A stretch of 63,991 bases of DNA, filler included, from Rhabdomonas costata (lineage: Eukaryota), in NCBI GenBank assembly GCA_019059605.1. It is 13 parts of 13 records of this genome, joined end to end, with 100 filler letters (N's around TTAATTAATTAA, not from the genome) between each part and the next. Parts side by side here need not be neighbours in the genome. Positions count along the whole stretch, not along the records: positions 4,988 to 9,862 come from JAHMHO010000131.1; 12 more parts are not named here. One strand, written 5' to 3'. This document shows positions 1-63,991 of this stretch, in pieces (the stretch's first letter is position 1; each line of letters begins with the position of its first letter). Under the pieces are notes generated by a model. It was not told the DNA's origin and made no database searches. It was given only the letters and a program-made list of their open reading frames with translations. Position numbers and translations under genes: made by a program.

Positions 1-3000
1 GTCAACACTTCTGTGGGTGTTTTCTGGGGAGCCACCCCTTCCCGGGCCCAGGCCACTGCGTGCACTTCATCCGCTTCTGCTTCTAGCTTGCTGGTGTGTG
101 ATCTCTCTGGAAAGTTGACGTTCAGCTCGAACACAACTGTAAACATTTCGCTTTGGTTCACTCCCGCGGAAACCACAGTGGGGCTGTGGCCTGGAAACCC
201 GGTTCTTCAGGCGAAGGCGTTCTCCAACACCACTGTTCCTTTCTCCATCATTGTCCGGGCACGTTTCTCGGCTGCTTTGGTGATCTCACAACCCAATCCC
301 CTGCTTGTCCCCGCTGGTGATGGTATCCAGTTGTTATATCGACTGTCCAGCACGGGCCCGACCACTGCCTTGGAGCTTCTGGAAGTGCCGGCCTTGCTGA
401 TTCAAGGCAAGGCCCTGTCATGGTATTCCTCGCCTTCTTCAGACCAGCCATTCAATCTGAGCCAATTGTCCCCCTGCCCTCTTAACTTGACAATGGGCAC
501 GCTGCAATGTGACCTCTCCCCAATCAGATCCATGTTTGCTGCTGCTTCTGGTGTCCTAATTTGGCTTTCCTTCACGCCAGTGAACACATCGGTGGGGCCC
601 GTAAACATCACCTTTTCGTTGACATCAGCCAACTTCTTTCTACTTCCCATTAGGCCTGCAATTACGGTGTTTGCCATGTTTGGTCTCCAGAATCTCCATC
701 TCACCCCGTTGATTAGCAATGTCTACCCCAGGGCCATGGACGCGATTGTGGTTGGGTACAAGATCGCGTCCACAGGACAGTCGCAAAGTGGAGAGATCGC
801 CTTGGTTTCTACTTACGGCGTCTCCGGTCCCTTGTACTGGGGTCCCTCCGCAACCAACACTACCGGCCTTACCCTTTGCCATCCCAATGGCACCGTGCTG
901 GTGTGCGTATTGGGGCCTCGGGTGCACTACCAACCTGGCTCCGCAGTGTCCGTGTTTTTCTTCTTCACTCCAAACACCTCGGTAAGCGGGGAGCTTCACG
1001 CGACGTTCACCTTTTTGGCAGATAACTTCCTTCCCGCCGAAGACACACCCTATATTGTCGTTCGTGGGCAGTTCGAGGTTCAGGTTTCTGTGCTGACACC
1101 CCGTCCTCTGCATCAGCAGACGGCTGTCATCATGTTCTCCGTTTGGGCCTCTGCATGGAGCGATGGAGGAGAAACCTTGTCGGTGCCAATTCTTCCTGAA
1201 CTTGGTGAATCGGTCAGATGGAGTCTGTCCAGTGTGGTGGGAAGTGCGACTATGTGCAATATGACGTTGCAGGAGTACGTGTGCACGTTGTCCGGGGTGA
1301 GATTCGGCCCAGCAGCTGCAGCAAACCTCTACCTCTTCTTCGGGCCAGTTTCCACTTCGGTCGGACCACTGCCCCTTGAAGTAAAGTTTGCCGCGTTAAC
1401 CTTTGACGCACTGACCACTTACCCCAACACTTCTCTAATTGGACTGCTGAACCCCAACCTTCTGCAACAGTTGCCTTCTTCCAGCCCCACTTCGGGAGAA
1501 CTCCAGTCGGTGCTTTTCAGCCTCTCCTCATCTGGTGACTCGTCATTTCCAGGATCTGTTGCTGCTAGTCTTCCTGTCTCTGCCGTCGAGGGATCTGTGT
1601 ATTTTTCGTTCAGTGGGGACCCGACCACGGGAGTGCCGTGCACCTTGAACTCTACTAACTTTACGTGTGATGTCACAACGCAAGACATGTATCTGACCCG
1701 GCAGCGACCTCTCCAGTTGTGGCTTTTCTTCTTCCCCAAGTTTAGCGCCCTGGGCGCCATGGAAGTTCCGGTGACGTTCCGCGCGCCATATTTTCAGTCA
1801 TCGAGCTACAAAATCGTGACCCTGGTGCAAGGCTTGCTCACGATCACGTCCCCCCTCCCGGTCGTCGAGCCCAACTTCCCAGTTGCCTTCTCTAGCTTCA
1901 ACATCACGTTCGTACTGCGCAGCACTGCGGACACATTTGGCGGCGAATGCGCCACAGTGCCCATCAGCGCCACTTCAGGTCCAGTATGGGTCACCGTGGG
2001 AGCTTCCAGGTGGGCGTGTTTGGCTGGATTGCTTGTCTGGAACTGCAGTCTAAATCAGAGGATTCGGGTTGGCAGCTCGGTGTCCGTTTTGTTGGAAATC
2101 ACTCCTTTGAACTCTACGGTTGGGTTCTGGGGAGCCAACATCGCCTTTACTGCCGCTGGTTTCGTGGTCACCTCGTATACTCCCGTTGTCTTTGTTGCAG
2201 CCTTGAACAGCTATCTTGCCATTTCAGCAACCCCAGCGGTCCCTTTGGTGGGGCAACAAGTTCACCTCTCTTTCACAACGCTGTCTTCAGGAGTTTCTAC
2301 TGTGGATGAAAGTCTCAGCTTGATTTCTGGAGTTGCCGACCTTGCCGCTCCAGTGCGCTGGAACACCATAAACACGCCTATTTCGGCGCACGCGTGCAGC
2401 CAGTCCTCCGTTGACACGACATGTCATCTGGACACCCACGGCTTTCATTTCTCTGCTACTCCGCAGACCCTGAATGCTTGGTTCACTCCAGCGACCGAGG
2501 TTGCCGGATATCAGCAGCTGGGTTATTTGGCCGCGTCTTACTTTGCCAGGTCCTATCTACCCACCAACGTGACTGTCTTGGGAACCCTCAGCGCAGTGTC
2601 GTCAGCCTTCAGAGTGGTGTCTGGCTTGCCGACAACGTTTCATGTTACGGTGACCTCGTCTGTGAATACCACACAAGGCGAGAAGGTAGTTGTCCGCCGT
2701 GGCTTAATGGGCGATATTCAGCTGTCGTGGTCGCTGGTGCCGGACCAGGTCACTGCTCAAGCTTGCGCCGTGGTCAGCTCAGAGTGGGTCGAGTGTCTCT
2801 TAAATACCACCCATTTTACCACGTCGCCTCAGAAGATCTTTTTCTGGGCTACGCCCAATGTGCTGGCACCAGGGGAGTCCCCTCAGTTCCTTTTCTCCGC
2901 TTCTGGTGTGGCCGCTACTGAACTATTGCCCTTTGCAGCCATTGGAGTCATGCAGGTCACAAATTTTGCTGTTTACCCATCACAATCGGTCTTGTCGGGA

Positions 3001-4887
3001 AGTCCCATATGGGTGAGATTTGACCTTAATGTGAGCGGGTACCGCGTAGTCAACACCCTCACAATAACGGTGCTGAGCAAGCACATTGACAGCAGTCTTG
3101 TGTGGTGGTCCCTCGTGAATTCCACGAAGGGGGGGCAGGAATGCGACCCAACCGGCTCCATCGTGACGTGCACTCTAACCCCTCTGTCATTGTCCAGCTC
3201 ACAGGGTATGACGGTTTTCCTGAGTTTTTACCCAGATCCGCTCTTTGTTGGTGCTATGGAGGCCAACATCAATGTGACGGCTCAAAACTACTTGACCAGT
3301 GTCATCGATTCTGGGATCACTGTTGAGGGGAATCTTAACCCGTTGTTCTCTCCACTGCTGGCATACCCCGAGTTTGTGGTCTCCGCGAACGTTCCCGTGG
3401 TACTCAGGTTCAGTGTCATTGCATCCTCTCCAACATACGGCGAGGCCATTATTGCGAACACGTCCAGCTTGGTCGACGGCGCGCTTTACTGGGGCCTGTC
3501 AGAGCTCAACAGAACACTTTGTCAGCCGATCGGAGCCGCGTCTCTGGTGTACTGTGACCTCCATTCTCTCGTTGAGTTTAACCCCGTCACGGTGACCCGG
3601 ATATGGCTATTCTTCTCCCCATTGAACACCACCGTGGGTCAGCTGGACCTTCCGCTGACGTGGGTGTCCCCTGGGTTCCGGAACTTCACATATGTCCCCC
3701 CTGTCCACGTCCATGGGATCTTCGGTGTCATTGTGGTTCCTCAGGCCATGGTGCTCCCTCCTGCCCTTGGGCTGCAGGGCTTCCCCTCGGGTACGTTGGT
3801 TACGGCTGTATTCAACGTTAGCTCTTCAGCACCCTCTTCCTCAGGGGAGGCGATTGTGCTGGAAGCAAACAAAGTTCAGGGAGCTTCCGCGTGGTGGAGC
3901 CTTTCGGCAGCGAATCCACAGGCCAACCCCTGCACGTTGAACTCTTCTGCAGTGGTAATTGTTTGCGACCTGAGCTCGGCCATGCACTTTACTAGTGCTG
4001 TCAAGGAGGTCTTTGTCACGGTGCTCCCCAATCTTCAGGCCCTTCGGCTGCTCCATTTGGGCTACACGTTCACTGCGAATGAGTTCACTCCAGCCCGGGT
4101 GCAGCCAGACATCTTTATCCTGGGCCAGTTCCAGATCGATCCCTCTGGAATCAAGGCAACACCATTGTTTGTCAAAGCTGGGGACGTCGTGCAATTGACG
4201 TATCCCGTTCGCGTATCCTCCACCATGAGCCCCTTGTTCAACCCATCTGTTTCCGTTCCCCCCAAAATGCTGTTGCCCAAAAATGGGCTCTCCTTGACAG
4301 TACTTGGGCAGGTTCCAACACCTGCGCCGTGCGCATTGCAGGGGCCACGATATGTGTGTGACCTGAGTGCTGTGTCCTTGGTTCCGTTTTCGGATGCCAC
4401 CCTTGTGCTTACCTTCTCTCCTGCCGCGGGAGTGCCAGGTGGGGTGTCCCCTTTCAATGTAATCTTCAGCGCACTGGCGTTTTTGACCTGGAGCCAGCCT
4501 GTGCCAATCGTCACTGTGGGAACGATGACCATTCTTGAGTCTAGCGCAATTCCTCCCATTCTGGGAAATGCTCCCGCCACTGTTTCGGTCAGCAGCGGAA
4601 GAAGCGTGGCCATGCATTACTGGCTCCGCTCCTCGCGGGATTCCGCGGGAGGCGAGCAAGTGGTGGTACCCCAAGGGCTGCATGAAGGTCCCGTATACTG
4701 GGGAACCTCTGGCAATGAGCTTTCTGCCATCCCGTGTCTCCCCACTTCAACGGGCGCTGCCAGTGCCAGGATGGTGTGCGACCTGTCTGCTTACTCCGAG
4801 CCCTTTGCAAGCCTATTCCCATACACCGACTTCTGGCTCTTCTTCCAAGCCCCGCTAAATGCCTCTGGAATGCTCACGGAGTCTTTG
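1..4887 (+). CDS. Fragment of a giant extracellular repeat protein: 13 tandem ~125-130 aa Ig-like/DUF11-like beta domains; open at both contig ends
   Basis: Frame open from base 1 to the N run with no stop or intron. Recurring motif [VL]x[WF]..C-x(6-13)-C[DT]L..[WY]LFF[TV]P..S.VG..F.A..F. Many N-x-S/T sequons, Ser/Thr/Val-rich, few charged residues. Confidence 0.85.
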
Positions 4888-4987
4888 NNNNNNNNNNNNN
4901 NNNNNNNNNNNNNNNNNNNNNNNNNNNNNNNTTAATTAATTAANNNNNNNNNNNNNNNNNNNNNNNNNNNNNNNNNNNNNNNNNNNN
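4888..4987. other. Artificial contig spacer (44 N + TTAATTAATTAA + 44 N). Also at 9863, 14870, 19847, 25014, 30009, 34970, 39924, 44864, 49825, 54747 and 59678
   Basis: The same 100-nt six-frame-stop linker occurs 12 times. A separate 141-N gap without linker lies at 21347-21487. Confidence 0.99.
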
Positions 4988-5075
4988 GGGGTTGGGTTAT
5001 TGCCTTTAGTGTTTCAGAGTAGATGGTTTGGTGTTTCGAGGGGGGGCTCGAGGATCCTGCTTGCTTCACACTAAC

Positions 5076-8000
5076 CTGGATATCGGTGAACACGATGGTG
5101 ACTAGCCCGGTTGGTGCGTTATCCAGTAAGCGGCGGGCATGCTCCCGTCTTCGGCGGCCCAGCACAAGGCAGACTACAAACCCAACCTGTGCGCAAGAAA
5201 GGGCTTCGCATGGTTCGTCCCCGACCTCCTGAGTAGTGAATGCACGTGTAAGAACGAACACTGGGGTTCAGTAAACGGTAGGGCAGGCCAAACCTCAGAA
5301 ATTTCAATTTCTGGCAAATCCGAACTTGCCTCCGGGTCGATCAGCATCTAAATCTTGAAAGCTTGCAAACAGACACATGGGATGGGGGTGACAGAATTCC
5401 TCCCATCACAGCCCCACCATCACACCATCACAGCTAATCATGGGCTGCACAGTCCAATATCTAAGATTTGAGTGAAAACTAAGGTTTAAATTAAAAATAA
5501 AATTGAAATTAAACTTAAACGGATAGGAAAAGCCCAACAGAAAAGTACCGTTGCGAGGAGGAGGGGGGCAAGAAAGCAAAAGTCTCTCTCAAAAGAGGAA
5601 TACGGAATAAGCAATTGAATTTCTTGGAGTTTAATCAAAATTGAACAACAGCGCGAAACTCAGGGGACACCCATAAATTTCCCGTCATCCAAAAGTCGAT
5701 ACTGCATGAGGCATGAGGATCCATAAACCTTTACAGACGACATCCTCAACGTTCACAGGTCCGAAAGAACGAGCAGTAACTCACAAAGAGCAAAGAGCGT
5801 AAAAACCAGGCTCCCAAAACCAATCCCAGCACCCTATCCCAATAGAAAGTGTGTCTCACACACAATTGCACAACGTAAGCGCAACAAACCATTACAAGGC
5901 ATCCTCCGCCCACGCCCACCACGAGGGCTATGATGAGGCGGAAAGGAGACGGGTCTGTGGGATTGGAGTAGCACTGTGCAAGGCCGGGGGCTGTGTTGGA
6001 GGTCCCCGCAGGGCACGGCAGGCAGGCCAGGGACCCAGCCGCCCAGTAGGTGTTGATAGTGCAGTTCACCTGAGGTTCACGAAGTATGAACTGTACCCTT
6101 TGGGGCGGAACCCAAGGTAACCACCGTAACAAGCAGCGGTTGCAAGATCCTCCCTGACATATTGTGGGAGCGATTAAAAGCGGCAATTCGATCGTTTGCT
6201 CGACCTGTTCCCTGACCATATTCCGGTGCCCACATCCCACAGTGCTATATCTCAGCAGAGAGCCTTTTACCTGTATGGGGTGGTGTGACAACACCACTAC
6301 CACCAAAACCGTACACAGACTATGCAATATACACGCCGGGCCGTCACCCGGATCCAAGGATCACTGGGATCTACATTTCTCCGCTCACCCCATCGCTAAG
6401 TTAGCTCAATTGTCCGCCTTTCGATGGCTGCATCTTAAAGTTACCGCGGACACCACAGAACCCATGAAACCTATCAGAAAACCTCTCTTTACAGATCTAG
6501 TTTCGCCCAAAACTAGATATAATCACTCGAAATAAGAGTTTCGCCAAGCCTTACAAGCCTCAGCAGACCGGTGCGTAGAGACACCAGAAACGAACGAGGA
6601 ACCCCAACCTGAGTCTGGCGGACGATGAGCAACGGCGTGGTGCTTGAGGTGATGGTCAGGGTGCCCTGGAGAGTGGGACAGTCCAGTCCACGGCCATTGA
6701 TGACCTCCAGAGCAGCCATGTGAACCTCGTAGGGGGTCACAAACGCTGAGGTGCCCGGCACGAACTTAATGAACCCAAAGCCGTCTCCTCCCTTGCACAG
6801 GTAGGTAGTGGTAACCACCGTGTAGATTCTGCGAAGAAGAAGGTTATTGGGCATGAAAACAGATCGAATTTATATTACAACTTTAGAAAATTTTCAAGAA
6901 ATTTCGAAAACTATTTTGAACAGTGGCAAAAATGAGGCACCCCACCGCCTCAAAAAAACAATCAAAGGTCAGCCAGCAAAGTGTCGCTCACTGGTCAGTC
7001 CAATGCCTCTGAGCATCACTCCGCAAGTGAACAGAGCAACAAAGTAAAGCTACAGAACAGAGCTTCGGAGAGAAGCTTCTTCTTCTTCTGACTAAGACCA
7101 AAAATGCAGGGAACAGACGGCCACTGAGTTTGCGGGTCCGTGTGAAACCCTTCCTTGTCTCACTTTTGGAGACCCTCCTTGAACGCCTTGACAACAGTGC
7201 CATTCTCCGCCTGCTGGCTACTGACGGCTTGCCTTGTGTGTATGTGTGTGTGTCGTGGTTTAACCTTCAAGAAACTCAAGCAGCACTGCAGCGCACCTGT
7301 GCTGAAGGGCAGGACAATGGAAAACGGGGCATGGGTTTGGAAGAAAAGGATCTTGTTCAATTGGACCAGAAACAGAATCGGCCGCACGTGACGCTTTGCT
7401 ACATACTGTTGTCATGTGCACGGTTTGTTTCTACTTTCAGAGTTCCGTTTTTGGCTCTGTCCTTTACCTCGTGTGCGCGCTTGAGCGAGACGAAAGAGCT
7501 GCCACCACAGAAAAAGTGCAGCATCTTCCCTTCAGCGGGGAGGAGGGGGTGGGGGGAGGCGCATACCTTTCGCGTTGAAGTGACCCCCAGGTGCCAGTGA
7601 TCTTGTCAAAGACCTGGATCGCGGTGATCCGAGTCCCGTTGAGTTTGGGGTTGTAGTCAACCGCAGATTGTGAAGCTGCGGGAAAGCCCCTGTGCTGGGG
7701 GCGTACTGAACGGTCGGCGCCTATGCCCTCCCCCCTTACACAGACGCGCAAACAAAAAAAAAGGTCCGCAAGCAAGAAGGCAGGTCAGAAAGAATAGAGC
7801 TGCTAGAGACAGCTATCGTGCGTGTGAGCGGTTGGAGAACACCCCATTTCAGAATACACCATCCCAAACCTGTCGCTTGCAACGGCAGCAGGAATTCCAA
7901 GCCACTCATACAAACGCTAGACAGCTAGTTCAAGTCCTCAACGTTAGCGAATACCGACTGCTCGACCGACCCAGCTAAAGAATCCCAATTCCGTCTCCTC

Positions 8001-9338
8001 AAGCAATCCGGGAGCAAAGGGAAGGGAAGAAGCAAGAAAGGTACAAACCCCTTTCGACACGGCGTACACCAGAATGTCATACAGTTCGAATCCGTAGACT
8101 TGAAACGTGCACACGCTGTCTGTAAAGGGGTAACTCGCCCAGATGTTCGTCAGGTTTACATTTCCTGAACACAGGCATGCAAACTACAGGCAACACCAAT
8201 GAAGGAGAAAGGAGGATACTCACCCACACATCCGCAGGCAAGGAATCCCGCAGGTGACAGGAATACAACAACAGCGGTCCAGCCCAGCAGTCCAACTATG
8301 AATCAAGCAACCGCAGCACAGCAGACAGCCATTTTCTCCAGATGACAGAAAGGAAAGAAGGCAGCATAATAGCAGGAGGAATGTAAAAAAGATGCTAATG
8401 GTAAACACCAAGAAAAAGAACAGAAGATGCCTTCGGCACCGAACAGGGGGGCAGGGGGGCGATGAAATTATCAACCCTACTCATTAGAATCACAGGCGCT
8501 TAATACGAAGTACATTCCTGAGGGTTTGAGGAACCGTTGTAGCAAGGGGTCAGCGAAGGACACACGGTCAGCACAATGCAAGCTACTGTGCAAGACCCAC
8601 GCATTCCAGAAGAGAAAAACCTGCGGGCCAGCCTGCCGCGAAGGAGCCTCCGTTAATGAACGCCACGTCAGCGTTCATGAACGCGTATAAGGTGCCGGCC
8701 CACCACGTCCCGATTTCACACTCCTGCGTGAGAATGCGGATCGGTTGGGGTAGACATGAAGGGATTGATGGACATGAAGGGACAGGTTGCACTCTCGGCG
8801 CCTGTTCCCAACAGCTTTTCTCTATACTGCCTTGTCGTATGCTTAAACACAGAATCCCACTAGCTCGAATCGAACTTCGGCAAATTTCAGACCTCAGATC
8901 AGACGTGAAGCATTGGGAAGTGGATAGGGAGAAAAGGCGAAGGATGATAAGATCAGGTGGATTGCCTGAGCCATAGGTTCCGCGGTTCTCCCTCAATAAC
9001 AATCCAGCGCAGAAAAGGGAAGCGAGCATGAGGAAAGCGAACAACCCTGTGACGGCACGTGTAAATCTTGCGCACAGTGTCAGCGGCGACGGGCACAGCG
9101 TCGGTGCAGTACCCAACCGTAACATCGTTGGCGGCGGCAAGGAGGATCTGAGCCTGCATCCACTCCAGGTCGGAGTAGTACGTGGCGTCGTTGATTGGGG
9201 TAACGGAGAAGTTTACCGGTTGTGAGATGTCGATCTCCGTGAAGGTCAGGAAGCTCTGCTTTGCCCCCCACAAGTCCAGGTCAATGTCGACAAAGGAGAG
9301 GGAGTGTTGCAGCTTGGAGCGGATGGCCACACCCGTAC
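5076..9338 (-). CDS. Receptor-type adenylate cyclase with 5'-nucleotidase-like ectodomain (partial). Exons 9338-9046, 8723-8621, 8164-8049, 7705-7567, 6828-6609, 6069-5890, 5186-5076
   Basis: GT-AG exons give CRHRECEIG..ADVAFINGGS, YPFTD..G.ELYDIL, GAFPQ..VDYNP..TRI and YTVVTTTYLCKGGDGF (5'-nucleotidase C-terminal domain motifs). These are followed by Cys-rich CLPCPAGTS, a TM helix, RRRR and NAPTGLVTIVFTDIQ (start of a class III cyclase). Apparent 1-nt frameshift near 7661. Confidence 0.8.
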
Positions 9339-9962
9339 CTGACAATAGGTATTGGCGGTTGGGTTTCCAAATCCAAATCCGAATCCTAAAATGCGTCAGG
9401 CAGGCTCCGCTCCATAGAATACTGAAGGAGCCATTGCAGAGGTTCTTTGTCTCAAACAAACACCAGCACATTGTCACATTGACGATTGCAGCAAATTGCT
9501 ATTGACGAGACCCACCTCGCTCTTGTGCAGCAGGCCTAAGACCACGAATAAGAGCTATGTCAGGCCCCACTGTTTCCACCCAAGTCCCGCAGCGCTCCCG
9601 CTCGAAGAACCGCTTCGTAGCCGTCGGGGGGCGCCAGCTGCACATAACGAACCGCGGGCAGCACTACGACACTGCGCAGCCCCTGCCGCGCTTGCGGTGC
9701 CTACCACTGAAGCTGGTTGTCCATCCATTGGTGCCCCATCCAGCTCGGCCGCTTTCCGACCGCCCCTGTGCAACCTCAGCAAAACTCCTCCGTGGGAAAG
9801 GGCCCTGTCCTCCTTCTGACCTTCCTCTGACACCCGCGGACGGCATCCTCCCCCCCCAACAANNNNNNNNNNNNNNNNNNNNNNNNNNNNNNNNNNNNNN
9901 NNNNNNTTAATTAATTAANNNNNNNNNNNNNNNNNNNNNNNNNNNNNNNNNNNNNNNNNNNN

Positions 9963-10065
9963 CAGACTCTACCACCGCGAAGGTTGGGAGACGGTTGCTG
10001 GAGGATGGCAAGAGCAGAGAAGATAAGAAGAGACCTTGACAGCTGTCGCAAGTAAAGGACGGCAT
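9963..10065 (-). CDS. LYAR-type zinc-finger nucleolar protein, 5' end (exon 10065-10035, 66-nt GT-AG intron, exon 9968 to contig edge)
   Basis: Spliced product MPSFTCDSCQES fits the LYAR N-terminal pattern M.xF.C..C.ES. Confidence 0.6.
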
Positions 10066-10752
10066 TTCCTGCTTGCTGGAATAAGCCAATAGACACACGG
10101 AAGAGGCGCGGATGAAGAGAGGACGAAACAAAAGCAACAACACAACACAAATTAAAAACGGAGCCTGCGTGGGAACCACACCCAATACCAATACTCACTC
10201 ACCACTCCAGAAATTGCGCACCAAAGGTATGATCCCCAACATCGCTGGCAAAACACGTGACGAAGGAAGGCCCAGTAGTGTCAGCGGGAGATGCTTACCC
10301 AACCCCAACCAACCAGCAGTTAACCCAAGCGTGACTTCCAGAACGCTAGCGTTCGAGGAGTTGCGAAAGGGTTGTGGTTTCGGAGCTGATTCGAGGTCGC
10401 AGCAAAAATTGCCCTTCTTCTTTCTTTCACAGCTCAGTCGTTGCCGTGAAGGCCAAAATCCAGTCTCTGACATGAAGAGAAACACCAAAATTTGCTGAGT
10501 TATGAGGACAAGCCACGGACCGCGGTCTCGGGATACAGACTTTCTTTTTTTGAAAGGTGAAGGCCCCAAAGCTCCAAGCTCACCACATACACACTATACA
10601 AACTGTTGTCTACAAGAGTGAGAGACAGTCCCACACGACATGCATAGCCTGGACATGAAGAGCACAGGCCATCACATGGAAAGAAGCAGAATGAATGCAC
10701 CCCGCACAACCAACCACTAGCCCCGGCCTTTTTGGTCAGCCCGTGCTCCTCA

Positions 10753-11485
10753 CTATGATGGCACAGGCTTCTCGGCAGGCTCGGCCGCCTGGGGGCTGGG
10801 AATGGACCGAGGTAGGCTGGCCGTGGGCACCGAGGAACACAGAGGCGCAGTGGGCACCTGTGAACCACCCCACCCGCACTTTCCAGATGGGCATCGGAAT
10901 ACAGGTGAAACGGGTACTCGAGGAGGGGGGGGAGTATTTTCAAAAATAGTGGTAACCAATAGCAAAGTATGGTCTCTGGACAGTATGGTCTCTGCGATCA
11001 ATGTACAGCGGTATAATATCATTCCTCAAAAGAGGGAGAGAGAGAATTTTCCTCCTCTAGATACTCGCACGCCAACAGCAGTACTCCACATGCAATCCTC
11101 CACACTGCCTCAACACTCACACCAGAGATGCAGTAGCACATTAGAACGATGCTGCGGAAGACGCGGTTGTCCCATATGGAAGGAATGGGGAGGGGAAAAC
11201 CTCTGTCTTGGGCTGCTGCTGCTTTTGCAGCTGCAAGGCCTTTGCGGGGTCTATGGGCTCGTAGTCCCCGGTGAGGCCATTGATGATCGCTCGGCGGACC
11301 TCCAGGTTGAGTCTGTGGGTGGCGACGTCCGCCGGGCTGTCCCCCATTCGGCTTCGAAGATTCACATCTATGTGTGTGCAACCCGGAAGGAGTGGGCGTG
11401 GGCGGGCGGTCTGGTCTATTAGTGTGTGTGTGTGTGGGGGACGTTATAGGGTCACCGTTATGGCAAATCTGAGGGGCAGAGGTCC

Positions 11486-11520
<35 letters not shown>

Positions 11521-12789
11521 AATATCAATTCAACATGGCGATTCTCTCGAAACGTTGCGTGGCCAGTCCTTGCACCCTGTATCCACTTGCCCCTGGACGG
11601 CTCTTCAAATCTTTTGCGGCTCCTTTCCGCAGCGCAGAGTATGTACAATAAACCCATACCCTTCCCCACACCACTCTTTATGCCCGCAAACGACTGTAGC
11701 TTGAGAGAGAGAGGGGGGGGAGCAGGGGAAGAGAAGACATCGGCGCCTACCACCTGCCCCGCGGGAAACAAGCAGCTGAGCGCACCGCGCTTGCCCCCTG
11801 CGGGCGGTCCAGTGCAGTGCACTCTGCCCATAGCTGTCTCCTTGGTCAACCAGGGCCCCTGAGGGAGATATCCAAAGGGCATCCACAAGGCAGCACAGAA
11901 ACTGCAAACAAGCTCGACAAGTGTGGCCATCCAAAAAGACGGAACAGATGTGTCGGGTCGACATTAATGTGTTTTGACGTTAGGCCTGCACAAAAAGGGA
12001 AGGAGACCAAATAGTGGTCCATACAAATTCGGGAGTACTTGAGACACTGCGGTCCGCAGCGTTGGAGGGCTTGACATTACCCTTGACATTACCCAACCCT
12101 TACTGACGGAATTGGAGCAACGCAGCCTGCAGTTACATCAGCCTATTTGGATTTCTGGGATTTTTGCTCAAGCCAGTGGTTCACGTCGGCCGAAGGGTTG
12201 GTGTTAATAGCGCGGGCCAATGGAAGATAGCTGGGGAAATGGGGAAAGACGGCATACCGTTGTTCAGCAAGACCTCAGCGATTTGGTGGTGGCCACTCTC
12301 GCAGGCGTAGATCAGCGCAGCTTGTCCCCTGTTGTTACACACACGCACTCACAGAGTCAGTTGAGGGCGGCTGTTCGTCATCACAGACAGAGGTATCATT
12401 TGCCTATTTACGGAACGCGAGCAAACATACACAACTGTCAAAGAAGAGAACATATATTTTGGTGACTGCTAATTGCAAGCAGCTGAGGGCATGATCTCAC
12501 CAGAAAAAAAATATGAAAAGTGTCAAAAATGAGCAACACCCCAGAGCGGGCCATCCTTTCCGTTCTGTCAGCACCATCCAACTGTTGGAAATAGGGGAGC
12601 CACGTAAATTGCTCAAGGGGCGTGCTTTGCTGGAGTGGTGGAGGGCGTGTTTTTCTGGAGGGTTGCGAGCCTGTGCTTGAGGTTGGGATCGAAGCCCTGC
12701 CCCAGAAGCCGCACCACCTGCTCCAGGTCTCCAGCCTGGGAGGCCAGGCAGAGCTTCTCCGCTTTCACTATGGATGATTCCTCAGCCAT
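10753..12789 (-). CDS. Ankyrin-repeat protein, apparently complete. Exons 12789-~12671, ~12328-12258, 11858-11754, 11367-11201, 10857-10753
   Basis: LCLASQAGDLEQVVRLLGQGFDPN, GQAALIYACESGHHQIAEVLLNNGA, GQSALHWTARRGQARCAQLLVSRGADVN, then a Pro/Ser-rich tail. Introns 2-4 are GT-AG and phase-consistent; intron 1 lacks a GT donor. Confidence 0.85.
11489..11518. repeat. (GT)15 microsatellite, intronic
   Basis: Perfect dinucleotide run. Confidence 0.95.
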
Positions 12790-14317
12790 GCCAATCACCA
12801 CAAAAGAATTGGAGTACTACTGCAGAATTGACAAAAAGAATACAGCATCTGAAGGAACAAAAAAGGATGCAAACAGCAACGGCGGGCAATCCGCTGCTTC
12901 TGATATGTCTGACGCCGTCAGCCGGAGTTCAGCAGTAACAGCTGCAGACTGAAGCCTGACGGAGGAGACGAAGGAAATTTTTTCAACAACGACAACAACA
13001 ACCAGAACATAGGGTATGTCCGCACAAACCACACAAACCGGGTGCCAACCCTTGGGTGGTTCAGCACACAAAGACACAGGGCAAGGGCAGGCAGTAACAC
13101 AAAACTATTACCCGGAAGCCTCCGAGCAAGTGAAGCTCAAGCCGACCCTGCCTGACCCTGCCCAGCTACGCGCAAGGCAGCAAGGAAATCGCTCAACTTC
13201 AATCAAGCAGCCAATGCTCTCTTGCTGGGACTTTCGAAAAAGCAAACTATAAATGGCCCTGTCTGCTTGTCCTGCTTCACCAGGAGCCCCTCCGCCGGCC
13301 AACTTAATTTCTCACCTCGCGATATCCAACTGTGAGCAGCGGGACGATCTGCGCCATCACTCGTGAACACCACATTCATATATATGAAGAACCAAGCCTT
13401 TTTTAAACTGCAAAACCCCTGGGACAACTCATTTTCGCACAAAGACCAGCACCGCAGAGCTGCCTGGGCTCCCAGTTCATTACAAGTTCTCTTGGGGTCG
13501 TCAAACAGAAAGCCCAGCATGGGGTTAGAAGGCCGAAAAACACACACAGTTGGAGTTGGAGTGGGGTGGGGGACAACGTTCATGTTGGGTATTCACTTGC
13601 CATTCTTAGGGGAATTAATAACGGGGCACTTGGGGAGGGAGTGGGCAAAGTTTCCCCTTCGCTTGACTTGGCAGCGGCAGAGGGGTCCATCCCCTACGCA
13701 CCATCGGGCATCCCGGCTCCGAGAAGGGTCCCCCCTTGGACTCCCATCTCCATAAGCATCCTCATCCCCCCGAAAAAGCGCCCTCAAAAACACTACGATC
13801 CGGAAAACAGCACGCGGGGATTGTACATCGGACTCAACTGAAAGCACCATCCAAAGGTGGAGTCCACTGCGGTTAGGCTAGCCGGGAACGGGAACAGAGA
13901 GGAGCACACACTCCATCCCATAATTCCACCGGCATTCACACGAAACAGGCACAACAGAATGACAGAGAAGAATTACTCCTGGAATCCAAAAAAAAAAGAA
14001 GAGCCGAGGACTCGGCCGGAAATTCCCGAGAATGGGGAACGACACAGCACGTGGGGGCCGCCTTTCCTGTTTGTGTGCGTCTGAACCCATCGGCAACACA
14101 GCTCAGTGAATGAAAGTAGCCACTGCGCAGCGGGCAGGCACGTGGTGCAGGGGACATACATACAAATCGGCACCACACCACCCCCTTCGCAACGTCCTCA
14201 CGCGCCCTCTCAGACTTGGAAGGGCGGGGGGATCATGAAAACATGAACAAGAGGAAGAATGAGGTCGAAGACGCCACACACGCACCCTCCGCCCCGCTGT
14301 CGGATGCACGGGCCTCC

Positions 14318-14480
14318 TCACAACCTCCACAGGTTGCGCAGCAGGGCGGTGAAGATCAGCACGGCGATCACCGCGGCGACGATGACGAGGAAGCGCTTGT
14401 CCAGCGGCACGGGGACCCCGACAGGCTGCCCAGCCTGCGTCTGGGTCAGCGCCGCCGGGACCTCTTCTTTGCAGCACACT
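14318..14480 (-). CDS. Last exon of an unknown protein with a C-terminal membrane anchor
   Basis: After a pyrimidine tract and CAG: ..DKRFLVIVAAVIAVLIFTALLRNLWRL*, with GC-rich codons. Confidence 0.55.
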
Positions 14481-14998
14481 GAGCGTGAGAGCAAACAAAC
14501 AAAAAAGCTGGGGTTCTTCAGCCCACAGCCTCGGCTCACCGCTCGCTCTGTCCTCCGTGGCTGATGAAAACCATACGTTCCGGGCAGGTCACTGCCGGTT
14601 CGTGGCTCCCCGCCCACTTCCAATTCTCTTTCGCCTTTCTGCTGGGCAGAGAGGTCCCGTAAAAAGGAACGCATGCTGCTGCTCCTGGTGTTGGTTTCAA
14701 GCTCACTACTACGCGATGTTATGCTGCACAGTGTCAAACAAACAGGCAAGAGCTGAGCGGTAGTGAAGGTGAAAGGCCGAAGCATATGGATGAAAAGACA
14801 AGAAACAAAACAATTACACCACCAAGAAGAAGCCGAATTGGTCTTCCTTCTCCGACCTGCACACAAAACNNNNNNNNNNNNNNNNNNNNNNNNNNNNNNN
14901 NNNNNNNNNNNNNTTAATTAATTAANNNNNNNNNNNNNNNNNNNNNNNNNNNNNNNNNNNNNNNNNNNNTGTGTTGGGGTGGGGGGTGCGGGGTGTAC

Positions 14999-16823
14999 CT
15001 TCAGATGAGTGATAAACCGCACCAAGAGGATCCGCAGCCACAAGTCACTTCGGACTCGCAGGTGAACCGGAAGCTTGCTTCGGAACAGGGGCAGCCACAT
15101 CTGCGAGCTGAACCTGCCCACGGCACATTAAAGTGTGCGGTCCGCAATACCCTTTCAAACACACAAGAAACTGCCCTTGTTACATTTGCTTGCCCAGCAG
15201 AGGCGAAAGGACCGAACCGTCCAACCTTCCGAACTCCTAGCCCGGACAGCGATGGTAAAATATACGCCCCCCTCCCCCTCAAGTGAAGCAGGCGGCTTCT
15301 GGTTTTTTCAGGTGTTTTCTATTTGTTTGGAGAGGTGAGACGTTCTTGGAGAGAGAACGTTTTGTACTCTCAGCAAGTTGGAGGACTAGACCTGACCGTT
15401 GAGGCCGACGAAGTGTGCGTCTCACACCTCCGCCCCCAGATCCCCAGCATATGCAAACACTACCCCATGAGACCAAAATAAATCAATCCTAAATAACACT
15501 TGGGACCGTATACTTCACTTGACGCCTTTTCCAGTGGGGAGAGGGCCTACAGTTCACTTGAACGGGGTGGTGGTGGGGTGCGTCCAATTCACGAGTGCGA
15601 TATAAGCAGGGAACAGGGCTCGATCGGCAGGACATAGAAAGAAAGGGAAAGGTATGTAGAGGCACAATCCCAAGGGCGCATAGGTGTGACAAATCATCGA
15701 ACCAAGCGCAAGGAAGGGAAATCCAAAAATCCCCCCTTCCTCTTTGCTCGGGCACAACGGGAAGGGGGAGGGGGGAAGCACCTTCGCCCGGTAAAGACCC
15801 GGGCTGGGCTGAACATAGAGGCTGCCCCGTGGCCAAGGCTGGGCGCGGTGCAGTTGCTGAGCCTCTGAAAGTAGCACTCCCACGTTCGCGCGGGGCACAG
15901 CCAGGGGTGAGCATAGATCGTCGAACTGAGCGCAATCCCGAACCTCCTACCATCTCCCAGCATTTGTACGAAAGCCGATGCTCCGCCTGGGCGTACCGCG
16001 GGATTTCTCCAGGAACATTCTCTATCTCCGAACTGTGTGTTGGGTAAGAAAATTTGAGGCTAGTCAACTTTCGAATGAGGGCTTAGCAGACGCACAATAG
16101 AGCGCAATGCTTTTCAGATGCGTGCGACATGTCATGCGGTTGAGACATCGCAACAAGGTTGTTCAACAAAAGAGAAAACAGAAAAAAAAGCTGGAAATGA
16201 GCTCAAGTTCCAGCCGTTCTGTCATTGACCCCAGGCACAGAAAATTCCAGCACACAGCGTTACTCCCCACATGTGTGCTGATGTCTTCAAACCCAATTTA
16301 AATCAGACCTTTCTTCAAATGTAGCTTTTTCTGTGGCAAGTAGAAGAAACTGTTCCATGTTGAGAGGTTGCTCTTTTAGGTCGCACACCGATGACACAGT
16401 TGCGTCATCTTTCAATATTAGATATATTTACAATATCCACTCATTTCTTCCCCTTTATTCAGCAAAGAGAATTATGGCGTACCCCCGGGGGACTACAAAG
16501 GTGCGGTTGCTGGCCACCGCACCCAGCAGGGTCTCCGCCATCACGTGGATGCTCGCCGCCAGCCCCGACATCAGCGGGTGCCACACATACACTCGGGTGC
16601 ACACCACGGGGTGCTGCCACCGCCACAGAAACTTGAAGTACGCCAAGGCATCCCTGGACCACGGCGGCGCGCCTGGGATGGGGTCAGGCACCCACCCCTC
16701 CAAAGACTGGGTGGTAGGGATGGGGACACCCGCGAAGGCCACGGCGCTTGGAAGGACACACGAGGCGAGAGCCGCGAAAAGCAAAAGCAGGCAGGAATTA
16801 CACAGCAAAGAAGCGGGCGTCAT
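14999..16823 (-). CDS. GT23 (FUT8/NodZ-like) alpha-1,6-fucosyltransferase-like protein, 5' part. Exons 16823-16483, 15925-15782, 15107-14999
   Basis: N-terminal hydrophobic segment, then WQHP..C..SGLAASIH..A.ASNRTF..Y...WECYFQRLSNCT and SDLWLRILLVRFI. This parallels FUT8 QNP..C..G.GC..H..RT..W..F.P.S.C. Splice phases are compatible. Confidence 0.6.
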
Positions 16824-18185
16824 CTCTGTTGGAAGCAAGAGGGTGCGAAAAAACGGTTCTCAGGGAGGGGGCCTGCTTGGGACAACGCCGCAACTATTGC
16901 CATATGGAAAACCCGCCAAGACTGCAGATTAATCAACGCATCCATGCAAAGTATTCGTCAAACACTTGCTGCCCAAGGGCGGACCTCAGGGCGGATAATG
17001 ACTGGTCTGGCTTCTTGAGTAAGCGTTCTTTGGCAGTAATTTACGATACTACAAGAAAAGCGGTTGTTTCGGGGTGAAACGAATTAACGTAGCGGCCGTT
17101 GCCACCAATTGGTACTGATTCCGTCTTGCGCTTTGCACAAATCGACCAACGAGCGTGGAAACTCGAAAATCACACACACACACACAAGCTTTTAAGCAGT
17201 TCTCCCTGTTCAACAATAAACCGTAAGCTCCCCACCCCACCCCAAATACAATGCACCGCAAGACGCAAAAACGCCAGCGACCCGAAAGCGTTCCTTCAGC
17301 ATCGCGTCATCGCGTCCTACAAACCGAGCCGAGATGTCGGGAACATTGCACAGGCTGTACCACTTGGCGATTCAAAACTGACCCGCGCACAGCGGCACCC
17401 AACTGTTCTCTTGATACAGTTGTTTTGTTTTTGACAATGCAACGTCGGGCAGGGTGGAGATAAAGGAATCAGGAGCTCACACGCGCGAAGTGCTTTTGCA
17501 GCAGAGGTGGACGCAGCCCGGAGGCCATGAGAAGGCTTTCGCTACAGTGGTGAGGCAGGTGCCGGTCCGCGAGGAGCCAAACCGTCCATAGGGAAAGCCT
17601 CCGAGGGTGGCAGGCGAAACTGTTTCAACCTGGTTGATAACAAGCGATCAAGAAAGAAAGCGCAACCACTCAGTGCAACCTTTCCCCACAGTGGTCGTGT
17701 TAAATGCTGGAAGAGGGGAAAACTGCTCGTTCGCCTTACCAAAACAAAGAGCAAAAGGGGACGTCTTCAGCAGAAACAGAGAAAATAATTATTCTCCGCA
17801 GTTTGTGGTGTGCTTTCCGCTGGACATATTCCGTAGTACCTCTATCGCACTGCTTTCATTGAACTTAAACCAGGACTGCACCGCAACAATGCCGAGAGGT
17901 TCCCGACCCAGGTAACAACGCGGAAAAAAAACGGGAAGAAGAGCGGGAGCAGCCAAACCCTGAAAACAGGCGGTTTCTTTTTGACAAACAAGGCAAGCAA
18001 AATGTGCAGTGGGCCAACATGGGTGACAGTGAGTTCTTGGGCAAACACAAGAGGGAGGAAGCAGGACAGGTGGGAAGGGTTCTTTGACCTTTCTTTTCCC
18101 TAGCCCTTCTTTGCATTCCAGGAAGGACAGCGGAGCCGAAAATGAAATGAAACTCCGGAACAAAATGGAAGAGAAGTGGACGGGA

Positions 18186-19140
18186 GGGGAGAGGCGGACG
18201 CCACCTCTCCTGTTTGAGGGAGCCATCCTCGAGGGTTTTCTTTGCAACCATCAGCAGCTGCCGGGGTAGCTGCCTCTTCCGCCGCACCTTCACCACACCC
18301 TCCGGTGTGGTCACTGAAAGCGCACACCGAAGGAAAATCCTCCCAGCACAGTTGTCCCGCTGGCAGGAAATGCACGGACACCACAGGTGCTTGATCCGAA
18401 GAAAGATATCAGAATGCCGGAAAAATCTTCGGGGTTACAGCAAGCCTTGGGCACGCAAATTCTTGTGGGAAACCAAGGATTTCAGGTTTTAACTTAAGTG
18501 GGGATTTTTTACACTGCAATGACAACACAGCGAGAAAAGTTTGAGGTGAGCAATCACACCCAGCAGCAACATGCAAGTCCCAAGTTGCTTCAATGCCACA
18601 TGGACCAGAGGTTGAATGCCACGCTGTGGCCAAACTTTCCTTCTCGTTCTATTTTTGAATTGGGATGTGGGCGTGACACTGGTGGCCTTTAGGGATGTGG
18701 GTGTCTTTTCGGCAGCAACTTTGGCAGTGTGGGTGGTTTGATACTGCAATTGCACGCATGTCAGCGTGGGAGTTACGGGGCGGGCGGAGTGTGCTCCTGA
18801 CACGAATATAGGGATGTGCTTACGAGCATTGTTTTCTGCCTTTCCCCTCGTCCACAGGTTGCCTCGAAAAGATAATACCCACGCTCATAAAGTTCGAGGC
18901 CTGCAACAGCCGCTTCACGCGTTCCACGTCCGAAGTCAGCGCCTGCAGCCTGGGCCCCTTCATGACATACTCCAAAGTCACGTCTGCGGGTACGCAAACA
19001 GGTCTGGAGAAGCGCCAGAGGGGGTTCATTAGGTCCGTATTATCAAAAAATAAGCCCAAGCACATACAGCACTGCTCGTCGGCATGCGAGAGAATGTTGT
19101 AGTCCATGGGCAAATTCTGGTCCGAGAAGTAATGCTGCGA
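18186..19140 (-). CDS. Probable exons of an unidentified gene (HYFSDQNLPMDYNILSHADE...LLQASNFMS; VTTPEGVVKVRRKRQLPRQ...)
   Basis: Open, codon-like segments bounded by candidate AG/GT sites. No recognisable family. Confidence 0.35.
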
Positions 19141-19741
19141 AAGAAAACAACGACGACGGACCTGGGACGGGGATGGGAAAAGAATGGGCCGTCCTCCACT
19201 TAACCACCCCCACCGGTATCCCGAGGAGGGGGTGGGAGCGTCAGCGAGCGACGAACGACGAGGAGCTTGTGCGAAGCTGAGGGTGGGCATATAAAACACA
19301 TGATGAACCTTACACATGAAGAGAATCGCTTTTTTAAGGGCATGCTCAAGTTTATAATTCTTGACGTGCAATATTTGTACGAAGAAAACCTTTGGAGGTG
19401 AGGCGGTTCAGAGGAAACGCCAAAATCTGTAAACAGCGTTTGTAGGGCAGAAAAAAAACTACGTTCCCTGGTCGGCTGAGCGGGAAGGAGACACCTGTAC
19501 TTGCTTCAGAATGGAGGCATCCCGCTGGGCCTCCTGCTGCCTCTGAAGCGGAGGGGGGATGAGTGGCACAGTTGCAAAGTGTCCATACGGAAAAAAAGCA
19601 GAGGTGCCAGCTTAAAGGGCGAGCAAGAAAATATTCTGCAAACCGTTGGCAACGTTGAGACCCACCCCTCTGAGACAAGTCCACAGCCAGCCCACGTGGA
19701 CCCTAATCTTCCTCTCAGCTTGGGTAGAGTACGGTAGGATA

Positions 19742-19843
19742 GGGTAGCTGAGACGTTAGCCCAATATTCCACAAGCCGAACCTCGTGGCAACTACTCAGC
19801 TTGTCGGATCTTGCGGAATATTGGGCTAACGTCTCAGCTACCC
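19742..19843. repeat. Inverted repeat with perfect 29-bp arms (19742-19770 / 19815-19843) at the contig end
   Basis: GGGTAGCTGAGACGTTAGCCCAATATTCC and its exact reverse complement; the 44-nt inner region is partly self-complementary. Confidence 0.95.
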
Positions 19844-20339
19844 AACNNNNNNNNNNNNNNNNNNNNNNNNNNNNNNNNNNNNNNNNNNNNTTAATTAATT
19901 AANNNNNNNNNNNNNNNNNNNNNNNNNNNNNNNNNNNNNNNNNNNNGTTTTCACGTGTGGGCTTATGGGCTGGAGTTTTGGGGTGGGTCGTTCCCTCCGG
20001 CTCGGTGCTCCTTCCATTTGCCCCTTTGCGTTTTCAATGTAGTTTCAAGTGTCGACGTCGACTGAGGCCTTCCATCGAGACTCGCTCTCCCCTTTGTTTA
20101 GCCAGTAATTTCGGATTGTAATTCGCATCTACATGGGGGCTCATACATTTTGTTTTGCTTTGCTTCGTTGTCATGACGACAGTTGCACCTCAGTCAGGCG
20201 GACAATTGTTCAAAGCCAGCCCAATAGCAAAGCTTTTTGGGGTGCACCGGATGTGTAAGTAACGCCAGTCCGTTGACATCAACAGCAGTGTTGTCATGGG
20301 ATAAGAAGTTAGGGTGACGGCGACGGCAGCACGTTTGGC

Positions 20340-20594
20340 TCACATTGAGTAGTTCCGAAGGACAAAGTCCACCAGCAGCCCAATGCTTTCCAGGGATCCT
20401 TGCCCCTTCCCTCGTAGCGCAGCTCTCTGCTGCTGCCCTGCAGCCACCGCCGCCTCAACCTCCTCCACTGCCTTGGGGATGCCCCGGGTCAGCACCTCCG
20501 GCTCCCCACGACCGAGCACAATGTTGTCCTCAATTCGCACGGCGATCCCACGGAACTCCTTCGCCACCTCGTCGGAATCCGGAAGATAAAGGGC
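20340..20594 (-). CDS. Xaa-Pro aminopeptidase (peptidase M24B), terminal exon
   Basis: CAG|ALYLPD..EFRGIAVRIEDNIV...EVLTRGIPKAVEEVE matches the aminopeptidase P C-terminal pattern (EPG)LY..GIGVRIEDD..LT..PK...E.E. Confidence 0.8.
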   Translation of the reverse strand, partial: ALYLPDSDEVAKEFRGIAVRIEDNIVLGRGEPEVLTRGIPKAVEEVEAAVAAGQQQRAALRGKGQGSLESIGLLVDFVLRNYSM

Positions 20595-22146
20595 CTGAGC
20601 ATGTGCATGTGTGTCCGAGAAAAGGGCAGAGAAATGCGAAGGTGGCGAGGCCCCAAAAAAGATTACCTTGAACTTCAGGAACTTCGGGAAAACGACCTTC
20701 TGGTGCACTATGTGTAAGAACTGCGAGCCCATGGCGTCGAAAGTATATGGACGGTAAGAAGAGGAACAGCGGTACAAATCGAGAGGCTCCCAAATCAACC
20801 AATGTTCGGAAACATAGCGGCAAAAGACTGTCTGTGCTACTTTTTGGAACGGGACAAAAAGAATGGGAATCTTGTGCTGCTTTGTGGACATGCCTCGCAT
20901 TTCTTTCTGACAATACGTGCTTTGCTCAGGTTATCCAAGAGAAGGCCGCCGTGGGACACCTTCGCCCTCTGCAAAGCGGAAAGAGTGGATGACGCGCTTT
21001 CTAATCATCCCATCGCCCGTCAATGTTGTTTGTTTGCAAGGCAGAGTTAAGCTTGTCCTGTTTTATGTCATGTGCATGGCAATGGGAAGTCAGACCACTG
21101 TTCGTGATGACTGTCACTTGTACCTTGTCGTTAGTTTTGTACGTCTGTATCAGTTGCCATCTTGGCAGGTTGCTGTCCAGCTCCTTTCAGCACTTTCCCA
21201 ACGACGCCAGCAGACGTGGTGCGTTCATGCAATTCCAGAAGAATCGACTCGAATTGGGTCCCAGCAGAACCTTTTGGTCAGCTGGCCTTGTCGGAAGTGT
21301 TGAAATGTGCTTTTTACTTTGGGCCGACGATTTCACGTCTTTTACCNNNNNNNNNNNNNNNNNNNNNNNNNNNNNNNNNNNNNNNNNNNNNNNNNNNNNN
21401 NNNNNNNNNNNNNNNNNNNNNNNNNNNNNNNNNNNNNNNNNNNNNNNNNNNNNNNNNNNNNNNNNNNNNNNNNNNNNNNNNNNNNNNTTCCTCTGTTCGG
21501 AAAGCTGGATTACCCTGTTTAACGCGGCCCTGTATCTGCAACTGTGGTGACAACCTTGTGCGCTTCTGCAGCAAGCGTCTGGCGACGCCAGATCATTGAC
21601 ACATTTCCGACGCTGCCCAACTTTGCCCAAGCCGATTGATCGGCGCGATGATTACAACACGCACCGCCCATTGGGGAGCAAGACACTAAGAGGAAGAAAA
21701 CGCCGCTTCAGGACAATTTTGGGCGCTCAGCACCACCACTACCACACCAGAAACACAGCGCGCGCACACACAACGCAACGGCGCCAGCACAGAACCCTTC
21801 ACCCAAATCTTGAGCGGCCCATATGGGCAGCGTCCGCACCGAAGTCTATCTTTTTTACTGCGCCCCCCCAAAGATCATGATTTGGAATCCGAAAACTGTG
21901 TGTGCCGCATTTGATTGTTCTCGTGTCTGTGTTTGTTACCGTGTCTATCTCTGCACGCGGATTACGCGCCTGGGCTTGCAAATGCCCGGTGTGCTAATGT
22001 GCGTAAATCTGGGGTGGGTCCTGGGCTCAAAATTTGGACCCTCGGGTGACGATTTGCGTGGGTCTTTGCGATTTGGATTTCGGTCCTTTGGGTTTCAGTT
22101 TCGCCTTCGGTGTTTGTGCTTCGGAGTCGGCCTTATGGATTCGTGG

Positions 22147-22176
22147 TTAGGGTTTGGGTTAGGGTTAGGGTTAGGG
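22147..22176 (+). repeat. Interstitial telomere-type repeat: TTAGGG, TTTGGG, then (TTAGGG)3
   Basis: Read directly from the sequence. Confidence 0.8.
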
Positions 22177-25100
22177 TTTGTGGTTCGTAGTTCGTGTTCA
22201 TTGTGGTTGGCCTTCTGTTCTTCAGGCGCATACATACTAATGTTTCTCGGACGAGTTAAAATCGGTACCAGCAATAGCTGCTATACCAGACGTCCTGCCT
22301 TCTGTCTCTACACCTGCGTCTTTCAGTTGAAATATCATGAGTGTGGATTAGCTCTACTCGACAGATCTAGCACCTAGCATGAAATAGCCGGTCCGGAGAA
22401 TATTGCGATATCCACCAATGTTGGCGTTCATTGCCCAATAGTGTGCCTGGGGATGTGAAGCCTTGTGTCATTGTACTTCGCTTGTCCGTGTTGCTTGTGT
22501 TGGTGTGTGTGGTTTTCAGTGGTTCCGTTGATGGTGGTGGGCCTGCGAGGCGTCAGAGGGTTAGGTGATGGTGTCGTAGTATCTGTTTATCTGGTGGTGT
22601 TGAGCGTGTGTCATGGGTTGGTGTGCCATGGGTTGGGCGTGTATCTGTTGGTGGGGCTGTGCGTGTATCGTGGTTTGGGGTTCTGTCGGTGTTGTGCGTG
22701 CATCTCTATTTTGTCTGTGCTGAAACTCTTCTTAGTCAACCATTCCAATCTCACTTTACAATTCACCGGTTTCCCGACGTGTGGCCTTTCCAAGGATCCA
22801 TGGATTCTATCGGTATGTGGGGTTGTCGACGAGCGTGGATGGAGACGATTGGATAGGAGACCTAGGAGGACTGTGAGATCAAGAGGCACTACCCGCAGCA
22901 GCTACGACCTAGGAAACGACACCAACGTGCGTACACACGACGATTAAGCTGATTTACTATGTAGGAAGTTCAAATGTAGCGTCAGTACTACGTAGAGGGC
23001 CACTGGTAACAATGGAGCTAAGGTGGTGTAGGAACGGCACATGTTGCTCAAATACATCAACTGAGGTGATATCGCGTTGGCATGTGGCAATTCATGGGCG
23101 TACCTCACAGGTTGTCACACGTTCATGACCCCATGTATTCAGAGACACAACACCACAGCGTACATGCCATGATATGAACGTAGGGTGTGCTGCCACATCA
23201 CTGGTACTATGTGTATGTTAGTACCTGGTGTTGAGATAGGGCGTAGGGTGTTGGTACCCACCTGTGGTCAAGTGGTGGTACGTCGTGGCATCCCCTAATG
23301 GTACAGAATCACATGCGGAATGTGGGTCAGTATGTATGTGGGTGTATGTCAATGATGGTATCATCCGGTGGTGGTCATTGGCAGCGTACCTCCGAGGATG
23401 GTGGTTATCCATGGAATGGTAAGGCATCTGCTGTCCTACCGTTGTGTGTGTGATCCTACCGTTGGATTGACGTTGTTGGTGATCATCATGTGGTTGCGGC
23501 GATGTTGGCTATGGCCCAACATCCTGCTCAGTTTGAAGGTGGAGGTGTGACAACCCCGTAAAACCTTCGTCTGTGTGGTGGTGGTAGTGGTAGTAGCATG
23601 TTGTCACATCGTTGCGTCTCACCTTGGTGGTGTCATGGCATCGTCTCCCATTGCATCGGTGTTAACAGACCGTGTGAGTCCAGTGACTTGGAGTGAATGT
23701 TTTGATGCCATTGCTGGTAAAGGCGTGACATCCCAGGTCGTTAAAGGCAGACCGTGTGATGCGCTGAACCCAAATGGTGGAGTTTTCATTCATCGATGTC
23801 CCTCGGGATATCACAGGATGAATATGACAATTAATGACGGTTACGAACGGAAAGCAACGGTTTTTATCAAGCACATAGCCCAGGGAGCACTTTTCAGTTC
23901 TTCCTTCATTGTCCGCTTTCGTATGTTTCACGTCTTCTATGACCGAAGAAAGATGATGGCGGCGCAGCCACAATTCTTCCCATACATCGTCCCCATTTCC
24001 GGACTCGTTTCAGCTGCCCGCACCTGATCACCACCAGGCTCCGCAAGTGCTACGCCTGCCTGAAAAACTAAACTAACCCAAACCTCGAGGAGAATGGCTA
24101 AGCCGAGAAACTCAAGGCGGAGGAGCTGGAGGTGCTGCTATAGCCTAGCTGCTATAGCAGCGCCTGATGCCAGGTCCCCGGCAGCCGTTTGTGGGCAAAC
24201 CACCAGAAGCACGCGCACTTTCTGTTAGAATGGCGGCATTTGTGTGACAGGAGGCCGCACAGGCAAGATCAAGACAAAGAGCTATGCGCACTGCCAAAGA
24301 AGCATTATGAATCGAAGAGGTGACACCTCCTTCGCCACACAACTGCCCAAAACCATGGCAAGCGCAAAGCTCCATGAAAGTGGTGCCAGCCAAGCCCAGG
24401 AGCTTTTGTAGAGTCAGGGGAGTGCGGCATTGGGCCGCCCAGGCTATTGTCCCAGCGTTGGGCTCACGCCGCCGGTTTCCTCCGTATCTCCCTTCGCTTG
24501 GGTCGAAGGGGAAAAAGCCCGGGAGCCCCGCAACCTTATGTTTCCCACTTCGTCACCTCCTTCTCTTTCTACCCCTTTCCTAAACTACCCAATCTCGCTC
24601 CTCTTTATCCAAAATAACGATTCGCCCCTAAAAGTGTTTCGGTCCACCGCCCTTCACCCAGAACTTGCGGAACCAACGATTTCCCAGACTACCCGCCGCC
24701 CCCCGTCTTGGACTCGGCCGCTGAAAGCTTTACTGCACAAAATTTCCCCTTTCCCAGATGTTTAGGCTTTTTAAACACGTCCCGTTTTGTGGCGTCTTGT
24801 TTTTATGTGTTGTTTCCACATGTCCGGTTATGCATTTCGGCCTAAGCATCCTGCGGCGTTTTGCCGGTGTTTGGGACCCATACCGTCAAGTGGGGACCCG
24901 GGCGGAGTGGTTTAATGTTTTCCGGCCGAAATATTCGCCAAAACCAAAGCCCCAACAAGATCCAGGAGCACGTCACCGCCCGTATCCCCCACCCCCCCAA
25001 CCACACCCAACACNNNNNNNNNNNNNNNNNNNNNNNNNNNNNNNNNNNNNNNNNNNNTTAATTAATTAANNNNNNNNNNNNNNNNNNNNNNNNNNNNNNN

Positions 25101-25454
25101 NNNNNNNNNNNNNTGTGTAGAAGAAAACGAACAGCGAAAAAGACACAATTTGGTTGCTCCTGTTGCTTTCTTCTACTTACCATGCCAATTGGATGCCAAT
25201 TGGAGAGAACAGGAGTGGCCGCGTCGAGAGCAGGTGCTGCGATAGTTGGCTGGTTTTGAGGGCAAAAGGGCACAGAGCGGCACATAAAAATCTGAAAAAT
25301 TCCCGTGATGCAAACCTAGAATTACAGGGACCCGGCACGGTTCCGAAGGTGTACTGCAAATGAAACCAGGCTTATCCCTCGCTTGTCTCCGATTTCCCTC
25401 TCGCCATTGACGAGCGCTGAATTCTCCTGTGCTCTTCCGCTCCTCCCCTCGCAG

Positions 25455-27084
25455 GCCCTTGACCTGAACAAGGATGGCAGGGTGAGCTTCGGCGAGTACG
25501 TCGAGGCCCTCGCGCTGCTGTCCGAGCAGGGGCACCTGGGCGCGAAGACGGAGCTGGCTTTCTCGATGTTTGACAAGAACGGGGACAGGCGGTACGCTTC
25601 CCACAAAATCGAAGAACAAGTTCCGGAGCGGCGGTCAGCGTTCAGCAGTTGTAACAATCGCTTAAGAGTTTGGAGAGGATTAGATGCCAACACACGCCTC
25701 CTAATTTTCCCCACCTTAGAGTGCGATGCATATGTGCCCGGTGGTTTGTGCTGTCTTGGGCCTCTGCGCTGTCGTCCTATGTTTTTCCCCTGACGGCATT
25801 CCTTCTGGCACCAAATCCTTGTGTCGAGCACACGATGACATCCTGCCGTAATCGTGCTCCATTTTCACAGAGTCCCGTCCAGTCAGTTTCGACTTACTTG
25901 CTGTTTTCCGCCGCTCCCATATTTTGTGTCGCCCTGGTCCTGCTTTTGCCTTCCTGTGCAGAATCGCAAAGCAGGAAATGGCCATCGCCCTCAAGTACTT
26001 GAATTTCGAGCTGGATCTGGAGGAGTTCTACTACTGCGGCAGCGAGAGCGTATCCTCCGGGTCCCAGCAGGAGGACAATCTTTCGGTGCCGAAGATCGCT
26101 CCCTTGGCGCGGACGGAGTTCACTTTGCTGGAGCAGAAGGACTTCGACATCCAAATCGACTCGTGGGTGGAGGAACTCTATGCAGAGTTCGCTGTGGTAT
26201 GCCAGTCCGCTTGTCTGGTTGCCTGTGGGTGTATATGCTTCCTGTATCGTCAGACGGTTATTAATGATGCCTACCAGCTAAAATGAAACCGAAAGCTAAT
26301 AACCAAGACCGCCTTTTCTTCAGAAGGAATTTCGAGCAGTTTTTTCCGATGATGGCCAGCAGTGGTTAGCAGGGTACAGGCTGGGTGCCCGACTTGACAA
26401 GTTCACAAACCGTAGAGGTTGGGTTTGCTGGATTACCTCTGATATAAAGTGATTTCTTGGAGTATCTATCAATCACCTGGAGGTCATCCGGTAAGCCAGC
26501 CCAGATGCTTATTCATCGACTCTCAACCCACAGAACGGCAGCAGTTACCTGAGTCTGGAGGAGTTCACGGAGGCCGCTGAGCGGCACCCCTTCCTTCTCA
26601 CCCTGAGCTCGAGGTAAGCGCTTACTCTGTAGAATTCCGCTTTGAAACCAAAAATTCGGGAAACTCAAAACTTGGGAATCAAGGAAACGCTTGGGGCACA
26701 AAGTCGACTTTCTGCGTCTCCTGGGACGTGGAAAAGAACGTTATGTGGAGGAAAGTGTTCATTGCTTGGGTGGTATATGTTAGCCCATGCTTTCTGAGCT
26801 CTTGGAGGGGCCCCCATTGTCCCCTTTGAGGTGCTCCTGGGCTTGGAAGAGGAGAGAAGGCCAATTGGGGTTTTGAGGTTACCAAAAAGTTGGATTGAAC
26901 CAGCTGTCGGTTTTGTTTTGTTTTCATCAGGCTTCTGCTCGAGGGTCCAGGGAGCTTCCTGCTTGGAGGACACCTTGGAACCTGCTCCCCTATTTCAAGT
27001 GCGCACCGCTCCTTGATGTCGTCGGGTTCGGACTTCCTCTTTTCCAGTGTATCTGGGTGGCTCCACTCTTCCCACCGTCTTTAA
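25455..27084 (+). CDS. NCS/recoverin/calcineurin-B-like EF-hand protein, copy 1, 3' part. Exons 25455-25591, 25962-26196, 26534-26613, 26931-~27084
   Basis: DLNKDGRVSFGEY and AFSMFDKNGDRRIAKQE EF-hand loops, a long acidic insert, and a degenerate EF4 (NGSSYLSLEEF). GT-AG, phase-consistent. Confidence 0.85.
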
Positions 27085-28294
27085 AAGGCTGCTCCCCGTC
27101 CACTGTTCCAGTTAGTGCTTCTGTCATGTTTTTTCTTTCTTTTTCGTGTTTTCTGGTCTTGCCTTTTTCATCAAGCCCTTCCATTGAGGGAGGGAGAGCT
27201 GTCTTCGACGGGTCCTGTCCCCGCACAATAAGTGCGGGATTTTTTCTTTGCAGCCGTGTTGGTCTGCTTTTTTCAGGCAGTTTTTTGTTTTCCAATCTCC
27301 TTTCAAGGAAAGGCTTTGCCATGGATTCCTGATTCCTGATTCGATTTTGATGGATGCTCCCTCTTTCTTTCCGTTTCTTTTTACACTTTGCTTGGTTTGT
27401 GCACTCGCAACATCTTTGCAGGTGTTCTTTTTGCGAGTGCTTTCGTGCTGTCTTCCTTCTCGGGCTGTGGCTATGAGTTTTCCAGCCTCAAGCGCGCTCG
27501 CGCGAAACTACGGATTGATTTTCCATTCCAATTTTACATTATCATTAAAGAATTCAACGCATCTCATTGCACCAAACCTATCGACCCTTTCCACCGATGA
27601 CGCGAAGCTATCGTGGCTGTACTACCCAGATGATGAATGGGATGAGAGGCTTTGTCTGCGTATGCGGTATGGTGTAGTCGGCCTTGATTATTGTGGGGTA
27701 GACGCTTCGTTCTCTTGGGCATTTCTTGCATTCAGGGGAGCTACATGAGGCAAAGGTACCCTGCAGATAGCAGGCATCATTGTCGTATAGCACGTGCGGG
27801 AAATGGGAAAGGGTGACAGGCTGCTTCGTTGCCGTCAGCCTAGATGGGCGGTGTAGTACAGGCCTTGGACTATGCATTGGCTATTAAGATCACCTGGCTT
27901 TGGTGAGAGCTGGTCAAGTATATCGGTCTGGCGTAAGGGTAGTAACGTTGTCACTACAGTACTGCAATGTCGCTCATCCTCACGGATCGTCTCGTCTTGT
28001 TGGGCTATCTCACTTGCTATATTTCATTGGCTGGAAACTTTTCCTTACTGGAGTTGGGCGGACAGGTTTATTTTCGGGGCGGAAGCAAACGCCGCTAAGG
28101 CCTGTCCGCGGCACCGCCGGTGCGGGCAGCTGAGGTGGGGACATTCACCTGCTGCATCGATCGGCGGAACTGGCAAAAGCTTCAACCATGGGCTGGTATG
28201 GTGAATTCTTCACAACGACTTTCGCGGAGAAGCAATACCCACCTTGGATTTGGGGTGACCGCGGGGACACAGATTTTTGCACATAAGGAGCACA

Positions 28295-29634
28295 ATGGGT
28301 GTGTCGGAGAGCGCCTTCACGAAGTCCGCAGTGGCCGAGTTGCAGCGCAGAACCAATCTGACCGTGGACCAGATCTCGCAGCTGCAGTCCGTCTACCTGC
28401 AGATGTCCGGGGGGAAGAAACGCAAGAGCCTTACTTTGAAAAAGATGATCAAAGGTGGCGGGCCTCGCCGGCTCTGCTTCCTTTCTCTTTCTTGGAGGGG
28501 GGGGGGCGCGTATTTGTGCGGAGGGGAGTCGGAGTAGCCAAACGCTTTCTATTCGATCAATAACAACCTTCAAATGGTCTCTCAGCCGCCGAGGTTGCCC
28601 ATCCTGGACATCCAATGAAAGTGTTGCATTGGACGGGAATTTCATTGGCGAAAGTCAGGTGTCGTCGATCCTTTCCGCACACACAACCGCCTCTTTGATA
28701 TGCTTCACACTTCATCCTTCCACTGCTGAACTTTACATCTCATAAAAGCAAGCGTGTTTCATTTGCTGCTCCTGCTGCTAGCAGCACTGGTGCGGGGCTA
28801 CCCAATAACCTCGCATTGCTTTGACTTACACGTGCCTGTGCTTCTGGTACAAAGGCTGCGTGAAGGCGGGGATTTCCCAGGCGGAGATGGACTCCCTCCG
28901 ATTTCTTTTTCCGGTCCTCATAAAACGCCCCCCCCCCAGCACACACACTTTCAGGGAGGGGTTCCACTTTTTTTCTCAAAAAGAGCGCGTACATTCCTGT
29001 ACTTCTGATCCTTGTGGCGAGATAACTTGAGGTGGTGGTGAGGGAGAAATTTTCTCAAAAATTTTCTGCAATCGCACCCACCACAGGAACAACTTGTGGG
29101 GGAAGATTCGGAAATGGTTTGTTTTGGCCCTGCCTGCACATCTGCAGCGTATCCCCAAAGGCCTCCTCCCTAATAGCATCTCGTCTTCATCTATCATTCA
29201 GCGGCCAAGCCTCTCTGCCTCCCCTTCCCCGCCGCAGAGTTTTCTTCTTCATTGCGAAGTTATGAAGGTTTTTTTCGCGTTGACTGAAGACAAACCAGAG
29301 AGAGTATGAACGAGCAGCACCCAAGATGCAAATGCTCCGACATCCGCACCAATTCAAGACGATCGGTTGTGCACTTCCTTGGGTGAGAGTGAAAAGGAAG
29401 GTCGAAATGCTACGCAAACAGCGACGAAAATGCTCGGATGTGCCCGGTGATGAGCCCATTCCACATTTCCTTGAGTTTTCCGCCCTTTCCCACGCAGGCC
29501 CTTGACCTGAACAAGAACGGCCGGGTGAGCTTCGGCGAGTTCGTCGAGGCTCTCCTGCTGCTGTCCCAGCAGGGGCACCTGGGCGCGAAGACGGAGCTGG
29601 CTTTCTCGATGTTTGATAGGAACAGGGATAGCCG
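28295..29634 (+). CDS. NCS/recoverin-like EF-hand protein, copy 2, 5' part. Exons 28295-28453, 28855-28913, 29498-29634
   Basis: MGVSES (MGxxxS myristoylation motif), ELQRRTNLTVDQI..L..Y. The 137-nt exon 29498-29634 is nearly identical to 25455-25591. Confidence 0.85.
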
Positions 29635-29704
29635 GTTTGTGAACCCCACCGTAATATAATCGGGACAAGTACATTTGGCATACCTTCAGCAGTGTACCTT
29701 TTTT

Positions 29705-29801
29705 TAGGGGACACGTGCATCGCCTCCTAACCCCATGCGAGATGAAATATCCTGATCTAGGGGACACGTGCATCGCTTCCTAACCCCCTGAGAGATCAAT
29801 A
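29705..29801. repeat. Imperfect direct tandem repeat, 53-bp period, about 2 copies
   Basis: TAGGGGACACGTGCATCGC[CT]TCCTAACCCC begins at 29705 and again at 29758. Confidence 0.85.
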
Positions 29802-30379
29802 AAAGGATACAATCAGCTTAGAGCCCTGCAGGGGACCATCCATAACAGCCGCCACTTTAAGGCGGCACCTCTGGCCAGTACACACCAAGCCAGGCTGGCT
29901 TTCCCCTATGCACACTGGCCTTCAGCGCAGAGCCACATTTGGAGCACTTGGAAGGCGGCTCTCGGACAACTCCATAACCCACCACATCCCCCAAACTCAC
30001 CTAACACANNNNNNNNNNNNNNNNNNNNNNNNNNNNNNNNNNNNNNNNNNNNTTAATTAATTAANNNNNNNNNNNNNNNNNNNNNNNNNNNNNNNNNNNN
30101 NNNNNNNNGGTGTTGGGTGTGATGACCCGCACCATCTCGGTCATCCTTCCCGCCCATCATCCGGTACACAGCAATGAGAAACACTGCTATTTTCAGTTCT
30201 TCCCGCCCATCATCTGGAAGGAGGAGAAAGAAAGCGCATGAAACTCTATTTAATGCCTTCATAGCTCAAGCAGTCGTACACACTCCTGCCCTCATGAGAC
30301 TCCGATCCGCGCCTAACCCCGATCAGCGCAGTCATGCTTCGTTTAGGCGCACGATCTAAACGACTCCAACTGGTCGCAC

Positions 30380-30847
30380 CTCCGAATCAGCAAAGCCATC
30401 CACTAATCGTAACAGCACCTGCACAGCGCCCGTGATGGCGTTGAGGTTCGTGTTCAGCTCATGCGAAAGGTTGCTCAGGAACCGAAGCATGTCGTCCTGA
30501 CGATGGGAGTGCAGCGCGGCCACCTCCCTCTGCACCGCACGAACCTCCGCCCACACCAACCACAACCACAACGAACGCCGACGGCAATGACCATTTCCTT
30601 CGGTTGGGATGCTGAAGCTGTTGCAGGAATATTCGCCGGATCGGCCTTGGGGCGGAAGCAGGCATTGCCGCAGCTGCCATCGCACCATAACCCACTGCAA
30701 CGCGCTCAGAGCCAGGCATATCCCCACCACTCCACCAGTGGCGCCCGCATCGAAGCCTATCAGAAGCCCCACCGCGAGAACGGAGAGACCTCCACACAGT
30801 AGGCCACACGCGGCGAAGAACAGGGCGCAGATCATTTGAATTGGGGA
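30380..30847 (-). CDS. Membrane-bound histidine kinase B: TM helices plus HisKA domain (partial)
   Basis: Two hydrophobic segments, then RFLSNLSHELNTNLNAITGAVQVL (H-box). Further hydrophobic exon-like stretches lie upstream near 31300 and 32200. Confidence 0.75.
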
Positions 30848-33701
30848 CTCTCGGAAGTTATGCAAAGAATGACCGGACGGAAAGCACAGATACACAGCAA
30901 GAAAAAGGGAGTCGCCCTGGAAAGAAACGCCCGCCTCCCAAGAGAAAGGACAGGAGACAGTGTGAGCGTGAACAGTTGCACAGCAGCCGCTTGCCCGCTT
31001 TCAAGCGGTGCTTCACATTAAAAGTCAGAAGCCTTCCTTTATGGGTCCGCGCGTCCCCAGGTCAGTCCCTTGCACTTTTGATTGAATAAGCCTTTTTATC
31101 GTCTGCCTGTCCTTATCCACTCTGCATGGGGTCTTCGCCCCACTGCGCCGCTCGCAAAAAGGGGCGCAATTGTGGATCGGTGGGGGGAACCATTCTTGCC
31201 AAATTTCAACAATGATTACCATGTCCCATGAGAAGAAATTGGATTGAAATAAATGACTCGGTAATTTAGTCTTAGCCTCCGGCATAAAGTAGCAGCAGAT
31301 GCGGAAATAGGAGCAGTGGAAGATCACTGTGAGGGCTGTGACAGTGATGAGATGAAGGACTTTTAAGAGAGCGGGTTTGGAACGAAAATAGCATTGGAGT
31401 GGCATCACTCTGGAGCCAGGCCGCCCTGGTCTTCTTTCGCCAGGAGAAGTAGGGGCTGGCTTTTTCAGCAGGGTGGATGGGAGAATGAGATGGCCTCCTC
31501 ACATGACCGTCCGCACGTGGTTCTCGCATTGGGTCTCCCACTGAAAAAAGGGCTTGTTGTAATGCATGCATACCAACACATTCGTGCACACCTGCCTGCC
31601 GATGCACTTTCACCTTTCTCTCTCAGTGGGAATGTGCTGGCGACTCCGTCGCTGTTCACTGGAAGTTGTCGCTTTCCTTCTATTCCTTCCATCCATTTTT
31701 TCAAGTTGCTTTGGTTTTGCCGTCACTGCACTTTTGCGCACTTTACTAATAGGGTTCCTTTGCAGGCACTCTGCCTCTTTACCTCTTTATTAGTGCAATT
31801 CACGTGGATCAGTGGATAATAATGTTTTCTCAGCGATACATTCAGTTCCATTAACCTTGTCTGCGCTTTTGCGTTTAGTCAACACAAGCACCGTCACCAA
31901 AGGTGACAAAAGGGGGTACCTTCTCAGAAGAAGAATTCAATGCGCAACAAGGCTTGGCCGCAGCCCCACACTGTATTGGGCATCGGTGTGAAACCGATGT
32001 CACAGAACACAAAACGAGAAAAGGAAATTTGGAAGGAGAAAGGAATCTCTCCGATAGAGACACGGTTTCCCACACAATACGTAAATCTAGAAGACCAGAT
32101 TATGACCATGTAGCCAAGCCCATGCTTCCATCTGTACCGGGACGAGAATGTGATTGGGCGAAGCTTGGTCAAGGAGGTGTATAAAGCAGCCCATGACATA
32201 GCACGCACAAAAGTCCCATACCTGAAGTCCCTCCTTGAAGAGAACAACACGCACAGGCATGGAGTTCTCCGTGTTGGAGGGGGTTCTTCCAACAACAATT
32301 GACGCAGAACGAAGAGAGAGACTCGTGCGGAAAAGAAATTGCCCTAGAAAGGCATCATTCTCTTGCCGGCTAGACCCCCGAACCCTCTTTCTCTCCATTG
32401 TTGCGCTCAGAGCTCAGAAAACGGGCAAACCACAGCAGGAGGTGTGCGGGCAACCGATATAGTATGCTGTACATCACAGAAAATAGAGAAGAACCAAGTT
32501 GGGGTTAGGTGCAGTGCGGTACCGTGCGGTACCGTGCGGTGCGGTCACTGCACACAAAAGGTGCGAAGGTGTTGGAAGTGGGGAGAGGATGTAGCAGTGA
32601 AAATGAACGCCCCAGCAGACCTGCGTATGTGTCGCAACACCCGTCCATCGCCCTCAAAGTGGTGCAAGCAATAGGACACAGTCATGGAGGGGAGAGGGGC
32701 GGAACCACAGCGAAAGTGACGGGCACATCATCCCCAGGGGGTCCCACAACCAAGTACGACGAGAAGACAACAGCAACCTCCTCAAGACGGGGAAGCGGGA
32801 GCGTGAAAACACCCGTCCGTTTCGAGTACAGCGGAGGGAAGACTGCATCAACATTTTAAGGGGACATAAGAAGGATGGAGCAGAGAGGTCGCCGTGGTTC
32901 ACGTCATCGAAGCACAGAAAGAAGAGGGGGCGGGTTCATATTAAGCACAAAAACCAGCGCTCAGCACAAAAGGTAAACGTGTACAGCAACTGATGGAAGG
33001 GAAAGAACGTGCAAAACTTACACGCACCAAACCCAACTGCAAAGATCCCTGATTTAATCGGGTAACCTTCAAATATGAGCATGGAGCTGGCAAAAGGTAC
33101 GGAGTGCATGATCCTGAGAGAAGGGGGTATTGCAAAAAGGTGATGGAGAGGGCAGGAAATTCCCGGCTGAAACAAAAAATGGGTGGGTATGGGGTTAGGT
33201 GGATGCAAAAAGTGCAAAGGCGTTGCAGTCCGAGCGCCCGGTATACAGCGCACACCCACACATTTCTTTCAGCTGCCGACTTCTAAGGAGACAAACCAGG
33301 TCCACGGGCCCGGGCTGCGACGGCATGCCCAGTTCCCAAGCACGGGAGGACAGCGAACGCATCACAAAAACACGCACGGCAGTAGCACGGTCGGAACGGG
33401 ACCGCTGTGCTTGAGGCAGTCACCAAGGTTTTCACAACATCCGAGAACACACCACGTTTCAGTGAGCCAAGGCAATATACAGTGCTGTTAACGCGCAAAA
33501 GCGTGTGCAAGTCAAAAAAACCACTCTGGTTTTTGTCGTGCACAGTTTACAGAGGTACCCTCAGTGAGGAGACTGGTGGTTTTTTCGAGGAGAGAACCTC
33601 GACAAGGCGACGTCCTTGAGGAGATAAGGGTCACAAAAACGGACTGGGGTCCAGGACAAGGGCACGCCAACAGAGCCGGGGTGCCCACTCCTGAGCCGGG
33701 C

Positions 33702-34969
33702 TCAGACCTCCACCTCTCCGGGTGACGACCTGGGATCATGTCTGGGATCCCCCACCTCCAAGAAATCCGAGGAGGTCAGCACAATCTGGGGGCAGGACGG
33801 TGACTCCTCCAACGCGGCGGCGCCCCCCGCCGACGGCGTCGACTTGATCCGGCAAAAGGACCGTTCGATTGGGACAAGTGTGGGGGCGTCCCGCTTCACA
33901 ACCCCCTCTGGGACATCGCCCCATACAGTCTCGTACACCCCAAGCACCGTCTCCAGGAGGTACTCCCGGCTCACCGGCTTCAGCAGCGTGGCCTGCATCC
34001 CCGCCTCCCGGCAGGACTGCCGGAGCTGCGTGGTGTGGTCCGCGGTGACCGCTGAGGAAGTGAAAAGGAAAGCAGGAACTGCACTGTAGAGAATCGTGAC
34101 GACCATCATGGAGAACGTTGAGAAAAGACACACTGAGTCGGGTGTAAAGGGTAAAAACTGTACGGACAGTGTCATGCACCGACGTTGGCTCAAAATCACA
34201 TCATATGTTGAGAAAACACATATACACACACCTATCACGGGAAGAATTGACGGGCTCATGCTCTTCCGCAACTCCAACGTCATCTCCAGCCCACTCATCT
34301 CTGGCATGTGGATATCGCTGAGCACGATGCCTCGGAATCCTGGGTTGGTCTGTGCACGGGCCCGGACGTTCTCCACCAGCTCTGCCGCACTCTCGAACGT
34401 GAACACCTTGGCGTAAACGAGGCCGGCCACCATCCTGGACAGCAGCAGGCGGTTGATGCTGTTGTCGTCCACCACAAAGATTTCCAGCGCAGGAGGGGCG
34501 GGACTGGAAGTGGACGAAGCCAGGCTGATATCGTCAGCGGGCGGGGAGGAAATCCTCCTGAGAATTTCCCCGGAACCAGCCAAAATGCGTTAACAGCATC
34601 ACATTGACAGCAACAATGTTCAGGGATATGTTCAACTGAAGAGGTAAGCATCCAGGAAAAAAATGGGGAAAAGTGCGAACCAGCCGAACAAGAAAACAGA
34701 AAGGAGAGATGCGGGGTGATGGCCGATGTGAGGTACAATGATTGACCCGGCTGCTCATAGTACTGTGTTTCTGTAATAACTTTCTCTGCCCGATCGAGAA
34801 AAGGGCCAAATGGGGATGGAGGTGCACGGAACGGCGATTGAGAGGCCTCACACCGGCTCATCGTGGCGAGGCTTGCGACGGCGCTGAGGGTGGGCGAAAG
34901 CGCGGTGCCCAGAGCCCCACTGCCCTCCTCCGCCTGTTCAGAATCCATGGTGAGATATACCACCACACA
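33702..34969 (-). CDS. Hybrid histidine kinase A, C-terminal receiver domain. Exons ~34969-34854, 34557-34232, 34051-33702
   Basis: IFVVDDNSINR, VLSDIHMPEMSGLE, PVIAVTAD, AGM...LLKPV: complete REC motifs with the phosphoacceptor Asp. A 180-nt in-frame GT-AG intron lies at 34231-34052. Confidence 0.85.
34128..34197 (+). repeat. Dispersed ~70-bp repeat family A, copy 1 (inside the HK-A intron)
   Basis: ACACACTGAGTCGGGTGTAAAGGGTAAAAACTGTACGGACAGTGTCATGCACCGA aligns with 58868-58937. Confidence 0.8.
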
Positions 34970-35747
34970 NNNNNNNNNNNNNNNNNNNNNNNNNNNNNNN
35001 NNNNNNNNNNNNNTTAATTAATTAANNNNNNNNNNNNNNNNNNNNNNNNNNNNNNNNNNNNNNNNNNNNATTGAACAAATAGCAAAGACGTTGGCTCGTC
35101 CAATCAGAGCATTCACGCCCACCCACAAGAAATGCTTCTTCTTCACCAATCAAAGCGTATCAAGACCACCAAAACACCAAAATATGGCATCAGCACCGCC
35201 GTAGCGACTGAAGCTGAAGTGGGATGAGGCGGCACGTTGTTTGGGAGTGTTTCAGCCTTACGGCTCATAGAGAAATTTTGATACTTCCCCTCGCCCAAAG
35301 GCTACCTGCAATTCCGGAAACGCAAACAGGCGCTTGGCAAGATACAGGGGACCTCTTCAGTTCAGGCTCGTTAAACCACAAGATTGTTTTGGGTTTGAGA
35401 AAGAGGATCAGCGGGGCAACGAGGGGGCACGGCAGGAATCCGTAAGGTGCAAGAGAGAGAGAGAGAGAGCAACCCCAGCTTCAGCGACGCAGGTGTGGGT
35501 CTGGATGTGTGGGCTGAAAAAGAACCAACCCCTACATCATTCAGAACTTTGAGACGCTGAAGAAGCCACGGACCCCAAAGGACAGAAAGATCCCACCGGA
35601 GGTACCATGACCAGCATGCATCCGCCCAAATAAGGTACCACAACCCCTGTGGTGGGGGAGGCGGTGACTCATGCCTTTTGACATGAAGAACACGCTCAAT
35701 TACGCGTAAGTGGAGGTGAAAAAGAGCGGGAAGGGAAGAATTTCCAC

Positions 35748-37001
35748 CTTCTCCTTGAGCAGCTGCTTGAAGGGGTACAGGTTGCACACCACGACGTCCA
35801 CGAACTGGTAGCCCCGGGTGGTCATGTCCTGCTCATCGGTGGGGATGTGGCGGGCCAGGATCCCCCCGTGCACCGCGGGGTGCAGCGTCTTCACCCGACC
35901 TGTTGGCCACACGCCCTCTCTCTTTCTCTTTCTCTCTCACTCTCTCACCCGCATAGCACTTTCGGGGCATCACTCATGTTTCGCTTGCCCTCGGGGAAGT
36001 TCAAGTTCATTAACCTGACCCAATTTTCCAATCTTGAAGCGTTGAGGACTACCAGACTTCGCGTGTTTCTCCTGTACTCTCCTGGAATGTCAGAATCACT
36101 CGAAACACGTTGAAGGAGCCCCAGCACCCGATGTCAAGTGCTCAAAATGACCATCATAAATAGCTAAAACAAGAATAATCCCCTGGAGCTAGCAATGCCC
36201 TCCCTCGAATGCTATTTGCTATCCCCGACAACTGTTTTCTGTTTGCTACAACAAAGCTACGTCAAACACCGCTACTATATTTGCGACCCCTCCACCATCA
36301 AATATTTTCTTGAGGGAGGCCAAAATAGATTCCCCAGTGGTGGTCTGATGTGCAAAAATCAATGAAAAATAGAGACGGGGGCACCCACCGCCGAGCATCT
36401 CAGGGGCCTTGGTGATCTCGGAGACGTCCTTCACGGGCAGGCCAAGGCCACGGAGCTTGGTCGAGGTCCCTCCGGAGGCCACCAGAGTGAACCCCAGGGC
36501 GTGCAAGCCTTGGGCCAGCACATCAATCCCTAGAGTCCAAAAAACCAACACACACACACACACAAACGCACACACATACACTGCATCCAGGAGGCATTGC
36601 TGCTGCGGAGGTACTTTCTGCCTGTTTCCTGAGGCTTCTGGGAGGGGGAGGTGCTGGGATTGTGCTTCTTCTTGGGAAACCTCAATAGCGCATTCAACCG
36701 CGGTTCTAACATTACACTGCTCATTGCAAACGACACAGCTCATTGCAAACGCAAATTGTCAGGCTGAGTCTTTGACGACAGCACAAAACCACGAAAGTGG
36801 AGCACATATATATAAGAAGCGCCTACGAGACGGAAAAATGTAATCTCTGTCTAAATCGATCCATGGGTTCATGTTGTGCAAACTGTCGCCAAGTACACGG
36901 CCAAAGAGGTGAGAGAGCAGACCCGTCTTGTCGTAGACCGAGAGTACGGCCACCTTCGGCGCCTTCTCCGTCTTCTGAACCTTAGCGGGAGGCTCGGCCA
37001 T
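35748..37001 (-). CDS. purH: Bifunctional AICAR transformylase/IMP cyclohydrolase, 5' part. Exons 37001-36923, 36529-36389, 35899-35748
   Basis: [52 protein letters not shown]. All junctions are GT-AG and in phase. Confidence 0.95.
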
Positions 37002-40000
37002 TGGTATTCGTTGTGATGCGCAGAAGGATCAGAGGAGAGGGGCGTGTGCCAAGGGACAAGCAAGGAGAAAGCAGCTGCCGCGGCCCTTTGAAACGAAAGG
37101 GGACGGTTAGGCTCTGAGCTCGACGTCATCACAAGGACCACCTCGCTATGGACTTGGCCATCATGGGAGTACTACAGCGACCAGCACTGTCCCTGGTTCA
37201 ATCAACATTGGCGGAGGAGGGTAAACGTTACCACTAACAACATAAAAACCCTTTTCGAGCACCCTGTCGTTCCACGCCACTGCATCACCATCACGCCCAA
37301 AGGTGCATTTCCGGAGTTTTCTATACTGTATTTCAAGCTGCCCATGATCAAGGGGACACACTTCGCTCTCCATGCCTCTTCGCCTCCTCCCCCTGCTCCA
37401 TCCAAACGCACAATATCACTGCATGCCACAAAAAAAGAACCACGATTTTCGCGTTTTCCATCGTGCAACGGTGTGAGCTAGGAAATGGGATAATGCCCTG
37501 GCGGATATCGCCTTCGCTCGACCTTCAAAAAACAAGAACGTATCAGAGGCGCCCACCATTGGCTAGAAACTCGTCTGCAGCACCAAACTTAGCTAAGAAT
37601 AGAATTGCAGTCTCCCATTAGACAAAATCTGCGACGTGGTCACCGTGAAGCTGTGTGGGAGAATAGAGTAGCACCCCAATTTCTGCGAATCCAGAACGAA
37701 AAAAGCTGCACGCGAGGGCATGAGGGGAGAAGTTGTGTTCGCGGAGTCAACACTGAGTAAGTTGTGAAAGAGAGTCACAGGCTTTTGAATACCAACGAAG
37801 AGGTGCGACGAGTCATCTACGGACTCCTCGCTAACCATCGCACCTGACAACAAATGCAGAAACAACAATCACGTCCCACAAGATACTCCACTGCAAACAA
37901 TGGAACCAGGGCGTCCCCAGCGTCCTTGAACCCCAAAGCTGAGCGGATGGCTTACACAACAGGTTTCAAGCCCAAATGACAACCTCTTAATCAACGTTCT
38001 TTGATTAAGAACAGTGCGCGACGCCACAATCCATCACAGAGCCGGTTGACGCTTGAGAAAACCAAGTGGGCCGAAACCTCCCAGAAGCTCCACAAATCTT
38101 CACCATCACAGCCTCCTCGTGGCATGTGGCATGACACTGAATCGGCAGATACGATCATGACAATCAAGACGAGAGCATTATTTGCGTTTTGATGAGTTGC
38201 CGTTCATCTGGACGGAGTGAGAGAGACTGAGGGGAGGGCTTGCCGCGCACCCCACTAGTATGGGCTGGTGTCGCAGTCACACTCACAGCAGGACTCTGGG
38301 CACACCCCGCAGCACGCAGGGCCGCCGCAGCACCGCAAAACCTGCGCAAACGTGAAAAGCAATAGGAAAATAGTCAGCGTCTTGCGTTTGCGGGCTATTT
38401 TAACGGGAGAAAAAGCTCAACTAGACGACGATAAAGGAGAAGTGCAAGCTCCGGAGCTCGACGACGCGAATAACGAAGAACATCAAACGGTACCCATCCA
38501 TGACGCCATCCGCAAGCATGAGGTGAAGCATGGTGCTTGTACTCGTGCCAGTGCTGGTCGTGGTGCTGCTCCTGGGGGTCACGCCCATGCGCACGGGATT
38601 GTTCTGGCATAGGTGTGGATCTGCTCTACCCGCCCTCCCCCTGCTGCTTGACAGGGTGGTGGCGGTGAAGGTGAGTCCACCGGCATCAACACCACCATGA
38701 ACATGAACGGTATTAGGAAGAACAACAACGACCAGCAAAAGAAGAAGGAGGAAAGGAAGAGGAAGAGAAGCAGGAGAAGGAGGAGGACGATGTGAAGCGC
38801 GCAAACCGTTCCCATTGCACAGAAGTAGCAGCCCAGCACCGCCAAGACACCGGCGCACCCCACCAGCCACACCACAGCCAGCAGCAGTGTGCCTGCCCAC
38901 CCAGAGTCCTCCGCTGCCACACAGCTTGTGGGGAGCTGGCTCACCCACAGCAGCCTCTGCACTCGCTCCAAAACACTCACCCCCACAGGGGCCTGGAGGT
39001 ATACATTGGGGTCGCACCGGTCTGCCCACCGCACCTGCAAAAGAAGAAGAACAACAACAACAAGACCATCGGCAACCACTAGGAAAGGACTGACGCCGCC
39101 GCATGCCCAACTTAACATTTCAACACACCAGCTGCGATCTCGAAAACGTGGAAAAACGAAATTTCAATTTTTCGGTGGAAAAATTCAGCTTTTTGGAGTC
39201 GGGACTCGTGAACGAGCCGAAGGGGAGTGCATTAATCGCCCGACAGCTCCGATGAGGGACAGTTGTCAAGGAAGGTGCTGACACAATACAAGAAAGCGCA
39301 GAGGTACAAGAAATGCAACCGCAAGGTAACAGCAAAAGAACCGAAGTTCATTTATGCACACGTAAGACTGTGGGGCCTGAGGTGTGGCAATGAAAGCAGA
39401 AGGGAATGCGAGTCTGGGCGAAAGAATTGTCGATGCGTGTGCGTGCGTCGGGAAGACCAAGGCACGAAAAGAGCCGCCCAGAACGCAGCGTGCGGTTGAC
39501 TCCGCAGGGATATCACGGTGACCGTTGTAATCCAAATGGAACACCACCGCCGGATTGACTGGTGCAAAAAAAAAAGCAATGCTGCAAAAAAATTCAGCGC
39601 ATGCACACACTTACACCTTTCGAGGCACCCTTTCTGGAAACGGCTTTTCCCGCTGCTTCTGAGGGCTTTCCACGGAAGACCCTCCCCAGGGCTGCTGGAC
39701 CGGAGCGTGTTGCCGACCAAGGGCCGCATCAAAGCCAAACACGGCAGCCACGTCCTCGGCCTCGTGCACGCCGGAAGCGGAGGAGGAGGAACTGTTGGTG
39801 GCTGCCTCGGCGGCCCCGCACGGCGCAAACAGAGGGCTCGGCTGAAACAGCCGCTCCAGCTGTGCACCCCCCCACACACATATCCATAACCCTTTATCCC
39901 TAAATCCCTCCCCCCAAATCACANNNNNNNNNNNNNNNNNNNNNNNNNNNNNNNNNNNNNNNNNNNNTTAATTAATTAANNNNNNNNNNNNNNNNNNNNN

Positions 40001-40023
40001 NNNNNNNNNNNNNNNNNNNNNNN

Positions 40024-40140
40024 TGGTGAGGCCAGATGGGCCCATGCCCCATCGAGGGTGGGGAGCCCATGGGGGAAGAGAAACGCGAGTCTTCCCCAGA
40101 AAAAAGTCGTCCCGGCCAAGTGCACAATGTGTGTGTGTGC
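40024..40140 (-). repeat. Dispersed repeat family B, copy 1 (CA-microsatellite-flanked element end)
   Basis: Reverse complement (CACACACATTGTGCACTTGGC...GATGGGGCATGGGCCCATCTGGCCTCAC) aligns with 56990-57102. Confidence 0.8.
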
Positions 40141-40237
40141 ATCGCCTCTGTGCATTACCAGCAAAAAAAAAAGGTGCCCACAAACGGCAACCATTGGCCA
40201 TAGGGTCCCGCCTTTGCTGTTGAGATGGTTTTCACAG

Positions 40238-41131
40238 GCAGTTCTTCAAGGGCGACTTCCCGTTGGTGCTGTGCAGCAAGCAGCGGGAAGGAGATGCTCG
40301 CCTCCTGCGAGTGACGGAGGGAGACCCTCGGGGATGCCATGTTGTCATTGTTGATGATCTGTATGTCTGCTGTGATGGGAGAGGAGGTGGTGTGTCGTCC
40401 AGTGAAGGGATGGGGGGTGTGATTGTTCACCCTTGGAGTGTCGATAAATGGAATGTTCTCTCCTTTTGCTGGGTTTTTTGATAGTGTGAGGAAACCGCAG
40501 TTAAAGAAAGGGTCAGGAAGACAGAGCCTGTGAGCACCCGCTGCTCATGCTCATTTTTGGGGGCACAGGGTGCAGAGTGGAGGTACACTGATCGCCTGCA
40601 AGGAGGCCCTTCTGCACGGGGGAGCCGCTCGGGTCAGCGCGTTCATCACCCACGCGGTCTTCCCTAACGGGTATGAGAGATCGTACACTCACTCTTCCTT
40701 CTCACTCTTCCTTCTCACCGTTCCATCGCACATGGCGCGTCGCAACTCCGAACCTCAGAACGAATGTATCCTATGTCCTTTCGGAATTTATTCTAGAGAG
40801 AGAAACTCGCGCCTGCGGCGTGAAATCGTTATTTGTGGGTCCTTTTCGTACAATTCCACACTAAAATGGCGGGTGCATCACTGGAACTTTCATTCGCTAA
40901 TCTGACGACTCCAGGCTCCTCCACCTTGTCTCCCGAAACGGTACTTTGGTTTTCCGCTCACATGCACACAGGTCGTGGAAGCGGTTTGCGGAGGACAAAC
41001 AGTGGAACAAGATTTTCATTACCAACACCAACCCGGAGACGGTCAAGGAAATTGGAACCACTCCCCCATTTGAACTGCTCAGTATCGGGGAGGAAATCAC
41101 CAAGTTTCTCAGGGCTTTCTGGACCCCCTGA
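40238..41131 (+). CDS. prs: Ribose-phosphate pyrophosphokinase, class II (plant PRS3/PRS4-like), 3' part. Exons 40238-40360, 40569-40670, 40972-41131
   Basis: [11 protein letters not shown]....[57 protein letters not shown], in phase. Confidence 0.9.
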
Positions 41132-44100
41132 GCGCAAACACTCTCCCCCTCGTCTACTCCCTCTACTCCCTCTGTCCCTGTATTTTTCAACTCCTTTCCT
41201 TTTGGTGCGCTGTTTCCGTAGCTTCGGATTCAAACGTATGAAACGTTGTGGCGTTGGTCTTGTTTTAGCTTCTGCGCAATCTTCTGCTTCGCCGTGGATT
41301 TGCTCCAGGGCATTGCAGAGCCGAAAACGGCATTTTATATGCACCCATTTCTTGGAAGAGACGAGGTACCGCAGCGGAACGTGCGGCGGTGCGGATGTGA
41401 AGTTCGCTGGGTTGCGTTGATCTCCCAGTTTAGTCTGGAACATTTTTCGCGAATTGCACCCTGCGGGCCCGGCAAAAACCTGGGCTTCCCAACGCCCCAA
41501 GACATGGGCATCCCGCTTATTTCTGCATAAGGGGACATGTCCCAAAACCCAAAATCGCGTGCTCACACACACCTCGCCCTAGAAGCCTTCGGAACGGGCG
41601 CAGTGCCCTGACCGCTGCTGTGGTGTGTGCTTTCGAGTGGACACACAACATTGCTCTGATTCTCTGCCTGGGTAAATGGGAACTTCAAAAGGGCCGGGAG
41701 GCCGGCTAAAGCAACAACTCCGGAAAGAAACCCCCATAATACGTTCTTGCCGATGGGATTTGGCCTTTGTCATTGTTCAAACCGTGCAGCTGGGACCCAC
41801 CGCCCCGTAGGGGCGCAAGGCGGCTTAATGCTCAAATTCGTCGGCTTCCCCGTGTGTATTGCTCAAATATCCGCCCCATCCGTTCTCTGCGTTGGTGTCT
41901 CCTTTGCTTTGGCCGTGTCTCACCGGTTTGTTTTGCCCATTTGGCACACCCTGCTCGTCTCACAAATCACCCGGCGAGCGGGGCGCACGGGTTTTTTTAC
42001 GCGGTGTTTCGCTGTTTTCTTGAATCAAGTATTGGCCGGCATCGCTTTGACACAAGGTAAAGGACCAGAAGGCCTCCAGCCGCTTCCTTCGGACCCTTCC
42101 CCCCCCGATTTGTTTCCCCAAATTTTTCCTACCAAGCCTCGTGTTTCCAGCGTTTGACCCGAAGGAAGCGGAACCCACGAGTGGGTGAAAAACAAACGCT
42201 GGTGACGCACAAGCGGCCCGAAGAGAAGCGGTAGAGGGCGTAAATGTCTTTGAAGTCCGTTGAAAAGGGTCTGCGTCCATGAGGGCCAGAATCGCGAGAA
42301 GCCATTCTTTCTAGGCGGGCCAAATCCACCCGTCCTTGTGCCGGAGCGGGGCGTGTCGTGCTTGTCGTGCGGTCTCTGTTTGTTTTGTCTGTTTGTTTAT
42401 ATGCTTTCTTTCGGTCACCCCGGCCCGGCATCTCCTAAGGGGCCGTGCTTTACCAGCCGGCGTCTACATCTTCATGGTTCTGCGGCGTCGGCCCGCACGT
42501 TGCTTTTTGCCCCCGAATCAGCCCTTTCAAAAGTGGACGCCATAAAAAACTATTCATAAGGGCGGGGCGGGTTCAGGGCGGAGCGCCCTGAAACCCAAAC
42601 ATTTTAACACATTTTCACAAAAATCTACTAAGTTACCAAAGGGGGCTGCTCCGGAAGGCCCCCAGCAGCACCGTCGGCCGTTGGGAACCTGGAGCCAATA
42701 CCGGCTACTTGCCTTGGTGTGGGAATCCGCGACCGACGTTCACGGCCCCAAGCGCAATCATACAAAAGACCGTAAATCCTGGTTGCCCGTCGTGTCGGCG
42801 ACCGGGGTAGTGCCTCATACCCCTTGGTGGTGATCGTGGCGCTTTTATCTCTTCTGAAAGACCGCATCCTGACTTAGCTTTGGCTAAGTGGGCGATGCCG
42901 CGGCATAACTTGGAGTAAACACCCAGAAAGAGGCGGTGTTTTCCCGATCCCGGTGTTTCAACCCTTTGTTGGCTTCGGTGGCCGCCGCCGTGTGGGCTAT
43001 ATCTTTGGTTTCAAGTCAGGCGTGTGTTGCGTCGGGCTCTCCGGCTCCGAGCTTGCTTGTTCTAGATGTGAATGGGTGCTGTGATGGGTCTTTTGAAAAT
43101 TTGATGGTGGGGTCCTTGGGGTCTCTTGAAATTGGCACCAACTTGTTCCTCTTTTTATTCTAGATCTGTTCTGCTTATAAATTCCCTTTATTCGGAAGGA
43201 TCAACAAAAGCAACTGCACGTGCGCTTCGGGGATTGCACCATAGCGATCTTATTTTCACCATTACCCCACAACCCGTTTTAGCTTGGCCTTCTTTTTAGC
43301 CATGGCCTTGCCTCATAATTTCCCGTCTACTTCGGAAACTCTTTACTTATATACGGGGACCTCTCTTCTTTCCTCTCTGTTTGCTTGCCGCTCTCCTTTC
43401 TCCTGTTCTTTTAACTGCCATCTAGTTTACGGTCGCTGACTCGCGTGACTTCCTTTCCACCCGCAGGTACAGTCGGTAATATAGTATATTCGGGCCGTGA
43501 GTTTATACGACTTGCCTCGGTCAGATGTTCTGGCTCCAGCTTCCCCTCAGTCTAATCGTTTTCCCCATTCAATGGCGCTCATTAACGCAAAATTTCAATC
43601 TTTTCAAGCTCCAATGAGTCAAAAACTACCGCGCAAAATTTGGACGACCGCGGGCCGTGCAGACGATGCAGAATTACCAGTGCAAACAGCTCAACGATGT
43701 CTTGCACAACGCGCTTACCAATGAGAACCCCACTTTTTCCTACGCTGTCTTTAGCCTGTAAAAGATCTACGGGACCGTGTACCAGTAAGAGTCGTTGGAA
43801 GTCACCAAGAAAGCGTGTAAGCACTACGCAAATGCGCGATATAGATACTGGGTGAGCATCTCAACACTTTGTGTCCCCACGGCTTCAATTCGGCGGTCCC
43901 CTAGAGACCCGTCCTGGATGATGCTACGGTGTCGCGTCCCCCAGAGAGACTGGACTAAGATGGTACCAGAAGAATAAGAAGACTGAGTGGAGCGACAAGT
44001 CCAGACCTGAATGAACCGGCTGAAGTCGTACGACAGCGGCCTTGCAGGAGCTGAGGTCCTGGAACAAAGACAAGCTGCGAGAGACGCTTGACTGGATTCA

Positions 44101-46242
44101 AGCTAACGTGCCAGCCAGGGAGAGGAACGCAAACCTGATCTAGGTGGAAACGGCATCATCGACGAACTCAAGCGGCTCCAATCTCTTCCCAGGAATAGGC
44201 ACTTCCTGAAGTTCGATTTCGGAAACAAGGACGCCTTCACCTCCTCCTCCGCAATTTAAAACACCCAGAACCTGAGGTCGGTGCGGCCATCATGGTGTGC
44301 GACATGCCATTCTCAGCAACTATGCCGATGCCGAGCAGGAACTGGACCTTTCCAAAGCGCTGACTGATGATCTCAACGATTGCTGGTGCAGCAGCGCCTG
44401 TTCAAGCCCACCATTCAAACGAAAAACCTCAACTGGCCTTATCTCATGGCGATAGCAGAGCGGGGCTGCAAGTTCCGCCGTATCAACCAAGAAGAATTCA
44501 ATTCAAGAAGAATTTCTCCAGAAAGGCAGGAGGGTACACACCTCCCTGAGCCGCAAAGTTTCCCGAGCTTAGTGAAAATACAAGCTCAAGAAGGGCCAAT
44601 CGGATGATGACATCAAATGTTTTTGGTTATAGACCGATGGTAAATGAAAACACCGAGCATGGGTGCGATCAGGCAGCAATGATCAACAACCTCAAGGAAT
44701 CCATTTGGGAAGCCTTTGTAATAGAGTAGGCCGCTTCAGCAGCACAGGTTTTAATTTCCTCGGAAATGGCGTCACAGAGGATATGGCTAACCTTTGGCAT
44801 ACCTGATCAACAGCTCCTCTTACAACGGAGTACGCCTCCAAAATGCCGATTTTCCACCAACCCNNNNNNNNNNNNNNNNNNNNNNNNNNNNNNNNNNNNN
44901 NNNNNNNTTAATTAATTAANNNNNNNNNNNNNNNNNNNNNNNNNNNNNNNNNNNNNNNNNNNNTTTGTTTTGGTCGTCCCGCCAGTGGTTCTGCCCGAGC
45001 TGCCAGTTGACGCAGGCGTAACCAGATGCTCCTCGAAGGGTATGGTGTTTTGCACCCAGTTTGTTGTGTGGACGTGTGGGGGTGAAGGTTCTCCAGTGCG
45101 TGTATCCCCCCCCCTCAGCAGGGTTGTTCGGGGTTGTACAGCTGTACAGCAGGGAACCAAATGACCTTCCCCTTGGAGGGCGCTCCTTCGGCATCCCGCC
45201 GCCGAAAGTTCGGGAGGGGGCGGGAGGGCTTAAACGGGTTGGCTTGAAAGGGAGAAGGGAGAAGAAGTTGCAGAGTTAGGATTTGCGATGCGCCTCTGTT
45301 GTCCACGCTTTTTCGTGCTGTGGAGCGGTGGGGTCCAAAATCCAAGCTCCTGGCTGCTTCGTTTCGTGGGGGCCCCAGATTCCAGCCCAGATAGGGTGGG
45401 CCACAAATGCACCTTTGCCGTGAGTTGAGGCTTCGGTGGAGGGGTGACGTCAATCGTGTAACGCCCTTTTGAGTGACCCCTCATTGGCACGTCCCTGCCT
45501 CATCCGTCCGATCCGGCACTAAAATAATGATGTCCCCATCGATCCACAGAGTCCCAAAAAGTTCAGCACCCGCCTCCCCTCCACAAATAGAATTGTACCA
45601 AGCAGGGAGTTGAAGGGGGTTTGTTGGCTTAGGAGAGGTAATACAGGTGATCATAGCGACACCTGCAGCCGCATTCACCCCCGCCCCCCCGCTTTTCCGC
45701 TTCTCAGGCAAATGGGCCGGGCTGCAGTAATGCCGGCGGTAATTCCTGTCTTTTCCTGATCCCTTCGTCCCTGTTTCCTTTCTCAACACACGTTTACGAG
45801 TGTTGAGAAAGGCTGGAGAGTTGGGCTGCTGAGCATTGGTGGGAACCCACATTGGGAGTTCCGCTGCTTTACAGCTTTCCTATCCACCGCATTCCTCTTG
45901 CCTTTTTCTTTCCTCTGGACGCGACCGCTGTGAGGAGGGACGAGCGCTGCATTAGTGTGTTGAGGTGGGTGGGTGATGTTCGAGAGCTCCTTGAGCGCGC
46001 ATTCCTTACTGAAGGTTTTCTTACGCCCATGCCAGTCAGCTGTGAGGTTTTTTGGTGGTGAGGTTTTGCATTTGTTTCGCTTTGGCATTTCTGAAGAATT
46101 TAGCTGAAAGTGGTTGCACGCGAAAATTCCACAGACGAAGTCACTCACGTCGGCATGCTACGAAGTGGTCATCTGGAATGGTTGCGTCTCTGGAGTGGTC
46201 TATTTTTCGTTCGTGTGTGTGTGTGGGGGGGGGCAACCGCAG

Positions 46243-46443
46243 GCCTACCAAACCGTGATGAACTTCCGGAATAGCCTTCCATCTATCGACCTCCAGAATA
46301 TCATCACAAAGGCGGAGGGAACCTTTAGCCTGGACAATCTGAAGAGCCAGTTCGACAGCCTCCAGAAGAGCGTCGTGGACACTGTCACCAACCTGCCAAG
46401 TTCCCTTCCAGACCTGCCTTCTAGTCTGCCCACGACCACGTGA
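46243..46443 (+). CDS. Terminal exon of an unknown protein (AYQTVMNFRNSLPSIDL...LPSSLPDLPSSLPTTT*)
   Basis: CAG acceptor after a GT/pyrimidine tract, 201-nt open frame with coding-like codon use, ending in TGA. Confidence 0.5.
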   Translation, partial: AYQTVMNFRNSLPSIDLQNIITKAEGTFSLDNLKSQFDSLQKSVVDTVTNLPSSLPDLPSSLPTTT

Positions 46444-49400
46444 GAGGGCTCAGTGCTGACATGGACTGCGCCACTTCTTCAGCGTTAGAGTGCCCTTGTC
46501 GCGCACAACACACAATGCACACAACTATTTTTGCAAAAGAGCAACGCTCTGTTGGTGACTGCTCTCCTGATAGCTTGTGGTGTGCTTTAATGCGTTTTGT
46601 GCTTTTTATGCTTTGTCTGCTCGCGGTTCTGTGAAGAAGGCCAACGAATGAGCTGTTGCGCTGCTGCTTCGATTTCCTCCCACCATACGTATTGAACTTG
46701 CAAAGGCGCCTAATCAAGTTGCAAAAGTAGCAAATAAGAAACCTAAAAAGTAAGCTACATCCCGAACTCTTGTCACACTTTAGTATGTTGCGAGTTTCCA
46801 ACGGAAGTCCTTGGAACGCTTCAAGATGCCTCAAGGCTGGTATGTATGTACACAATGATTTACACAATGTTTTATAATTATTTGGGGAGAGGCGATTGGG
46901 GTATATGTGTTTCTTTGGGAAGAGGGAGATAGCGGGTATAGTTGGGTGGATGGGAGGTGTATGAGTTTGTTGTGGAGGAGGGAGCTGCTCCGTGGAAGTG
47001 GAGCGATATGTAATAATCAGGAGAGCTTTCGCTGTCCCACGCCTGCTTCTCCGTGTGGATTTGTCTTCCAGCCCGCGAACCGACGCACAACAGAAACCTC
47101 GGGTGGTTGGATGAACGGCGCAACTGGGCATGCATCACATCTGTTGTGTTAGGAAGTGGTTGACTGGTTGTCAATGTGTCGAGGGTGAACCAGTGAGGAA
47201 GAGCCCTGCAAAAGCAGGCGATTTTGCAAAATCCAAATGTGGGCCATCTGGAGCTGTACAAAAGGCCGAGTTCCAATAAGGGCACCAATAATAACGGCAG
47301 TGAATTCTGGAGCAAAGAATAATGTCGTCGTCCAGATGTTCCATAAGACGCCTTCCACTGAACCAACATTGCCCACAAGAGGCTGCGCAGCAAGGGAAAA
47401 CACTGGAGCCAGCGGATTGCCATGCGACGTTAGCACCACAGATGGGTTGACAATCAACTGTGCATCGGTATTATAAAGGAACTCAGACCAAGGGTAACGA
47501 CGGCTGCGCGGTTGCATGCTTTTAATGCCTTCTTGAAGTCAGGTTTCCGTCCTACTTGCTTGATCTCCCCTGCTAAATTCAACCTTTGGCGCTCATCATC
47601 CCAAACGCAAGCTGCAAAGGACACATGGCGAGTTGGATACCCGCGCTGGCCACTTATTCACAAAGACTTTATTCGTTATCATCTTCGGAAAGCGTCTTTT
47701 AGCAATGCGGCCGATACCGCCATCTTCCTTGGAAAAAGTGGGCCGGAGCTTCCGCGAGATCAGAAGCTTCTAACTGTGCGCCACGGGCCGCGTTCCCAAG
47801 GACGAATCCCAAGGACGCGCAGACTTTTCTGGTCCTGCGTGCCTGCTACCAGATTTTTTTCGCTGATTTCTTCTCGGGTGCGGCCCCGTTTGCAGCGGAC
47901 GTCAAAAACTATTTGCCAGAAACCAACTGGAACCCTTCCGGAATGATCCTCGTTGCCCAGAAAGCGCTTTCGGATATCGGGGGCCTTGTCCTACAAGGCG
48001 CGAAAAATATCTGGCGCAATTAAAGTAATTGCCCCAGTGGAATTACCGGGGTTCTGAATGACCCTTTCACACTCCATTGACGTGGCTCCGAACGCTTTAG
48101 ACGGTGATGCCTCTCCCGCTGGACTTTATCCCGACCTTGCTTGCTCAAGGTGGGCGCTGCCTCGACTTACCTAGGTGACTCGCACCTACCGACCGTGGCT
48201 TCCCTTCTTCACTTCCCGGGGGTCGCTGTTGAGCTGCTTTCCTCGAGTTTCGCCTTTTTTAAAGGAGGGGGGGCGCCGACCAATTGCCTTCACCAAGCCG
48301 GTTTGGAATATAGAAACCTTTTGGGCACAGCTTTGGCAAATAAAGGTGGAGTGAAATGCACGTGTGGCTCTTTGTGGGGATGCTCTGGGCAAAGGTGTGG
48401 TCGAATTGTCGGGGTTTAGGGCTCGCACCTTCTGGGGTTTTGGAGGGGTTCCGCTGGGCAGGTCTCGCCGCTTATGCCTTTCCAAGATATCCAACCAAAG
48501 AGAAGGATGTGGAATTGGCACACGACTGCACACACCCTGTCCTGTGTAACTCTGCAGCGTTCCCACCCCTCACGCTCTGCAAACCCAACGCCTCTTTACT
48601 CTCTGAAGGTCCCTCCTGGTCTCCGCTCGGCTCTGGCCTGCGGTTCTGCTGTGGTTCTTTTATATCACCTCTGTAACAACAAAAGGCGAAAATAAAGAGA
48701 AAAACACTCTGGAAAACAAAGCGATCTGAATATTTTTGGATTTCTTCAACACCTAACGTTAATTTTGAAATCCTAGACAAAAGATGGGACCATAACCTTT
48801 CAAACTGCCGCAGTGTAACACACCACACTGTCCGTCTTCTCCTCCTGCATCCGCTGAGGCCTTGTCTGTAAAAATCCTCTGAAATCTCGGCTTCCTCGTC
48901 GCTTTCACGTGTGAAAACTCTGGAAAAACGCTGTGGATGCATCCTTCTTCCTCTGAAAAACTCCGAAAACATGCCACCTGAATCGCTACAGTCGGGTCGT
49001 GTGCACGCATTCCCCTTCCATGCGGCCTCACTCCTGTGGCCTGGTTATCTGTCTCGGGATCTTACCCCACTAACTCTCTATCGGCCATCCGTCTCTCACC
49101 TGGCTCTACTCTGCTCTGCTCTCTCGCCCAGCTGTGGCTATGTAGCCTGACCTAGCGCTTGGCCAGGAGCTGGCTCACAAGAGACTGAGATCCGTCTCCG
49201 CCCACCTTGTCGGCTCTCTGGAATCTCTGTAAAACATCTGGAAACTAGTCTCTGGAAACACCTTGATGTCCTGGATGTCTAACTCTGGAATGAGGAACAC
49301 CTTGGTGACCTGTACCGTTACATCCCCACAATATGCTTTTGTTGCCGCTCCCTACGCCGAACAAGGTGGGGAACAACGAGCCTAGTTTGAAAAGCGGCAG

Positions 49401-49924
49401 ATTGCAGCGTTTTGCACGGTTAATTCTTTTTGTGTCATTTTCGCTGATGTCAGTTGAGCATTCCCACGAAGCTTCCTTTATACGCAAAAGCGTTATCCCA
49501 CACAAAAAACTCCCTTTGGATCATATCATTGCCTTCCGCAAGTTTTTCGGTTCAAACCTAAAAAGACGCTAAAAAAGCCCCGTTGGCGCAGAAACCTGTT
49601 GACAAAAGGAGCCAAGCGCAGGAGCAGCAGAACAGAAGTACAAATATAAGAGAGGGGGCTTCTAGGAGAGACGCGCTGGCAGAAGAAAGAAACACGCGCA
49701 CTGAGCAGGGAAGGGCAGAAGAGGGGGTGCTTGGCGGGGCAAAATAGAAAGAGGGAGGCCGCAGGTCTCGCGCCAAGTCGCGGGCTGCAAGAAAAGGCCA
49801 AAGCCCACCACAGAAACACACCACNNNNNNNNNNNNNNNNNNNNNNNNNNNNNNNNNNNNNNNNNNNNTTAATTAATTAANNNNNNNNNNNNNNNNNNNN
49901 NNNNNNNNNNNNNNNNNNNNNNNN

Positions 49925-52900
49925 CCAGTTGCGGTCGCCACTGTTGGTGGTCGTGTGACGGCAGCCCTGTTGGTGTCCACCTCTGCTACTCCGGATCCCG
50001 ATGGGTTGATCCGCATTCCCGTGGATGGCATCAATGCCACATTCCTTGTGAAGTGGGGCTGGGGTCCTGATGAGACCACGGCGAGCTCATGCAATCGCAT
50101 CTCGACTAACCTGGCTGCTCTGCCAGACTACGTGTGTTCTGGTGTTACCTTTAACACGGTGCCCCACCGTGTGTATCTATTTTTCACACCTGTGCTGAGT
50201 TCCATTGGAACTTTCACCCTTCCGGTGACCTTTTCTGCCACGGGGGTGGTGGATTACAAGGTGGAGTCATCGGTTACGATGCTGGCTGTGCTGTCGGTTG
50301 TTGAGGTCTCTGCGCCGAGCGACACTCACGCTGTGCCCTTGTCCGGTGACAGCATCTCTATCACATTTGTACTTACCGCCACAGCGACCTCTGTTTCTGG
50401 GGAGCAAGTGTTGATACCTTACACCGCTGTGGAGCCTGGGACACTCGTGAGATGGTCAGCACCCCCGTACACGAACAAGCCCGCATGCCCATCTCTCGGG
50501 GTCTCCTTGCCCTACACCTGCACCTTCTCCAACATCCACTTCAACACGGGCAATGTCACGGTTCGAATCTTAATGACACCTCCCCTTACGCTGGTTGGAC
50601 AGGTCCCAACCAATGTCCCCAACTACACCTTTACGTTCCAAGCCTATCAGTTCGCCAACGCAACTGTTGTACCCCCAATCTTCCAGCTTGGGGTGTGGGA
50701 CCTGAATCTAACTCCGTTATTCAAGGACTCAGGGGTACTGTCAGGGGCGACCGTGCGTTTCCTGCTGAATGTGACCGCCTCAGGGAACAGCCTTGGCGGC
50801 GAAGAGATCGTTTTACCTTCTTCCCTCGTGCAGGGGGCACTATCTGTCAAATCGCTGACGCACACCAGCACCAACTACACATGTGCGAGCGAGGGCACGC
50901 TGATCTCGTGTCTGATGTCAACCTTCACCTTTTTGGCAGGTGTTCAGGAGACGTTTGTCATCGAGTTCGTGCCTGTGTCAACCTGGGTTGGGACTCTGAA
51001 TTCAAACCTAACCTTCAGCGCGTTTAGCTTCGTGCCGCAGAATCTTTTCCTGAACATAAGGATCTTTGGCTACCTTGACCCTGTGCACCACCTCCTGCCG
51101 CAGCCCACGTCCCCTGACGTGTCAAGCACCATGGGAAGCATCGCCGGCGTAGTCCCGGGCTTCACTCTCGCAATAGGGCAGCTTCTGCAGTTGCATTACG
51201 CTATGAGATCGACAGGCACCTCTGCTGGGGGCGAATTTATCCGCATTCCTTCCTCGTCAGTTGAGGGCACCTTTTACTGGTCCACCGTTGGTGACCAGGT
51301 CACGTACTGGACCTGTCCGCTAGATTCCAGTTCGACCTATCCCAACACCCTGAAGTGCGACCTCACTTCGAAGGGTTTGCACTGGTATCGCAACAGCGAC
51401 GTGAATGTATGGCTTTTCTTTGTGCCTGCTCTCACCAGTCGTGGATACATTGGCCCTATAACCTTTGGAGCGGACGACTTCCAAACCATTGCTGAGACAA
51501 GGGTGCAAATACTGGCCTCGTTTAGCTTCCAGTCGGTGACTGCAAGTCCTCCCGTTGTTGTTTCAAGCCGACCCATACCCACGGTGATTTTCGAAATTAA
51601 GGTATCTGCTTCCACTCAAAGCGCGGGCGGTGAGGAGCTTTGGTTTGTTTCCTCTGCGATGGATCCCGACACTTCAACCGTTTTCTGGAAAATGAACGAC
51701 GACTCCATCAAAGGAGCCTACAGATGTAATCTGATGCCGTCGGGTGTATTTTCCTGCTATGCCCCCAAAGGCCAGTTCACCACAACAACCATGAGGATCT
51801 ACTTGTTCGTTACTCCCCTTGGGTCTATTGTTGGTCCTTGGCCTGCCACGGTGATCCTCAATGCAACACAGTTTGCCAATCTTACCATCCCCTTGACCCT
51901 CTCGGTCATCGCCAGAAACACCATTTTAAACCATAGCGTGGTTCCGACACAGCCTTTTGCCAGCCAAAACTCTTCCGTCATCATGGTGTACACCCTGAAT
52001 TCCACGGGGCACTCGGTGGCGGACGCGGCGGTGAGCGTTCCCGCATCTGAGGTGGAGCCCAGCCGTGGGGTGTTCTGGAGCTTTGATGGTCTCTTTTCCC
52101 ATGCTGATGCCTGTATACAGAGCAATGGATCCGGGGCCTATGTGTGCCGAGGCTTCCAGTACAGCCCGAGCAATGTCACAGTGCACATTCACTTGACACC
52201 CAACCGAACGATCATTGGCGGCTTCCGCTCCCCCTTGGTGTGGAGCGGGCAATACTTTCAGTCTCTTTACCACTACCCCGAGATCACCCAGATTGGCGCA
52301 TGGATCGTCACTGTGCAATCTGTCACTCCTGTGATGGCCTTGGCTGGGGCAACGGTGGACTTCCTGTTCAACCTCTCCGCCACGGGGTCGACTCAAGGCG
52401 GGGAACTCGTGGTTTTCCCATCGGCCGTGGTAAATTCTGGCTCCTCCGTCTACGTAAGTGTTGTGGGTCACTCGACTCAGGGCTGCAGCCAACCCGACAG
52501 TGGCCCCATCATGCAATGCCTGCTCTCCTACACTTTCGGGGTGGTGCCACAGCAGATTATGATATCTTTTGTACCATTGGCATCCATAATCGGGAATGCT
52601 GGAATTTCGTTCACCTTCTCTGGGAACTTGATGCAGAGCCTCACCGTTACTCCACTGCTGATGCGCTTGGGAACCTGGACATATCAGGTGGTGCATGCCT
52701 TTACTGGGGCACCGAACGTTCTTTCAGGGGTGAACGCCACACTCCGTGTCACTCTTACTCCCTCAGGAGTGCCCAACGGAGGGGAAACGCTCTCGCTTTC
52801 GGATGCATATGTTGACCCTTGGACTCCGATGGTCTGGACCTACGGGAACATTAGTCGGGTTTGCCCTGACATGGGCACCGCCCGTGTCTGTGATCTGGCA

Positions 52901-54733
52901 GAGCTTCCGTTCAGTTACAACACACCGCTGTCGCTGTACGTTCAATTCCTCCCCACAGTCACCACGCTGGGACCGCTGAATGCCAATATGACTCTTGACG
53001 CCTTCTCCTTCCGTTCACTCCAGATTCCCACTGGAATAGTCGTGTATGGCTACTTGGCTCCCGTAACGATTCCCTCGCAGAGGCTACCCCTACTTTCCAG
53101 CCCTTTGCAAACGACACCTCAGATTGCACCTGCGAACGTTGTGGCTCCTGGAGCTCTAGTTACCTTGCACTACGTGTTGCGCTCCTCTGCAACCTCTTTG
53201 GGTGCCGAGACCCTTTCTGTGCCTTCTGATAAGGTCGAAGGGGGAGTGTATTTTGGAACCACCGGTGTGCAGGCCGACGCCACTGCTTGCGACACGGTGT
53301 CGGGCCAAAAAATTTGCCCACTGTGGAAGCTGACGCGGTTTTATCGCAACACAGACACAGATGTGTATCTTTGGTTTGTTCCTGCACTGAGCACTGTGGG
53401 TGCATTGGGTGCGACGTTCACGTGGAATTGCACTTACTTCCAGCCAGCGACCCATATTCCCCCTGTAAAAGTTTTGGGAGCGTTCCGTTGCGCAATCAAG
53501 ATGATGAACAGTAGCATTGTCCTTTCCGGGAACTCTGTCGTTGCGGTCCTCAACATTACTTCTCCTGGTTCTTCGAAGTCCGGGGAGTTGATCAGCGCCC
53601 CTCTGGCTCCCTTGGCTGCCAACACCGGACTGTTGTGGAAAACACCTTCGAGTTCTGTCTGGCAGAACTGCAGTACTTTGAATGGTTGGTCTGTGTGCAA
53701 TCTCTCCACCCTTCATTTTAGCCAGATCCCAACTGTGGTTTGGGTTCAGATCACTCCGAATCCCGCCTCGGTGGGTGTGCTGGGCCTTCCACTGAACCTC
53801 TCCGCTGATAACTTCACCACCCTACAGGTCTGGCCTCCCATTGAAGTGATGGCTGTTTCGCGGTTTGCCATCGTCAACCGCACCAACACAACGATGTGTT
53901 CGGGCGAGCGTGCAATGCTGGAGGTCAAGATCAACTCCTCCGGCGTGTCCACTGGGCTGGAGCGCATTGTCCTGGACTATGCCAAGACGTACCCGCAGGC
54001 TGGGGTTCGGTGGGGATTCACTGCGTCTGAGACCTCAGCTTGGGCATGCCTGGCAGATACTAAGAACTTTTCGTGCGATCTCTCCACGCAAGGCGTTCGA
54101 TTCAGTCCCAGAGGAATAGATGTGGACACATTCTTCACACCCGCTCTATCCACAGTCGGACCATTGAACCTTTCCCTGGTTTTCCGTGCCGTGAACTTCC
54201 TCGATACAGTCATTGGCACTGGAATTACCGTTTTGGCGGTGCTGACGGCCACGTCCCAGACCTTCCCTCTGAACATGACAAGGGTTGCCTCCGGTTCATT
54301 GATCACACTGCAATGCAACATCACTTCGACAGGTACAACCGCCGGAGGGGAGCTTCTCACCGTTCCCCAATATTCCGTAGATGGCTCTGCAGGCGTTGTT
54401 CTTGCACGAAACGCAACCTTCAGCGTTGCCCAGACCTGTGTACTGGCGAACAACACGTATCAATGCCCTCTTCTTCAGGCCTTCACCCAAGCTGGGCAGA
54501 CCTTGTTCTTGAGGTTTGTTCCTTCTTCAAGCACAATCGGTCCTTCCAATGTCACGCTGACCTTCACAGCCAAATGGACTCAACCCTTGGTCCACAAACC
54601 AGCACTTGCGATTGTTGGTGAACTCAGTGTTTATTCCGTTGCCTTCTCCCCGAGTGCACCATTCTCCGGAGATCTCGTCACGTTAACGTTTACTTTGCTT
54701 CCCTCGGGGAGAAGGCAACGGAATAAACACTGA
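49925..54733 (+). CDS. Second fragment or paralogue of the giant repeat protein: 12 complete domains plus one partial
   Basis: Open from the contig start and carries the same domain motif as 1-4887. The stop at 54733 falls mid-domain, 13 nt from the contig end, so it is probably not the true end. Confidence 0.85.
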   Translation, partial: PVAVATVGGRVTAALLVSTSATPDPDGLIRIPVDGINATFLVKWGWGPDETTASSCNRISTNLAALPDYVCSGVTFNTVPHRVYLFFTPVLSSIGTFTLPVTFSATGVVDYKVESSVTMLAVLSVVEVSAPSDTHAVPLSGDSISITFVLTATATSVSGEQVLIPYTAVEPGTLVRWSAPPYTNKPACPSLGVSLPYTCTFSNIHFNTGNVTVRILMTPPLTLVGQVPTNVPNYTFTFQAYQFANATVVPPIFQLGVWDLNLTPLFKDSGVLSGATVRFLLNVTASGNSLGGEEIVLPSSLVQGALSVKSLTHTSTNYTCASEGTLISCLMSTFTFLAGVQETFVIEFVPVSTWVGTLNSNLTFSAFSFVPQNLFLNIRIFGYLDPVHHLLPQPTSPDVSSTMGSIAGVVPGFTLAIGQLLQLHYAMRSTGTSAGGEFIRIPSSSVEGTFYWSTVGDQVTYWTCPLDSSSTYPNTLKCDLTSKGLHWYRNSDVNVWLFFVPALTSRGYIGPITFGADDFQTIAETRVQILASFSFQSVTASPPVVVSSRPIPTVIFEIKVSASTQSAGGEELWFVSSAMDPDTSTVFWKMNDDSIKGAYRCNLMPSGVFSCYAPKGQFTTTTMRIYLFVTPLGSIVGPWPATVILNATQFANLTIPLTLSVIARNTILNHSVVPTQPFASQNSSVIMVYTLNSTGHSVADAAVSVPASEVEPSRGVFWSFDGLFSHADACIQSNGSGAYVCRGFQYSPSNVTVHIHLTPNRTIIGGFRSPLVWSGQYFQSLYHYPEITQIGAWIVTVQSVTPVMALAGATVDFLFNLSATGSTQGGELVVFPSAVVNSGSSVYVSVVGHSTQGCSQPDSGPIMQCLLSYTFGVVPQQIMISFVPLASIIGNAGISFTFSGNLMQSLTVTPLLMRLGTWTYQVVHAFTGAPNVLSGVNATLRVTLTPSGVPNGGETLSLSDAYVDPWTPMVWTYGNISRVCPDMGTARVCDLAELPFSYNTPLSLYVQFLPTVTTLGPLNANMTLDAFSFRSLQIPTGIVVYGYLAPVTIPSQRLPLLSSPLQTTPQIAPANVVAPGALVTLHYVLRSSATSLGAETLSVPSDKVEGGVYFGTTGVQADATACDTVSGQKICPLWKLTRFYRNTDTDVYLWFVPALSTVGALGATFTWNCTYFQPATHIPPVKVLGAFRCAIKMMNSSIVLSGNSVVAVLNITSPGSSKSGELISAPLAPLAANTGLLWKTPSSSVWQNCSTLNGWSVCNLSTLHFSQIPTVVWVQITPNPASVGVLGLPLNLSADNFTTLQVWPPIEVMAVSRFAIVNRTNTTMCSGERAMLEVKINSSGVSTGLERIVLDYAKTYPQAGVRWGFTASETSAWACLADTKNFSCDLSTQGVRFSPRGIDVDTFFTPALSTVGPLNLSLVFRAVNFLDTVIGTGITVLAVLTATSQTFPLNMTRVASGSLITLQCNITSTGTTAGGELLTVPQYSVDGSAGVVLARNATFSVAQTCVLANNTYQCPLLQAFTQAGQTLFLRFVPSSSTIGPSNVTLTFTAKWTQPLVHKPALAIVGELSVYSVAFSPSAPFSGDLVTLTFTLLPSGRRQRNKH

Positions 54734-56975
54734 GTTCACCAACACANNNNNNNNNNNNNNNNNNNNNNNNNNNNNNNNNNNNNNNNNNNNTTAATTAATT
54801 AANNNNNNNNNNNNNNNNNNNNNNNNNNNNNNNNNNNNNNNNNNNNGGGTGTGGGGGTGGAGGGGGCGTGACTAAACCATCGAAACTTATAACTTTCCCT
54901 AAATGAAAGGGAAGGAGAGGGTAGTCGTTACCTGTGGTAACAGCTTTCTCTATTCGAGTGTACTACTGTACAAAAACAGACAGTGGTCAAAGGACACGCC
55001 CGATCCGGCCGCCGCCTCGCTGGCCTTTGCCCCTGAACTAATGCTGTCCTGCTCGTCCCAGCCATTGCGGAGTACTTAGCCAAGAATAGTTTTGCGCTGC
55101 TAAGCAAAAACACTAATCCAGGGCAAACTGGCAAAGTAAACGTTACCACTCGTAACCGTAAAAAGAAAAAAAGAACACTGTTGCAAAACTCACTGCCCAA
55201 CTTTCGATGCGCCAAAGGGCACAAAACACGGAGAAAACACAAAAGCGTCACAGGGAACTAAACGTGAACTAAGAGCGACCGCAGTTTTTCCCGATAAAGA
55301 AACCCGACGCTAGAAACACCCAAATGCCATTCCCCACTGCTCCTTCTCCACCAAAAAAGATAGGCTCTTCCAACCCAGCTCCGAAAGCTAAGAAAGAACC
55401 TGCGACTGACATGCCCGGAAGGCCTGCTCGCCATTCTTGAACAGCTCCAGCCGAAACCCGCCGTCGAGGAATCCTCTGCATAACTGGAACCGGAGCTCGA
55501 GCTGTAGCCCAGGTGGTACCAAAGCTCAGAAAAGCCTTCTTCCATCAAAGCTGCAGGCAAAGCTCCCTGCACCTGCTGAGGTGATGGGGAAAGGTATCCT
55601 GGCAAATCATACTGCACCTCACTGCTGTGATGAGCGGTGAAAGCCTCTCTTTGCCTCCAGTGCTGCCCACTTGGCAGCGCGGAACCGTCGGGGGCAAACT
55701 CTGAGACTGGATCAGAACTGACGGTGGTGCTGGCACTTTCTCCAACCAAAGCAGCATAGGGGTTGTGCACAAAGTAGACCTTTTCTGGCTCTACCTTTTC
55801 CGATCCCAATTCCTCAGATGCCACGACGGTCTCAAGGGAAACCTTCCACCTGGCAACAGCCATCTTACCTATTTCCTCGCTCTCTCTTCCCTTCGTCTCA
55901 CGGGCAGCATCAGCGCCGGCTGAGCGTGCCTTGAGGCGCTCCTCACGCAACACATCGTGCCGATCCATCTCGTCAGCCCAGCACCCGTTGAGCACTGACG
56001 AGACCGAAAACAGCTCCGACGCGCTGGAAAGGGTTCGGCTGAGAATCATGCGGTCCGGTGGGGCTTCCGAGGAGCCCAGAAAATCTTGGCACTCCCCGAA
56101 TGAGATCTCGCTTTCAAGCAAGCACATTGCAAACAAAGCTGGCTTTCTGAGCAAAAGAAAAGCACTTCACACGGCATGCGGGCACATGCCGTAAAGGTAT
56201 AAAAAAAGCTGAGGGCCTCGGATTATCTTTTATTGCTTATCTTTGTTCGCCCTGGGAACGATCCTCGGTCAAGGACGAGGTAGTGGACTGACCCGTTTTG
56301 GTGGAGCGACACGAGCCGAGCATTACACCGAACTGCTTCAAGTTGACAAAAAGATTCTTTCTTTTACGACATTTGTTGGGTTGCAGAGCCTTCACCAAGT
56401 CTGGCAGAGCTCTTGCCTGACGACTGGGCTGTCTTTCCATTACACCGCAGCGATACATCCCCGGCAAGGCAGACCGCATCTTTCTTCGTTAGTCTGTCGA
56501 CACAAGGCGACTGGCCACTGTCTGAAGTAGGCGCCTCGCTCCAATTACCTCAACAACAAGGGGGCAACGCGAATATCCCCGTCTGCAGCAGAACACTGCG
56601 CTCTCGCGTGCCTTTCGTTGCTATGACTTCTGCGCCAGAACTCCTCCTCACATCTCCGCCAATTTTGGTCACTACCTACCTCGCCACCTGGCACGGCAAG
56701 GTTCCCTGGAGGCCTTACTTTCCCTTAAGACTAGGCCCCCTAGGTCACTCCGGACCCTCCCGCATGTTGGAAAAACTTTGTGGATACTGCCCACACATGA
56801 ACCAAATACAGAATTGGCAAAATTGGCAAAAAGGGCACGCCCGCTCGGAACTTTCCTTGCATCCGCTGTCTGATGCCACGGTTAGAAACAAAGCTTTTCG
56901 TAACCGATTCTACCTAATCCTCAAAATGGAATCTCAAGTACCGGGAACATCCGCTCGCGCTCGCGCGCGGGCACA

Positions 56976-57102
56976 CATACACACACACACACACACACAT
57001 GGTGCACTTGGCAAGGATGAACTTTTCTGGGGGGGGACTCGAGGTCCACTTCCCACCTGCGCTCCCACCTTTGGATGGGGCATGGGCCCATCGGGCCTCA
57101 CA
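56976..57102 (+). repeat. Dispersed repeat family B, copy 2, preceded by (CA)n
   Basis: Aligns with the reverse complement of 40024-40140. Confidence 0.8.
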
Positions 57103-58419
57103 CCCTTGTGGGCCCATGCTGCCTTGTCACTCAGGGTTGGTTTACCCGATGTGACCCCCCCGATCCACAGTGTACGGGGGGGCCTTGGGAACCCCGGTTG
57201 GCGCGTTTCGAGATCTGTTTGTGGGTACCCAACCTTCCGCGCTCGTACACTTCCCTTTGGGCGCTATTGCCCTTGTGGGTTTGGGTCCTCCATCCCACTC
57301 CTGGCTTAGACCCGCTTTCCTGGTGGACGGGCACGGTAACCTTACTCTGTCCCTGCTGCCATCTGGACCTCGCTTGGTTCCACTCTCCACTTGCCCGGGC
57401 ATCCCTTCGTACCTTGTGGGCCCTCCGCTTTGCTTCCTCGCTTCCTCTCTGGTCTCCCACTTCTCGCTGCCATTCTCCCCTTCCCTCTTGCTGACCCGGG
57501 CTGCTCCTGTCCCACCGCAGGCTTTCCCCTCCTCGCTGCCACTCGCCACTTCTTGGGGGCTCCTTTCTCGCCTGCTCCAGCCTGCCCGGGGATCTGCGGT
57601 TCTCTCCATCTCACGCGCTCTGCCATCCATTCTAACCATTCCTCTGCATTCGGCCCGTTGTGCATGTACTCACCGTCCCTTCCCTGAGCCCGCTCGATCT
57701 CCAGCTCTTCTGTCCATTCAGCCCAACTCTGAACATGCGCCCAGCCCGGATGCTTGCCCCGATATCACCTTTGCGGGTCAGGCTGCGGCCGTCATTCCAT
57801 GGGTGATTCTGGGGGGGCCGGTCTACTCGCTGTGGCTGTCTCACTATGGCCCTACCCATTTGACGGGACCCCGCAACCTCCAAAACAGTACCGAAACCTC
57901 CCGTGAAGTGCAGGTCCACCCGGACCTGAGGGCAGGCCTGCTCCAGGTGAGCCAGGGCCACTCTGCGCTCTCCAGGCCGAATCCGGGCCCACACAATTGC
58001 CCGGAGGGGATGGCCGTCCTCTCCGGCTGAGTTCAAGACGAGCATCGACAGGTGGAAGGTGGTATGCTGGGGAAGGCACGGCATCAGGGAGTCCACGTCC
58101 AGACGTTCATGCGGCCGCATGGTGGTAGAGAAAAACGTGGTCACCTTACGAAGAATCTGAAGGTCATTGCTCTCAGCTCCAGAGGAGTCCTTCAAAAGGA
58201 GAACCAAGCGCCCGAGAGAGCCCATACATGCCACTGAAGCCATTTAACCTGCAGCTTAGAGAGGATAAGCCATCTCATTTCAATTCATACATGGCACACC
58301 TCCTTCTCTTCATCGTCACGCAGTGCTTCCGAAGAGCTGGACGTCGAGGTTTGTCATGAGTAACGATTATCCCGGTTCTGGTGGCTCCGGAGGATGCAGG
58401 CTTGTCAGGCCCTGCACCC

Positions 58420-58423
<4 letters not shown>

Positions 58424-58456
<33 letters not shown>
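58424..58456. repeat. (AC)16 microsatellite
   Basis: Perfect run. Confidence 0.95.
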
Positions 58457-58457
<1 letters not shown>

Positions 58458-58867
58458 CCTCTTGTCCTCTCTGGCTCTCGCCATTCTCCTCTCTCCACTG
58501 GTGGTTCGCAGCCGCGTCCCCTGCCTACCCCATTTTGCATGCCTCCATTATTTGTAGATGCTGCCAACCTCAATAGGCGTCTTCATCACTGCAGTAGTTC
58601 GTCCATAGCGGTTCGTTTCAATTATTTCCACCTCCATAGCAACTTCGAGTTTTTGAAGGCGAAATATGACACAAATTGTACGATTATGGCACGGCAAAGC
58701 AACTTGCATAAAAAAACACTATTTTAACTTCTCCCCGGTGCGTACTATCCAATCCGGAAGGAGCTCGCGATCAAAGCAGAGGCGGAGGAGGCCTTCCGCG
58801 CCGCCTCACTGTCTTCCATGCTTTGAAAAACTCAAGCATATGCGCACCGCCCCCCCACACCCAACAC

Positions 58868-58937
58868 ACACACTGAGTTGGGTGTAAAGGGTAAACACTG
58901 GTACGGATACTGTCAGGCACCGAAATCGGCTCGAATC
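58868..58937 (+). repeat. Dispersed ~70-bp repeat family A, copy 2 (downstream of the Ca-ATPase exon donor)
   Basis: ACACACTGAGTTGGGTGTAAAGGGTAAACACTGGTACGGATACTGTCAGGCACCGA aligns with 34128-34197. Confidence 0.8.
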
Positions 58938-59174
58938 CATTTTCACAGGAAAGGCAACTGTGATGCTCAAGAAGCTCAAGAAGCAGTCAGTGCTCGCATT
59001 CCTCACAAAAGGGTTTTCTGACCACATGAACGCTCACTTGAACTCTAGAGTAAGGGATGTGGCTTCTCTGATGAGTGATCTGAGCTTGGGCGCTGTGAGT
59101 AGATGAGTGGAAGTCTCGAGCAACTTACAACTTAAGATGATGACTGAGAAACAATCACACACACACACACAAAC

Positions 59175-59405
59175 CGCGTCCATCAGCAGCACCACGAGGA
59201 TCAGCTTGTCCGTGGGAGTGGAGCGGGCCAGCACGCGCAGCTTGGGAATCAGGGACTTCAGGCGTTCAGGGTCGTCCGTGGCCATCGCACGGAAGGTGCG
59301 GCCCTCCATCACAATGCCCTCCTCCAGCTGCCCCTGGGTGGAGGGGATGATGCTGCACTTCCGCGCAATCGCCACAGCGGTGTGCAAGCTGTCCCCGGTA
59401 ACCAT
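59175..59405 (-). CDS. P-type Ca2+-ATPase (PMCA/P2B-like), internal exon
   Basis: CAG|MVTGDSLHTAVAIARKCSII..VMEG..FR..PKLRVLARSTPTDK|GT. Confidence 0.9.
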
Positions 59406-59786
59406 CTGAGGGAGATAAGGGGAAACCGAAGGCTCACCCTCAGCTCTCTGTGTGGTCTTATCACCGCATTTGTTTGCTGTTTGTTAATGCCCTCCAGGCG
59501 GTACGTCGACTCAGAATCTTCATGCCCTCCAGGTCGTTGTCTTCAGGGAAGAGATGGCGAGAAAATGAAAGAGAAAGATGGAAGCAACACTCGCACTTAA
59601 AACATTGCTGGCCTTCTGGATCCCATGCCGGTCTCCCACACAAACCTCCACACCCACCCACCAACAACCACACAACCNNNNNNNNNNNNNNNNNNNNNNN
59701 NNNNNNNNNNNNNNNNNNNNNTTAATTAATTAANNNNNNNNNNNNNNNNNNNNNNNNNNNNNNNNNNNNNNNNNNNNGTTGTGGGG

Positions 59787-59963
59787 GCGAGAAAAGGGGA
59801 GACGATGAATGGGGTGGATTGGACACCAGCCTCGGCGGAGACAGTTTTTCCTTAGTCACAAATCCGAGCTTGTACCCCAGACCTCTCTCCTTTGGCTCGG
59901 AAAAACTGTCTCCGCCGAGGCTGGTGTCCAATCCACCCCATTCATCATCACCCCTTTTCTCGC
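59787..59963. repeat. Long inverted repeat at the contig start: perfect 48-bp core arms (59804-59851 / 59899-59946), 47-nt loop, imperfect outer extension
   Basis: Direct reverse-complement match. Confidence 0.95.
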
Positions 59964-60059
59964 TCCCGCAAGCCATCATTTGTTTAACTTCCCCTTCCAC
60001 CGTTCTACCTCTCCGTGTCTAGTCCTTTCTGTTCACCACCTTTCTTTACGCAACACAAC

Positions 60060-60490
60060 CTAGCCTTCCGCGGCGTGTTCCCCTTCCGGTGACCATTCCC
60101 CCACTGGACGGTCAGGTCCACGCAAGCGGGAACGCCTCTTTTCCAGTGATGGATGCAGACGTCAGCGGGGCGCTCCAATCCCGCGATGCCGACTTCCTCG
60201 GCGCGAAACCCCGAGGTGAGCAGCATATGCAACAGGAGGTCGCGTGCCAGATTGTGACGAGCCCAAAAATGAGCCTTACGACAGCTCAGCAGGAGGTCCC
60301 CATGTAGAGTCACTCGGGGCACGGCCGGACACCTGGAGGAGGGGTACATCGAGACGCAAACGGACCAATGAGCAAAAGGTGGATGTCTCAAAAGCCACCC
60401 CGAACTGCCCCGAACCACCCGCCAGAAAAAGGGTTTGAAAGGCACTGAAGACGGAGTGAGTCACGAGCACTGCTGGAAGCCAGGAGTTAG
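60060..60490 (-). mobile_element. Frameshifted remnant of a CRE-like (R2-group) non-LTR retrotransposon: CCHC region plus restriction-like endonuclease
   Basis: SWL.A...TFCSLVRLRL.VPL in one frame, then CP..HGD.LLSC..RHNLARD..G..E..RPAD..W..G..CVDLTV in another. Confidence 0.8.
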
Positions 60491-62082
60491 TCCGCTGGTT
60501 CGTTGTTTGCCCCTTGTGTCTCGCACTTCCTGGTCGGTGAGAATACAATAGCGGTCACGGAGCCATTTGGGCAGAGAGCATGAGACAGAACGGTTCCTGA
60601 AGACCAAGCCGCCCGCCCCCTATGGCTCCGCAGACGGGTCGGATCGGTCAGCGGGCAACCAAGTATACCAGAAAGTGCTAATGGTCGCGGTGTGGGGTTG
60701 GGGTGTATCCAAATACCCGAAAAACCAAAGACGCCGCACAAAAACCAACAACAAAGAAAATGCACAAACGTAACGAGAAACGTTTGCCCCAGGCAGGGTG
60801 TTCTGGTTGAAACAAAACCAAAGCCTGCAGGAAAGGAGATGGAGGGGAAAGAAAGGAATTCTTTTGCTTGTTTTTTCAACAGAGGTTGACAGGCCGAAGC
60901 AGGCCCGGGGTCCTTTGTATGTACAGAGGACCTCCGAAAACGCTGCGTAGGCCGGTGCTTTTGATGGTGGGGTGAGCCCCTTAGATAGGACATTTTAGAA
61001 GCCCCACTAAAGGACCCGTTTGTTTAGCTGAAACACAAACATACGTTGGTTATACTTATAGATAGACTGCGGGATTATTCAATATTTTTAACGGGTCCCG
61101 TCGTCCTTTGCATCATGCCGGATTGCTGTCTTTGTAAGGCTCCTGGACAGAAAAGCACAAAACATGAAATGCTTCAGAGATTTGATGCACAAGGAACATT
61201 GCCAAGCTTGTCAAGCTCCAGACGAACTCTTAAAGGATTTCTTTAGGGACAGCTCCAGTCATGCTGCAAACTCCTCTTTCAACTAATCTGAAAGGCATGT
61301 TTTTAAGGTAATTTATAAATACAAAACACCCTGCAATCCTGTGAGTCCCCTGTAAAAGTGTACGGGAGCACAACACTTCAGCGTAGGAAAGGTATGAAAT
61401 CGTTTGAGTAGGCAAGATTACTCCCCAGAAACAGGCAATTATCGTGACTTAAGAACTAGTTTATTGATAGATTTGAGCCAATTTGTAATCTGCACTGCTC
61501 AAGAAGGAACACCCTTCTGGTTTTTATTGGAACTGAAGCGGAACGGAAAAAACACTGCTGTCTTCTCGCAGCTTCGTTCTTTTTGTGTCGGAAAATGATT
61601 CAAAATTCGGGAAAGAGCAGTTTTCGTCCTGGTCAACTTTTTTTACAACTATTTATCTCAAAAAACTATAAAATTTCGGTGCGAAGTGTATTCTTGTCGG
61701 TGTTTTCTTTGTCGGAAATCCACCAATGACATTTGCAACACTCCACCCACCCTGTTTCCCGCCTCGACCACCTGCCCACGCCCTCCATCGCAGGGATTCT
61801 GCCCACCCTGAAGCTGACAACAGCTCAGCTTCTAGCAACCCCCGGATTCCCTCTCCTGAATCCCCAGTGATCAGTTCATCCAACCCTACGTTGCCCATCT
61901 TCCACCGCGAGATCTTCCCTCCTCACACCATTCATCAGTCAGGTATTGCAAGCACAGCTAAGCTGCCTTTTTGTTAAAAAAAAACTTATAACTACCTCAA
62001 CACAAACGTAACAAAGAGTAGTCCAAAATCAAAATGATCACCCTGCACACGCATTCAGCATTTGAAAAATGCAAGCACACAC

Positions 62083-63358
62083 CCGACAAGGGCAGCCCCA
62101 GAGCCTACACCGACGAAGAGGTCCACTCCAAACCCCAAGGTGAGGGCCCTGAGGGCCAGGGCTGTCCGGCAGGCCTCCTCCGCGTGGGCTGCCACCGGAG
62201 AGGCGGCGTTCCACGTTGCAATGATGCGATCCCTATGGTGGGAATAGTCGGGAGGAAAGGAGGCAGATGAGAAAATGAAGGGGCAACGCCAAAAAAAATC
62301 TGGAATGCATAAGACCCAAGCGACGTTAGCTTCTGCACTTGTGTGGCCTGCTGGGGAAGGAATGAAAATACAGACAGTCGGTGTTGGTAGTGAGATGCGC
62401 GAATTTTTACAGCGACTTCTCACCTCTTAACTCAGGAGCGAACGAAAAAGATAGGTCCGGGGTTTGTACACGCTCCTTCCAAAGAAAATTGGCACAGGTG
62501 TGTGAAAACCTGGTCCTTGGGTTCGGAATCCTACACGCCTAAATGTTGACTTGCCTGTGGCAAAGTGCTTCTTTGGTCTTCATCGGAACGTTTTCGACTT
62601 GAAAGGACGCCACCATTCTGTTCTAGCAACGGGCACCCCGAAGTGGGGAGGCAGGGGGCAATGAGCAGCATCGAAGCGCAAGTGTGCACCCGCTGACGAC
62701 GTTGAGAACCCCCTTGTTGGCCTCCACAGTGTGCTCCACGGAAGTCACGTACGAAAGCAGCAGCTGAAGCGGGAACGAGAAAAAAATAAAGCACAGCAAA
62801 CTGAAAACGGCCTTAAGCAATAACCTTGAAAGCCCGTTAGAGGTGCACTAACGAGGTCTATCTCAGGCAACAGTGATGTCAGTCTGCAGTACTCTTGGGC
62901 ACCATTATTTGATACACTAATGACATAAATTTTGAGAGCTTGAGCACTGTCATGATCCTAAAAAGGATTAAAATGTGATGGAAGAGCAGGAAAAATTATG
63001 TGGAGGGTGGACAGCACTGCCAAGGACACGCCCACTACCGGTACGTGCAAGCGCATGCAAGCAGACAGAGTTTTAAGAAGGGTGGGCCGGAGTGTGGTGA
63101 TACAGAGAGCACGGCATTGGGTTCTTCCGCCGCGCAGAAGTCATGGAAGCCCGCGATGTTCACGGCCAGCACCGAGACCGCCCTGCGGTGCAGGCGGCGC
63201 TCCAGAAGCACCATCGTGGCGAAGACCGAGGCGGTGGCTTGTGGCGCCAGCGGGGAGACCGCTGAGGGGTTGCTGGAATGGCCATCTCCAGTTACCGCAG
63301 CCACACCGGAAAGCTCTGAGAGAGGAACACCCGACGATTGGCACCGCCCCCCACGCAA
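62083..63358 (-). CDS. Class III nucleotide cyclase-like protein with a degenerate active site (partial). Exons ~63358-63104, 62763-62690, 62232-62083
   Basis: RAVSVLAVNIAGFH..LLSY..VEANKGVLNVVSGDRIIATWNAA..HAEEACRTAL..GVGSGAALVG. GT-AG, in phase; the 5' boundary of the first exon is approximate. Confidence 0.75.
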
Positions 63359-63991
63359 TCATTTTGTAGCATGTCGGCACGAACCTTCTGGATGCGGATG
63401 CACTTTTTGGATCTTTTTGGACCCACCAGGGGCTGCTTAGCACACCTAAGGTGAGGTAGACCCCACCAACATTTTAAAAAATGCAGCAACGTTTGTAAAT
63501 ATGTTTGAGCATGCCCCCCTCCCGCCTCAATGCCTCAATGTAAATTTGTGGCAGCAGCGCATGCTGGACATCCCACCCCTGTCACAATATTCTAGTTTTT
63601 TTTGGGGGGGGGGGTCATACTTTTATTGGCAACCGTTGCATGAGGAAAAATAGTTCAGTGCGGGTATGAAACAATTTATTTCTAGCCAAATTCGGGAAAA
63701 TTTCCCGGGAATTTGGGAATTTGAGGGCGTATTGTCCGCTGGGTGGGATGGCCTTCGCAGATACTGCGGGGAGGATGGATTTTACTGGCAAACAGTGTAC
63801 CTCCCTTTGGTGACTGATCTATGGCCTCTTTCCCCAACGAACACAAAACGGTCACAGAGCGGTTGCATCTCATTTTCCCAGCACAAGGATATGGAGTTGA
63901 GGGAGGTCCTCCCTTTTAACAATGCATAAGTTTGTGGTTATACTCCAGCTATCCACTCCACCCTATACTCCGGCTATCCCCCCCACACCCC

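Follow-up and report, generated by a model that had tools for sequence, protein, structure and literature searches.

Tandem DUF11-like domains in two long open frames of Rhabdomonas costata, probable fragments of giant surface proteins with relatives in euglenids and diplonemids

The window, a stretch of 63,991 nucleotides of DNA from Rhabdomonas costata (GCA_019059605.1), is made up of 13 contigs of about 4.2 to 5.1 kb each, with spacers of the form N44-TTAATTAATTAA-N44 between them. Two of these contigs carry long open frames composed of tandem domains, and no other stop-to-stop frame of more than 320 aa is present in the window. The main features are as follows.

1..4887, + strand: first fragment (P0001), frame +1 without a stop, 1629 codons, open at both ends, 13 tandem DUF11-like domains
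49925..54730, + strand: second fragment (P0002), 1602 codons, open at the 5' end, 13 tandem DUF11-like domains
54707..54746, + strand: frame break; after the L-L-P-S-G of the domain come seven unrelated codons and then a TGA (54731-54733)

The TGA that ends the P0002 frame falls in mid-domain, 13 nt short of the contig end at 54746. A +1 frame starting from a GGGG run near the end of this contig is open for 13 codons, up to the contig end; the break may represent a base-call error, a real frameshift or an intron. The original prediction contrasted these long, intronless frames with short exons elsewhere, and this contrast holds, as the exon pieces on the other contigs comprise only 55-96 codons. 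An Rfam scan of the whole window returned 0 families, and Pfam searches of antisense and alternative-frame ORFs gave nothing useful.

An HMM built from Cys-centred units detects about 26 copies of a domain of about 128 residues over the two contigs, 13 in each, in agreement with the 13 (1-4887) and 12 or more (49925-54733) that had been predicted. No copy is found by this HMM on any other contig of the window. Each fragment contains 11 complete domains, which score 83-125 bits, and 2 partial ones at the ends of the array.

P0001, + strand, domains 1 to 7: 1-249 (partial), 244-663, 658-1056, 1051-1431, 1426-1821, 1810-2190, 2185-2571
P0001, + strand, domains 8 to 13: 2563-2937, 2929-3318, 3313-3705, 3715-4113, 4108-4509, 4522-4887 (nearly complete)
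P0002, + strand, domains 1 to 7: 49925-50275 (partial), 50279-50680, 50675-51058, 51110-51499, 51500-51901, 51896-52285, 52280-52660
P0002, + strand, domains 8 to 13: 52655-53038, 53081-53467, 53462-53842, 53837-54226, 54221-54607, 54602-54730 (partial)

There are 13 Cys pairs in P0001 and 12 in P0002, recurring with a period of 113-135 residues. Thus, the predicted pair is real, but its spacing is slightly wider than the proposed C-x(6-13)-C: the two cysteines lie 9-15 residues apart, giving C-x(8-14)-C. The conserved strand expected after the pair is also present, in the form L-x-F-x-P-x4-V-G, and is characteristic of the domain. Aligned with one another, the 22 complete domains never vary at the second Cys or at the Pro of L-x-F-x-P, and they show at least 90% conservation of the first Cys and of the V-G glycine; identity to the first copy is 17-36%. 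Tandem Repeats Finder detects no DNA-level repeat in either array contig, indicating that the domain copies are old and divergent.

Direct searches do not place the domain in a named family. Pfam yields no match, either for the whole fragments or, with the limit relaxed to E<=10, for any of the 22 complete domains taken singly, so that no copy reaches the PF01345 (DUF11) gathering score of 24.6 bits; NCBIfam gives no match to the domains, and a PDB sequence profile search with the domain produced nothing useful (best E 0.25). However, a profile of the 22 complete domains retrieves 156 proteins at E<=1e-3, 12 of them at E<=1e-30. The weaker matches are bacterial and archaeal-type DUF11 proteins, with the bacterial ones beginning only at about E 1e-12, and PF01345 is above its cut-off in 42 of the 55 long matches that were scanned. 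Comparison by hhalign with 10 Pfam-delimited DUF11 domains gives 93.0% probability (E 3.4e-7) over 96 columns in which the Cys pairs are aligned, and a 109-domain profile gives 93.2% (E 3e-7) against DUF11, whereas reversed and column-shuffled controls reach at most 0.6% (E at least 0.098). In the reverse direction, a 10-sequence DUF11 HMM picks up, in register, 10 and 11 domains out of the 13 per fragment, and a language-model feature search places DUF11 clusters at 0.81-0.85, a value to be taken as a lead only. The DUF11 proteins among the profile matches and the separation of the hhalign values from their controls indicate that, as judged by sequence comparison, the domain represents a eukaryotic offshoot of the DUF11 beta-sandwich family, divergent in sequence and only remotely homologous to prokaryotic DUF11. 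The early guess of a DUF11-like domain was therefore sound despite the missing Pfam match.

The resemblance is one of both size and pattern. Each is a beta-sandwich of about 115-130 aa found in long tandem arrays, and each follows the order strand, G-x-x-x-A/GGE turn, strand, C-x(n)-C across a hairpin, L/G, and two long strands. In the domain described here, however, the L-x-F-x-P-x4-V-G strand takes the place of the G-x-x-x-N-x-A end of DUF11. The setting also differs: the fragments here come from a eukaryotic host and have an excess of N-glycosylation sequons, and euglenozoan relatives append EGF/TIG domains, a multi-pass membrane module and an EF-hand to the array, whereas the bacterial DUF11 matches carry sortase, IPTL-CTERM, OmpA or T9SS anchors instead.

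One domain was chosen for structural modelling.

53081..53467, + strand: representative domain, 129 aa, a beta-sandwich of nine strands in the AF2 model

Modelled by AF2 with the 22-domain alignment, this domain has a mean pLDDT of 86.6 and a pTM of 0.80, and its Cys 70 and Cys 79 flank a beta-hairpin (strands 71-73 and 76-80). Foldseek finds only generic Ig-like sandwiches (top match integrin alpha-V, E 2.3e-3), and VIA likewise returns generic Ig-like folds (best Z 7.9), with no row standing out. Thus, the single-domain structure comparison that had been suggested gave a confident beta-sandwich but singled out no family. The model supports the predicted rod-type array, in which P0001 and P0002 would each be a chain of Ig-like beta-sandwich domains.

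Both fragments bear the marks of passage through the secretory pathway. P0001 contains 31 N-x-S/T sequons, compared with 12.9 +/- 3.1 in 1000 shuffled sequences, and P0002 contains 37, compared with 14.1 +/- 3.1; none of the 1000 shuffles reaches the observed count in either case. This 2.4-2.6-fold excess agrees with the dense sequons noted at the outset. Charged residues make up only 8-9% of the two fragments. Together with the conserved Cys pairs and with the signal-peptide-like N-termini and C-terminal membrane segments of relatives, the sequon excess marks the product as a probable secreted or surface protein, as was originally predicted; both the disulfides and the N-glycosylation of the domains are predicted. 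Both fragments stop within the array, and the window contains no N-terminus and no membrane segment of the protein. Since an HMM of the relatives' membrane module has no match in any frame of any window contig, we infer membrane anchoring from those relatives, which are only 22-30% identical to the fragments.

The strongest profile matches are giant euglenozoan proteins, scoring up to 1054 bits. Of 30 clusters looked up, 8 carried an organism name, 7 of them euglenozoan (Rhabdomonas costata, Jenningsia sp., Euglena gracilis, Petalomonas cantuscygni, Sulcionema specki twice, and Diplonema papillatum) and 1 a bacterial DUF11 protein. The relatives include the following.

Rhabdomonas costata RCo024212: 5970 aa
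Diplonema papillatum KAJ9438826.1: 7967 aa, labelled 'Cell death abnormality protein 1, partial'
Diplonema papillatum KAJ9448045.1 and KAJ9438469.1: further relatives
Jenningsia, Petalomonas, Euglena gracilis and Sulcionema: transcripts

A word-indexed homologue search of a 5.8-billion-cluster collection, at near lengths for P0001 and shorter lengths for P0002, found no closer protein, and metagenome locus scans gave no relative for P0001 and none for a 436-aa part of P0004. The full-length relatives share one architecture, in which 20-34 domains lead into a region of 12-16% Cys, followed by about 6 hydrophobic helices, then by an EF-hand motif and finally by a tail; in Diplonema, the region after the array contains TIG, EGF, DUF7630 and PDZ domains. 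Over their C-terminal 1,100-2,300 aa or so, the Rhabdomonas and Diplonema proteins and one metagenome protein are collinear, with 30-36% identity, and a signal-peptide-like hydrophobic segment is present at the N-terminus of the three relatives whose N-termini are complete. The membrane module matches Pfam TRP (PF06011) at 21.2 and 19.3 bits (E 1.4e-4 and 5.5e-4), below the gathering score of 28.5. Its AF2 model has a pLDDT of 75.2, and neither Foldseek and VIA with this model nor a PDB profile gave an informative or channel match, so that a TRP-like reading of the module depends on the sub-threshold Pfam matches. Sequence comparison thus points to an undescribed DUF11-like family common to euglenids and diplonemids. 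Among papers on DUF11 and euglenids, PMC11573180 included, none concerns this family to judge by title or abstract, and a search for DUF11 with diplonemids found no paper. The giant proteins are not mentioned in the searched passages of the Diplonema genome paper (PMC10161547) or of a proteomics paper (PMC12697944), and the four identifiers searched are absent from three supplementary files of the latter; its other supplements and those of the genome paper may list these genes.

Comparison of individual domains reveals how P0001 relates to this family. Its match to P0006 has a BLASTP E of 1.6e-154, and its domains 4-13 are positional orthologues of P0006 domains 1-10 (diagonal mean 144.7 vs 66.0 overall). 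In the Jenningsia transcript P0008, domains 1-6 similarly correspond to domains 4-9 of P0001 (125.0 vs 61.8), and P0001 domains 1-2 match domains 11-12 of P0007 (137 each). P0001 runs across the point where P0007 and P0006 meet, so that these two are successive pieces of a single gene. For P0002, none of the relatives compared supplies a positional orthologue. Identity between P0002 and P0001 is 25% over 1476 columns, and a reading of the two as collinear paralogues was discarded, as no diagonal is seen (between-fragment mean 67.1 vs within-fragment means of 61.7 and 80.4).

With a probability that we put at roughly 0.68, both contigs derive from native euglenozoan genes, one or two in number and most likely those of a euglenid, and encode the stalk of a giant, N-glycosylated membrane protein for adhesion or sensing. 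The stalk would be a chain of DUF11-related beta-sandwiches of about 128 aa on the cell exterior, each domain being pinned by a disulfide across its beta-hairpin and decorated by N-glycans. An Ig-like domain is usually about 4 nm long, so that 13 domains would extend for roughly 50 nm. By homology with the full-length relatives, the stalk would be followed by Cys-rich EGF/TIG domains, the multi-pass membrane module, the EF-hand and a cytoplasmic tail. From this architecture it may be supposed that the stalk keeps a tip for adhesion or sensing well away from the membrane, and that contact or force at the tip is coupled to a membrane or Ca2+ response.

How the fragments are joined, and whether they are anchored at all, could be read differently. 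The original prediction of one gene of more than 3,200 aa can be framed as direct adjacency, with 49925-54746 followed by 1-4887 in a single exon encoding at least 25 domains over about 3,240 aa. The contig ends are indeed complementary in phase: the last domain of P0002 stops at about HMM position 40 (about 53 with the +1 tail) and P0001 begins at 55, and the joined ends score as one complete domain (HMM 4-126, 68.6 bits), which is split when 20 or more residues are removed. Nevertheless, by a rough estimate such complementarity within about 10 residues would arise by chance in about 15% of cases, and the contig ends share no overlapping nucleotides. Moreover, the domains that would then precede domains 1-2 of P0001 are out of order relative to P0007, the offset of -2 averaging only about 68 against an overall mean of 58.7. 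Thus, the phase complementarity of the ends stands, but domain-by-domain orthology speaks against direct adjacency, which we consider quite unlikely. A protein without an anchor, consisting of the repeat array only and assembled outside the cell as a secreted structural component (flagellar hair, coat or extrusome filament), is also unlikely, if a little less so. A high sequon load and low charge would suit an extracellular matrix protein, and older work on Euglena, as far as the sources were available, describes high-molecular-weight flagellar surface glycoproteins and mastigonemes, with no genes found named for them. Four relatives (P0005, P0006, P0007 and P0153) do consist, as recorded, of the array alone, with 12-21 domains and no hydrophobic segment, but their records are incomplete or split gene models. 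P0153 falls into one 90%-identity cluster with P0154 and P0011, and the positions of its domains follow those of the anchored, 7967-aa P0154 with an offset of 20 residues; P0007 and P0006 belong, as noted, to a single gene. In addition, every relative that reaches a C-terminus past the array has the membrane module.

A foreign source, whether bacterial prey, a symbiont, a contaminant, recent horizontal transfer or retroposition, would explain the missing introns across 4.8 kb and would suit a domain family that is overwhelmingly prokaryotic among the matches scanned. Base composition cuts both ways. The array contigs lie within the range of the other contigs in GC (0.55 and 0.54 vs 0.51-0.55) and in CpG o/e (0.70 and 0.73 vs 0.67-0.86), as expected of native DNA, but GC3 of the two frames is 0.62, compared with 0.75 in 363 codons of Pfam-supported exons on other contigs, and the tetranucleotide correlation of the array contigs with the others is 0.65-0.69, compared with 0.74-0.80 for most. 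These lower values could reflect amino-acid bias or a different origin. The remaining evidence argues against a foreign source: no prokaryotic Pfam or NCBIfam model matches the domains, the best-scoring relatives are euglenozoan, with bacterial proteins starting only further down, P0001 is in positional orthology with a Jenningsia transcript, the sequon excess suits a eukaryotic secretory protein, and relatives join the array to EGF, TIG, PDZ and EF-hand domains. The proposal that retroposition or horizontal origin accounts for the missing introns is not supported, on two counts. Euglenids and diplonemids both possess the family, so that any transfer would be ancient, and the two relatives with the densest records also have very long coding per contig (7967 aa on 27.8 kb and 6555 aa on 57 kb). 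A foreign source of any of these kinds is thus highly improbable, and decay of the frames into pseudogenes or non-functional repeat DNA still more so. The second contig has an in-frame stop and a possible frameshift 13-40 nt before its end, which would fit decay, but this sole break coincides with a contig end, the place at which base calls are least reliable, while about 9.7 kb is free of stops, no DNA-level repeat is seen, and copies at 17-36% identity still keep their Cys, Pro, Gly and hydrophobic strand pattern.

Building on the preferred reading of a membrane-anchored stalk, a bolder and quite doubtful extension is that the DUF11-like giants are the genes of euglenozoan high-molecular-weight surface or flagellar glycoproteins, with DUF11 acquired before the split of euglenids and diplonemids to form a stalk of about 100 nm on a TRP-like, EF-hand membrane module. 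Were this so, they would constitute a mechanosensory or adhesive 'hair-channel' device, convergent with Mstax-PKD2 of Chlamydomonas and with animal polycystin-1. Mstax of Chlamydomonas, at about 8000 residues, includes a transmembrane region that is PKD2-like (bioRxiv 10.1101/2024.12.24.630281). The likeness to Mstax and polycystin-type proteins, by analogy only and not by membership, is that of a giant extracellular shaft with a channel-like membrane region and a cytosolic part, represented in the euglenozoan relatives by the sub-threshold TRP module and the EF-hand behind it. However, the Mstax shaft consists of hydroxyproline repeats and lectin domains rather than DUF11-like domains, and the two shafts have no sequence relationship.

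Euglenids and diplonemids are abundant protists whose cell surfaces are poorly known. Long stalks of Ig-like repeats are common on surface receptors, so the DUF11-like giants are not a new kind of system. What is gained is the placing of an unannotated, Pfam-invisible domain in the DUF11 superfamily, the recognition of conserved membrane proteins of 6,000-8,000 aa built of such domains across both groups, and a candidate for surface adhesion or sensing that is open to test in the genetically tractable Diplonema papillatum. For annotators, the work provides a domain profile and diagnostics for split genes, and it corrects the misleading label 'Cell death abnormality protein 1'.

The domain arrays of the window lie on its first contig (1-4887) and its eleventh (49925-54746). 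They are divergent DUF11-like arrays, and the giant euglenozoan proteins to which they belong, probably membrane glycoproteins, form a conserved but undescribed family. Frame +1 is stop-free across all of 1-4887 (1629 codons, translated as P0001), and the frame that begins at 49925 (P0002) stays open for 1602 codons until a TGA at 54731-54733, 13 nt short of the contig end. All other stop-to-stop frames in the window are at most 320 aa long. Cys pairs, 13 in P0001 and 12 in P0002, have a spacing of 9-15 residues and recur every 113-135 residues. An HMM built from these Cys-centred units detects 13 domains in each protein (11 complete in each; 83-125 bits) and matches nothing in the remaining eleven contigs, whichever frame is read. 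The giant Cys-paired repeat frames of the original prediction are real and were correctly observed.

Aligning the 22 complete copies shows no variation at the second Cys and at one Pro, and at least 90% conservation of the first Cys and of one Gly; the copies share 17-36% identity with the first of them. Tandem Repeats Finder detects no DNA-level repeat in either array contig, indicating that the domain copies are old. P0001 has 31 N-x-S/T sequons and P0002 has 37, versus 12.9 and 14.1 expected, counts reached by none of 1000 shuffles, and charged residues make up just 8-9% of the two proteins. Antisense and alternative-frame ORFs match no family. One domain subtype recurs about every fifth domain:

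51110-51499, 53081-53467, 1426-1821, 3313-3705 and 4522-4887: domain with a longer Pro-rich linker ahead

P0002 domains 4 and 9 of this subtype have a mutual score of 182, and P0001 domains 5, 10, and 13 score 113-147 against them. The pattern hints at the trace of an older super-repeat.

Searches of Pfam, NCBIfam and, with a sequence profile, the PDB yield no match for the window domains. AlphaFold2, given the 22-copy alignment, confidently predicts a nine-strand beta-sandwich (pLDDT 86.6, pTM 0.80) in which the Cys pair sits either side of a hairpin. Fold searches return only generic Ig-like sandwiches, none of which stands out (Foldseek best E 2.3e-3; VIA best Z 7.9). The decisive result for the identity of the domain is an exhaustive profile search, in which 156 proteins reach E<=1e-3; of these, 49 reach E<=1e-10 and 12 reach E<=1e-30. 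The best matches, to giant or fragmentary proteins, lack Pfam families, and the weaker ones, starting at about E 1e-12, are prokaryotic. Among 55 long matches scanned, 42 carry DUF11 (PF01345) above cut-off, 10 have no family, and 3 have other families only (a Diplonema protein with TIG/EGF/PDZ, one with PKD, and one with Calx-beta). Aligned by hhalign to ten Pfam-delimited DUF11 domains, the window domains give 93.0% probability (E 3.4e-7, 96 columns) with the Cys pairs in register, and a 109-domain euglenozoan profile gives 93.2%, versus at most 0.6% for reversed or column-shuffled DUF11 alignments. With filters off, a small DUF11 HMM matches 10 of the 13 and 11 of the 13 domains in register. 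A language-model feature search also returns DUF11 clusters, at 0.81-0.85, which the tool itself treats as a lead only. Together, the profile search, hhalign, and the DUF11 HMM assign the domain to the DUF11 superfamily, as a divergent eukaryotic branch outside the Pfam family as presently defined.

Among 30 clusters looked up, 8 carry an organism name. Seven of these are euglenozoan, and the remaining one is a bacterial DUF11 protein; no kinetoplastid is found among the eight. The euglenozoans are Rhabdomonas costata (5970 aa), Jenningsia sp., Euglena gracilis (EG_transcript_34787), Petalomonas cantuscygni, Sulcionema specki (two clusters), and Diplonema papillatum, whose cluster holds KAJ9438826.1 (7967 aa, labelled "Cell death abnormality protein 1, partial"). 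An additional EukProt transcript with the domain is labelled only "Hpha_". P0001 and P0002 are 22-30% identical to their relatives, and word-indexed homologue searches yield nothing closer; their source is most likely a euglenozoan. Domains 4-13 of P0001 pair one-to-one with domains 1-10 of the gene model P0006 (diagonal mean 144.7 versus 66.0 overall), domains 4-9 pair with domains 1-6 of the Jenningsia transcript fragment (125.0 versus 61.8), and domains 1-2 pair with the final two domains of a second gene model, P0007. Orthology of this kind, domain by domain, with a euglenid transcript speaks for a native, expressed, conserved gene. P0007 and P0006 share one 461-kb ENA contig, and since P0001 runs from the end of one into the start of the other, the alignment indicates that they are consecutive parts of one gene. 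This pairing leaves one intervening domain unaccounted for. P0153 (2927 aa) falls in the same 90%-identity cluster as the 7967-aa P0154 and its domain coordinates follow those of P0154 with a 20-residue offset; P0153 thus probably represents part of the same gene or of a near-identical one.

Three full-length relatives, from Rhabdomonas, a metagenome (6555 aa), and Diplonema, contain 22, 20, and 34 copies of the domain, respectively. C-terminal to the array lie ~750-1000 residues of which 12-16% are Cys, ~1000 residues more, about six strongly hydrophobic helices within ~350 residues, an EF-hand-like motif past the last helix, and a tail. The last ~1,100-2,300 residues are collinear across the three proteins at 30-36% identity, and the non-repeat part of the Diplonema protein also has TIG, EGF, DUF7630, and a C-terminal PDZ domain. 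Where the N-terminus is complete, in three relatives, the protein starts with a signal-peptide-like segment. Relatives of the membrane module match Pfam TRP PF06011 (21.2 and 19.3 bits; cut-off 28.5) and EF-hand models at sub-threshold levels. The AF2 model of the module (pLDDT 75.2) has no informative structural neighbour by Foldseek, VIA or PDB profile, and that the module is a channel is only a hypothesis. The same module (DUF7630, about 6 helices, EF-hand, sub-threshold Pfam TRP) is also seen behind FG-GAP repeats, Ephrin_rec_like repeats, and TIG in P0156-P0161, and looks like a widespread protist receptor chassis that has no curated family.

The two contigs probably encode pieces of the extracellular stalk of a giant membrane protein, a chain of beta-sandwiches, presumably disulfide-pinned and N-glycosylated, projecting from the membrane. 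A C-terminal module outside the window would anchor the stalk and might link contact or force to Ca2+ signalling, in a putative adhesive or sensory role. Mstax of Chlamydomonas, described as a protein of about 8000 residues that combines an extracellular shaft with a membrane region resembling PKD2 (bioRxiv 10.1101/2024.12.24.630281), resembles the euglenozoan giants in design but not in sequence. In a full-text search for DUF11 with "euglen", no paper (PMC11573180 included) treats the array family as judged by title or abstract, and DUF11 with "diplonem" returns no papers. Older papers deal with Euglena flagellar glycoproteins. The giant array proteins are unmentioned in the searched passages of the Diplonema genome and subcellular-proteomics papers and in three text supplements of the proteomics paper, and other supplements may list them.

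The window consists of 13 separate contigs of about 4.2-5.1 kb each, joined by spacers, so position side by side tells nothing about linkage:

4888-4987 and eleven others: spacer, N44-TTAATTAATTAA-N44
21347-21487: internal 141-N gap in one contig

The last domain of P0002 breaks off ~40 HMM positions in, and P0001 opens at HMM position 55. At the end of the second array contig, the frame departs from the domain after L-L-P-S-G and reaches its stop, and the +1 frame stays open for 13 codons to the end. When the two ends are concatenated in silico, they score as a single complete domain (68.6 bits), as would be expected if the contigs were directly adjacent in one gene, and deleting 20 or more residues splits the domain. 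However, such phase agreement is expected by chance at ~1/7, the contig ends have no nucleotide overlap, and the domains that adjacency would place ahead of P0001 show no ordered match to P0007; direct adjacency seems improbable. Nor are P0001 and P0002 collinear paralogues.

The contrast drawn earlier between intronless giant frames and short exons holds: Pfam-supported coding pieces of the other contigs (Response_reg, HisKA, EF-hand, MGS) are just 55-96 codons. Rather than pointing to retroposition, one of the proposed causes, the contrast seems to be a trait of the family: the 7967-aa relative has 23.9 kb of coding sequence on a contig of 27.8 kb, and the 6555-aa relative sits on a 57-kb contig. 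The array contigs (GC 0.55 and 0.54; CpG o/e 0.70 and 0.73) are inside the range of the others; GC3 is 0.62 in the array frames versus 0.75 across 363 codons from exons elsewhere, and their tetranucleotide correlation is also a little lower, but the unusual amino-acid composition of the arrays confounds this comparison and makes it a weak test. Given euglenozoan best relatives, prokaryotic models that find no match, and sequon enrichment, contamination or recent transfer seems unlikely. The remaining features are as follows:

11019-11963 (-): longest ORF besides the giant frames (314 aa), running through a CA/TG microsatellite read as His-Thr repeats; no Pfam match; probably non-coding
5746-6360 (-): ORF with a Cys-rich stretch, then a hydrophobic segment; no Pfam match
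30356-31000 (-) and 33702-34589 (-): hybrid histidine kinase pieces (HisKA E 5.7e-6; receiver domain E 7.9e-14)
36246-36758 (-): exon-like piece, MGS-like (E 1e-9)
25320-25793 (+): exon-like piece, EF-hand (E 1.6e-6)
18820-19407 (-): exon-like piece, La domain (E 1.3e-4, weak)

The ORF at 5746-6360 was considered as the membrane module of the giant relatives and rejected, as the module HMM matches nowhere in the window. The short MGS-like, EF-hand, and La pieces are consistent with an intron-rich eukaryotic genome. The receiver-domain match breaks off at position 74 of the 111-position model and, on visual inspection, picks up ~60 codons on with the frame unchanged; the gap looks like a short in-frame GT...AG intron.

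What the first reader, a model, noticed from the sequence alone, without database searches (positions are those of the whole stretch)
5076..9338. Single-pass receptor joining a 5'-nucleotidase-like ectodomain to an adenylate cyclase
Seen: seven exons encode 5'-nucleotidase C-terminal domain motifs, a short Cys-rich module, one TM helix split by an intron, RRRR and NAPTGLVTIVFTDIQ. Established: kinetoplastid receptor cyclases (ESAG4/GRESAG4) have a similar AP..VT..FTDI juxtamembrane start but periplasmic-binding-protein ectodomains, and the UshA/CD73 C-domain binds nucleotide substrate. The usual NGG.IR arginine is replaced here (NGGSFAA). Inference: a repurposed nucleotidase fold sensing an extracellular ligand and coupling directly to cAMP synthesis, a candidate non-GPCR purinergic or chemosensory receptor.
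Basis: partly seen in the sequence, partly recalled or inferred. Interest (0 to 1): 0.75.

Follow-up and report, generated by a model that had tools for sequence, protein, structure and literature searches.

The report
Receptor cyclase with dead-nucleotidase ectodomain
This euglenid gene fragment encodes part of a cell-surface receptor whose outer half is an enzyme-dead copy of a nucleotide-cleaving enzyme and whose inner half makes cAMP, a design shared across euglenids, diplonemids and early-branching kinetoplastids that may sense nucleosides or nucleotides.

Summary
The window is a chain of about 13 unrelated ~4.85-kb contigs. The finding fills contig 4988-9862 on the minus strand.

- **Exon model:** seven GT..AG exons (9338-5076) encode residues 253-644 of a 950-aa transcript-derived Rhabdomonas costata protein (P0001). 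391 of 392 residues are identical, and one base is missing in exon 4.
- **Domains:** P0001 carries PF02872 (83.9 bits), four conserved cysteines, one TM helix and a complete class III cyclase domain (PF00211, 91.7 bits). The best solved match for the cyclase is T. brucei GRESAG4.
- **Fold:** a model of P0001 (pLDDT 82) aligns over about 555 columns with whole 5'-nucleotidases such as CD73 and UshA.
- **Dead enzyme:** the N-lobe metal ligands are gone (0 of 45 family rows at six of seven ligand positions; PF00149 in 0 of 44).
- **Kept pocket and cyclase:** both base-stacking aromatics are kept in 45 of 45 rows. The cyclase catalytic residues are kept in 34-38 of 38.
- **Distribution:** the architecture recurs in 37 of 44 relatives tested. 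Named members come from euglenids, diplonemids and Prokinetoplastina. One relative joins the same ectodomain to a class C GPCR 7TM domain.

Best reading: a pseudo-nucleotidase sensor coupled to cAMP synthesis. The ligand is untested. I found no discussion in print, only one uncommented supplementary table row.

The parts
9339..9862 (-). Partial upstream intron, running to the contig end and ending in the AG acceptor at 9340-9339. Exons for P0001 residues 1-252 are not in the window.
   Evidence: no significant tblastn match for residues 1-244 anywhere in the window; acceptor ...TTGTCAG before E1.
9046..9338 (-). Exon 1, residues 253-349. It encodes the end of the N-lobe, the inter-lobe helix (model H303-321) and the start of the 5'-nucleotidase C-lobe, including C346-R347. 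It also holds the one substitution (G here, R276 in P0001).
   Evidence: (E 3.9e-55).
8621..8723 (-). Exon 2, residues 350-383. It encodes C351, NGGSFAA (the arginine equivalent to UshA R410 is replaced by A378) and the family signature GWPAG.
   Evidence: (PF02872 profile positions 19-50).
8049..8164 (-). Exon 3, residues 385-422. It encodes PFTD with the first base-stacking aromatic (F397, equivalent to UshA F429) and C402.
   Evidence: (profile positions 54-87).
7567..7720 (-). Exon 4, residues 423-473, including the FPQ motif (Q437). One base is missing relative to the P0001 frame, between 7656 and 7655.
   Evidence: two overlapping tblastn pieces in different frames; placing one N there restores the P0001 sequence.
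6609..6828 (-). Exon 5, residues 475-547. It encodes the second stacking aromatic (Y483), C485, GGDG (D489) and the end of the C-lobe.
   Evidence: profile positions 135-153; E 1.3e-40.
5890..6069 (-). Exon 6, residues 548-607. It encodes the Cys-rich module (C550, C563, C566, C580) and the first half of the TM helix.
   Evidence: Ephrin_rec_like E 0.011; Cys conserved in 45, 45, 45 and 42 of 45 rows; hydrophobic peak 588-601.
5076..5186 (-). Exon 7, residues 608-644. It encodes the second half of the TM helix, RRRR, the juxtamembrane helix and the first strand of the cyclase domain, with the metal-binding D642 of FTDIQ.
   Evidence: 100% identity to P0001; aligned to GRESAG4.
4988..5075 (-). 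Start of the next intron (GT donor at 5075-5074), cut by the contig end. The remaining cyclase exons (residues 645-950) are not in the window.

Best explanation
The contig carries the middle of a nuclear gene of the free-living euglenid Rhabdomonas costata, or of a near-identical organism. The gene encodes a type I, single-pass receptor-type class III adenylate cyclase.

**Architecture (shown).**
- The ectodomain is a complete two-lobed 5'-nucleotidase fold of the UshA/CD73 kind.
- It has lost the dimetal catalytic centre, so it cannot hydrolyse nucleotides.
- It keeps the C-lobe pocket elements that sandwich the base.
- A four-cysteine module, one TM helix and a ~14-residue helical linker join it to a cyclase domain. 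That domain is of the GRESAG4 type and keeps all catalytic residues.

**Mechanism (inferred).**
- The dead nucleotidase works as a hinge-bending clamshell sensor, analogous to the Venus-flytrap domains of trypanosomatid receptor cyclases and class C GPCRs.
- Binding of a base-containing ligand changes lobe closure or ectodomain pairing.
- This sets the relative position of two cytosolic cyclase domains, which must form a head-to-tail homodimer to make cAMP.
- In the Rhabdomonas clade the ligand is more likely a nucleoside than a nucleotide, because two of the three phosphate-binding arginines are gone while the ribose-binding Asp is kept.

The receptor belongs to a family spread over all three euglenozoan classes.
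For: **One gene, not two.**
- Exons for the C-lobe, the Cys module, the TM helix and the cyclase start lie in order on one strand of one contig, with GT..AG introns.
- They match a transcript-derived 950-aa protein at 391 of 392 residues.
- P0001 scores PF00211 91.7 bits and PF02872 83.9 bits.
- There are three paralogs at 59-73% identity.
- 37 of 44 profile hits that reach into the ectodomain carry both domains. Some are uninterrupted ORFs on metagenome or assembly contigs up to 906 kb.

**Fold.**
- The AF2 model has pLDDT 82.2.
- Foldseek top hits are all whole 5'-nucleotidases: E 7e-28 to 2e-23, about 555 columns, TMt up to 0.68.
- hhalign of the family ectodomain against true 5'-nucleotidases gives probability 100 and E 1.8e-61 over residues 1-534.

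**Dead enzyme.** At the UshA positions (ligand roles are recalled; residue identities are):

| UshA position | Rows keeping the ligand residue |
|---|---|
| D41, H43, N116, H117, H217, H252 | 0 of 45 |
| D84 | 34 of 45 |

These counts are (n=33 version). PF00149 is found in 0 of 44.

**Pocket kept.** Both stacking positions are aromatic in 45 of 45 rows, against a mean column identity of 19%.

**Cyclase intact.**

| Residue | Conserved in |
|---|---|
| D642, K681, D685 | 38 of 38 |
| R741 | 37 of 38 |
| D761, N768 | 36 of 38 |
| R772 | 34 of 38 |

**Topology.** There are only two hydrophobic stretches, a signal peptide and residues 588-617. RRRR sits on the cytosolic side. There are 7 sequons in the ectodomain.

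**Sensor role.** The same ectodomain is fused to a 7tm_3 domain in P0201, nested inside the family tree.

**Cyclase dimerisation.** Dimerisation of the catalytic domains is required for trypanosomal receptor cyclases (passages of PMC6027212).
Against: - No binding, activity or expression data for this protein were available.
- The window itself holds only 15 residues of the cyclase. The rest rests on one assembled transcript's protein.
- The contig copy has a one-base frame break in exon 4 and one substitution. This copy could therefore be a defective allele or an assembly error.
- The N-lobe alignment to true enzymes is at about 14% identity, so single-column assignments are uncertain. However, no His-rich motifs are seen nearby: a His lies within 3 columns in 2, 7, 5 and 0 of 45 rows.
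- Conserved aromatics could be kept for folding rather than for ligand binding.
- The phosphate- and ribose-binding positions vary between clades (R375 18, R379 22, R410 37, D504 27 of 45). No single ligand fits the whole family.
Confidence: 0.8

Rival explanations
1. The ectodomain binds no small molecule. It is a rigid scaffold, dimerisation or adhesion module, or a protein-binding surface, and the cyclase is regulated by stress or cytosolic inputs, as proposed for some trypanosomal cyclases.
For: Ligands of trypanosomatid receptor cyclases are still unknown, and activation by acid, osmotic or proteolytic stress is documented (passages). The phosphate- and ribose-binding positions are not uniformly kept.
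Against: Both base-stacking aromatics are kept in 45 of 45 rows, in a family with 19% mean column identity. The same module has been recruited to a class C GPCR 7TM domain, where the outer module is classically the ligand-binding one (the role is recalled).
Confidence: 0.2
2. The ectodomain is an active ecto-5'-nucleotidase, and the protein is a bifunctional enzyme that hydrolyses extracellular AMP and makes cAMP inside.
For: There is a clear PF02872 domain and a whole 5'-nucleotidase fold.
Against: Six of seven metal-ligand or catalytic positions are not kept in any of 45 rows. PF00149 is found in 0 of 44 and is not found in P0001 even at E 0.1.
Confidence: 0.03
3. The fusion is an artefact: a chimeric transcript assembly, or two adjacent genes.
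For: P0001 comes from a de novo transcriptome assembly. The window stops 15 residues into the cyclase.
Against: The genomic contig links the C-lobe, the Cys module, the TM helix and the first cyclase strand through canonical introns in one frame. There are four paralogs. 37 of 44 relatives have both domains, including continuous ORFs in other organisms.
Confidence: 0.02
4. This rival is not exclusive of the best explanation. The genomic copy in the window may be a broken allele or paralog, with a real one-base deletion in exon 4, while the expressed intact copy lies elsewhere.
For: One search shows the frame switch between ...HNLRLT and YNPKL.... One search shows that one added base restores P0001. 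One amino-acid difference (R276G) also separates the contig from the transcript.
Against: Everything else is identical (391 of 392). The source paper calls the genomic assembly unsuitable for gene prediction. An assembly or sequencing error is therefore at least as likely.
Confidence: 0.15

Closest known systems
Trypanosomatid receptor-type adenylate cyclases (ESAG4 / GRESAG4; PDB 1FX2, 1FX4)
   Same: Both are type I single-pass proteins with a large ectodomain, one TM helix and then a class III catalytic domain. The catalytic domain is the best solved match (E 1.1e-30 and 3e-29), including the ..PTG.VT..FTDI.. start and a shorter version of the insert before the RVR strand. Activity is expected to need catalytic-domain dimerisation.
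   Different: The trypanosomatid ectodomain is described as two Venus-flytrap (periplasmic-binding-protein) domains. Here it is a 5'-nucleotidase fold plus a four-Cys module. 'Nucleotidase' occurs 0 times in the two reviews or analyses of these cyclases that I searched.
Ecto-5'-nucleotidases (E. coli UshA, human CD73, T. thermophilus 2Z1A, H. influenzae NadN)
   Same: The whole two-lobe fold is shared, as are PF02872 and the stacking aromatics. P0001 also keeps the R379 and D504 equivalents.
   Different: The dimetal site is absent and there is no PF00149 hit. The protein is membrane-anchored by a TM helix and fused to a cyclase. The family has its own GWPAG motif and extra conserved cysteines.
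Class C GPCRs and receptor guanylyl cyclases (bilobed sensor, then Cys-rich or linker module, then membrane and effector)
   Same: The logic is the same: a hinge-bending two-lobe outer domain, a Cys-rich spacer, a membrane segment and an effector. One family member (P0201) carries the 7tm_3 domain itself.
   Different: The outer domain there is a periplasmic-binding-protein fold (recalled). Here it is a metallophosphatase-derived fold, with no homology between the two sensors.

Membership tests
Class III adenylate/guanylate cyclase (PF00211) | Pfam domain above the curated cut-off | tested here: met
   P0001 scores 91.7 bits against a cut-off of 21.9, residues 632-822. The window itself holds only residues up to 644, and the E7 ORF alone gave no Pfam hit.
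Class III adenylate/guanylate cyclase (PF00211) | Two metal-binding Asp, a substrate Lys/Asp pair (ATP-type), and transition-state Asn and Arg in one chain (homodimeric type). The roles are recalled. | tested here: met
   D642, K681 and D685 are kept in 38 of 38 rows, D761 and N768 in 36 of 38, and R772 in 34 of 38. They are aligned to GRESAG4.
Kinetoplastid receptor-type adenylate cyclase (GRESAG4-like) | Single TM helix between the ectodomain and the catalytic domain, with the catalytic domain closest to GRESAG4 | tested here: met
   one internal hydrophobic stretch, 588-617; helix 591-629; best PDB hits 1FX4 and 1FX2.
Kinetoplastid receptor-type adenylate cyclase (GRESAG4-like) | Venus-flytrap / periplasmic-binding-protein ectodomain | tested here: not met
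   No PBP or ANF family was found in P0001. The ectodomain folds as a 5'-nucleotidase.
5'-nucleotidase (UshA/CD73 family) | C-terminal substrate-binding domain PF02872 | tested here: met
   83.9 bits against a cut-off of 23.6. Three window exons hit it colinearly.
5'-nucleotidase (UshA/CD73 family) | N-terminal metallophosphatase lobe joined by a long helix (whole-protein fold) | tested here: met
   Foldseek aligns about 555 columns to 2Z1A, CD73, NadN and UshA. hhalign covers residues 1-534.
5'-nucleotidase (UshA/CD73 family) | Dimetal ligands and the catalytic His/Asp of the metallophosphatase motifs; PF00149 | tested here: not met
   0 of 45 rows at six of seven positions. PF00149 is found in 0 of 44 and is absent in P0001 at E 0.1.
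5'-nucleotidase (UshA/CD73 family) | Nucleotide hydrolysis | not testable with these tools
   This needs an enzyme assay.

The most novel reading that the evidence does not exclude
Euglenozoa may possess a class of cell-surface purine (nucleoside or nucleotide) receptors unrelated to P1, P2X and P2Y receptors. They would be built from a catalytically dead ecto-5'-nucleotidase that reports ligand-induced lobe closure directly to an adenylate cyclase and, in one branch, to a class C type 7TM domain. If so, this would be the first euglenozoan receptor cyclase family with a predictable ligand class. It would offer a way into the unsolved question of what receptor cyclases in this phylum sense.
Probability: 0.35. 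Interest if true: 0.85.

Novelty: new variant of a known kind. Interest (0 to 1): 0.66.

Why it matters
**An open question made testable.** Receptor-type adenylate cyclases are a hallmark of trypanosomes and their relatives, but their ligands are still unidentified (passages). Here the ectodomain descends from an enzyme whose binding pocket is understood at atomic level. The pocket's base clamp is kept while the chemistry is gone. This gives a concrete ligand hypothesis, nucleosides or nucleotides, with simple binding and cAMP assays to test it.

**Age and modularity.** The family spans euglenids, diplonemids and Prokinetoplastina, so it probably dates to early Euglenozoa. The same module has also been attached to a GPCR membrane domain. 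That combination is a clear example of a pseudoenzyme turned into a modular sensor.

**Relevance to lifestyle.** For an osmotroph such as Rhabdomonas, sensing dissolved nucleic-acid breakdown products is a plausible chemosensory task. This last point is inference.

Tried and rejected
- **Own genome.** No whole genome is held. The missing exons could not be sought.
- **Reads.** There is therefore no read-level check of the splice junctions, of expression or of the one-base gap, and read laying was not called.
- **Earlier notes.** The search of earlier findings by place and by words returned nothing.
- **Ectodomain pairing.** Complex prediction with two copies of residues 300-590 gave no verdict. 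It says nothing either way about ectodomain dimerisation.
- **Third word-indexed protein search.** The search with the family alignment returned only the four Rhabdomonas paralogs plus bacterial 5'-nucleotidases and cyclases. It added no new family members. I used four of its hits (P0227, P0228, P0230 and P0231) as true-enzyme references.
- **ESM Atlas.** The search on the ectodomain gave bacterial 5'-nucleotidase clusters at 0.89-0.90 and nothing more specific.
- **My first splice guesses.** I first tried an exon 4 acceptor 21 bases downstream (giving ...HRGFPAASQSAVD...) and an exon 7 acceptor at 5231. Both keep an open frame on the contig. I rejected them because P0001 and its paralogs read otherwise and the nearly invariant Q437 would be lost.
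- **Literature.**
  - Searches found no paper joining 5'-nucleotidase and cyclase in these organisms.
  - Search 46 counted 107 papers holding at least 4 of its 5 terms. Only the 10 listed were seen, as titles and abstract starts, and none of those is relevant.
  - Search 29 led to the E. gracilis paper.
  - One search failed on a term format and was rephrased.
Full report
**What the window is.** The 63,991-base window is not one locus. Twelve copies of TTAATTAATTAA inside N runs (0 expected by chance) cut it into 14 stretches, 11 of them 4.82-4.91 kb long. The finding lies entirely in the stretch 4988-9862. Neighbouring stretches are therefore not genomic context. No part of the rest of the protein is found elsewhere in the window (the best other hit is E 0.006 on a low-complexity stretch).

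**The observation.** On their own, three of them hit PF02872 weakly but colinearly:

| Profile positions | Score (bits) |
|---|---|
| 19-50 | 12.5 |
| 54-87 | 12.4 |
| 135-153 | 13.8 |

The curated cut-off for PF02872 is 23.6 bits. The Cys-rich piece hits Ephrin_rec_like at E 0.011.

A word-indexed search with the last exon's ORF found one protein, P0001 (950 aa, source name RCo016032). It is 100% identical over the part of the query that is exon, and it is pre-annotated with PF00211 and PF02872.

tblastn of P0001 on the window and an exact exon model give seven exons, all with GT..AG introns of 322-738 bases:

| Exon | Coordinates |
|---|---|
| E1 | 9338-9046 |
| E2 | 8723-8621 |
| E3 | 8164-8049 |
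| E4 | 7720-7567 |
| E5 | 6828-6609 |
| E6 | 6069-5890 |
| E7 | 5186-5076 |

They encode P0001 residues 253-644 with 391 of 392 residues identical.

**Two blemishes.**
- Exon 4 as assembled lacks one base relative to P0001, between 7656 and 7655. P0001's frame is the right one, since its paralogs and the wider family read the same and carry the nearly invariant Q437.
- One residue differs (G in the window for R276).

I cannot tell assembly error from a defective allele.

**Is it one gene?** The paper that introduced the RCo identifiers states that the Rhabdomonas costata proteins were predicted from the transcriptome, because the genome draft was unsuitable for gene prediction (passages of PMC8219788). 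So one assembled transcript spans both halves.

- Pfam on P0001 gives PF00211 at 91.7 bits (residues 632-822) and PF02872 at 83.9 bits (340-491). Ephrin_rec_like is below its cut-off.
- Three paralogs from the same source (59-73% identity) and an unnamed ENA protein (27% identity over 82% of the query) share both domains.
- A profile of these five, run against 1.84 billion representatives, gave 53,511 hits at E<=0.001, mostly through the cyclase domain. Among the best 150, 44 had a best stretch starting in the ectodomain.
- Of those 44, 37 carry both PF02872 and PF00211, and none carries PF00149.
- Several are single ORFs on long contigs of 163 kb, 171 kb, 864 kb and 906 kb.

A chimeric assembly is therefore very unlikely.

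**What the ectodomain is.** An AlphaFold2 model of P0001, built on a 45-row family alignment, has mean pLDDT 82.2, with the ectodomain mostly above 85.

- Foldseek against the PDB returns only whole 5'-nucleotidases at the top: T. thermophilus 2Z1A, human CD73, NadN and UshA. E-values run from 7e-28 to 2e-23 over about 555 columns.
- Target-normalised TM-scores are 0.62-0.68 for closed or intermediate forms and 0.50-0.56 for open forms.
- Profile-profile alignment of 33 family ectodomains against six true 5'-nucleotidases, including E. coli UshA taken from the K-12 record, gives probability 100 and E 1.8e-61 over residues 1-534.

So both lobes and the connecting helix are there.

The catalytic and binding roles of the UshA residues below are recalled from the literature. 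Their identities were checked. Counts are (n=33 version).

| UshA position | Role (recalled) | Rows keeping it, of 45 |
|---|---|---|
| D41, H43, N116, H117, H217, H252 | metal ligand or catalytic | 0 |
| D84 | metal ligand | 34 |
| F429 equivalent | base stacking | 45 aromatic |
| F498 equivalent | base stacking | 45 aromatic |
| R410 | phosphate binding | 37 |
| R379 | phosphate binding | 22 |
| R375 | phosphate binding | 18 |
| D504 | ribose contact | 27 |
| N431 | ribose contact | 32, with D in 10 more |

The mean column identity of the alignment is 19%. The four Rhabdomonas paralogs have lost the R410 and R375 equivalents but keep the R379 and D504 equivalents.

The N-lobe alignment is at about 14% identity, so single columns are uncertain. 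However, a separate MAFFT alignment shows the same absence of the motifs, and few rows have any His nearby.

**The rest of the protein.**
- **Cys module.** Four cysteines (C550, C563, C566, C580) are kept in 45, 45, 45 and 42 of 45 rows. Seven of the 44 relatives hit Ephrin_rec_like at E<=0.001.
- **Topology.** Only two hydrophobic stretches exist, the N-terminal signal-like one and residues 588-617. RRRR follows on the inside, and there are seven N-glycosylation sequons outside.
- **Linker.** The model makes one helix from 591 to 629 that runs straight into the cyclase.
- **Cyclase.** The cyclase domain is most like T. brucei GRESAG4.3 and 4.1 (E 1.1e-30 and 3e-29). It keeps the residues needed for a homodimeric ATP-specific class III enzyme in 34-38 of 38 rows (the roles are recalled).

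**Distribution.** All organism names attached to the looked-up family members are euglenozoan (lineages for four species):

| Class | Named members |
|---|---|
| Euglenida | Rhabdomonas costata, Euglena longa, E. gracilis, Entosiphon sulcatum |
| Diplonemea | Diplonema ambulator, Lacrimia lanifica, Namystynia karyoxenos |
| Kinetoplastea (Prokinetoplastina) | Papus ankaliazontas, Apiculatamorpha spiralis |

Thirty proteins were looked up. Most are from unnamed metagenome or assembly contigs, so the true range is not known.

A quick ML tree of 45 ectodomains with five bacterial 5'-nucleotidases as outgroup keeps the family together (SH-aLRT 100). It shows a diplonemid clade, a Rhabdomonas-plus-Entosiphon clade, a Prokinetoplastina clade and a large clade holding Euglena longa. 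P0107 and P0115 from the 44 were not included in the alignment or the tree.

**How it most likely works.**
- **Shown:** the architecture, the loss of the metal site, the retention of the base clamp and an intact cyclase.
- **Established for relatives:** trypanosomal receptor cyclases need dimerisation of their catalytic domains, and their outer Venus-flytrap domains are thought to control this (passages).
- **Inferred:** the dead nucleotidase replaces the flytrap as a hinge-bending sensor. 5'-nucleotidases are known for large lobe rotations between open and closed states. The PDB titles name open, closed and intermediate forms.

The strongest indirect support for a sensor role is P0201. It is a family ectodomain fused to a class C GPCR 7TM domain (PF00003, 111 bits) and is nested within the cyclase-bearing family. 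The ligand is unknown. For the Rhabdomonas clade I favour a nucleoside over a nucleotide, for the reasons above.

**Novelty.**
- The sequences are public and automatically annotated. One JGI name even reads 'class 3 adenylate cyclase/2',3'-cyclic-nucleotide 2'-phosphodiesterase (5'-nucleotidase ...'.
- In the E. gracilis genome paper, a supplementary table lists 5_nucleotid_C and GCC2_GCC3 hits for EG_transcript_6279 within the cyclase orthogroup (passages of the supplements). The main text does not mention it. 'Nucleotidase' occurs 0 times there, and the domain compositions listed are NCIII, BLUF, NIT, P-loop NTPase, HAMP and Cache1.
- 'Cyclase' and 'nucleotidase' occur 0 times in the R. costata paper's main text. 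'Nucleotidase' occurs 0 times in three further papers checked.
- Full-text searches found no description. In search 46 only the 10 listed of 107 counted papers were seen, and none was relevant.

I rate it a new variant of a known kind: a receptor-type class III cyclase with a previously undiscussed pseudoenzyme sensor.

Noticed in passing
window 4888-4987, 9863-9962 and ten further places (linker at 4932, 9907, 14914, 19891, 25058, 30053, 35014, 39968, 44908, 49869, 54791, 59722): The window is an artificial chain of size-sorted contigs of about 4.85 kb, joined by N runs around a TTAATTAATTAA stop-in-all-frames linker. Adjacency in the window carries no genomic meaning.
   Followed up: yes
window 7655-7656 (minus strand, exon 4): One base is missing relative to the reading frame of the transcript-derived protein. 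As assembled, the transcript's acceptor would give a frameshifted product. I could not decide between an assembly error and a defective allele.
   Followed up: partly
P0201 (1072 aa; unnamed Logan/JGI/ENA contigs of 11-28 kb): The same metal-site-less 5'-nucleotidase-like ectodomain is fused to a class C GPCR 7TM domain (PF00003, 111 bits) instead of a cyclase. It is nested within the cyclase family in the ectodomain tree, next to P0184 and P0186, which show no effector domain.
   Followed up: partly
P0006 (817 aa) and P0022 (1197 aa), unnamed ENA contigs: These are cyclases close to P0001's catalytic domain. They carry a PF02608 (Bmp) outer domain, in P0022 together with Ephrin_rec_like. PF02608 is recalled as a purine-nucleoside-binding lipoprotein family, so nucleoside-type sensors on this cyclase scaffold may be a recurring theme.
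   Followed up: no
P0114 (Entosiphon sulcatum, 1200 aa), P0139, P0152 (Euglena gracilis EG_transcript_6279, 642 aa): These family ectodomains have Ephrin_rec_like modules but no cyclase domain in the predicted protein. P0114 has three such modules. They may be truncated transcripts or receptors with another effector or none.
   Followed up: no
window 9277-9279 (minus strand, exon 1): The codon for residue 276 reads GGG (Gly) inside a run of six G, where P0001 and its three paralogs have Arg. This is a possible sequencing error at a homopolymer, or an allelic difference.
   Followed up: partly
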